Source: Verrucomicrobiota bacterium (lineage in GTDB: Bacteria; Verrucomicrobiota; Verrucomicrobiia; Limisphaerales; CANJXF01). Taken from it: DNA of 41,256 nucleotides. The notes beneath the pieces are model-generated. The model was not told the origin of the DNA, ran no database searches, and worked only from the letters and a program-made list of their open reading frames with translations. The translations under genes were made by a program, and so were the position numbers. The stretch is taken from the NCBI GenBank assembly GCA_038214755.1, contig JBBQRQ010000042.1:1-41256 (forward strand), read 5' to 3'. Position 1 is the stretch's first letter, and each line of letters begins with the position of its first letter. This document shows positions 1 to 41,256 of this stretch, piece after piece.

Positions 1-918
1 GTTGGTCATGGTGTTATTTTTATAAAGATCGTAATAAGTGGCGACCATTCCTTCGCCCTGCACTTTGGCCAGATATTGTTGGGCGTTGCGATTGAGGCGG
101 CCGTCGGCGCTGACGAGCATTCTCTTGGCGTCGTCGATGAACGAAGGGTCATTATAAAGTTCCAGAACTCCGTAGAGATAACCTTCGGCTTGTTCGTCGA
201 GACGATTGGGGCTGTTGATCGCGATGGGATTGCGCAACAAATCTTTCGCGGCAGTTAACGCGGTCTCGCGATATTTTCCGGGAGCTATTTCTTCCAAAGC
301 GCGAGTGAGATATGCGACTTCAACGGCGCGACCGGATGTGCCGAGAACGTCGGCCATGAGTTTTTCCGCGGCGTCGCCGCCAATATCTTTTAACACGTCA
401 AAGAGACCAATGCGCAATGAAGGCGGGAGCGAAAATTCTGTAGGCGGAGTGTTGCGCTGCCAGGGTGGCGTCCAGTTGCGGCGGTCCCCATTGTCCGAGC
501 GGTCGGTGCGTTCGATGGAATAATCGAGGTCAGAGTTTTTGGCGAGGAAATCGCGGATGTCAGGAACCGCTTCGCTTTTCAATTCAGCGAGGTCTTCCAG
601 TTCATGCACGATTTTGCGGATGGTAAAAATTCTTGTCGCTCCGGCCGGTTGGAGCTTGAGCAGGTTCTCCAGAATTTCTTTAGCGGAACGTTTGGTGGGA
701 ACGGCCACCGGGATTTCGGTGGTGACCTGTTCGACTTTGTTTTTTTTATTTTTGGCGATGGCGATCTGGCTTTCCAGCTTCGCGCGTTCGGTTTGCCACT
801 GCGCTTCCAACTTCGCGCGCTCATTTTTCAAGGCCGCTTCGTTGCGATTGGAGACGATGGCAAAGGCCGCGGCGAAACCGATGCTGCCGGCGATCAGGAT
901 GGTTAGAAAAATTTTCAT
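1..918 (-). CDS. Hypothetical membrane-anchored/exported protein, runs off the window start
   Basis: ATG at 918-916 opens MKIFLTILIAGSIGFAAAFAIVSNRNEAALKNERAKLEAQW... (hydrophobic N-terminus then coiled coil). No stop before position 1, so it is absent from the ORF track. Confidence 0.75.
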   Translation of the reverse strand, partial: MKIFLTILIAGSIGFAAAFAIVSNRNEAALKNERAKLEAQWQTERAKLESQIAIAKNKKNKVEQVTTEIPVAVPTKRSAKEILENLLKLQPAGATRIFTIRKIVHELEDLAELKSEAVPDIRDFLAKNSDLDYSIERTDRSDNGDRRNWTPPWQRNTPPTEFSLPPSLRIGLFDVLKDIGGDAAEKLMADVLGTSGRAVEVAYLTRALEEIAPGKYRETALTAAKDLLRNPIAINSPNRLDEQAEGYLYGVLELYNDPSFIDDAKRMLVSADGRLNRNAQQYLAKVQGEGMVATYYDLYKNNTMTN

Positions 919-969
919 AGAAGTTCCTCAGTGAAGTTGAGAGAGGACCGTATCGGTCCGACCGCGAAA

Positions 970-998
970 AACGTAAACACTTTTTTGGGAGGCGGCAA
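970..998 (-). promoter_or_regulatory. Putative sigma70 promoter for the 918 ORF
   Basis: Minus strand reads TTGCCG-N17-TACGTT about 50 nt upstream of the ATG. Confidence 0.45.
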
Positions 999-1053
999 GT
1001 CTATCCTTTTTCCGCGGATTACCCTTGGGCGCATCTTGACACAACCACCAAAA

Positions 1054-1148
1054 TAGTGGGGCAGACATCTTGTCTGCCATCGGGGCTTCCAGCCCCAGGT
1101 TTCGCGGGCAAGATGCCCGCTCAGACAGGCTGGAAGCCTGCCCCACTA
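1054..1148. repeat. REP/REPIN-like palindromic element overlapping the nuoK stop codon
   Basis: Terminal inverted repeat tagtggggcag...ctgccccacta with internal hairpins (ggcagacatcttgtctgcc, ggggcttccagcccc, gcgggcaagatgcccgc, caggctggaagcctg). Confidence 0.75.
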
Positions 1149-1457
1149 TCCTTTGAGCGAATCCATTGTTTCCAGGCGCGTCGTTTTGTAATGGCGATAA
1201 ATGGCGATGATCAGTGCGAGTCCAACCGCCACTTCGGCGGCGGCGATGGCGATGGAAAAAATGACGAACATGATGCCGGTGAGCATTTCGGGATTTTCGC
1301 TGTAACGCCAGAAGGCGATGAAATTCAGGTTCGCGGCGTTGAGCATCAGTTCGACGCCGATGAGGACGAGAATGGCGTTGCGGCGAGTCAACGCGCCGGC
1401 CAGTCCGATGCTGAAGAGTAACGCTGAGAAAATTAAATAGTAATGCAGTGGAATCAT
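1146..1457 (-). CDS. nuoK: NADH-quinone oxidoreductase subunit K
   Basis: MIPLHYYLIFSALLFSIGLAGALTRRNAILVLIGVELMLNAANLNF...IAAAEVAVGLALIIAIYR. Start taken as ATG 1457, overlapping the nuoJ stop; the ORF-track extension is spurious. Confidence 0.95.
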   Translation of the reverse strand: MIPLHYYLIFSALLFSIGLAGALTRRNAILVLIGVELMLNAANLNFIAFWRYSENPEMLTGIMFVIFSIAIAAAEVAVGLALIIAIYRHYKTTRLETMDSLKG

Positions 1458-2044
1458 ATTCCTTTGCTCGTAGCCGCCGACGTGGGGAGGCGGTCTGACT
1501 TTTTTTCCTCGTCGCGAAGATTTAAATCCGACCGCCTCCTCACGTCGTCGGCTACGGGATCGCGCATCGCAATGATGACGGCGCCGATCATGGCGGCGGT
1601 GAGGAGCAGCGCGACGATTTCCAAAGGAAGGACGTAATTCGTCATCAACTGTTCGCCGATTTTTTTTACGGTTGCGTCGGGCGCAGGCGGAAGTTTGCGG
1701 GCGAGTCCGGCGCTTTTCAAAACGGCAAACCCCAACGTTCCTGAAACCAGAATCGCGACGATAATTCCAACGATCCACGAGGGCGATGCGATTGAGGTGT
1801 TGGCTTGTGTCTCGCTGTTTCGCGTCAGCAACACTGCGAACAAAATCAGGATCGCGACTGCGCCGACGTAAATGAGGATTTGCGCGAAGCCGACGAATTG
1901 CGCGTTCAATTGGAGATACATCGCGGCAAGCCCGGCGAAGGTCAGCACGGTGCAGAGCGCGCAATGGACGAGATTGCGGAGGCTCATCGCGGCGATGGCG
2001 CTGGCCAGCGTGAAGGTGGCGATAATTAAAAAAGCGATTTCCAT
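1454..2044 (-). CDS. nuoJ: NADH-quinone oxidoreductase subunit J
   Basis: Five hydrophobic segments; QILIYVGAVAILILFAVLL and YVLPLEIVALLLTAAMIGAVIIA motifs. Confidence 0.93.
   Translation of the reverse strand: MEIAFLIIATFTLASAIAAMSLRNLVHCALCTVLTFAGLAAMYLQLNAQFVGFAQILIYVGAVAILILFAVLLTRNSETQANTSIASPSWIVGIIVAILVSGTLGFAVLKSAGLARKLPPAPDATVKKIGEQLMTNYVLPLEIVALLLTAAMIGAVIIAMRDPVADDVRRRSDLNLRDEEKKSDRLPTSAATSKGI
1469..1556. repeat. GTAG-type REP doublet inside the nuoJ 3' end
   Basis: cgtagccgccgacgtggggaggcggtc (1469-1495) inverted against gaccgcctcctcacgtcgtcggctacg (1530-1556). Confidence 0.8.
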
Positions 2045-2046
2045 TT

Positions 2047-3240
2047 TTAATTTTCGGCAAATTTATAAATGCGTTTCGTTCGTTGCGTTTCGGCAACGCC
2101 ACGTCCGAGCCAGGCATAGGCAAGGGCAAGAATGACGGCGCAGAAAATCCATCGTAAAGCGAGCGCTCCGGGCATGTGCAGATTTTTCGAGAAATGCCAG
2201 AGCGCGGCAACCACGATGTTAATCAGCGCGAGCGGCAGCAGAAATTTCCATGCGAAATTCATCAGTTGATCGAGGCGCAATCGCGGCAACGTTCCGCGCA
2301 TCCAGATGAACGTAAGAATTAGCGCGAGCAACTTCAAAAAAAACCAAATGTAAGAGGGAATGAACTGTAGAAATGGAAAGGGCGCATTCCAGCCGCCGAG
2401 GAAAAGTGTGACGGCGAGTCCGCTGATCGCGAACATTCCCCAGTATTCGCCCATGAAAAAAAGCGCGTATTTGAAACCGGAATATTCGGTGAGGTAGCCG
2501 GCGATGATTTCGGATTCGGCCTCCGGCAAATCGAATGGCGCGCGATTGGATTCCGCCGTCGCCGCGATCATGAACAAAACAAATCCGGCAAAACCCCACG
2601 GCGTGAAAATGTGCCAGCGCGGAAACCAGCCGAAAACAAAACCGGATTGCGCTTCGACAATTTTCACGAGTGACAACGAACCGACGATCATGATCACGGG
2701 AATGGTCGAAAGGACGAGTGGCACTTCGTAGCTGATCATTTGTGCAATGCCGCGCATCGCGCCGATGAGCGAATATTTGTTGCGACTCGACCAACCGGCC
2801 ATGAAAACGGAAAGTTCAGTGGACGCGCCGACCGCGAAGAAAAATAAAAGTCCCGCATCGAACTCGACGGGAACCATGTTTCGACCGTATGGCAAAACGG
2901 CCAGCGCGAGCGCGACCGGCACAATCAAAGCCAGCGGCGCGAGGAAATGAACAATTTTGTCAGCGTCCCGGGGAACGATGTCTTCCTTGGTCAGCATTTT
3001 TATTCCATCAGCGGCGGGTTGGAGAAAACCGAATGGGCCAACGCGATTGGGTCCCAAACGATTTTGTATTCGGCCGAGAATTTTGCGTTCGAGAATGGTG
3101 GTGATGGCGAAGAGGGTGGCGAAGACACCAAGAATTCCCGCTATGACTAATACGACGGATGCGACGGGTTGAAGTTTTTCCGGCAAGAAAGAAAGCAGCC
3201 ATTGTTTGCCATTCACAAAAATTTGGTCGAGAGATTCCAT
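2047..3240 (-). CDS. nuoH: NADH-quinone oxidoreductase subunit H
   Basis: ERKILGRIQNRLGPNRVGPFGFLQPAADGIKMLTKED, AESNRAPFDLPEAESE, RGTLPRLRLDQLM motifs. Confidence 0.97.
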   Translation of the reverse strand: MESLDQIFVNGKQWLLSFLPEKLQPVASVVLVIAGILGVFATLFAITTILERKILGRIQNRLGPNRVGPFGFLQPAADGIKMLTKEDIVPRDADKIVHFLAPLALIVPVALALAVLPYGRNMVPVEFDAGLLFFFAVGASTELSVFMAGWSSRNKYSLIGAMRGIAQMISYEVPLVLSTIPVIMIVGSLSLVKIVEAQSGFVFGWFPRWHIFTPWGFAGFVLFMIAATAESNRAPFDLPEAESEIIAGYLTEYSGFKYALFFMGEYWGMFAISGLAVTLFLGGWNAPFPFLQFIPSYIWFFLKLLALILTFIWMRGTLPRLRLDQLMNFAWKFLLPLALINIVVAALWHFSKNLHMPGALALRWIFCAVILALAYAWLGRGVAETQRTKRIYKFAEN

Positions 3241-3824
3241 CACGCAGGTTTGATTGGCTCCGGCGACGCGGCTTTTTGAGAAGCAGCGGCTTTGGCCTCA
3301 GCTTTCTTTTTTTCTTCCGTTAATTTGGCGTCGCTTTGCGCAGCGTCGGTGGGATGAAGTTGTTGATAATAACTATTGGGTTTTGCCAGTTCGGATTTTT
3401 TCAAAAGCAAATTGTCGAATCGGTCAGTCGTGCTCAGTTCAAAAACCTGATCCATTTTGATCGCCTCGAACGGACAAACCTCGACGCAAATCTGGCAACT
3501 CATGCAGACGGAAATATCGATGTCGAATGTCTTCGGCTGGATTTGCATTTTGCCCGTGTGGTCGGGTTTTTTCACCGCGTCCTTGATGATGTAGATGCAT
3601 TGCGGCGGACATTCCTTTTCGCAAATCTGGCAGGCGACGCAACGCAAGCCGGCGTTCGGATCGTGGCCGTCGAAAACGAGGAACGGAAAATTGCGGCCAT
3701 TTTCTTTCGGCGGAAGTTTTTCCTCCGGATATTGCACGGTGGTGAGCCGTTCGGAATCGTGATAACTGCCGACGAAATTTCGCGCCGTCTCGACCATTCC
3801 TTTGATGATGCCGGTGCCTAACAT
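3240..3824 (-). CDS. nuoI: NADH-quinone oxidoreductase subunit I (2x[4Fe-4S])
   Basis: TVQYPEE, CVACQICEKECP and CMSCQICVEVCP. Start probably ATG 3824 (ORF track extends to 3857). Confidence 0.9.
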   Translation of the reverse strand: MLGTGIIKGMVETARNFVGSYHDSERLTTVQYPEEKLPPKENGRNFPFLVFDGHDPNAGLRCVACQICEKECPPQCIYIIKDAVKKPDHTGKMQIQPKTFDIDISVCMSCQICVEVCPFEAIKMDQVFELSTTDRFDNLLLKKSELAKPNSYYQQLHPTDAAQSDAKLTEEKKKAEAKAAASQKAASPEPIKPA

Positions 3825-3868
3825 TTTTAAATTCGATGTTGGATGTTCATTGTTCAATCTTCACCAAG

Positions 3869-4282
3869 TTAAGCAGGAGCGTAGGGACGATGTGCCGGAG
3901 CGAGCAGTTCCCCAGCTTTCTTATCCTTGTTCGCCTCAGACCAAAAAACTGATAAACTCTTTTTCGGAACAACCTCGTTTTTGGCCATTCCTCTGTGGAC
4001 GGTGGAATAGATTTCCGAGCCATCGCCGATTTCGTTTTCCAAAATCAAATCCAGATCGGCTAAACCGAGGAACTCCCAGCAAACGTTTTTACCTTTTGAA
4101 TTAAGGTAGGAATGCGTTTCTGTTTTTCCAAAAGCGATGGCCTTTTTGTATGCGTCATTGTGATTAGTTGCCTTTACCAATTTAATCTGACGATCGTACA
4201 GCGGACGCTTCTTTTTCCGCTTATCCACGGTGACTTGAACAATCAATACGGCGACATACCATCGTTTAATTGAATTTTTCAT
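3869..4282 (-). CDS. DUF4288-like hypothetical protein
   Basis: WYVAVLI...[20 protein letters not shown]...[21 protein letters not shown]...DGSEIYS pattern; AT-richer than the nuo genes; overlaps the nuoD stop. Confidence 0.7.
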
Positions 4283-5457
4283 CGGTCAACTTCTCCAAGA
4301 ACAATATCCACACTGCCCAAAATAACCACGGCGTCAGCAATCGTTTGGCCGAGGCACATGTCTTCCAAAATTGTCAGATTGATCAGGCTCGGCGGACGGA
4401 CGCGATAGCGATACGGATTGGGCGAACCGTCGCTGATTAAATAAAAACCAAGCTCGCCTTTCGGTCCTTCGATGCGCGCATAGGCTTCACCCGGCTTTGG
4501 GCGAAAGCCGCGCAACTTCGCTTTCGGATCGATGATTGGTCCGGCGGGAATTTGTGCGAGTGCTTGTTCCAAAATTTTCAACGACTCGCGCATTTCGAGG
4601 ACGCGCATCATGTAGCGATCATAAACATCGCCATGTTCGCCGAGTGGCACGCGGAAATTAAAGCGATCGTAGATTCCGTATTTGTCCACTTTGCGGATGT
4701 CATAATTCACGCCGCACGCCCGAAGCATCGGCCCGGTGACGCTGGCGTTGATGGCGAGTTCTTTTTTCAAAACGCCAACGCCTTGCGTGCGTGCGAGGAG
4801 GATTTCGTTTTCGCTAAGGAGCACTTCAAATTCGTCGAGGAATTGTGGAAAGCTCGCGACAACTTTCTTTGCTTCCTCAATCCATCCGTTCGGCAACTCG
4901 CAGCGACAGCCGCCGAAACGCATGTAATTGCACATCATGCGCGAGCCGCTGAGTGATTCAAAAAGATCGAGAATTTTTTCGCGCTCGCGAAACGCATACA
5001 TGAGCGGCGTGCCCATCGCGCCCATGTCCTGCAAAAGAAAACCGATCAGACTGCAATGATTCTGCAAACGCGTGAGTTCGGCAGTGATGACACGAATATA
5101 TTCGGCGCGTTCGGGAACCTGCAGCCCTGCCAGTCGCTCGACCGAAAGCGCGTAGGCCCAATTATTCGTCATCGAGCAAAGATAATCGAGTCGGTCGGTG
5201 TAAGGAACAGAGCCAAGGTAACTCGTGTTCTCTGCAATTTTTTCGTGGTTGCGATGGAGATAGCCGAACACCGGTTTGAGTTTTACGACGGTTTCGCCGT
5301 CAAGCGAAACGTCCATGCGAAAAACCCCGTGCGTGGAGGGATGTTGCGGGCCCATTGCGACTTCGAGAACCGTGCCGTCGATTTCGCTGTCGACTGCGGT
5401 TGATTTTGGCAGCAACTGATAATTCTTCCTTCGGGAGCCTTCCTGGGCAGTAGTCAT
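4279..5457 (-). CDS. nuoD: NADH-quinone oxidoreductase subunit D
   Basis: [36 protein letters not shown]-terminal [12 protein letters not shown]. Confidence 0.97.
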
Positions 5458-5720
5458 ACTGTTGGCTTCCAGCCGAGAGGCAACTTGATGTAAATCCCGC
5501 GTTCTTCTTCCTCTCTTCGTTTATCCAGTCGAGTGCGCAGTTCCTGTTCAACCATTTCCTCGGAAAGTTCTGGCCTCTCTTTGCGAATCGCCGCTTTCAT
5601 CTGTTCACATTCTTCTTCGAACAAACGTGGCCCCTCCAAGAATTTTTCTTCAGGTGTCATCGCGCGCGCTCGAAGGACGCGCTGTTTGTATTCTTCGCTG
5701 TTATCTGGTTCCCATTTCAT
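5454..5720 (-). CDS. Small charged helical hypothetical protein
   Basis: 88-aa ORF with ATGA overlaps to both nuoC and nuoD ([11 protein letters not shown]...[21 protein letters not shown]). Confidence 0.7.
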
Positions 5721-6358
5721 AGCTTTACCTCCTCTGGAATTGGATAATGCTGTTTCGCTTTTTCCAAAACTTCGGCGTGCGGCGTCGGTTCGTATTCGTA
5801 ATCGTCAGGATCGACGTAATCTTTGCGCATCGGATGATCTTGAAATTCATCCCACATCAAAATGCGGCGCAAATCGGGATGGCCGTCGAAAATAATTCCG
5901 TAGAGATCGAAAATTTCGCGCTCTTGAAATTCGCAACCGCGCCAAATCGGCGTGAGCGAGGGCAGATGATTTTTGTCAGAACGATTTTCCGTGCGCAGTC
6001 GCAGAATCAACGGGCCGTGTTTCAGCGCCATTGAGTAAAGATGATAAACGGCTTCGAGATAACCGGGCGTTTTCGTTTCAATTGTTTCTTCGTTTTCCTG
6101 CTCCACACCATCGACGATTTTTTTCACCTTCACTTTTTCCTGAACAACTTTGTCGAGCCAATCAATGCCCGTGACATTTGAAGCATAATCAAATTGGAGG
6201 TGCGAATCTTCGCGCAGAAATTTTGCGACCGCGAAGGCGTGTTCATTATCGACCAACAACGAAGGCTGATTGGCCGCGCTGCCGTTGGAAATAATTTCCG
6301 AACGCGCGCCGGAGACTGCTGCGTCGATTCGAGTTTTGATTTCTTCGAGTGATTGCAC
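5717..6358 (-). CDS. nuoC: NADH-quinone oxidoreductase subunit C
   Basis: FDYASNVTGIDW, AVYHLYS, EREIFDLYGIIFDGHPDLRRILM, HPMRKDY. Likely GTG start at 6358. Confidence 0.93.
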   Translation of the reverse strand: MQSLEEIKTRIDAAVSGARSEIISNGSAANQPSLLVDNEHAFAVAKFLREDSHLQFDYASNVTGIDWLDKVVQEKVKVKKIVDGVEQENEETIETKTPGYLEAVYHLYSMALKHGPLILRLRTENRSDKNHLPSLTPIWRGCEFQEREIFDLYGIIFDGHPDLRRILMWDEFQDHPMRKDYVDPDDYEYEPTPHAEVLEKAKQHYPIPEEVKL

Positions 6359-6438
6359 AAAAAACTTTCGCCGGTTCAACTGAGAATTAGCGTCAGCACT
6401 TTGCCGCAATGAAACGTTTTTGCAAAGCTTCCCCGTAA

Positions 6439-6509
6439 CGGAGCGCCGGTTTGCAACCGGCTTGGCTTCGGCGCAGTAGTTCAAAAGCCGGTTGCCAACC
6501 GGCGCTCCG
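6439..6509. repeat. REP doublet (GGAG-type)
   Basis: cggagcgccggtttgcaaccggctt inverted against aagccggttgccaaccggcgctccg. Confidence 0.75.
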
Positions 6510-6542
6510 ATGTGGTTGCGACTTCGCCGCCCTACCCCCGGT

Positions 6543-7589
6543 TTATTTATGGCGGGTCGCGCGTTCCTGGAGCCAGATGACATCCGGGTTATTCGGCGAA
6601 GGATAATTATCACGCACTGTTCCATCGCGAACCAGCGTCGGCATGGTGCGGTCATCTTTCCAGCGTTTGATTTCTGCATGGCCGTCAACAAATGACAACC
6701 CACCGGCACGATGATGATAACTGCCGGGCAGATCGTAAAAGCCCGTTCGTCCCGGCTGATCGGGCCAGCCTCGCATGTCGGTGACGAAGTTGCCCCAATC
6801 AATGCTGTCTTCGCGCATGTCCATCAGCAGCCAGGTGCGGGCGGGGCCGGGATCGTTCATCTCGGACAGGCGAAGAAAAACCCGCCACGTTTTCCCGCCG
6901 TAAGTGTTGTCATCGCCATCGGAATAACGACCGTCGTAACCACAAAAACCCCCGACCCACAAATTCATCGACATGCTGCGCACGCGCGGCACTCGCTGAC
7001 CGCCGACGATGACGGACGATGTATCCGCGGGGCAACGCCAGATTTGGAACGACTTCCCGCAATAAGGCCAGAGCAAACTGCGGCTGATATCAACTTCCGG
7101 ATCCCAGTTCGAACGATTGGCCGGGTTGAAGTCCAGATGTCCCAAGACCCACGAAAAATTATTTCCCGCCGGATGATTTGGGCTGTCGCTGGCAAAGGGC
7201 AACTCCTCGCGGTTATCGTCCACATACATTTTCCAAGCGAGCGTCAATTGGCGATGATTGGACATACATTGCAAACCGCGGGCCTTGAGTTTCCCTTTGT
7301 TGAGAGCTGGCAGAAGCAACGCCGCCAGGATTGCGATGATGGCAATGACGACCAGCAATTCAATCAAGGTAAACGCCGCGCGCAGATTGATGGTGGAATC
7401 TTCTGCCCCTCGCTTTTTGTTTGGGACGTGAAACGAATGCGCGAATGCGATGCAGGGCAGACATCCCTGTCTACCGGTTCGAGGGACTTTCCAGTCGCTC
7501 GTTGGAACACCATGAAGGCCGGAAAAAACTTTATCGCGCCCAGCCTCGCACCGGCGCGCCGTTCCAAAGGTGCGCGCGCGTTTTTTCAT
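6543..7589 (-). CDS. Prepilin-type N-terminal cleavage/methylation domain protein with H-X9-DG motif (DUF1559-like); start uncertain
   Basis: [25 protein letters not shown] and [15 protein letters not shown]. The upstream ORF extension crosses a REP remnant, so the true start is probably near 7430. Confidence 0.85.
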
Positions 7590-7677
7590 CCCGCGAGTGA
7601 ATCAAAAATCAAGGGACAAGACAATGGAATAGACTGGTTGGTTCCGCAGCGGGGCGCGTCGGAATTTCTTGCAAAAT

Positions 7678-7754
7678 AACGGAACGCCGATCTCCTGATC
7701 GGCTCGTCAAAATGCAGAGCGTTCCAATGCCGATCAGGAGAGCGGCGTTCCGTT
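7678..7754. repeat. REP doublet
   Basis: aacggaacgccgatctcctgatcggc inverted against gccgatcaggagagcggcgttccgtt. A further REP remnant (gggcagacatccctgtctacc) lies near 7455. Confidence 0.7.
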
Positions 7755-7818
7755 GCCACTCTTTTTCCCGAAGACAAAACTGGTCCGCTCCGATGAGTTT
7801 GCGCGCAGGCGGGAGAAT

Positions 7819-8436
7819 TTATGCGTCTCTCGTCATTTTCGGCGGTTGCCAGACATCTGAATTTTTCGACGGCTCCAAATCGTGCGGGCCGAATTCAGGA
7901 ACGGGAAATTCACTCGGCGCATTCGGATCGAGATGACGCGGTTTGTCTGGGCCGGTCAAAGTTTGTGACTCGATTTTCTTCTGCAACGTCATCAGCGCAT
8001 GAAGCAACGCTTCGGGTCGCGGCGGGCAACCGGGAATGTGAACGTCCACGGGTATGTAACGATCAATTCCTTTCAGCACGTTGTAGCCTTGCTTGAACGG
8101 CCCGCCGGAAATCGCGCACGCGCCCATCGCGATGACATATTTCGGTTCGGGCATTTGGTTGTAGAGACGGACGACTTGCGGCGCCATTTTTTTTGTGACG
8201 GTTCCCGCAACAATCATTAAGTCAGCTTGCCTCGGCGATGGACGAAAAACTTCCGCGCCAAATCGAGCAATGTCGAAACGCGCCATCGAAGCGGCGATCA
8301 TTTCAATCGCACAACAGGCGAGACCGAATTGCAGCGGCCAGACAGAATTTTTTCGCCCCCAGTTGTAGAGGTCTTGCAAGGACGTGGTGAACACGCCTTG
8401 CTTGCTCAGTTCGTTTTTAAGTCCTTCGTCGATCAT
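7819..8436 (-). CDS. nuoB: NADH-quinone oxidoreductase subunit B
   Basis: [46 protein letters not shown]. Confidence 0.97.
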
Positions 8437-8440
8437 TTTA

Positions 8441-8518
8441 AATCGTTGAGTCGTTGAATCGTTGAACCGGCAGTTAATCTATTTTGCGTTTCCGATTCAA
8501 CGATTCACGATTCAACGC
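8441..8518. repeat. Inverted octamer microsatellite between nuoA and nuoB
   Basis: aatcgttg agtcgttg aatcgttg ... gattcaac gattcac gattcaacg; the two arms are reverse complements. Confidence 0.7.
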
Positions 8519-8520
8519 CA

Positions 8521-8889
8521 TCACTTCCACGTCAGAACTCCTTTGGCCCAAGCCCACGCCAAACCTTCCACCAACAACAAAAGAAAAATTATTATCGCGA
8601 CGAAACCGCCAATTGAAAGTCCTTTGAACGCGACCGCGAAGGGAAGCAGGAAAATCGTTTCCACGTCGAAGATTAGAAAAATAATTCCGTAGAGATAATA
8701 TTGTGATTTGAACTGGACCCACTCGGCCGGTTTGGATTCAAGGCCGCATTCGTAAATTGCGTTTTTATCTTTGCCGGGTTTACGTGGAGAATATTTTTTC
8801 GCCCAGAGCCACGCCAGTCCCAGAGGAGTCAGAGCAAAAAGCAGAGTTGCCGCGATGAGCAGCATTAAAAACAAATACGACTTTTCCAT
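8521..8889 (-). CDS. nuoA: NADH-quinone oxidoreductase subunit A
   Basis: IYECG, YYLYGIIFLIFDVETIFLLPFAV, WAKGVLTW; ATG at 8889. Confidence 0.95.
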   Translation of the reverse strand: MEKSYLFLMLLIAATLLFALTPLGLAWLWAKKYSPRKPGKDKNAIYECGLESKPAEWVQFKSQYYLYGIIFLIFDVETIFLLPFAVAFKGLSIGGFVAIIIFLLLLVEGLAWAWAKGVLTWK

Positions 8890-9275
8890 AAATGGTTCGC
8901 TCGGGTTCTCGGCGCAATTGGCGTCGCCGACCTGCTCGCGCCCTCTGGATTGTCCGTAGTTCGCCGGGAACGGAAACGAAGTTGCCTGACGCATGGAGCT
9001 TTGAAAAGGTTTGAAAACAGAGGGAGACAAAAAACCTCTATTTTGAAGGAAATAACATTCTGCCGTTGGAAATTTTCCTTTTTCGCCCAGTCCCCATAAA
9101 GCCATCCCACGTTCTTGGCGCGACGCATGGGTTGCGCTAAACTGAACGATTGCAAAATGAGTAAAGGGTTCTCGCACGCCAGCCTATTTTTTCATTTTGT
9201 AAAATCATTCCGAAAAACAGATGCCAGATGTGAATTTTGCGGATAAACTTCGGTCGATCGCACCAATCATAAATC

Positions 9276-10007
<732 letters not shown>

Positions 10008-10012
10008 TTCTC

Positions 10013-10654
10013 ATGAAAAAAAGTTTGTTCGGCGTTTTATTCTTTGGCGTTCTTTGTTTCCACTTTGCTTCCTGCAAACCAAAGGAAGATCGCACTCAAT
10101 CCGAAGCCGGTTCCGCACTCGGCTCTGTCCTGGCCGAGGAAACTATCAGAATAGCCGGAGCCAGAAAAAATGTGGTGATCATCTCGCAGCAGAGCGGCAA
10201 AGGAACCATGTCGTCAGCGGAAACCGAATTTAGAAACTCCTTGAAAAAAAATGGGCTGACGATTGCCACTACTCTGTCGCCTGATTTGGGAAACGCGATG
10301 CGCTACGACGAATACGGTTTGCAGCCGCGCGATTTTGTCGAAGCACTGGAAAAATTTTCAGATGCAGGGGCGATTGTGTCATTCATCGGCGCGCCGATTT
10401 TCAAGGCTGCTCAATTGGGAAGTTTGCCGGCCGCCCGTCCGCCAGTTCTGGTGGTTGTGGTTGCTTCACTCGGAGAAGTTCCGGGTGTCGCGGGCAACCG
10501 AACGATATTGCCGCAACTGCTCGACGCAAAAATAATTCAACTCGCCATCGTGGACGGTCCCGGTTCGCCAGCGACCAAGGCCAGTGACGATGCCCACAAA
10601 TTATTTTCGCAACATTTTCAAATCCTCCGGGCTTCTTCGCCGAGGGTGCCTTGA
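10013..10654 (+). CDS. Putative lipoprotein, copy 1
   Basis: MKKSLFGVLFFGVLCFHFASC with lipobox-like FASC; ATG 5 nt after the pilin stop; paralog at 16403. Confidence 0.8.
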   Translation: MKKSLFGVLFFGVLCFHFASCKPKEDRTQSEAGSALGSVLAEETIRIAGARKNVVIISQQSGKGTMSSAETEFRNSLKKNGLTIATTLSPDLGNAMRYDEYGLQPRDFVEALEKFSDAGAIVSFIGAPIFKAAQLGSLPAARPPVLVVVVASLGEVPGVAGNRTILPQLLDAKIIQLAIVDGPGSPATKASDDAHKLFSQHFQILRASSPRVP

Positions 10655-10708
10655 GCCTGCTTTTCCTGAGTGGCGACTTGCGCGTGGAGTAATTATAGAA
10701 CGTCGTAT

Positions 10709-10767
10709 CGCGTTGACTCAAAATAAAAGGACACCGGGGGAGTTGGCTTTTATTTTGAGTCAACGCG
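10709..10767. repeat. Perfect 21-bp inverted repeat with 17-nt spacer
   Basis: cgcgttgactcaaaataaaag (10709-10729) / cttttattttgagtcaacgcg (10747-10767). Confidence 0.85.
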
Positions 10768-10846
10768 CTCCCGAGTTGCCTTTGGAAAACTTTTCTCTTT
10801 CCACTCTCAATTCAACGTAATAGTTTCGGCGCAACCACCAATCTTT

Positions 10847-13800
10847 ATGAATCTAAAAAATATTTTCTCGACGGTAATTGTTTCAGTTCTTTCTTTCATC
10901 GGCAGCGCCCGCGCCGACATCACCAGCGGCCTTGTGCTTTACCTTCCATTGAACGAAACCAGTGGACTGACGGCCAGCGATGCTTCCGGCCTCGGCAACA
11001 ACGGCACGCTGATTAATTTTTCCGGCGACAATTCTTATTGGACCAATGGCTGGCTCAATGGCGGGCTGCAAATTGGCGGCACGACGACGCCAGTGACCAA
11101 CTATGTTTCGATCCCCGATTCTCCGAGCTTAAATTTCAACAACACCAATGCGGTCAACACGACTTCCAATGTGTTCACGCTGGCGGTTTGGGCGAAGGTG
11201 CCGACGATTCAAACCGCTGGCGGGGCCATTCTGGCCAAAGGCACAGGCGGGAATGAGCAATACGATATAGACATCAACCCTGCCACGACTGCGGCCAGGT
11301 ACCGAATTGTGCTGCGAAATAATGCGAACGCGGCCGTGACGCTTTCTTCCACCGTCGCGCCGAACAATGCCTGGACCCACGTCGTCGTAACGGTCGATGC
11401 CAGGAATACGGCCAGTCAAACTATTCGAATGTACATCAACGGAATTTCCAATAACACTGCCACAAGCACTGTTCTTGGAACATTGAAAGCCGGCTCCAAT
11501 CCGGTCGCGGTAGGCGCTCGTCAACAAGCGGCTGCTGCCTACAATTTTGCCATTACGAATTCGACGGTGGATGAAGTTCGCATTTACAATCGAATTCTCT
11601 CGCCGAGTGATGTTTTTGAACTTTACCAGTTGGGCGGGTTTGGCAATACCAACGGCTCGATACCGACGATTACGACTCAACCGAGAAACGTGACGAATTA
11701 TGTGGGCGATGTCGCGGCTTTCACTGTCGGCGCCACTGGCACCACACCATTCTTTTATCAGTGGTTTTCCAATAATGTGGCCATCCCCAATCAGACGAAC
11801 GTCACTTTGGTTTTGACCAACGTGCAACTCTCCTGGTCGGCTGCTTATAGTGTCCAGGTTACGAACATCATTGGCGCGACGAACAGCACGGCGGCCTTTT
11901 TGCAGGTGCAACCATTGCCTGCCGCGAACATCACAGCTAATCTCGTTGGCTATTGGAAATTTGATGACGGCAGTGGTTCTTCGACTGCCGCTGATTCCTC
12001 TGGGAACGGAAATCCAGGAACGTTGACCGGCTTTGCAGATCTTTCCGCGGCATGGGTTACAGGCATCACCAATGGCGCCTTGAATTTTAACGCCGATTCT
12101 TCCGGTGCTCAGGTCGTCGCTATTCCCGCTGTCGGAACTCCCGGGCCAGCCGTTCTGGATTTTTCGGCAAACCCCGCGCTCACTTTGGCTGCGTGGGTCA
12201 ACGCCTCGAATTCGTTGGTGCAATCCAACGGCGCGGCCATTTTTTGCAGGGGCACCGGCGGGGGAGGCGAACAATACACTTTGGATTTGCCAACCGCGGG
12301 CTACCGCTTTTATGTCCGTAATGGCAGCAACACGAGTATCGCCGTCAACACAACGATTCGGCCTAACGGAACCTGGCAACATATCGTCGCGGCGTTTGAC
12401 GCCATCAATGGCATCCAGAATGTCTATATCAACGGCCAGTTAGTGAACATCACAGTCGCACCGACTTCCCTCACTACCAACGGCAACAGCCACGAAGTGA
12501 CCATAGGGAGTCGTCAGAGCGCAGCCGCAGCTTATAATCTACCGTTCACCGGCGCAATTGACGATGCGCGCATTTACAGTCGTGCTTTGACGTCGGCGGA
12601 TGTTCAGGCGCTCTATTTGGCTGGCGGTGTTTATCCTCCGACATTTGCCACGCAACCTCAGGGAGGTTCGCGTTATGTTGGTGATGATGTGACTTTGTCG
12701 GCTGTCGTAGCCGGCACCGCTCCTATTGCTTATCAATGGCGAAAAAATGCGACCAACATTGTGGGCGCGACTAATCTAAGTCTTATCTTTACGAATCTTC
12801 AACTGACCAATGCGGGCACTTACACTCTTTTTGTGAGCAACGGCTATGGCACTAACCTGAGCGCTCCCGCGGTTTTGCAGGTGTCTAGTTTCGTTCTGAC
12901 CAATTCGCTGGCGGCCTATTGGAAGTTTGACGAGGGTAGCGGTTCCACTGCGGTAGATTCTTCCACAAACGCAAATAATGGGTTCCTTGTGGGTAGCGAC
13001 TACCGATGGGTAGCTGGCCGTATCGGCGGTGCTTTAAACGTCAATACCCTGGGTTCGTTAAACACTTATGTTAGCGTTCCGGACTCCCCTTCGTTGAATT
13101 TTGATACTAGCTTGCAATTCTCACTTACGGCGTGGGTGAGAGGTTCAGGGACACAAGTCAGTGGCGCTGGCATCATCGCAAAGGGCACCGGGGGCGGCGG
13201 TGAACAGTATGCGCTGGACGTACAATCGGGCGTCATTCGATTCTTCGTTCGTAACGCCGCCGCCGTCGCCTCCGCACTGGCCAGCACTGTGCCTCCTTCA
13301 GGCACTTGGCAGCATGTAGTTGCTACTTATGATGGATCGACCGGCGCTATGAGGCTCTACGTCAATGGCCTCTTAGTCGGTTCTCTCACTGGACCGACGG
13401 CTCTTCTGGCAAACACTGGTCATGAAGTGAGCATTGGAAACAGGCAAAGCGGTAGTGCCGCTTACAACTTCCCCTTCGCAGGAATGATTGATGACGTGCG
13501 TATCTATACGCGGGCGTTGAATGCTTCGGATGTGCAACAGCTTTATTCTTCGGCGGGACCTTTTGCGCCGGTCATTTACTCATTCAGTCCCACCAATGGC
13601 GCGTTGTTGGCCGGCGATAATGTGACTTTCTCCGCTTCTGCCGACGGTGATGCGCCTTTAAGTTATCAATGGCTAAAGAATGGAACGAATATACCCAACG
13701 CCACCAACCTGACCTACACCTTGAACAACATTCAAACTTCCGATTCGGGTAATTATACCTTCCTCGTTTCTAATGGAACGAGTGCCAGCACGAACGTTGT

Positions 13801-14686
13801 CGTCTCCGTCCAAGCGGTGCCCGCGCCGGCATTAACCAGCAGCCTCGTTGCCTACTGGACTTTCGACGAAACCACCGGAACCGCCGTCGCCGATTCATCA
13901 GGCAACGGAAATAGCATGACGCTTTATAACTTTGCTGGTGACAATTCCCAATGGGGAGCAGGTCGCATCGGAGGTGCTTTGCACCTGAACGCCAACGGGT
14001 CGGTGAGCAATCAGTTTGGCGGCGTCGACCAGCCTCTTACCCTTCAAAACGGGGATCGATTTAGTTTCAGCTTTTGGGCAAAACTCGATCCGGGACCGCA
14101 TGGAACTAACCCTCGTTTCATCACACCACAACTCACCCATTGGGTTCTGTGGACTCCGGGTCGGGGGGTCGGATTTTTCACTCCCACCAACAGCACCGAA
14201 CCTTCCAGCAATAGCTGGACTCACTACGTAGTGGCGTTTGATCGCGTGGCGGGGACCTATACTCTTTACGTTAATGGAGCGCGTGAGGCAGCGAACGTCG
14301 GACCGTATTCCAAGGGGGATCCAACCACGTCGTTGTGGCTGATTGGACATTCAGAGAGCACCGTGCCCGCGACTACTGATGTTGATTCATGGACGGGATT
14401 TCTGGATGACATGCGTGTTTACAATCGGCTGCTCAACGTCAACGACGTGCGCGCGCTCTATTATTCGGCTGGTGGCCAGCCCGCGCTTTCGATCACACAG
14501 AACGGAAACAACGTCGTCCTCTCCTGGTCCTCGGCGGCCACTGGATTTAATTTACAAAGCACCGATGTGCTCGGCACCGGTTGGACAAATGTCGCCGGAA
14601 CACCAACAGCTTCGGACGATGGGCTGACGCAATCGATTACGGTGGCCGCGAGCGGCAACGCGAAATTCTATCGTTTGCAGAAGTAA
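10847..14686 (+). CDS. Secreted protein with four LamG-like jellyroll domains, three Ig-like domains and a C-terminal FYR-type domain
   Basis: Signal peptide; four repeats from LVxYWx[12 protein letters not shown] to IDDVRIYxRAL; Ig repeats with YQW and GxYT; ends AKFYRLQK. Confidence 0.9.
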
Positions 14687-14735
14687 AAAAACGAGAGAAT
14701 CTTTTTCACAGATCGAATTTCTTGAGAAAAATTAC

Positions 14736-15605
14736 ATGACCGCATTGCGACATTTTTTCAACGGCGTGCAAAAGAAAAAGCCAACAGCATTTACGTTGAT
14801 TGAACTTCTCGTCGTTATCGCAATCATCGCGATATTGGCGGGACTGTTATTGCCTGCATTGGCCAAAGCCAAGGCCAAGACCAAAGGCATTCAATGCATG
14901 AACAACAACAAGCATTTGATGCTGGCGTGGCGCATGTACGCTGACGATAATCGTGATGGATTGGTTGCTGCGATGAGTGTAGGTGAAGTGGCCGCTAACG
15001 CTTTTCCCGGGCGGACAAATTGGGTTAACCAAAGCTTGGACTGGTCATCAAACGTGAAAAATTGGGATATAACTCAAGATTTAACCGTCGGACCGCTCTG
15101 GAATTATTCAGGCAAATCGGCCGCTATCTACAGGTGTCCCTCTGACCCGGCGGTTGTGCCTAATAACGTCGGAGCGAAGGTGTCGCGCATCCGTAGCATT
15201 TCCATGAGTCAGGTGTTCGGTGTGGGATCGTGGCTTCCTTATCCTTCCTATCGACGATATGCCAAGCTTGCTTCCATTGTCCTTCCCACGAAAACCTTTG
15301 TCTTTGTCGATGAGCATCCCAACAGTATCAATGACGCTGCCTTTGCCACCCAATGCGCCGGAAATCAGCCAAGTGATGGGCCGTTTTCAGCAACCATTAT
15401 TGATGTGCCCGCCACTTATCACAATGGGGCGGCCGTCTTTTCTTTTTCTGATGGCCACGCTGAAATTCACCGATGGGCCAGTGACAAACTAAAGAAAGTA
15501 GGCACCAGCATCGGCGACAATGGTGCGCTGGCAACCTTACCCAGAACGGATGCCACGTTCTTGCGCGACGGACATTGGCTGGCGGAGAACTCAACGGTGA
15601 AGTGA
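14736..15605 (+). CDS. Prepilin-type N-terminal methylation / H-X9-DG protein
   Basis: [51 protein letters not shown]. Confidence 0.9.
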
Positions 15606-15638
15606 GGGCAAGCTCCAATGACTAATGATTCAGGAGTT

Positions 15639-16397
15639 ATGAAAAGTTTCAGTTCATTTCAACAACAACGGAAAGCTTTTACCCTCATTGAGCTTCTGGT
15701 CGTTATCGCGATCATTGCGATTTTAGCGGGATTACTTTTACCTGCTTTAGCAAAAGCAAAAGACAAGGCGAGCATGACTTTATGCCTGAATAATCTTAAA
15801 CAATTGAACTTAGCCATGGTTCTCTACACTTCGGACAATCGTGACAAAACTCCAACTGTGGACAGTGTCCCCCCTGTCCCCCCTCACGACATCTGGTGGT
15901 GGTACAAGGAATTGGATAAGTCTTACGCAGGCATCACGGGGCCGTCCACGAATACAGACCGGGTCTTCCAGTGTCCGAAAGATCGGGGTTGGCCATCTCG
16001 CGCAGCCGCAGGCAATTCTTACGACAAGCCTCATCATCAGAATCCAACCCTGGATTTTGGAAGTTACGTTTTCAATGGTGTCGGGGCCGTCAATGGCGTC
16101 GGGCAAAATCAAAACACCAATCATTTGCTGAATATTTCTTTGTCCACCGTCAAACATCCGGTGCGCACGGTCATGATGGCTGAGTGGCCCATCCATTGGA
16201 GCTATTCGTGGCACAAAAACAAACCGGGTGCGGGCAACACTGACATTGCATTCAAGGATGCTCTCGTCAGTGTCAGTTTCGTCGATGGACACGCTGCATT
16301 TATCAAAGTCTATTGGAACGCGTTTTTGGGAAATCCTTTTTCCTATTCTACTGCGCAAATTCCGCCAAGTTATGGGTATCAGTTTGCCCCGGACTGA
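15639..16397 (+). CDS. Prepilin-type N-terminal methylation domain protein, copy 2
   Basis: Paralog of 9276-10007 ([24 protein letters not shown]). ATG 15639 follows ggag and aligns with the copy 1 start. Confidence 0.9.
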
Positions 16398-16402
16398 TTC
16401 GC

Positions 16403-17050
16403 ATGAAACAAAATTTGTTTGCCGTTTTATTCCTGGCCGTTCTTTGTCTCAACTTCGCTTCCTGCAAGCCAAAAGAACTTCGCACTCAAGCCCAAGCCGG
16501 TTCCTCGCTTGGCTCCGTCCTTGCCGAAGAAACCATCCACGCCGTCGGGGCAAAAAAAAGTGTTTTGATCCTCACTCAACAGAATGCCAAAGGAAGTATG
16601 TCATCAGCGGAAACCCAATTTCGAAAATCGTTGAAGAAAAATGGCGTGACGATTGTCGCCACTCTTTCGCCTGCGCTGGGCGACCCGATGAGTTACGACG
16701 CGTACGGTTTGCAGCCGCGCGATTTTGTCGAAGCACTTGAAAAATTTTCAGACGCAGGGGCGATTGTGTCCTTCATTGGCGCGCCGATTTTCAAGCCTGC
16801 TCAATTCGGAAGTTTGCCGGCCGCGCATCCGCCGGTTCTGGTGGTGGTGGTTGCTTCCCTCGGAGAAGTTCCGGGTGTCACGGGCAACCGAACGGTATTG
16901 CCGCAACTGCTCGACGCAAAAATAATTCAACTCGCCATCGTGGACGGTCCCGCTTCGCCGGCGACCAATGCGAGTTCGAGTGACGATGCCCACAAATTAT
17001 TTTCTCAAAATTTTCAAATCCTCCGGGCTTCTTCAGGCACTGTTCCTTGA
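16403..17050 (+). CDS. Putative lipoprotein, copy 2
   Basis: MKQNLFAVLFLAVLCLNFASC; closely similar to 10013-10654. Confidence 0.8.
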   Translation: MKQNLFAVLFLAVLCLNFASCKPKELRTQAQAGSSLGSVLAEETIHAVGAKKSVLILTQQNAKGSMSSAETQFRKSLKKNGVTIVATLSPALGDPMSYDAYGLQPRDFVEALEKFSDAGAIVSFIGAPIFKPAQFGSLPAAHPPVLVVVVASLGEVPGVTGNRTVLPQLLDAKIIQLAIVDGPASPATNASSSDDAHKLFSQNFQILRASSGTVP

Positions 17051-17129
17051 CGAATAATTTATGCGTCCTGGTTTGATTCCCAACCGCCACAAATTCATCG
17101 TGTGCTGCGCGTGGAGCAATGGCGAAAAT

Positions 17130-17264
17130 GGATCGTTGGTTGGGTGGATTACGCCGGATCCGGTCGGCGGCAACCATCCAAATATCCAACGATCCAACCA
17201 TCCAAATATCCAACGATCCAACCATCCAAATATCCAACGATCCAACGATCCGACTATCCAATCC
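17130..17264. repeat. Octamer tandem array with 24-bp higher-order period and a short inverted arm
   Basis: (caaccatc caaatatc caacgatc)x3 + caacgatc cgactatc from 17171; complementary ggatcgttggttgggtggatt at ~17130-17150. Confidence 0.85.
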
Positions 17265-17324
17265 GTTGCGCGCCCAACGGAATTGCGGATGTGCTTAAAA
17301 GCGGGTGAGGCTGGATTTGGTTTC

Positions 17325-17451
17325 TTGGACTGCGGCGGCATGACGCCGCTTTTCCTGCACGTTCCGCGATGGAGCAAGTGCGCAAAATGAAGAACCTTTC
17401 CGGCTTTTCCACCGTGCCGCCAAAGCGGGGACGTGTCCCCCGCAGTCCAAA
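17325..17451. repeat. REP-like doublet (ttggactgcgg...ccgcagtccaa family)
   Basis: ttggactgcggcggcatgacgccgctttt ... aaagcggggacgtgtcccccgcagtccaa; related element at 37311-37463. Confidence 0.7.
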
Positions 17452-17517
17452 ATAACATCGGTTCCAACCTCACCCACTTTTAATCACACCACGGAATTGC
17501 CTCGGCGGAAATAAGGC

Positions 17518-17545
17518 TTGCGGTGCAGAAAATTGCTTTTATATT
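17518..17545 (+). promoter_or_regulatory. Putative sigma70 promoter of the tRNA
   Basis: TTGCGG-N16-TATATT followed by a GC-rich discriminator just upstream of the tRNA. Confidence 0.45.
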
Positions 17546-17558
17546 GCGCTCCCTTGAT

Positions 17559-17635
17559 CGCGGGGTGGAGCAGCCTGGTAGCTCGTCAGGCTCATAACCT
17601 GAAGGCCGTGGGTTCAAATCCCACCCCCGCAACCA
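17559..17635 (+). tRNA. tRNA-Met (CAT), initiator fMet type
   Basis: CGCGGGG acceptor stem with C1:A72 mismatch, anticodon arm tcagg-ctCATaa-cctga, GGTTCAAAT T-loop, encoded CCA; 77 nt. Confidence 0.95.
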
Positions 17636-17692
17636 ATTTCTCGATGACTCGCCGGGCGCGGCCAAACGCAGGAAAAAGAAAGCACGCAGCTT

Positions 17693-18121
17693 ATGCAAAC
17701 CACACAAAGCAAAGCCCGTTTTGGCGGACATCGCGGTGGAAATATTCTGGAATTTTACACGGAAGAATTCAGACCGGAATCAACTTCAGTAGAAATCTTC
17801 CGGCAACAGGTCATCCAATGGTTTTTTGCCGTAAAGCACCTTCGTTTTTTTGAAACGAATAGATTGACTGATCAACCAGCGCCGGAAGATTTGGCCAGTC
17901 ACAGAATGGTTTGCTCCGCTCTCATCACCTTCGGCGAGTTCGCCAGCAACTTTGCCAGAAAAAACAAATCACAGATTGATTTGGGGGCTGTGGGGTTATC
18001 CGTGGAATGCGTCGAAGCTGAAACGCGATTGCTTCGCAACAACTTCAAAATGTTTCACGACCATACGATTTCTTACGCTGAGGCGGATGCGGTGCTGAAG
18101 GAAGCGTTTAATGAAGCGTGA
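17693..18121 (+). CDS. Hypothetical protein
   Basis: 142-aa ORF overlapping the next ORF; no recognised motif. Confidence 0.6.
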   Translation: MQTTQSKARFGGHRGGNILEFYTEEFRPESTSVEIFRQQVIQWFFAVKHLRFFETNRLTDQPAPEDLASHRMVCSALITFGEFASNFARKNKSQIDLGAVGLSVECVEAETRLLRNNFKMFHDHTISYAEADAVLKEAFNEA

Positions 18122-18341
18122 AGATGTCTTGAGCAAAATGTTCGAGGCGGAATTTTGCGAACCGACTGACAAGGCAAACAAGGAGCGCGAACTTCAAGAA
18201 GTATTGGTGCAGGCTTCTGAGCAAACCAGAAAACCGCTTTACCTACTGCACCCGGCGTTTCTCAAAGTTTATCCCCAATACCGAGCTAAACGACTTGGCA
18301 AAGAATTTCCCGATCTGCCGTTCAACCTCCGAGACCAATAA
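18111..18341 (+). CDS. Hypothetical protein
   Basis: 76-aa ORF coupled to the previous gene. Confidence 0.55.
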   Translation: MKREDVLSKMFEAEFCEPTDKANKERELQEVLVQASEQTRKPLYLLHPAFLKVYPQYRAKRLGKEFPDLPFNLRDQ

Positions 18342-18393
18342 GTTCCATTTCTTTGCGCCTTTCTATCTTCGCGTCTTTGCGTTAAAAAAAACT

Positions 18394-20415
18394 ATGGAAT
18401 CCGAACGCAAAACTCTCGACGACCGCAACAAGATGACCGACCTCGAACGCCTGCGCCATTCCTGTGCGCACGTGCTCGCGACGGCGATTCTGAAACTCTG
18501 GCCCGACGCGCAATTCGCCGCCGGGCCGCCCGTTGAAAATGGTTTTTATTACGACGTGGAATTGTCGCACCGCATTTCGCCGGAAGATTTCGCGAAGATC
18601 GAAGCGGAGATGAAGGCGATCACAAAAGCCAATCAGCCTTTTGAAAAAGTTGTCGTCACGCGCGAACAGGCCTTGGCGGATGCGAAATCGGGAAAACTTG
18701 CCGCGCTCGGCGAACGCAGCACTCCGAGCAAATTCAAGTTGGACATTGTTGAGAATATTCCGGCGAACGAACCGATTTCTTATTTCAAGAATGGCGATTT
18801 CATCGATCTCTGCGCCGGGCCGCACGTCATGCGCACGGGCAACATCGGCGCGTTCAAGCTCACGCATGTCGCCAGTGCCTACTACAAAGGCGACGACAAA
18901 AATCCGCAGCTGCAACGCATTTACGGCACCGCGTTCAAAAACAAAACCGAGATGGACGCTTACTTCACGATGTTGGAAGAGGCGAAGAAACGCGACCACC
19001 GGAAAATCGGCACGGAGATGGGCTTGTTCGCCATCGACACGGAATTTGTCGGGCCCGGTCTGCCGCTCTGGTTGCCGAAAGGCACGGCAATTTTGGAGGA
19101 ACTGGAAAAGCTCGCGAAGGAAACGGAATTTCAGGCGGGTTATGTGCGCGTGAAGACGCCGCACATTGCGCGGGAGAAAATGTATAAAACGAGCGGCCAC
19201 CTGCCGTATTACGCCGAGTCGATGTTTCCAGCGATGCAGATGAAATTTGATCCTGAGGAAGAACGGCAGATAGTGAAGCTCGAAGCAATAATCGAGGAAA
19301 AATCCAAAGCGATACAGGCCTTTGAACGTATTTTCTCTACCATGAAAATGGAGGAGGCGGCCAAAGATCATCGCGATAAGCTAGATCAGTTTGAGCAGTA
19401 TAAGCGTGACTTGGCCGAGATCAGCGACAAGCGAGATGAAACCCTTAGTCACAATCGCTATTACCTCAAAGCCATGAACTGTCCGCATCACCACCGCATT
19501 TTTGCGGCGGAACCGCACAGTTATCGCGACCTGCCGTTGCGCCTGGCCGAATACGGCACCTGCTATCGCTACGAACAGTCGGGCGAGTTGTTCGGCCTCA
19601 TGCGCGTGCGCTCGCTCAACATGAACGACGCCCACATTTATTGCACCGAAGACCAGTTCGCGGAGGAGTTTCGCGCCGTCAACGACATGTATCTGAAATA
19701 TTTTAAAATCTTCGGATTGGAAAAATATCAGATGCGTTTCAGCACCTCCTCGCCCGAAGGTCTGGGCAAGAAATACGTCAACGAACCGGAGCTGTGGAAA
19801 AAAACCGAGGACATGGTGCGCAAAGTGTTGATCGATTCCGGCATCAACTTTGTGGAAGTCGCCAACGAAGCCGCGTTTTACGGCCCGAAAATCGACGTGC
19901 AGGTCTGGAGCGCCATCGGCCGCGAATTCACAATTGCGACCAACCAGGTGGATTTCGCCGTGCCCGCGAAGTTCGGCCTGAAATATCGCGACAAGGATAA
20001 TTCCGAGAAAACGCCGTTGTGCATTCATCGCGCGCCGCTCGGCACACACGAACGTTTCATCGGATTCCTGATCGAACATTACGCCGGCAATTTCCCGCTC
20101 TGGCTCGCGCCGGAACAGGTGCGCGTCCTGACGCTCAACGCCGACGACAATCTCGTGGCCTACGCCAAAGACATCGCCCAACAACTCCGCGCCGCCGAAG
20201 TCCGCGTGACCAGCGACCTTGGCCCCGAACCGATCAAAGCGAAAATCGCCGAAGCCGAACAAGCCAAAGTCCACACCATGCTCGTCATCGGTGGCCGCGA
20301 CGTGGAATCGGGTAACGTGAGCGTGCGTTTGCATGGGAAAGGGAATGTGGGGGCGAAGGCGAAGGGGGAAGTGGTGGCGGAGATTCTAGCATCGATTCGA
20401 AAACGACAGGATTAA
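18394..20415 (+). CDS. thrS: Threonine--tRNA ligase (no TGS domain; ~65-aa internal insert)
   Basis: [79 protein letters not shown] at 18394. Confidence 0.98.
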   Translation: MESERKTLDDRNKMTDLERLRHSCAHVLATAILKLWPDAQFAAGPPVENGFYYDVELSHRISPEDFAKIEAEMKAITKANQPFEKVVVTREQALADAKSGKLAALGERSTPSKFKLDIVENIPANEPISYFKNGDFIDLCAGPHVMRTGNIGAFKLTHVASAYYKGDDKNPQLQRIYGTAFKNKTEMDAYFTMLEEAKKRDHRKIGTEMGLFAIDTEFVGPGLPLWLPKGTAILEELEKLAKETEFQAGYVRVKTPHIAREKMYKTSGHLPYYAESMFPAMQMKFDPEEERQIVKLEAIIEEKSKAIQAFERIFSTMKMEEAAKDHRDKLDQFEQYKRDLAEISDKRDETLSHNRYYLKAMNCPHHHRIFAAEPHSYRDLPLRLAEYGTCYRYEQSGELFGLMRVRSLNMNDAHIYCTEDQFAEEFRAVNDMYLKYFKIFGLEKYQMRFSTSSPEGLGKKYVNEPELWKKTEDMVRKVLIDSGINFVEVANEAAFYGPKIDVQVWSAIGREFTIATNQVDFAVPAKFGLKYRDKDNSEKTPLCIHRAPLGTHERFIGFLIEHYAGNFPLWLAPEQVRVLTLNADDNLVAYAKDIAQQLRAAEVRVTSDLGPEPIKAKIAEAEQAKVHTMLVIGGRDVESGNVSVRLHGKGNVGAKAKGEVVAEILASIRKRQD

Positions 20416-20443
20416 TTCACAACTGGATTGAAAAATCGAAAGC

Positions 20444-21256
20444 ATGAAAAGAGAAACTTCCTTTACGCGAACACTCTTTCCCGCGCACGTAATACGCGAA
20501 GCATTCGAGACCCTTTTTCCGAAGGAGAGTGTTGAGAAAGGTATTCGGCATTTACTATCTCTTCAGGTAGGCAAAGACAAGTGGACGTACGATTCGTTCG
20601 AGCAGTTCTTAGCGGATTATCCAAGGCATACAGGTTACGTTTATGGCGATCTCCACGACGATAAGCACCAGTTGATCATCAGTGTCAGAACCCACGATAC
20701 CGGCATCCAAGTGAAAGCTTCGACGCATGGCCCTATTAACGCCACATTCTCAGTGTTCGAGCGCGCAGCCGATGCATGCAGACTACCTCCACCTCCTGAG
20801 CCACCCAAACCTGTAAAGCCCCCTCCCGTCGTTTTTGTCGGCCACGGGCGCAGTGCGCTTTGGCGCGCCCTCAAAGACCATCTCGCCGAAAAGCACGGTT
20901 ATCGCGTCGAAGCGTACGAAGTCGGCGCACGGGCTGGACATACGATCAGGGACATTCTGGCGGACATGCTTGGAAAATCTTCTTTCGCCTGTTTGGTTCT
21001 GACAGCAGAGGATGAAATGGCCGATGGAACGATGAGGTCTCGCCAAAATGTCATTCACGAAACGGGATTGTTCCAGGGACGTTTGGGTTTCAGTCGGGCG
21101 ATTGTGCTGCTTGAAGAGGGTGCAGAGGAGTTTTCCAACATCGAAGGCATACAGCAAATCCGATTCTCCAAGGGAAACATCAAGGAAACATTTGGCGAAG
21201 TACTCGCAACTCTAAGGCGTGAGTTTGGCCCAACATCTGGCGATGCTAAAGGCTAA
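20444..21256 (+). CDS. TIR-like nucleotide-binding domain protein (CAP12/Pycsar-type TIR) with an unknown N-terminal domain
   Basis: VFVGHGRS...SSFACLVLTAED...RSRQNVIHETGLFQGRLGFSRAIVLLE...FSNIEGI; Pro-rich linker. Confidence 0.85.
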   Translation: MKRETSFTRTLFPAHVIREAFETLFPKESVEKGIRHLLSLQVGKDKWTYDSFEQFLADYPRHTGYVYGDLHDDKHQLIISVRTHDTGIQVKASTHGPINATFSVFERAADACRLPPPPEPPKPVKPPPVVFVGHGRSALWRALKDHLAEKHGYRVEAYEVGARAGHTIRDILADMLGKSSFACLVLTAEDEMADGTMRSRQNVIHETGLFQGRLGFSRAIVLLEEGAEEFSNIEGIQQIRFSKGNIKETFGEVLATLRREFGPTSGDAKG

Positions 21257-21265
21257 CGGAATTTT

Positions 21266-21359
21266 CCGTTGCGCCTGGCCGAATACGGCACCTGCTATCG
21301 CTACGAACAATCGGGCGAGTTGTTCGGCCTCATGCGCGTCCGCTCGCTCAACATGAACG
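21266..21359 (+). pseudogene. thrS: thrS fragment 1 (copy of 19534-19627)
   Basis: 94 nt nearly identical to thrS, encoding [31 protein letters not shown]. Confidence 0.92.
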
Positions 21360-21407
21360 TTTGGCAAATCTCCTTTGCTTCAAATTGAAAGTGCGTATTT
21401 TATCACT

Positions 21408-21635
21408 ATGAAAACCGCCAGCGTTCAGCAACTGCCGCAGAAGTGGACCCAGATTTTGGAGTGGGTCGCCGCTGGCGAAGAAGTGGAACTCACGGCGCAA
21501 GAAAAGGTCGTCGCTCGAATCGTTCCAGCCAGCCAGCCTGATTTTCTGGCGCGCGCAAAAAAGATTTGGGGCGAACAACCGTCAGGCCAGCCGTTGAGTG
21601 AATTGATTTCTCAAGCGCGCGGAGGAGAGTCGTGA
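21408..21635 (+). CDS. Phd/YefM-family antitoxin (VapB role)
   Basis: MKTASVQQL...ILEWVAAGEEVELT...VVARIVP; overlaps the PIN toxin start. Confidence 0.85.
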   Translation: MKTASVQQLPQKWTQILEWVAAGEEVELTAQEKVVARIVPASQPDFLARAKKIWGEQPSGQPLSELISQARGGES

Positions 21636-22060
21636 CTTATCTGGACACCGGCTGCTTCGTCAAACTTTACTACCCGGAAGCCGACAGCGTGCAAGTCATC
21701 GCGCACGTTCAGGGCAAGTCTGTCTGTTACACGCCGCTGCACGAATTGGAGTTTGTGAATGCGCTTCAACTCAAAGTGTTCCTCAAAAATGCCACACCAC
21801 AACAAGTGATCGCCGCGCGCGGACTGGTCGAGGCAGATTTGAAATCAGGTGTGCTTGTGTCGGTGGGCGGTGATTGGCCGAATTTTTTTCGCGAGGCAGT
21901 AAAGCTGGCAGAGCAGCACACCGGAACAATCGGCTGCCGCTCGCTGGATATTCTTCATTGTGCCGCCGCCAAGGTTTTGACCGCGACGGAGTTCATCAGC
22001 ACCGACACCCGACAGAAAAAGCTGGCCGCAGCGATGGGTTTGAATCTGGTGACGATTTGA
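21632..22060 (+). CDS. vapC: VapC-family PIN-domain toxin
   Basis: YLDTGCFVKLY..E, LHELE, RSLDILH, FISTDTRQ acidic PIN residues. Confidence 0.88.
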   Translation: MTYLDTGCFVKLYYPEADSVQVIAHVQGKSVCYTPLHELEFVNALQLKVFLKNATPQQVIAARGLVEADLKSGVLVSVGGDWPNFFREAVKLAEQHTGTIGCRSLDILHCAAAKVLTATEFISTDTRQKKLAAAMGLNLVTI

Positions 22061-22092
22061 AGTTGCCAGTCAAAGTCAGAGAATTTTTATGA

Positions 22093-22418
22093 ATGAAAAC
22101 TGATTTGAATTTGATCGAAGAAGCCGTCAAAACCGGAACCGCCCCAGCGGAGATTGCCGACGCTTTCAACGAGTTGTCCTCGTTGCGCGAACAATTTAAA
22201 AAAATTCGGCGAGCCGGAAAGTTACTACCTCGAAGCCATGAACTGTCCGCATCACCACCGCATTTTTGCGGCGGAAGTCTTTGCAGACGGCCACAAGCAG
22301 TTATCGCGACTTGCCGTGGCGTCTGGCCGAAGTGTTTGCACACGGCCACAAGGCACCTGCTATCGCTACGAACAATCGGGCGAGTTGTTCGGCCTCATGT
22401 GCGTCCGCTCGCTTAACA
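22093..22418 (+). pseudogene. thrS: thrS fragment 2 with an alternative insert region and two 20-bp insertions
   Basis: 22223-22418 matches thrS 19459-19621 (YYLEAMNCPHHHRIFAAE...). It is preceded by a helical ORF that joins this frame if the A7 at 22198-22204 were A6. Confidence 0.85.
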
Positions 22419-22435
22419 AAACCAGTTCGCTGCCC

Positions 22436-22465
22436 TTGACGAACCTGTAGCTTAAAAGCTACACT
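22436..22465 (+). promoter_or_regulatory. TA promoter with palindromic operator
   Basis: TTGACG-N18-TACACT overlapped by the palindrome tgtagctt-aa-aagctaca (22446-22463). Confidence 0.7.
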
Positions 22466-22471
22466 TTCTCA

Positions 22472-22807
22472 GTGCTGATCACGCCCAAAGAAATCGAGGT
22501 CTTCCGCGCCAAAAACGGCGGAGTGCCTTTCGAGAATTGGTTGGATGATTTAAAGGATAAAAAGGCCGTAGCCCGCGTGCTGGCACGGCTGGCGCGGGTG
22601 CGTCAGGGCAATCTGGGCGATTGCAAATCGGTGGGCGAAGGCGTTTCCGAATTGCGGGTGGATTACGGGGCGGGCTACCGGGTTTATTTTGGACAGAAAG
22701 GCCGGACGTTGGTGGTGTTGCTCTGCGGAGGCGATAAGCGGACGCAGGATCGCGACATCCGTCTGGCGAAACAGTATTGGCACGAATTCAAAGAGGGCGA
22801 ATTATGA
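22472..22807 (+). CDS. RelE/HigB-like addiction module killer protein
   Basis: PFENWLDDLKD...GNLGDCKSVGEGVSELRVDYGAGYRVYFGQ...LLCGGDKRTQDRDI. Confidence 0.9.
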   Translation: MLITPKEIEVFRAKNGGVPFENWLDDLKDKKAVARVLARLARVRQGNLGDCKSVGEGVSELRVDYGAGYRVYFGQKGRTLVVLLCGGDKRTQDRDIRLAKQYWHEFKEGEL

Positions 22808-23088
22808 AAACCGTCAGTTACAAAAAAATTCTACGCGAGAAACTGGATGACCCTGAACAAGCGGCGGAATATCTCACCGCCTGCTACGAGGAAGGCCCGG
22901 AAGTTTTTCTGGTTGGCCTGCGCGATGTCGTCGAAGCGCAAGGGGGCGTGAGTCGCACGGCGGAATTGAGCAAACTGAATCGTGAAAGTTTGTATCGCCT
23001 TGTTTCACGCAATGGTAATCCGCGTTTATCGAGTCTTAATTCCGTGCTTTCCGCGCTTGGTTTGAAACTCACGTTCGAGGCGGCTTGA
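22804..23088 (+). CDS. HTH addiction module antidote (HigA-like)
   Basis: AAEYLTAC...GLRDVVEAQGGVSRTAELSKLNRESLYRLVSRNGNPRLSSL; toxin-first gene order. Confidence 0.9.
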   Translation: MKTVSYKKILREKLDDPEQAAEYLTACYEEGPEVFLVGLRDVVEAQGGVSRTAELSKLNRESLYRLVSRNGNPRLSSLNSVLSALGLKLTFEAA

Positions 23089-23536
23089 AAGTTGCGCCTT
23101 GAAATATCGCGACAAGGATAATTCCGAGAAAACGCCATTGTGCATTCATCGCGCGCCGGTCGGCACGCATGAACGTTTCATCGGTTTCCTGATTGAACAT
23201 TACGCCGGCAACTTCCCGCTCTGGCTCGCGCCCGAGCAAGTCCGCGTCCTGACGCTCAACGCCGACGCCAATCTCGTCGCCTACGCCAAAGACATCGCGC
23301 AACAACTTCGCGCCGCCGAAGTCCGCCTGACCAGCGACCTCGGCCCCGAACCGATCAAAGCGAAAATCGCGGAAGCTGAAACTGCGAAAGTCCACACGAT
23401 GCTCGTTATCGGCGGGCGTGATGTAGAAGCGGGCAACGTGAGCGTGCGTTTGCATGGAAAAGGGAATGTGGGCGCGAAACCGAAAGGGGAAGTGGTGGCG
23501 GAGATTTTGGGGGCGATTAAAGAACGAAAATCATGA
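23089..23536 (+). pseudogene. thrS: thrS fragment 3 (3' ~145 codons, frame intact to its own stop)
   Basis: Matches thrS from ~19970 (KYRDKDNSEKTPLCIHRA...). Ends in a different tail, ILGAIKERKS; the stop overlaps the next ATG. Confidence 0.92.
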
Positions 23537-24783
23537 GCAAGCAATCACGCCAACGAATGCGCGATGCTGCCGGACAACGCGGCTCTGGGAAACGCTCGCG
23601 CTGGGTGTTGGCAATCATTCTGGCCGGAATTGTGATTGGCGGTTTTGCAATTTGGAAAAAACGTCCATCAACAGCGAATGTTGCTGGAACTGATGGTCAC
23701 AATTCAGTCACCGCCAAATTTCCACCGACGAGTTTTGCCGAACTTTGCGCGCTCGAAACCAATGATCTCGAACGGTGTGACATTGCTTTGATGAACCTGC
23801 TCTGCGCGGAAGGACTGGTCGGTTCAGAACATCTCAACATTTCCAGTAACCTGACGCTGCTGGATAATTTCGCAAAATACGTGAAGTCCGAAACCGAGAG
23901 GCATTTGTATAAGTTTCGCGAACACCCTGATGAGTTCAACAATTCCGAAGGCTACTTCCGCATGATGATGATGACGACGGTGCTTCAGCAAGATTTGGGA
24001 GTGCGGTATAATCCAGAACGAATCCAATTGCCGTGGAATCCAATCGAATCGAACGAGCGATTTTTCGCAGACTCACGGGATATTTTTATTCACGGTTTGG
24101 CGCGCAAGAACGGCACTGGAACTTGTTCGTCCATGCCGGTGTTTTTCGTCGCTGTTGGTCGTCGGCTTGGTTATCCGCTGAAATTGGTGAGAGCCAAGTC
24201 GCATTTATTCGCTCGCTGGGACGAAGCGGGTCGGAGTTTTAATATCGAAGGAACATCCATCGGCTTGGTGAGCTATCCCGATAATCATTATCGGAATTGG
24301 CCAATGTCGTTTACGCCTGAGGAAGAGGAGGCAGAAAGTTATTTGAAATCGTTGACGCCAGTGCAGGAACTGACCGTATTCCTCTCCATTCGTGGCGCGT
24401 GTCTGCGAGCGCACACGAATTATTTGCATGCTCTTGGAGCATTTGCGCAGGCATTTTACAAGGAGCCGCAATCCGTCGGTTATCAAAAGCTTTTCGCGAA
24501 TGCGGAATACGAGGCGTATCACGCAGGCGTGTTGGACAAACGTGCCGCGCTCCAGTTTGCAATACATTCGTTGGAAATTCCGCCGGGACCGCGAGCCGCA
24601 GAATTTTCTGAGAGAAAAGCGACGCTTAACTTCAAAAACGAAAAGGGAATCGCGGCATCCGAAATTGAAAGAGAATTGGAAATTCTGCGCGCAGAAATAA
24701 GTTCTAGCCGCGAAAAAACTTATTTACAGAACGAACCGAATCCACTAAAAAGCCTCTTGTCGCCACAAAACTCAGTGCCATAG
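23533..24783 (+). CDS. Membrane-anchored transglutaminase-like (SirB1-related) protein
   Basis: N-terminal TM segment; GTCSSMPVFFVAVGRRLGYPLKLVRAKSHLFARWD gives a Cys...His pattern typical of the transglutaminase-like fold. Confidence 0.65.
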   Translation: MSKQSRQRMRDAAGQRGSGKRSRWVLAIILAGIVIGGFAIWKKRPSTANVAGTDGHNSVTAKFPPTSFAELCALETNDLERCDIALMNLLCAEGLVGSEHLNISSNLTLLDNFAKYVKSETERHLYKFREHPDEFNNSEGYFRMMMMTTVLQQDLGVRYNPERIQLPWNPIESNERFFADSRDIFIHGLARKNGTGTCSSMPVFFVAVGRRLGYPLKLVRAKSHLFARWDEAGRSFNIEGTSIGLVSYPDNHYRNWPMSFTPEEEEAESYLKSLTPVQELTVFLSIRGACLRAHTNYLHALGAFAQAFYKEPQSVGYQKLFANAEYEAYHAGVLDKRAALQFAIHSLEIPPGPRAAEFSERKATLNFKNEKGIAASEIERELEILRAEISSSREKTYLQNEPNPLKSLLSPQNSVP

Positions 24784-24796
24784 AAAAGGAGAAATT

Positions 24797-25393
24797 ATGA
24801 AACGAATATTCCTGCCTCTCATCGTAACAGCAGTTCTTTTCTCAATGACGTCCGCAAAGGCGTTTTACGATCCGTCCATTGGTCGCTGGGTGAATCGAGA
24901 TCCACTGGGTGAAGGCAGAGGTTCCAGCGCAATGATGGAAAATGTGATTGGCCCGTTCGAGTTATTTAACGGGGGCAATCTTTACCATTTTGTTTACAAT
25001 GATCCAGTGACGCAAGTTGATGTTTGGGGGCTAGATGTTTGGGTGGTGCAGCAGAATGGCGGTTTCGGTCATCAATGGGCGGTAGGCGACAATGGCAACG
25101 GAACATATTGGGATTCGGATAAAATGCCCGGAAAAGGCCCTCTTGCGCCGCTTAATTGCCCTCCACAAATTAGTTTTCACCCGGACTCTGGATTCGATCC
25201 CAAGAATCTTAATCCCGACTTCACGATTAAGCGGCATGTAACAACGAGTTCTTCGGTAGATAAAAAAGTTCGCGATGAAGCTGAAAAGCGAGCGCGGGAA
25301 AATAAAGGACGATATGATGCAGCCTGTAGCAATTGCCGAGATCATGCTAACGGTCTGGCTGATTACGCCGTAGGGGCCAAATTAGTGGATTAG
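24797..25393 (+). CDS. Signal-peptide-bearing RHS-repeat-associated core protein with a putative C-terminal toxin domain
   Basis: Signal peptide ...SAKA then FYDPSIGRWVNRDPLGE...GGNLYHFVYNDPVTQVDVWGL. The tail carries GHQW and Y...SNCR motifs. Confidence 0.8.
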   Translation: MKRIFLPLIVTAVLFSMTSAKAFYDPSIGRWVNRDPLGEGRGSSAMMENVIGPFELFNGGNLYHFVYNDPVTQVDVWGLDVWVVQQNGGFGHQWAVGDNGNGTYWDSDKMPGKGPLAPLNCPPQISFHPDSGFDPKNLNPDFTIKRHVTTSSSVDKKVRDEAEKRARENKGRYDAACSNCRDHANGLADYAVGAKLVD

Positions 25394-25410
25394 TAAAACC
25401 TTTCGTTTCG

Positions 25411-25797
25411 ATGCAATCAGAGGAGTCGAACGGAGTTGGGTCAGGATTTCCTGGTTGGATTTTGGTAGTTCTTGGGGTGTTAGTTGGGACTTACGCAATA
25501 ATTGGTATACTGACTCAACGTAGTTTACGCAGAGCGACCACAGCAGAGCTTCGATTGTTACTTACTCGTTGGGTTGAGGCGGGGAAACCCACGGAAACGC
25601 CTTTGAAAGCGTTTATGTCCGGGCGAGGTGCCGAGTTCGTAGTTTCCAATCGAAATATCACTCTAGGAGACAGCAATTTTGTAACTCAGTTCGCCACGGT
25701 TCGCCCAAAATCAGGAGAGGAAGCAACTGTTTTCATCACAACGAATGGTATTTGCATCTGGTGGCCTAAAGTTGGAAAACCCAAAATCGTGAATTAA
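25411..25797 (+). CDS. Putative immunity protein 1 (N-terminal TM)
   Basis: Directly downstream of the RHS-core gene; paralog of the next ORF (WVEAGKP, FMSGR, QFATVRPKS, FITTNGICIW). Confidence 0.6.
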   Translation: MQSEESNGVGSGFPGWILVVLGVLVGTYAIIGILTQRSLRRATTAELRLLLTRWVEAGKPTETPLKAFMSGRGAEFVVSNRNITLGDSNFVTQFATVRPKSGEEATVFITTNGICIWWPKVGKPKIVN

Positions 25798-25881
25798 ACT
25801 TGAGGTCAAAAATTTCTCACTGCCGGACTGCAATCGTCCTCGCGCTGGCGGCGGCGCAAAGAATAAAAGTTAGCGGATGGA

Positions 25882-26247
25882 ATGAAGAAGGCTCTTATCG
25901 TTAGCGGCGGGGTAATTTTCTGCGTTGTCGTTGCTTATTTAATCCTGAGTTTTTTTGTTACCCGAAGTCTCCATCGAGCGGATTGTGCTGAAATTTCCTC
26001 GTATTATAAAGGGTGGATCCAAGCAGGAAAACCGGGTGGTGAAGAACTTATCAAATTCATGCAAGGAAGACGGCGGGATTTGATTGTCACAAACCGCATT
26101 TTTCTCATTCAAGGCACGAATTATTTTTCCCAATTTGCAGTGACAGAACCCAAGTCTTTGCGTGATGGAACGCTGTTCATTACTACCAACGGCATTTTGA
26201 TTTGGCAGCCGTTAAATCACGATCCTGAAATTGTTCAATTCAATTGA
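25882..26247 (+). CDS. Putative immunity protein 2 (paralog)
   Basis: WIQAGKP, FMQGR, QFAVTEPKS, FITTNGILIW. Confidence 0.6.
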   Translation: MKKALIVSGGVIFCVVVAYLILSFFVTRSLHRADCAEISSYYKGWIQAGKPGGEELIKFMQGRRRDLIVTNRIFLIQGTNYFSQFAVTEPKSLRDGTLFITTNGILIWQPLNHDPEIVQFN

Positions 26248-26253
26248 CCCCAA

Positions 26254-26614
26254 CTGTGGAAAAAAACCGAGGACATGGTGCGCAAAGTGTTGATCGATTC
26301 CGGCATCAACTTTGTGGAAGTCGCCAACGAAGCCGCATTTTACGGCCCGAAAATCGACGTGCAGGTCTGGAGCGCCATCGGTCGCGAATTCACGATTGCG
26401 ACCAACCAGGTGGATTTCGCCGTGCCCGCGAAGTTCGGCCTGAAATATCGCGACAAAGATAATTCCGAGAAAACGCCGCGGTGCATTTATCTCGCAGCGC
26501 TCGGCACGCATCCCGCAGGCGCGGGATTTCATCGGAGATAAAGTCAGTCCGCCTCCGCACGTCGTCGGCTACACATCCGTAACTTCCGCTCTGGCTCGCG
26601 CCCGAACAAGTCCG
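26254..26614 (+). pseudogene. thrS: thrS fragment 4 (~19792-20123) interrupted by a REP half
   Basis: LWKKTEDMVRKVLIDSGINF...KYRDKDNSEKTP, then an insertion at 26536-26573, then aacttccgctctggctcgcgcccgaacaagtccg. Confidence 0.9.
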
Positions 26615-26713
26615 GCTCCAGATACCATGAGAAATTCGGCCGTAAAAACTTTAAGCAGAACCGAGAAACCTCATTTGAATTTCGAGCAGAGATAAGCCAA
26701 TCTCCGCCCAGAA

Positions 26714-28285
26714 GTGGCTGAAACAATTTTAACGGAAAAGACAAAACCGAAACGCAACATACGTTGGTGGCCGGGTTTCAGTATTTTGCTGGTAGCAGTT
26801 TTGGCGATAGTCTTGGTGCGCGCGCAAACGGACTGGCCCTTTCAAAGACGAAATCTCACTTCCGCCCGAATCATCGCGGCGACCGTGATTGCTCTGCTCA
26901 TCTGGTGGACTTTTTTATCACGCGCGTCGAATCGATTGCGTTTGGGCATAACGTTTGGGTTTGTCGGAGCGTTAATAGTTGCCGCTCTTCTGTTTCGAGT
27001 GCGGGGAGTAACCGGCGATCTGCTGCCCATACTTGAATATCGCTGGACGAAACAAAGCGCCGACATAATCCCACCCAAAACATTCGCCAACGCTTCCGCT
27101 GCGCAACTGACTCGCAGCGTAACAAATGATTTTCCACAATTTCGCGGGCCGAATCGCGATGGGGTTTTGCCGGGTCCCCGTCTTGAAACCAACTGGATGG
27201 CGCATCCGCCACAAATTATTTGGAGGCAAAAAGTCGGCGGGGCGTGGTCGGGATTTTCCGTCGTCGGAGACATTTGTCTTACGCAAGAGCAGCAAAGCGA
27301 GAATGAATGCGTTGTGGCCCGTGACCTGACGAGCGGCAAGGAACTTTGGCGGCATGCCGACAAAGCGCATTACAACACGACTATTGCGGGTGAAGGACCG
27401 CGAGCGACGCCGACGGTGGTGAGTAATCGTGTTTTCACTTTCGGCGCTACAGGAATTCTGAACTGCTTCGATCTTTCGTCAGGAAAAATGCTTTGGAGTC
27501 GCGACTTGATAAAGCTCAGCGGTGGAAAAATGCCCGACTGGGGCGTGGCAGGTTCGCCGCTGTGCGTGGATGGACTCGTCATCGTTCATGGCGGCAAAGG
27601 AGCCAAAAATTCACTTCACGCGTTTCGCGCGGAAGACGGGCAGCCGGTCTGGTCAGGCGGCCTAATGAATTCGGACTATGCGTCGCCATCGTTCGCGATC
27701 CTTGCGGGCGCGCCACAAATTCTCGCCTTCAACAGCGGCGCAATTTCCGGTCACGATCCAAAGACGGGCGCAACGCTGTGGCAACTTCCGTGGGGAAGTG
27801 GCAATGTCGCCTGCGCATCGCCGGTGGTGGTAAGCGATAACCAGGTTTTATTTTCCAGCGCTTACGGCTTCGGCGCGGAGTTAGTGGAAATTTCGCGGAC
27901 CAATTCAGAATTCGCCGCGACAGTTTTGTGGAAATCGATCCGCATGAAAGCAAAGTTTTCCCACATGTTCGCTCGCGGCGGATTTCTTTATGGATTGGAT
28001 GACGGAATTTTCGCGTGCGTTGATTTGAGGGATGGATCGCAACGATGGAAGGAAGGCCGCTACGGACACGGCCAGGGATTGGCCGTCGGCGACCTCTATC
28101 TTTTGATGGCGGAATCGGGCGAATTGATCCTTTTGTGGCCGACGCCTGATGCATCTAACGAACTTGCGCGCTTTCGAATATTTGATTCCAAAACGTGGAA
28201 TCCCATTGCGCTCGCGGGCGACTTGCTTTTGGTTCGCAATGATCGTGAAGCGGCCTGTCTGCGACTATCTCCGAGTTCTAAATAA
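26714..28285 (+). CDS. PQQ-binding-like beta-propeller (BamB-like) membrane protein
   Basis: Three N-terminal TM segments; DFPQFRGPNRDG, repeated D..(S/T)G...W motifs, GEGPRATP. Confidence 0.88.
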   Translation: MAETILTEKTKPKRNIRWWPGFSILLVAVLAIVLVRAQTDWPFQRRNLTSARIIAATVIALLIWWTFLSRASNRLRLGITFGFVGALIVAALLFRVRGVTGDLLPILEYRWTKQSADIIPPKTFANASAAQLTRSVTNDFPQFRGPNRDGVLPGPRLETNWMAHPPQIIWRQKVGGAWSGFSVVGDICLTQEQQSENECVVARDLTSGKELWRHADKAHYNTTIAGEGPRATPTVVSNRVFTFGATGILNCFDLSSGKMLWSRDLIKLSGGKMPDWGVAGSPLCVDGLVIVHGGKGAKNSLHAFRAEDGQPVWSGGLMNSDYASPSFAILAGAPQILAFNSGAISGHDPKTGATLWQLPWGSGNVACASPVVVSDNQVLFSSAYGFGAELVEISRTNSEFAATVLWKSIRMKAKFSHMFARGGFLYGLDDGIFACVDLRDGSQRWKEGRYGHGQGLAVGDLYLLMAESGELILLWPTPDASNELARFRIFDSKTWNPIALAGDLLLVRNDREAACLRLSPSSK

Positions 28286-28297
28286 ATGAATTCTTCG

Positions 28298-28630
28298 TTA
28301 CCGCCAGTAACTTCCCGCTCTGACTCGCGCCCGAACAAATCTGCGTCCTGACGCTCCACGCCGACGACAATCTCGTCGCCTACGCCAAAGACATCGCCCA
28401 ACAACTCCGTGCCGCCGAAGTCCGCCAGCAATCTCGGCCCCGAACCGATCAAAGCGAAAATCGCGGACGCTGAATCAGCCAAAGTGCATACGATGCTCGT
28501 CATCGGTGGGCGCGATGTGGAAGCGGGCAACGTGAGCGTGCGTTTGCATGGGAAAGGGAATGTGGGAGCGAAATCCAAGGAAGAAGTTATATCAAACATT
28601 CTAAAAACGATCAAAGAGCGAACGGCCTAA
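28298..28630 (+). pseudogene. thrS: thrS fragment 5 (degenerate 3' end)
   Basis: Matches thrS ~20078-end with TGG>TGA and a small deletion; tail GAKSKEEVISNILKTIKERTA. Confidence 0.9.
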
Positions 28631-28955
28631 CCGGGAGCGATCGTTTCATTTCCAAACCGAGCAGCGCGACGGAAACGGTAGAGCTGGGCAGACCGCAACG
28701 GCGAATCACTTCGTCGATGCTCGACTCCTGTTCGCTCAAGGCGTCGTAAATTTTCTGCTCGTTTTCCGAAAGTGTGAGCATGGGCAAAACTCCGGTCTCG
28801 CTCGCGCCCGCTGGACGGTTGCTCGTTGGAAATAAATATTCGAACTCGCTTAGAATATCTTCCGCGCCTTCGCAAAGCTTCGCGCCTTTCTTGATCAACT
28901 CGTGACAATTTTTGCCGCGCGGAAAATCAATTCTTCCGGGCACAGAAAACTGCCC
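28631..28955 (-). pseudogene. dprA: DprA (Smf) C-terminal fragment
   Basis: FSVPGRID.PRGKNCHELIKKGAKLCEGAEDILSE plus winged-helix SIDEVIRRCGLPSSTVSVALLGLEMKR; the N-terminal two-thirds are absent. Confidence 0.75.
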
Positions 28956-28999
28956 GCCATCCGCGAACCGAGCGAGCGTCACTCGCCTGGTCGTTTCGG

Positions 29000-30808
29000 C
29001 TAGGAATGCGCCGCCAGCCAGTAACGAATCTGCGTGGCTTGCGGATGTTGCGGCTCGGCTTCCAAAACTTTTAAATAATGTTCGCGCGCGTTGGAAATTT
29101 GATTGAGCCGTTGTGCGCAAAGATTGCCCAGGAGCAGATGCGCCCGCGTCTCGTTGGGATTTTGCGCGAGCAATTTTTGCAACTCATTTTCGGCGTCGTG
29201 GAAATATCCGGCTTCCTGCAAAGTGAAGGCGAAATTGTATCGGGCGTTGACCGACTCGGGCAAAATGGCGAGGGCTTGTTCGTAGGCGGCCAGCGCGGCG
29301 GATAACTCTCTCACTTCGTGCGCCGCCAACGCCATGTTGTAATGGGCTTCGTAGAAAGACGGGTCCAATTTAACGGCCTGGCGATAGGCGGCCAATGCCT
29401 CAACCATGCGACGATCTTTTTGGGCTTGCATCCCGTCGGAAAAAAATGGCTCCGCTTCCTCTCTCTTTCCCTCCGGCGGTTTGCTGGGCATTCGATATTT
29501 ATAACGGGGAAAAGTCGGCGTAGTTCTCGTCGTCGCAACATTGCGCTGTTTTTTTTCCGTCGGAGTTCGCTCGCTCACCTCGGCACTCTTTTCGATGCTG
29601 GGCCGGGTTGCGGGCAATTCTGTGATGGACGGCGGGGTCTGTTTTGGCTTTCGCTTGAACCAGTTCGCCGGATTTATTTTAGTTAGAGTGCCCGCTCCTT
29701 TTTCCGGCAGAGGCGCGCGATTGAAGGTGCGTGGCGGCGGCTCACTGGAAGTTGAAAGCGGCGCCGGGTTTTCAATCGCTGGAACATCCGGCGCGGACTT
29801 GAGCGGCGGTTCGTCGGGCAACTTCGTCACTTCCACGTGCGCTTCGCGTCGCGGAGAAGGTTGCGCTTTCGGGGAAGAAATAATTGGCGGTGCTTTCGAC
29901 GTTGTTTTCGAAAAATTGGTTTCCGTTTTTGTTGGAGCAGCGTTGGAGGGACTCGCACCTTTGCTGGCCAAAGTGGCCGGAGGTTTCGCGGTAGGGGGCG
30001 CGCTGGCTACGACCACGGAGGGGTTCAAGTCGTTCTCCAGTTGCCGCACCACTTTTTGAACCTGCGCGACCTCGGGAGCTTGTTTGGCCACGCTCAGGAA
30101 TTTCCGGTAATTGAGCAGAGCCAAATGGCGCTCATTCAAATGTTGATGATAAACCACCGCGAGATTGAGCGCGGCCGGCGCGTAGTCGGGCTGTTGTTGC
30201 AGCGCGCTGGTAAAACTGGGAATGGCGTCGCGAGGACGGCCGCGTTGCATCTGCAACAAACCAATGGCATTGAGCGTTTCGGCGGAGGGGCGCAACTTTT
30301 GCGCGGAATCAAAATTCTTTTTTGCCGCATCAAGCTGGCGATTTTTTTCGACTCCGGAGAGAGAGGAGGCCAATTGCAATTGCGCCAGTCCGAGCTTCAT
30401 CCAGCCGTCCGCATTGTTCGGCTCCAATTGGGTGAACGTCGTCAGTTCGGAAATGGCGGCGGGAAAAAAATTCTGCTCCAGATACAATGCGCCCAAATTG
30501 TAACGCGCTGCGGTGAGATTTCGATCCAGCGCCAACGCTTGTTGATACGCTTGCGCCGCTTTCTTTTGATCGCCCGAATACTGATAGCCGAGACCGAGAT
30601 AGTTCCAGGCTTTGGCGCTGTGCGGATACGCTTTGGCCGCCTCTTCAAACTTCTGCACCGCTTCGGAATATTTTCCTTCCTTGAGCAACCGCTCGCCTTT
30701 GACCAAAGCGCGCGCGCCTGCTGGAGCGCAGCCAATCCCGCTCGCTACCACCATCGTCGCCAGAGAAAAAATCAGAAAAATTTGCGCCAGCTTTTTGGTG
30801 GTCAGCAT
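29000..30808 (-). CDS. Tetratricopeptide-repeat protein (putative lipoprotein) with Pro-rich linker
   Basis: Multiple TPR motifs (AWNYLGLGY, ARYNLGALY, AHYNMALA); start probably ATG 30808. Confidence 0.88.
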   Translation of the reverse strand: MLTTKKLAQIFLIFSLATMVVASGIGCAPAGARALVKGERLLKEGKYSEAVQKFEEAAKAYPHSAKAWNYLGLGYQYSGDQKKAAQAYQQALALDRNLTAARYNLGALYLEQNFFPAAISELTTFTQLEPNNADGWMKLGLAQLQLASSLSGVEKNRQLDAAKKNFDSAQKLRPSAETLNAIGLLQMQRGRPRDAIPSFTSALQQQPDYAPAALNLAVVYHQHLNERHLALLNYRKFLSVAKQAPEVAQVQKVVRQLENDLNPSVVVASAPPTAKPPATLASKGASPSNAAPTKTETNFSKTTSKAPPIISSPKAQPSPRREAHVEVTKLPDEPPLKSAPDVPAIENPAPLSTSSEPPPRTFNRAPLPEKGAGTLTKINPANWFKRKPKQTPPSITELPATRPSIEKSAEVSERTPTEKKQRNVATTRTTPTFPRYKYRMPSKPPEGKREEAEPFFSDGMQAQKDRRMVEALAAYRQAVKLDPSFYEAHYNMALAAHEVRELSAALAAYEQALAILPESVNARYNFAFTLQEAGYFHDAENELQKLLAQNPNETRAHLLLGNLCAQRLNQISNAREHYLKVLEAEPQHPQATQIRYWLAAHS

Positions 30809-30838
30809 CGCCGAGGGTGGTAACATCCGCCGCTCGGC

Positions 30839-31897
30839 GTGTCAAGAAACGCCCCGGGTTGCGCAGTGCTCAAACTACTTTTTCCATTGATAACGAGTGC
30901 CCTGCTCTTGCGCCAGGCAGGAGCAGCGGAAACTATTTTTTCGCAAAAAAATATTTCTTCGCGCGCGCGCGTTGTCGTGGCCGGCGATCCGAAGGCCACC
31001 GTCGCTTTTCAACCGCAGCCGGAAAAAGTTCGCGCTCTGGTCAATCGCGGGCTGTTGCGGTTCGCGGGAAAAACCAATCTTGCTCTCGCCTGGAAAACTT
31101 TTGTTTCCACCAACGACGTCGTGGGAATCAAAGTTTACTCCGCGCCCGGCGCCAATAGCGGCACGCGTCCGAGCGTGGTGGCGGCTGTGGTGGAAGGTTT
31201 GCTGGCAGCGGGAGTTCCGGCAAAGAAAATAATTATCTGGGACAAGGAGTTGGTTGATTTGCGTCTGTCCGGTTTTGTGGACCTCGCCGAGAATTATCAC
31301 GTGCGAGTCGCGGCCAGCGCCGCCAGCGGTTACGACGAAAAAGTTTTTTACGAAAGTCCGCTCATCGGGAATTTGGTCTGGGGCGATGTGGAGTTTGGCA
31401 AAAAAGGCGAAGGCATCGGTCGAAAATCTTTCGTCACAAAATTACTCACCAAAGAAATTACAAAAATTATCAGCGTCGTTCCCCTGCTCAATCACAACGT
31501 CGCCGGGACCGCCGGACATCTTTGCAGCGTGGGACTCGGCGGCGTCGATAACACTCAACGTTTCGAGCAACCCGAACGTTTGGCGACGGCGTTGCCGGAA
31601 CTTTATGCCCTGCCCAGTTTGAGCGATAAAGTGGCGCTGACCATCACCGACGCTTTGCTTTGCCAATATCAGGGTGAGCAACGCAGCCTGCTGCACTACT
31701 CCGCTCCGATGAATGAAATCTGGTTCAGCAAAGACCCCGTCGCCCTAGACGTTTTGGCGATTGGCGAACTCAATCGCCAACGTGAAGTTGCCAAAATCGC
31801 GCCAGTAAAATCTTCCATGGAAATTTACGAAAACGCCTCGCTGCTCGAACTCGGGGTGAGCGATTCAAAAAATATCCAGATCGAAATAGCGCCCTGA
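30839..31897 (+). CDS. DUF362 domain-containing protein
   Basis: FVSTNDVVGIKV, TRPSVVAAVVEGLLAAGVP...IIIWD, IISVVPLLNH, SKDPVALD; start may be GTG 30866. Confidence 0.75.
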   Translation: MSRNAPGCAVLKLLFPLITSALLLRQAGAAETIFSQKNISSRARVVVAGDPKATVAFQPQPEKVRALVNRGLLRFAGKTNLALAWKTFVSTNDVVGIKVYSAPGANSGTRPSVVAAVVEGLLAAGVPAKKIIIWDKELVDLRLSGFVDLAENYHVRVAASAASGYDEKVFYESPLIGNLVWGDVEFGKKGEGIGRKSFVTKLLTKEITKIISVVPLLNHNVAGTAGHLCSVGLGGVDNTQRFEQPERLATALPELYALPSLSDKVALTITDALLCQYQGEQRSLLHYSAPMNEIWFSKDPVALDVLAIGELNRQREVAKIAPVKSSMEIYENASLLELGVSDSKNIQIEIAP

Positions 31898-32022
31898 TTT
31901 TAGAATCTTTCCGACGCATGACGAACGGCGTTCTTTGATTGCCACTCAGCGTCCTCCAAGACTCCGGCGCAGAAACAATTGCCTTGTTTCGACGCATTAT
32001 GGTTCTTTATCTCCTTCGAGTC

Positions 32023-33723
32023 ATGAAACTCTGCTTGGTTCCAATTGCGTTTCTCTTTTTTGGAGCCGTCCATTTCCAAGCTGTAGCGCAAACGCGTGTC
32101 CAGGATATCTTCGGGCGCTCGCTGAATCAGCGCGGCATCACGTTGGTTGATTGGGACGGTTACATGGCCAATCCGCTGCTCAAGTTTTACATCTTCGCTC
32201 CGACGAATGCTTCTCTTCCAGGCTCGGCCATAATTACGGCGAACGGGCCTCGCCTTTACTTTGATACTCCCAGCAGTGTGAGCACCAATGGCCCGAGCAA
32301 AACGGTTTCGATCACCAATGCGGCCATCGGCGTCCCAATCCGTCTCTCGATTTTTCCCGACCGCGACAGCCTCGATGAGGATTATACTTTGACGCTCGTC
32401 TTCACCGGCGCGAACAGCGTCCGGCAAACGAACACTGTGCCGCTTCACGTCCTCGACCAGGACCTTCAACGCACCAATGATTTTGCGGTGACGGTGAATT
32501 TCGAGCGGGATGCCACCGGGTTTTTCGCAAACGCCACACGGCGAGCACTGGCCCAACAAGCGGCGGATGACTGGTCCTATTTCTTCGCGGGAATGAATTT
32601 GGACCGGGTGAACATCGGCACCGAGAGCACTTACATCTGGTCGAACAATTTCAACGGCGGCTATTACTTCAGCAACACCAACGCCTACACCGGCTATCTC
32701 CTTTATTCTTACGGAACGACCAACACTCTTCATCGTTCTGGCGGCGAGGGAAATTTCTACGGCACAGTGCAGACCAGCGGTGGCTCGCCGCTGACGATGA
32801 AACGCTCCGGCGGATTCGAGGCGGAAATTTTTGGAAACTACAACACGCTCGGCTGGTTGCTGCTGACCAACGATAATGACTGGCTTGTCACCGGTAACCT
32901 CGGCGGCGAAACGAATGATTTTTATTCGATCGCGCATCACGAAATCGGCCACGCACTCGCCTTTAACATTGCGCATCCCGCTTTCAACTCGGCAAAAAAT
33001 GCCGGCGGCTTCTCCAATGCCGCCATCACGAACTACTACGGCGCATCGGTGCCAATTGATTCCACCGATCATCTCAACGGCGCCATTGATCCGGAGAGCG
33101 GCCAGGGTGCGTTCGGCTATGAATATTATGGAAACATTCCGCGCAAACGCTGGCTGATCACCAAGCTCGACCTGTTGTGCGCACAGCAAGTCGGCTACGT
33201 CCTGCGCAGTTCTTCCGCGCTCGCACCACTCACTTTTCCCAGCAACGCGCTTCCATCCGCCGCCTCGGGTATTGCGTTTTCGAATTCCTTCAACGCCAGC
33301 GGCGGCATCGTGTTTTACAACTGGGACAACATCGCGGGTGCTTTGCCGCCCGGCCTCACGCTGGATTCTTTCTCCGGCGCGTTGACCGGAACGCCGGTGA
33401 CCAACGGCACATTCAACTTCACTCTGCGGGTTCGGGATTATCACGAAACAGGAGCGGGGCTGACCCAAAATTTTACCATGAACGTTGCGACTACAACCCC
33501 AGCGCAACTCGCGTTGTCTCTTGTGGGCGAGGGAACGAATACGCAGGCGTCCCTGACTCTCACGGGGCCAACGGGACAGCATCAGGCGATTCAAATCTCA
33601 ACCAATCTGGTGAACTGGACATCCGTTGTGACGAATCTTTCCGGCACAAACTTTTTTCAGTTTACGGAAACGAATGCGTTGCGTTTTACGCAGCGGTTCT
33701 ATCGATCAGTGGTTGGTCCCTAA
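32023..33723 (+). CDS. Secreted zinc-metalloprotease-like protein with a putative Ig domain
   Basis: Signal peptide MKLCLVPIAFLFFG; HEIGHAL zinc motif; GALPPGLTLD...GTP...GTFNFTLRVRD; ends QRFYRSVVGP. Confidence 0.75.
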   Translation: MKLCLVPIAFLFFGAVHFQAVAQTRVQDIFGRSLNQRGITLVDWDGYMANPLLKFYIFAPTNASLPGSAIITANGPRLYFDTPSSVSTNGPSKTVSITNAAIGVPIRLSIFPDRDSLDEDYTLTLVFTGANSVRQTNTVPLHVLDQDLQRTNDFAVTVNFERDATGFFANATRRALAQQAADDWSYFFAGMNLDRVNIGTESTYIWSNNFNGGYYFSNTNAYTGYLLYSYGTTNTLHRSGGEGNFYGTVQTSGGSPLTMKRSGGFEAEIFGNYNTLGWLLLTNDNDWLVTGNLGGETNDFYSIAHHEIGHALAFNIAHPAFNSAKNAGGFSNAAITNYYGASVPIDSTDHLNGAIDPESGQGAFGYEYYGNIPRKRWLITKLDLLCAQQVGYVLRSSSALAPLTFPSNALPSAASGIAFSNSFNASGGIVFYNWDNIAGALPPGLTLDSFSGALTGTPVTNGTFNFTLRVRDYHETGAGLTQNFTMNVATTTPAQLALSLVGEGTNTQASLTLTGPTGQHQAIQISTNLVNWTSVVTNLSGTNFFQFTETNALRFTQRFYRSVVGP

Positions 33724-33784
33724 TCCACGCCAGTTTTACTTCGTCAGAAGACTTCGGTTTAATCCAATCCTTCGCAACGTTTTC

Positions 33785-36700
33785 TTAACGTCCTCCGCGA
33801 AGCGGATACTTCGGTTTCTTGACGACAACTGGCGGGTTTTTTCCAAGGGCCTTCATTACCAATTCAACCGCCCGTTCCAGTTGTGGGTCGGCTCCTTTTA
33901 CCATCCGGGAAGGATCGTCCACCACCGTCACGTCGGGATCAACACCGTGGCCTTCGATGATCCATTCACCTTTCGTGCTGTAAATCCCGAAAGTCGGCAC
34001 GGTTATTTTTCCATCGTCGATGAGCGAGGGAACGCCCGTCATTCCAATCAATCCGCCCCAAGTTCGCGTTCCAACCAGCGGGCCCAATTTCGCTTGCTTG
34101 AAATAAAATGGAAAACAATCTCCGCCCGAACCGCTCCAGCCATTAATCAGCATCGCCTTCGGACCCGAATGCGCGATCTGCGGCCAGGACCAATCTTCGC
34201 CATCGCGCACACCCCAATAATTCAGATTGGTGCGGCTCAACATTTCAATGAAGCGGTCGGGAATTTGTCCGCCGCTGTTGAATCGCTCGTCGATGACCAA
34301 TCCGGCTTTGTGAAATTGTCCGCGAAATTGCCGCACCAATTCGGATTGCCCGCCGCGCCCGGTGTCGGGCACGTAAACATAACCAATTTTTCCGTCGCTT
34401 AATTCATCGACGCGTTTCCGGTTTTTCTCGATCCACGCGAGGTGCCGCAATCGCGCTTCGCTGGCCAACGTCTGCACGAGCACTTCGCGAGCGCCCTCGC
34501 TGGTCGGCTTGGAATTGACTTTCAGAAAAACCGGTTTGTTGGCCAATCCTTGAAAGGCAGCGGAAGGCTCTTGTTCGATATCCACCGGCAATCCATTTAC
34601 TGTGATCAAGTAATCGCCTTCGTTCACCTCGACGCCAGGTTGCCTAAGAGCAGAGCGTTCCTCGCTGTCCCATTCTGCCGTCTCGATAATTTTCTTGATG
34701 CGATACGCGCCGTTCTCCAGAGAGAAATCGACGCCCAGATAACCAACCCCGCGAGAGGCCTCGCTTTCCGTGTCGCCGCCGCTGCGATAGGTGTGCGATG
34801 AATTTAATTCGCCGAGGAGTTCGCCCAAAATATAATTCACATCCCAGCGTGTTACAGCGTCCTTCAATAATTTTCCATACCGTTCCCGCATCAGCTTCCA
34901 ATCAACGCCGTGCATGGCTGGGTCATAAAAATAATCGCGCTCCAATCGCCAGGCTTCGGTGAAGATTTGCCGCCATTCCGCGACGGGATCGATCACCATT
35001 TCGAGTGAACTGATCGGCAACTTTTTCTCGAATTTCTGGCCTTCCTTTGGCTCGACAATCACAAACTCGTTCTTGCGGCGGAGCAGAAGCTTGTCCCCTT
35101 TGGCAGACAGTAAAGCGTCGTCCACATCCTCCAAAATTGTTTTGGTTTCGCGCTTCTCGAAATCGAAATAAAGCAGCGCGCTCTTTCCGTCCTCGATACC
35201 GGCGCGGGGCAATTGGCGGTAAATCAGTTTTCCATTTATGGCCGACAGGTCTGCAAAATATCCGGCTTTGGGAGGCAGGATAACCGCGCGCCGTTCGAAA
35301 TCAGCGAGATCGATTTTTACGGGTTTGGCCGGTTTCTCTTCCTTCTTCTCTTCTTTCTCGTCCGTTTTCTTCTCGTCCTTCGCGTCTTTTGTTTCGGACT
35401 TTGGCTCGTCTTTTTTTGGTTCTTCATCTTTCCCACCCAACTTCGGCTCATCTTTTTTCTTGTCGGGATCTTCCGGTTTTTTCTTTTCGGCATCCTTTTT
35501 TACAACCTTCTCGCCTTCATCGTCATTGCGGGGCGAGAGCGGCGAGGGAACATCCTTGCGCAGTGGAACGGCGATCAGTTGATAGCTGTTTGGGTAAATC
35601 CAGGTGCCATCCAAGTCGCTGTAAACGGGGGAGAAATTTCGACCTGAGCGAAAAAACAAATATTTTCCTTCGGGATCGAACACCGGCTCCTCGTCGCTGT
35701 AATAACCGCTCGTGACGACATGTAGTTTTCCCTCTTTCGTGTCGTAGAGCGCAATGGCGGTATTGCGATTTTCCATGTCGTGCGTGAACGCGATCCAGCG
35801 GCTGTCCTTCGACCAACTGAACTTAAAATTGCTCAGCCCGTTGTGATATTGCCAAAGCTGTTTATCGATTTGCGTGGTTTTCTTTTTATCGAGGTCGTGC
35901 AACCGGACGCGCATGGTTTGGTCGATGAAAATAATTTTTTTACTGTCCGGCGACCAAAAAGGCCGGTAGCGAAATCCGGGCCCGAGCTTCGTCAGAGTTT
36001 TTTCTTCCCCCGAATCGTCCGGCGGGCGAATGGTCAATTCATACTCGCCAGTGCGGTCGCTGAAATAGGCGATGCTTTTTCCATCGGGCGACCATGCGGG
36101 AAATCTCTCCGCCGCGCCTGAGCTGCGCGTGAGATTGCGCACGACGCCGTGCTCCGCTGGAACGGTGAAAATTTCTCCACGCGCCGCGAAGACCGCGCGT
36201 TTGCCCGAAGGCGAAATATCCGGTTCACGCGCCAACCGCGATACATCATCCAACCTCGGCCTCAACGTCGCGCGGTCGGTCACGACTTTAATATTTATTT
36301 CGTGAGCTTTCTCACTTGCCAGCTCCAGCAGATGCAGCCGCCCGCCATTTTCGAACACGATTTCGTCGGGGCCGATGCTCGGAAAATGCACGTCAAATTC
36401 TTCGAAGAAAGTCACCTGCCGGAAGTTTTGTTTTTTTGTGTCGTAGGCCCAGATGTTCGCGCGTTTGTTCTTGTCGCGATCCGAAAGAAAATAAAGCGTG
36501 GACCCATGCCACATCGGTTGTGAATTGGCCGACTCGTTGGAAGTCAGATTTTTTGATTCATGCGTTTGGAGATTGAAAAGCCAGATGTCCGGATTCATCC
36601 CACCGCGATAACGTTTCCAGGTCCGGAAATCCACAGAGATGGGAATGTAGGCGAGCGTTTTTCCATCGGGGGAAATCGCGCCGAATTCTCCGTAGGGCAA

Positions 36701-37192
36701 AGGAAGTTTCTCCGCCAAGCCGCCGTTTGCGGAAATTTTGTAAAGTTGATTGAACCGATCTTTCTCGCTCGTGCGCGAGGTGGCGAAGAGAATCGATTTC
36801 CCATCGGGATACCAGCCGAGCATCCGGTCGAGCGCGCCGTGATAGGTCAGGCGTCTTGGCAAACCGCCGCCGACCGGCATGGAATAAATATCGGTGTTGC
36901 CATCGTAATTTCCGCTGAAGGCAATCAGCGAACCGTCCGGCGAAAATCGCGGAAAGGTTTCCTCACCCCGTGGGGAACTGAGTCGTTGCGCGTAGCCGCC
37001 CTCCTTCGGCGCGATCCAAATATCTCCCGCATAGACAAACGTGATCTGCGTCGCGGAAACATCGGGATAACGGAACATGCGCGCATCGGTTGCGACAGCA
37101 GACGGAGCGTTGGTTGAAGTTGCCGCGGCGAGCGCGGAGAAATTTGCGAGCAGGAAAAAACTAACTACGAGGAACGAGTTGGTGGTTTTCAT
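33785..37192 (-). CDS. Tricorn-like protease (peptidase S41) with PD40/beta-propeller and PDZ domains
   Basis: PRFSPDG repeats, GELNSSHTY, VIDERFNSGG, INGWSGSGGD, GTRTWGGLIG, IEGHGVDPD. Confidence 0.93.
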   Translation of the reverse strand: MKTTNSFLVVSFFLLANFSALAAATSTNAPSAVATDARMFRYPDVSATQITFVYAGDIWIAPKEGGYAQRLSSPRGEETFPRFSPDGSLIAFSGNYDGNTDIYSMPVGGGLPRRLTYHGALDRMLGWYPDGKSILFATSRTSEKDRFNQLYKISANGGLAEKLPLPYGEFGAISPDGKTLAYIPISVDFRTWKRYRGGMNPDIWLFNLQTHESKNLTSNESANSQPMWHGSTLYFLSDRDKNKRANIWAYDTKKQNFRQVTFFEEFDVHFPSIGPDEIVFENGGRLHLLELASEKAHEINIKVVTDRATLRPRLDDVSRLAREPDISPSGKRAVFAARGEIFTVPAEHGVVRNLTRSSGAAERFPAWSPDGKSIAYFSDRTGEYELTIRPPDDSGEEKTLTKLGPGFRYRPFWSPDSKKIIFIDQTMRVRLHDLDKKKTTQIDKQLWQYHNGLSNFKFSWSKDSRWIAFTHDMENRNTAIALYDTKEGKLHVVTSGYYSDEEPVFDPEGKYLFFRSGRNFSPVYSDLDGTWIYPNSYQLIAVPLRKDVPSPLSPRNDDEGEKVVKKDAEKKKPEDPDKKKDEPKLGGKDEEPKKDEPKSETKDAKDEKKTDEKEEKKEEKPAKPVKIDLADFERRAVILPPKAGYFADLSAINGKLIYRQLPRAGIEDGKSALLYFDFEKRETKTILEDVDDALLSAKGDKLLLRRKNEFVIVEPKEGQKFEKKLPISSLEMVIDPVAEWRQIFTEAWRLERDYFYDPAMHGVDWKLMRERYGKLLKDAVTRWDVNYILGELLGELNSSHTYRSGGDTESEASRGVGYLGVDFSLENGAYRIKKIIETAEWDSEERSALRQPGVEVNEGDYLITVNGLPVDIEQEPSAAFQGLANKPVFLKVNSKPTSEGAREVLVQTLASEARLRHLAWIEKNRKRVDELSDGKIGYVYVPDTGRGGQSELVRQFRGQFHKAGLVIDERFNSGGQIPDRFIEMLSRTNLNYWGVRDGEDWSWPQIAHSGPKAMLINGWSGSGGDCFPFYFKQAKLGPLVGTRTWGGLIGMTGVPSLIDDGKITVPTFGIYSTKGEWIIEGHGVDPDVTVVDDPSRMVKGADPQLERAVELVMKALGKNPPVVVKKPKYPLRGGR

Positions 37193-37310
37193 TTTGAACG
37201 TTGCGGGATTTTAGAAGGCAACAAAAAAATCAAAAGGCAATTGTTGGAGGAAGCCGCGGGCACTGGACCGTTGCTCCAAATCAAATCCAAATGGTTCGAG
37301 AGCGACTGCA

Positions 37311-37463
37311 TTTGGAGTGCGGTGACTCGTCACCGCTTTTGCCGCTTGGCCGACTTGTCGGACAAGCAGAGCCGCGTCCAGCGGTTCGCGAAATTTCACG
37401 CGCCTGCCCCCGCGCCGGCGACGAGTCGCCTTCCGAAAAGCGGCGAGAACTCGCCGCACTCCA
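37311..37463. repeat. REP-like composite element
   Basis: tttggagtgcggtgactcgtcaccgctttt ... aaaagcggcgagaactcgccgcactcca; same family as 17325-17451. Confidence 0.7.
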
Positions 37464-37496
37464 CGCTGTTGATTTAAGAAGCCGGTGGATCGCCGA

Positions 37497-37575
37497 AATC
37501 GAACGGAAATATTTCCGGCCTCAACATCGTGTCCGCCAATGACGAGCATTATTGCACTTTAGTTTTTTCCGCTTC
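37497..37575 (-). pseudogene. thrS: thrS fragment 7 (short, diverged)
   Basis: Minus strand reads EAEKTKV/MLVIGGHDVEAGNISVRF, homologous to thrS EAEQAKVHTMLVIGGRDVESGNVSVRL; starts at the upstream gene's stop. Confidence 0.75.
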
Positions 37576-37897
37576 AGCGACTCACTGGAAAAAAACTGCC
37601 AAACACCGGTGGAATTTCCCGGACGACGCAACGCAAACTGCTGCCGCATTCGCGCAATTTGGCATTCAATGAGACTTCGTCCGCATCAGAAATTAAAACT
37701 TCTTCGATAAGATTGCGATGTTCCTCGAATCGGCGCCGATACGGATGCCGATCATCCATCCAATGAGCCAAGAGACGGCGTTTCATTTCGGGCAAACGCC
37801 ACATCCGCCGACCGTATTCAAAACGAGCAATGTCGTCGTAATTCGGGTAAGGGCCCCAAACAGAGTTGTCCGTTTCATTGTTGAATGCCCTCTTCAC
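37574..37897 (-). CDS. Hypothetical protein
   Basis: 107-aa ORF starting 4 nt downstream of the 37902 ORF. Confidence 0.65.
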   Translation of the reverse strand: MKRAFNNETDNSVWGPYPNYDDIARFEYGRRMWRLPEMKRRLLAHWMDDRHPYRRRFEEHRNLIEEVLISDADEVSLNAKLRECGSSLRCVVREIPPVFGSFFPVSR

Positions 37898-37901
37898 GAG
37901 A

Positions 37902-38354
37902 TCACTCTACCAGACCAACTTGTTTTGCCCAAGCGGCGTGTGAGCGGTCACGCGGTTCATTGCGTTTCAGTTTCGGAATGAGAAGATCGCGCGCAGCGGG
38001 AACAACGACTTCCAGAAAAAGATATTTTTTCTTTGCCGCACGAACCTCCCAATCCGTTGGAAATTCGCGCAACGCCGAGTCTGGCATCAGGTTCACGTGC
38101 CAGCCATGGATTTGTTCGAATTCACTCCCAATGAGCGCCTCATAGCAAAGCCGGGCAATTTCGTCGGAATCAGTAATTGGATCAACATCCATGCTGTTTT
38201 CCGGCAATGGTTCGGAAAGTCCTCGCTGCGCGGCGTGCCACAACAACGCGCCGGAACCGATGAGAATAATCTTGCCGGGTTGGGTCAGTTGCTGACTGAC
38301 TTCGACAAGCCATTCTTCAACTTGCCTGGGATATTTCAGTTCGCGTCGTGGCAC
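37902..38354 (-). CDS. Nucleotidyltransferase-like (DUF6036-like) protein
   Basis: IILIGSGAL...SMDVD...DLLIPKLKRNEPRD resembles the GG/GS + DxD + K.....RD pattern. Confidence 0.55.
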   Translation of the reverse strand: MPRRELKYPRQVEEWLVEVSQQLTQPGKIILIGSGALLWHAAQRGLSEPLPENSMDVDPITDSDEIARLCYEALIGSEFEQIHGWHVNLMPDSALREFPTDWEVRAAKKKYLFLEVVVPAARDLLIPKLKRNEPRDRSHAAWAKQVGLVE

Positions 38355-38385
38355 TGGCTTTACTTATCAGCGCCTGCGAAGAATG

Positions 38386-39316
38386 TCACGCCCGACGCTG
38401 CTTTATCGCCGCCAAAATTTCCGCCACCACTTCCCCCTTCGCCTTCGCCCCCACATTCCCTTTTCCATGCAAACACACGCTTACGTTACCAGCTTCAACA
38501 TCGCGTCCGCTGATGACGAGCATCGTGTGCACTGTCGCTGATTCAGCGTTCGCAATTTTCGCTTTGATCGGTTCGGGGCCGAGGTCGCTCGTCACGCGGA
38601 CTTCGGCGGCGCGGAGTTGTTGGGCGATGTCTTTGGCGTAGGCGATGAGATTATCGTCGGCGTTGAGCGTGAGGACGCGGACTTGTTCGGGCGCGAGCCA
38701 GAGCGGGAAGTTGCCGGCGTGTAGCCGACGACGTGAGGAGGCGGACTGACTTTATCTTCCGATGAAACGTTCGTGCGTGCCGAGCGGCGCGTGATGAATG
38801 CACAACGGCGTTTGGGCGGAGTTATCCTTGTCGCGATATTTCAGGCCGAACTTCGCGGGCACAGCGAAATCCACCTGGTTGGTCGCAATCGTGAATTCGC
38901 GGCCAATCGCGCTCCAGACCTGCACGTCGATCTTCGGGCCGTAAAACGCGGCTTCGTTCGGCACCTCGACGAAATTGATGCCGGAAGCGATCAACACTTT
39001 GCGCACCATGTCCTCGGTTTTTTTCCACAACTCCGCTTCGTTGACGTATTTCTTGCCCAGACCTTCGGGCGAGGAAGTGCTGAAGCGCATCTGATATTTT
39101 TCCAATCCGAAGATTTTGAAATATTTCAGATACATGTCGTTGACGGCGCGAAACTCTTCCGCGAACTGGTCTTCGGTGCAATAAATGTGGGCGTCGTTCA
39201 TGTTGAGCGAGCGGACGCGCATGAGGCCGAACAACTCGCCCGATTGTTCGTAGCGATAGCAGGTGCCGTATTCGGCTAGGCGCAACGGCAGGTCGCGATA
39301 ACTGTGCGGTTCCGCC
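38386..39316 (-). pseudogene. thrS: thrS fragment 6 (3' half, from thrS 19506) split by a REP half at 38720-38757
   Basis: [17 protein letters not shown]...HERFIG, an insertion, then YAGNFPLWLAPEQV...ILAAIKQRRA; no 5' half. Confidence 0.93.
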
Positions 39317-39323
39317 TCACACG

Positions 39324-39740
39324 CAGGACGCCGCCAAGGCGATTGAGTTTTACAAAAAAGCTTTTGGCGCACAGGAAAACGCGCGGCACATGACGCCCGA
39401 TGGCAAGTCCGTCATGCACGCGCAACTGAAAATCGGCAACTCCATGCTGATGATTGGAAACGAATTTCCGCCAACGTGTCCCTCGCCCAAATCGCGCGGT
39501 GGCACAAGCGTGGTGATGCACTTTTACGTCGAGGACGCCGATGCCGCATTTGATCGCGCCGTGAAGGCAGGTTGCACGGCGAAGATGCCGATGAGCGATC
39601 AATTTTGGGGTGACCGTTACGGCCAGGTGGAAGATCCGTTCGGCCATCAGTGGTCCATTGCCACGCGCAAATAGGATTTCACGGAGGAACAAATTTCTGC
39701 GAACGCCAAAACCTTCTTTGCTAACATGCCGAAGATGTAA
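39324..39740 (+). pseudogene. VOC/glyoxalase (PhnB-like) gene, 5'-truncated, with an in-frame TAG
   Basis: DAAKAIEFYKKAFGA...MHAQLKIG...DQFWGDRYGQVEDPFGHQWSIATRK*DFTEEQI...KM*; the start region is replaced by the thrS relic. Confidence 0.8.
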
Positions 39741-39767
39741 TGAGACTCCACTGCTTTCTCAATTCGA

Positions 39768-40766
39768 TTACTCTGCGTGCCATGCATGGAGTCGGAAAAA
39801 CCTCGGCGATGGCTGGCTCTTCACATTGGGAATTGTGTAATTCTTGATACTGCCGCTGCCGGTTGGTCCGCCATTCAAGCTCGTCCAGGCCACCGGTGGT
39901 GTCAGATTGGTGGCCTGCTGTATAAGAACGTTTTGATTTCCGCCCCAATATATATACAAGTCAGTGCTGTTGGTGATAGCGACGTTCATGGTCAGCGCAA
40001 CGGGAGTTACATTCGGCCAATCGCCTTCCACTCGGATTTGGTCGAGGGTTATGCCACCTGGCCCTTCCGTCGCTGAGGTTTGGTGAATTACCACTTGGCC
40101 GACACCAGTCAGCAGATCAGTGCCAGCCGTAGCCGTAAGAGTGGGAGCGGGACGATTGGCGTCGGCTACTCCGTAATTGGTAGGATTGGGATTGATCCAT
40201 AATAAAGTCGAAGTATCTCCTTGGTCGGGAGTGGCGTATTTGCAGACCACAAAATTAGTCCGGCCCACCAAATAAGCGTTCCCATCCCAAACCGGCGCTC
40301 CGCCCAGGCCGGAAGTTTTTGCCACGCCGATATTGTAGCTGTTCGCGGCGCCCAGAACGTCCTTGCGAAGAAATAATAATCCGCCGTAAGCGTTCGTCTG
40401 AATCGATTGAGAAAAAGCGGCAATGAAACCCCCGTTCGTCGTCATGGAACCCAAGGCTGTGACTTTGAAAGCAAGCGAATAAAAATAAATGCCCGGTTGC
40501 TCTCCGCCCAACAAGTTCGTCAGAGCATGGCGAACCTCCATTGGTCCGCCGCCAAAGGCAAGGCTGTTGCCTTCGCCCGCCGGCATCAAACCTGGTGTGA
40601 CCAATGTGCCCGCTTGGATAACGGGGTTGGTGCCGGAAGAGAGCACCCATCCTCCTTGCCCACCCAGAGCGGAAGCCGGTGGATAAGCAAACGATTCGTA
40701 AAACTGGAGTGCTCGGGCTTGGGTTCCAAAAAAACAAAGGGTGAGGATGATAAGAATATTTTTCAT
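39768..40766 (-). CDS. Secreted hypothetical protein with a C-terminal FFR-type domain
   Basis: Signal peptide MKNILIILTLCFFGTQARA; FYESFAY...LGGQGGW; ends PRFFRLHAWHAE. Confidence 0.8.
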   Translation of the reverse strand: MKNILIILTLCFFGTQARALQFYESFAYPPASALGGQGGWVLSSGTNPVIQAGTLVTPGLMPAGEGNSLAFGGGPMEVRHALTNLLGGEQPGIYFYSLAFKVTALGSMTTNGGFIAAFSQSIQTNAYGGLLFLRKDVLGAANSYNIGVAKTSGLGGAPVWDGNAYLVGRTNFVVCKYATPDQGDTSTLLWINPNPTNYGVADANRPAPTLTATAGTDLLTGVGQVVIHQTSATEGPGGITLDQIRVEGDWPNVTPVALTMNVAITNSTDLYIYWGGNQNVLIQQATNLTPPVAWTSLNGGPTGSGSIKNYTIPNVKSQPSPRFFRLHAWHAE

Positions 40767-40953
40767 ATATTTTTCAGGGTGGACAGGACGATCTTTCCCG
40801 CGCCGCAAAAGTTTGTCAAGTTAGGAACTTAGAAAAATCCCATGAGCTTTTTTCTTACTGCTAATGGAAGGAAGAAAACAACGAACAGCGAATATCAAAG
40901 GGCGAACTTTCCCGCTTTTGTCATCCCGGAATAGCCCAAACGCGCAATTCGAT

Positions 40954-41155
40954 TGTTCGATGTTGGATATTGGATATTGGATATTGGATATTGGATGTTG
41001 GATGTTGGATGTTGGATGTTGGATGTTGGTGATCGGCGGATGATCCGTCCCTCGTTGCGCATCGACGAGCGGCTGACGTCCCAAGTTCCGACGAGGCTTC
41101 CAGCCTCCGGGTCTACTTCGTTTACCAACATCTAACATCCAACATCTAACATCTA
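40954..41155. repeat. Heptamer microsatellite arms in inverted orientation around a 93-bp core
   Basis: 11 units of t(g/a)ttgga-like sequence at 40954-41030; accaaca tctaaca tccaaca tctaaca at 41124-41151. Confidence 0.88.
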
Positions 41156-41174
41156 CCCCGCCTTCCGCCCCGCC

Positions 41175-41255
41175 TCACCCCATAAGCCGCCCTAGCGCCT
41201 CCCAGGTGGCGGCGTCGAGCGGGATCCAGTCGTTGAAGGCGAGGCCTTCGACATC
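41175..41255 (-). CDS. Possible 3' end of a gene entering from beyond the window
   Basis: Reads DVEGLAFNDWIPLDAATWEALGRLMG* with GC-rich third codon positions. Confidence 0.45.
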   Translation of the reverse strand, partial: DVEGLAFNDWIPLDAATWEALGRLMG

Positions 41256-41256
41256 G

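Follow-up and report, generated by a model that had tools for sequence, protein, structure and literature searches.

Background

Some islands and prophages, such as e14 and phage 21 in icd and ICESt1/CIMEs at fda, insert at the 3' end of a protein gene and supply a substitute end; the old end stays behind as a pseudogene piece, and tandem accretion of such elements is known. Insertion with long target duplication was reportedly described by Nobusato et al. in 2000, and C-terminal displacement in Rhs/CDI loci by Jackson et al. in 2009. Passages in Furuta, Abe and Kobayashi (2010; PMC2853133) describe insertions free of mobility genes, with long direct target repeats of 46-420 bp that often overlap the 3' end of a gene; most of the cases treated there come from naturally competent species, and these passages leave the mechanism open. 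For Vibrio cholerae, parts of Kirchberger et al. (2017; PMC5361080) document sequential displacement of T6SS effector-immunity modules and propose homology-facilitated illegitimate recombination, and the authors there draw the comparison with integrons themselves.

The locus described here lies in a window (the whole stretch of DNA analysed) of 41,256 nt from G000, a Verrucomicrobia genome; other G-numbers denote the relatives compared with it. A stack of leftover thrS ends between gene cassettes, reported in an initial annotation of this DNA, is genuine. As in the insertions covered by those passages of PMC2853133, the cargo is of defence type, a mobility gene is lacking and the direct repeats derive from the target. 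The cases in those passages are single restriction-modification insertions with repeats mostly >90% identical, whereas as many as seven pieces are piled up at the essential gene thrS, with copies of 75-98% identity whose synonymous bias marks them as different alleles, and the cargo is of many kinds. With T6SS/Rhs/CDI loci, as portrayed in parts of PMC5361080, the locus shares a conserved upstream anchor, displacement of the old module downstream by a new one, orphan genes and 3' remnants in the array, and the lack of an integrase. Anchor and cargo form one toxin-immunity system in that portrayal, whereas thrS is unrelated to its cargo and the remnant is the end of an essential housekeeping aminoacyl-tRNA synthetase gene. 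The layout also resembles that of integrons, in which a fixed point is followed by a close-packed series of small cassettes that mostly lack promoters and are rich in toxin-antitoxin and defence genes; unlike integrons, the thrS locus has no IntI, attI or attC, and its repeats are thrS coding pieces with variable starts. Islands of the icd/fda type likewise keep the gene intact with a replacement end and leave the old end downstream, but they depend on an integrase and on a fixed, short att core, and neither was found at thrS.

The earlier statement that this is not a described system was too strong, as the mode has precedents in PMC2853133 and PMC5361080. Our best reading, to which we assign a probability of about 0.58, is serial 3'-end displacement through recombination anchored in thrS homology, with no dedicated enzyme. 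It extends both insertion with long target duplication and sequential displacement of the T6SS/Rhs kind.

Organization of the thrS locus

The only full thrS copy in the genome is a fused gene whose ORF is open from 18295, with 18394 as the likely ATG. It carries a coiled-coil-like insert of ~50 aa (aa 340-389) where the gene is split in relatives; there, thrS also occurs naturally as two halves with cargo between them. Downstream of the intact gene, five co-oriented cargo units alternate with five 5'-truncated thrS pieces. The pieces (relics r1-r7) were located by searching the window with its own thrS (tblastn and blastn), and their boundaries were then refined. The features are as follows.

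17559..17635, + strand: tRNA-Met (CAT), ~760 nt 5' of thrS (Rfam tRNA 65 bits; ARAGORN)
18394..20415, + strand: live fused thrS (Pfam tRNA_SAD, tRNA-synt_2b, HGTP_anticodon)
20444..21256, + strand: cargo 1, TIR-domain protein of CAP12/Pycsar/CBASS effector type (Pfam PF10137 E 5e-23; PADLOC PycTIR 1.9e-13)
21266-21359, + strand: r1, thrS nt 1240-1333, 97.9% nt identity to the live gene
21375..22060, + strand: cargo 2, vapBC-like pair (Phd/YefM antitoxin, PIN toxin; Pfam)
22093..22418, + strand: relic containing r2 (22223-22418), thrS nt 1165-1327, 77% identity
22472..23088, + strand: cargo 3, higBA-like pair (Gp49/HigB-like, HI1420 antidote; Pfam)
23089-23536, + strand: r3, thrS nt 1675 to stop (aa 559-706), 89%, tblastn E 1.7e-82
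23533..26247, + strand: cargo 4, four ORFs (TIGR03696; Transglut_core2; translations)
26254-26510, extending to 26622, + strand: r4, thrS nt 1498-1837, 95.7%
26714..28285, + strand: cargo 5, PQQ/BamB-like beta-propeller (Pfam PQQ_2 1e-26)
28302-28630, + strand: r5, thrS nt 1788 to about the end, 87%, one frameshift and one in-frame stop
28617..28949, - strand: dprA 3'-end relic, aa 252-365 of 368, 88.6% aa identity, tail to tail with r5
37430..37580, - strand: r7, strongly diverged thrS 3' piece, ~aa 651-703, 48% aa identity
37574..38354, - strand: cargo between r6 and r7, DUF6036 nucleotidyltransferase of 150 aa (Pfam PF19502 1.3e-8)
38392..39319, - strand: r6, thrS aa 404-705, inverted, 90%, one TAA

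No island boundary was found at the tRNA-Met gene, which serves as context only. Three relic starts given in the initial annotation (21266, 23089 and 26254) were exact; the fourth, 28298, was off by 4 nt and was refined to 28302. The pieces had been placed about 0-15 nt past the preceding cargo stop codon, and the measured distances are 9, 0, 6 and 16 nt. All cargo within 20416-28630 is indeed on the + strand, with cargo that begins 28 nt past a thrS stop, as the TIR gene does, or overlaps one. The minus-strand pieces r6 and r7 (37430-39319) are additions to the earlier description; the 107-aa partner ORF of the DUF6036 gene between them matched no family. The live dprA gene lies on another contig (C5:82367-83473).

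The relics begin at thrS nt 1165, 1209, 1240, 1498, 1675, 1788 and ~1952, a spread of ~800 nt, and no shared motif or core was found at these starts. Microhomology was not seen at the five window junctions read, at which the donor side is not represented. Two of the relics are not 3' ends. r2 comprises a degenerate leader inside ORF 22093-22416 followed by aa 389-442, and r1 is a 5'-cut remnant of a piece found ahead of vapBC in G004, '(leader + aa 389-448)'; both derive from the beginning of a C-terminal half gene of the split type.

Among the cargo, the TIR gene was absent from every other thrS neighbourhood examined. The higBA pair stands in place of thrS nt 1328-1674 without duplication, while the pieces around cargo 5 share ~50 nt of thrS, as r4 runs to nt 1837 and r5 begins at nt 1788. 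Cargo 4 had been described as transglutaminase, RHS and immunity genes. The RHS assignment held: the 198-aa ORF at 24797-25393 matches the NCBIfam RHS-associated core TIGR03696 at 33 bits (cut-off 32.5), and its product is predicted to be a secreted RHS-core tip with a C-terminal toxin-like domain. The first ORF (23533-24783) encodes a membrane-anchored protein of 416 aa whose Transglut_core2 match (E 0.047) falls below the cut-off, and the two paralogous small membrane ORFs after the RHS ORF are candidate immunity proteins.

Integrity of the assembly

An array of this kind could in principle arise as an artefact in which strain variants were joined in series through shared thrS k-mers. The assembly is MAG-like, with 175 contigs; many relatives' contigs break inside thrS, Logan contigs break inside every relic, and two other copies match r1, a piece of just 94 nt, at 98-99% identity. 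However, contigs from a separate assembly of one run, possibly from the source sample itself and hence not independent evidence, span every cargo/relic junction at a depth of 17.8-28.1x, flanks and cassettes alike. Equal depth argues against a strain chimera, which the initial annotation had named as an alternative, since alternative alleles would divide the flank depth. In addition, the relics differ mutually by 4-25%, and the junctions r1|vapBC and r2-higBA-r3 were found again in other species' assemblies. We therefore consider an assembly artefact very unlikely.

The relics as displaced alleles

The relics had been taken for independent copies rather than pieces of one shattered gene, and this was borne out: their thrS coordinates overlap (r3, r5 and r6 each span nt 1788-2078), and dN/dS against live thrS is 0.10-0.19 for r2-r6 (0.10 for r3, whose frame is open). 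r1 differs from live thrS by 2 synonymous and 0 non-synonymous changes. Since the differences lie mostly at synonymous sites, the relics represent functional alleles that were displaced rather than local duplicates that decayed; relic and live copies each evolved as working genes in separate lineages.

Stretches of near identity are the argument for a local segmental duplication of the thrS end, followed by decay and by cargo insertion in unrelated events. r4 and r6 match live thrS at ~98% over 200-320 nt, and r1 and r6, at 98.9% identity, represent one allele. These stretches end abruptly, though, like gene conversion tracts. r6 is ~98.5% identical to live thrS over nt 1209-1530 and ~85% afterwards, a step that marks a crossover; r4 is ~98% identical up to nt 1700 and divergent beyond, with an indel block common to r4 and r6; and r2 is a mosaic, because its last 67 nt match r1 at 97% and the remainder is ~70% identical to live thrS. 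The dN/dS values are also far under the expectation for a selected and a neutral copy, divergence reaches 25%, and the 3' end of G005 thrS is foreign by trees (see below), all of which make such a duplication highly improbable.

thrS arrays in relatives

Redundant thrS pieces occur in 15 of the 41 genomes of the order and in 0 of 300 genomes elsewhere in the phylum; a comparison with aspS returned almost none. thrS is a lineage-wide hot spot confined to one order. Relic starts in relatives are scattered from aa 383 to 673, and cargo strand in their arrays is mixed, often opposite to thrS. A PDDEXK_3 nuclease gene lies upstream of thrS in G012 and G013.

Array content was expected to differ between relatives, and it does, yet blocks of r1-vapBC-r2-higBA-r3 are common to four congeners; vapBC is shared with G004, G006 and G009 (blastn 87-90%; tblastn), and r2-higBA-r3 with G003 and G007 (blastn 84-87%, ~1.2 kb). 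Between-species divergence of three cassette blocks is similar to that of thrS itself, and part of the array is therefore inherited, not recently captured. The proposal that array order gives a simple chronology of capture at the live gene fails on these shared blocks, on r1 and r2 not being 3' ends and on the insertion of higBA without duplication.

Replacement of resident thrS 3' ends by foreign ones, also proposed earlier, is seen in G005. In the 5' thrS tree G005 falls inside its own genus (100/100), whereas its last ~350 nt form a clade with G013, G014, G017, G024 and G033, of other families (96/98). These genomes do not group in the 5' tree, and similarity among their shared ends halts at the stop codon, with unrelated DNA beyond. 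By these trees, G005 thrS is a chimera whose 5' part is native and whose 3' end is foreign. The G000 relics fall inside the family clade of the 3' tree without resolution among themselves, so that for G000 the trees do not show the relic as native and the live end as foreign.

Recurrence of the layout at other genes

A search for relic arrays at other core genes, as the initial annotation had advised, was successful. The gene-cargo-relic layout was found in G000 at 15 of 17 other loci, which were chosen by hand out of 44 candidates that a set of 268 local direct pairs had yielded; host genes include ilvD, a molybdopterin oxidoreductase gene, thiC and a gyrB-like gene. At these 15 of 17 loci the repeat comes to an end 0-9 nt from the host stop, and dN/dS is <=0.32 in 14 of the 15. 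Cargo at the non-thrS loci is often on the opposite strand. An HNH nuclease gene lies upstream of ilvD. The feature is not unique to thrS, and a capture platform specific to thrS, as first proposed, is contradicted by this recurrence and by the frequent opposite-strand cargo; the initial interpretation as a whole is partly supported. Shuffling of cassettes and their expression from the thrS promoter, as in an integron, would be putative functions of the array.

Mobility functions and possible capture enzymes

The absence of a recombinase from view was upheld: a Pfam scan of 47 window ORFs gave no match to any recombinase or transposase family. Matches to tyrosine recombinases (5), serine recombinases (1) and Y1 transposases (17) occur in the genome, without exception on other contigs. 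The thrS contig was free of integrases, as were the thrS loci of 17 relatives scanned with Pfam, among which the G005 locus has one Y1 transposase-like ORF. At the cassette borders there was no attC-like hairpin, no fixed att core and no repeated signal apart from thrS itself, and no homing endonuclease gene lies within these cassettes.

A site-specific recombinase encoded elsewhere in the genome could have built tandem integrase-less islets, each with a replacement end, at an att site inside thrS. Relics running from a variable point to the stop have the form of attR sites in gene 3' ends, the 5 tyrosine recombinase matches would offer candidates, and r1 and r2 end only 6 nt apart in thrS coordinates (nt 1333 and 1327). 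Against this, the scattered relic starts, here and in relatives, share no common core, the thrS loci lack an integrase, scars of the same kind at 15 or more unrelated genes are beyond one site-specific enzyme, and 5'-type relics and opposite-strand cargo occur. An integrase with a fixed att core, the ordinary alternative raised at the outset, does not explain the array, and we regard islets of this kind as unlikely.

It is also conceivable, if improbable, that a dedicated and so far undescribed capture system, the integron-like platform without attC of the initial annotation, docks on the thrS coding sequence, perhaps with a thrS-cutting nuclease that drives cassette homing. Such a system would suit the strength of the thrS hot spot and its restriction to one order, the tight co-oriented packing of cargo against thrS stops, the thrS 3' allele common to several families and the small nucleases near some targets (PDDEXK_3 in G012 and G013, HNH by ilvD). 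However, no conserved gene next to the arrays offers itself as the enzyme; cargo orientation is mixed in relatives, the scars are genome-wide, and only thrS itself recurs at cassette borders.

Proposed serial displacement through thrS homology

The leftover ends are most likely scars of repeated recombination that imported foreign ends together with new neighbours. In serial displacement anchored in thrS homology, incoming DNA from a related lineage would carry the distal part of thrS and whichever gene lay behind the donor thrS, and the donor part would pair by homology with resident thrS. The second join, further downstream inside resident thrS, would be illegitimate, as in homology-facilitated illegitimate recombination; alternatively, it would be homologous, through a thrS relic already behind the donor's cargo. 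The product would be a live thrS of resident 5' and donor 3' parts, then the donor cargo, the resident old end (from the join to the stop) and the old neighbour. Repetition at live thrS or at any relic would pile up cassettes, and later recombination among copies would delete, convert or invert portions of the stack. Cargo with a thrS end on one side and a thrS relic on the other would possess two homology arms against a conserved essential gene, which might account for the spread of thrS ends and arrays from family to family.

Several observations count against this reading. The right-hand junctions, 0-16 nt past cargo stops, are tidier than random illegitimate joins and would need later trimming or selection; the excess of thrS over aspS and the restriction to one order are left without explanation; part of the array is inherited, as noted above; and PMC5361080 puts the frequency of homology-facilitated illegitimate recombination orders of magnitude below that of ordinary recombination. 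The recombination pathway, the entry of DNA by transformation and any benefit to the cell are inferred. ComEC, DprA and a ComEA-like gene are present in the genome, but are permissive only, since the same families occur in control genomes not known for competence. Relics of 5' ends also exist, at 5 loci in G000 and upstream of thrS in G008, as predicted by a symmetric, homology-anchored process.

Structure and integrity of the thrS array

The window is the entire 41,256-base contig C42 of G000, a MAG-like assembly of 175 contigs, and it carries the sole full copy of thrS in that genome. When the window was searched with this gene, five 5'-truncated pieces (r1 to r5) were found behind it on the + strand, at positions that agree with the initial annotation, together with two minus-strand pieces (r6 and r7) that the annotation had missed.

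Features of the thrS array
18394-20415, + strand: full-length thrS
21266-28630 (overall span), + strand: thrS pieces r1 to r5
Cargo 1, within 20416-28630, + strand: Pycsar/CBASS-type TIR protein
Cargo 2, same interval, + strand: Phd/PIN pair (vapBC)
Cargo 3, same interval, + strand: HigB-like/HI1420 pair (higBA)
Cargo 4, same interval, + strand: four-gene unit (RHS unit)
Cargo 5, same interval, + strand: PQQ propeller
39319-38392, minus strand: thrS piece r6
37580-37430, minus strand: thrS piece r7

A copy of a thrS end borders each cargo unit, and the gap from a cargo stop codon to the next thrS piece is 0-16 nt. The end of thrS is reached by r3, r5 and r6. Overlapping thrS segments flank four of the five cassettes in 20416-28630, with overlaps of at least 94 nt around the TIR cassette, approximately 88 nt (plus any leader of the kind retained upstream of r1 in the relative G004) around vapBC, at least 160 nt around the RHS module and approximately 50 nt around the PQQ cassette; higBA is a substitution in thrS without overlapping flanks. 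Cargo 4 had been labelled a transglutaminase/RHS unit. Its second ORF passed the RHS-associated-core model TIGR03696, and the transglutaminase label has a sub-threshold match only (E = 0.047). Promoter-like sites (8 vs 6.4 in shuffles) and terminator-like sites (16 vs 19.2) occurred in the array at the shuffle level.

A chimeric assembly of strain variants could produce such a series. One sediment-metagenome run, kept as contigs, holds 94% of the sampled words from the locus; it is possibly the contig's own source sample and so is not independent. Logan contigs of this run bridge all cargo/relic junctions and break only within thrS pieces. Depth was 26.5 in the upstream flank, 18.9 in thrS and 21.2 downstream, and the cassettes were covered at 28.1 (TIR), 24.1 (vapBC), 17.8 (higBA), 23.2 (RHS unit) and 20.4 (PQQ). 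Since strain alternatives would split the depth, cassettes at a flank-like level make a serial arrangement the simpler reading. Some junctions are found again in assemblies of other species, namely r1-vapBC in G004 (90% identity over 737 nt), vapBC with the following leader in G006 (87% over 1,085 nt), and r2-higBA-r3 in G003 and G007 (84% and 87% over approximately 1.2 kb). The array as first described is confirmed.

The initial annotation saw no recombinase, and this is borne out for contig C42, where none of the 47 window ORFs matched recombinase or transposase families and PF00589 had no match. The five tyrosine recombinases of the genome (on contigs C17, C73, C31, C146 and C135), its one resolvase and its 17 Y1-transposase matches all lie elsewhere. 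No common motif, microhomology or hairpin was seen at the cassette borders. A repeat search of 20400-28700 returned inverted matches that were only short and long-range, and the sole repeats at the borders were the thrS pieces themselves. Integrase and resolvase families were likewise absent among 137 ORFs in the thrS loci of 17 relatives, in which a single ORF containing Y1_Tnp was found (G005).

The relics are thrS alleles

In array order, the seven pieces are 98, 77, 89, 96, 87, 90 and 75% identical to the live thrS. Relic similarity does not drop with distance from thrS, so array position is not a clock. A copy decaying in place next to a selected gene is expected to give a much higher dN/dS than the values obtained against the live gene, which were 0.18 (r2), 0.10 (r3), 0.19 (r4), 0.14 (r5) and 0.11 (r6); r1 differs by two changes, both synonymous. 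Values of 0.10-0.19 indicate that most of the divergence arose while both copies worked in different lineages. Later decay is slight, with one frameshift and one stop in r5, one stop in r6 and none in the other pieces.

Several pieces are mosaic. r6 is approximately 98.5% identical to live thrS at nt 1209-1530 and approximately 85% beyond; r4 is approximately 98% identical and then divergent; and r2 runs at approximately 70% before becoming 97% identical to r1. An indel block is common to r4 and r6, and r1 is the r6 allele (98.9% identity). The pieces start within thrS at nt 1165, 1209, 1240, 1498, 1675, 1788 and approximately 1952.

Movement of thrS ends between lineages is clearest in G005. 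A tree of thrS nt 120-930 placed this genome within its own genus (100/100), and one of the final ~350 nt placed it with G013, G014, G017, G033 and a relic of G024 (96/98), in a group outside the family clade (100/100). The genomes that share its 3' end are not its neighbours in the 5' tree, and similarity among these ends stops at the stop codon, with unrelated DNA beyond. All four relics of G005 are of the same foreign type as its live end, so a block of end plus array may have moved as a whole. The tree of 3' ends did not resolve the relics of G000 within the family clade. A near-uniform 3'-end allele (branch lengths 0.02-0.07) was also observed at locus L040:2225-2569 (G005) and at loci L043, L045, L046, L047 and L029; it spans six families as a live end in some genomes and a relic in others, and the DNA behind its stop codon differs in each genome.

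thrS in related genomes

Redundant thrS pieces, defined by thrS coordinates, occur in 15 of the 41 genomes of the order, G000 included (G000, G002, G003, G005, G007, G008, G009, G012, G013, G014, G017, G024, G031, G033 and G034), and the other 26 have a single thrS without a relic, that is, empty sites. These counts were made by eye from coordinates because paralogous class II synthetases cluttered the HMM genome searches. G009, which is unpublished, is also one of the genomes behind the list of split genes and the vapB matches; leaving it out gives 14 of 40. Within f1, the family of G000, seven of nine relatives scored carry redundant thrS (8/10 with G000). Relics also lie within 10 kb downstream of thrS in 7 of 80 named Verrucomicrobiota loci. 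Outside the order, none of 300 genomes of the phylum had an extra thrS C-terminal piece in a search whose query was ~45% identical and to which short relics are less detectable; G186 has two full thrS genes.

In the same genomes aspS is present as single full genes, and none showed a clear redundant piece; at most a single overlap, where a contig of G023 ends, is ambiguous. Small downstream pieces of a paralogous class II synthetase occur in two or three genomes, and extra pieces of the ilvD end in G000, G034 and possibly three more. As in the window, the starts of thrS pieces are scattered in relatives. Their cargo is diverse and often on the opposite strand, and includes AEP-TOTE helicase, TfoX, DUF4143 ATPases, a Y1 transposase-like ORF, HYR proteins and a C5 methylase; of the window's own cargo, vapBC and higBA alone recurred in other thrS neighbourhoods. 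Small stand-alone PDDEXK_3 nuclease genes lie immediately upstream of thrS at L043:3496-3918 (G013) and L044:9643-10041 (G012), and a small stand-alone HNH nuclease gene lies immediately upstream of the relic-bearing ilvD of G000 (L059:7846-8262, contig C26).

Split thrS genes

r1 and r2 do not derive from the 3' end of thrS but are what is left of the beginning of a separate gene for the C-terminal half. Two ORFs, cut in a loop (aa 340/389) and 3-5 kb of cargo apart, make up thrS in G001, G004 and G007; G001, at 97% completeness, contains no further thrS. A conserved helix-like tail closes the N-half, and the leader of the C-half ends just before the YYLKAMNCPHHH motif; tail and leader are conserved in G001, G004, G006, G007, G009 and G014, and in 7-11 of the 80 named loci. 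The window's thrS is the fused form, with a 50-aa insert at the split point. In one named locus, the gene that usually follows the thrS stop stands after the N-half stop instead, in keeping with a reshuffling of the locus by recombination between thrS pieces.

Split genes were observed at L039:9213-16272 (G001) and at loci L041, L054, L055, L050, L045, L094, L106, L113, L120, L136, L088 and L090. The cut falls inside the catalytic domain, and the variable cargo between the halves measures 1.3-5 kb over all loci. Literature listings contained no report of a natural thrS split, which is of separate interest for the tolerance of fragmentation by class II synthetases.

Similar scars at other genes of G000

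Local repeats in G000 are strongly biased toward the direct orientation (114 direct vs 3 inverted at 150-1000 nt; 83 vs 4 at 1-3 kb), many being ordinary paralogues or shared tail domains. Strict criteria left nine loci of 3' type, thrS included, and five of 5' type. Seventeen further loci were hand-picked from the local repeat pairs, and in 15 of these the repeat begins inside the host gene and extends to 0-9 nt from its stop, at 84-97% identity; dN/dS was at most 0.32 in 14 of the 15, with a tkt-like case at 0.97. Of the remaining two, gcvP was left out of the tally, and in a glycosyltransferase the repeat falls short by 90 nt. Among the hosts are ilvD, thiC, a molybdopterin oxidoreductase, a gyrB-like gene and a sodium:solute symporter, and their cargo includes DNA methylase, PIN, DUF4258 and SocA/Panacea.

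Discussion

The array is real, is free of an integrase and probably grows by displacement of thrS ends. Its most likely origin is homology-anchored displacement. Incoming DNA would pair with the resident thrS through homology, and a second join would form inside the resident gene, further downstream, at a point X. The resident stretch between the joins would be swapped for the donor's thrS end and neighbour gene, and the resident piece from X to the stop codon would stay behind as a relic. Overall this would be an ordinary 'ends-out' replacement. The second join could be illegitimate, as in homology-facilitated illegitimate recombination, or homologous if the donor already has a relic behind its cargo, in which case the relic would serve as a portable second homology arm. 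Such a pathway would account for relics that are alleles with scattered starts, for chimeric and mosaic genes, for relics of the 5' type, for the genome-wide scars and for the absence of an enzyme or site; the very tidy junctions, the preference for thrS and the restriction to one order fall outside its account. Uptake genes (ComEC, DprA and ComEA-like) are present in G000, a finding that is permissive only.

Known systems share parts of this anatomy. Integrons have an IntI-type tyrosine recombinase next to the array and attC imperfect inverted repeats bounding the cassettes, and both are absent here. Integrase-driven tandem islands or CIME accretion in the 3' end of a gene would have a fixed short att core, whereas the starts of the thrS pieces are scattered without a common motif, and a cognate integrase in some arrays, whereas the loci of 17 relatives contained none. 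Tn7/CAST-like docking behind a conserved gene involves transposition genes and element ends, inserts downstream and leaves no copy of the gene end, whereas the window has no transposase family and a thrS end copy bounds every unit. The integron-like capture device proposed initially survives in part: displacement of thrS ends without an integrase is supported, and a dedicated device is not.

Insertion with long target duplication comes closer. It concerns single insertions of restriction-modification genes, with the mechanism left open (PMC2853133), and the anatomy is otherwise that of the thrS array, where inserts without mobility genes likewise lie between direct repeats longer than 30 bp, of a sequence present once at the empty site. 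A duplication made at insertion would be expected to give near-identical repeats, and those at thrS are 77-98% identical with dN/dS of 0.10-0.19, which makes them different alleles and the 'duplication' an imported one rather than one synthesised in place. The same logic as displacement at thrS, applied to toxin loci, is found in the sequential displacement of T6SS/Rhs modules; homology-facilitated illegitimate recombination is the model proposed for T6SS effector-immunity arrays (PMC5361080). Here the conserved upstream anchor is thrS, the displaced modules downstream are thrS ends and cassettes in series, and a foreign origin of the new module is seen in the 3' end of G005 and in the allelic relics. 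The array is best regarded as the most extreme local result of a general mode of insertion that is anchored in homology and has precedents. No account of a housekeeping gene leaving stacked relics was found in listings and excerpts of open-access papers. A Vibrio element beside thrS, Aux3, was considered and set aside as unrelated, being an ordinary integrase island with an intergenic att site (PMC7721734).

If homology-anchored displacement holds, small defence and toxin-antitoxin genes would pile up behind essential genes through the cell's own recombination alone, and leftover gene ends would be both a record of past events and a handle for the next. It would also explain 'integrase-less' accessory genes within conserved neighbourhoods, offer the relic of a neighbour's end as a simple marker for recent acquisitions in metagenome genomes, and imply that lineages can be mixed even within the sequence of a universal marker such as thrS. 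A bolder version, which we regard as speculative and rather unlikely, is that thrS relic arrays form a recombinase-free cassette system riding on general homologous recombination. Cargo between a thrS end and a relic would then be a natural two-arm targeting construct, excised as a circle or copied out in linear form, crossing families and re-integrating with thrS regenerated; recombination between relics would shuffle the cassette behind the expressed gene, and the same process would have made a working two-piece synthetase, with a second slot for cargo at the split site.

Other features of the window

The 3' end of dprA is represented by a relic at 28617-28949 on the minus strand (aa 252-365 of 368, 88.6% identical), which meets the last thrS piece tail to tail. 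Contig C5 carries the live copy, and in none of ~120 other thrS neighbourhoods did the gene stand beside thrS. A single inversion of 28631-39372 was considered for r6, r7 and this relic. It would restore a continuous array, but it would place r5 directly before r6 without cargo and leave the dprA relic unexplained.

A 1.4-kb direct repeat (9276-10638 and 15639-17034, 78.6% identity) takes in two prepilin-type N_methyl genes, one on either side of a 1279-aa laminin-G/Ig protein; these genes are probably paralogues, and not a relic. The NADH dehydrogenase (nuo) operon (1-9177, minus strand) is interrupted by unrelated small genes, and self-BLAST detected no nuo relics.

Interruptions of the nuo operon
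3869-4282: DUF4288
5454-5720: Rv0078B-like antitoxin-type ORF
6543-7589: prepilin-type N_methyl/DUF1559 ORF

Short dispersed repeats belonging to three or four families occur at 1025-1148, 7651-7774 and 17286-17490 (~120, ~120 and ~205 nt), and also at 6429-6533, in nuo intergenic spots and upstream of the tRNA-Met/thrS region. They showed no link to the array. Every family numbers roughly 45 or more copies genome-wide at 75-97% identity, and the 17 Y1-transposase matches of the genome are IS200/RAYT-like.
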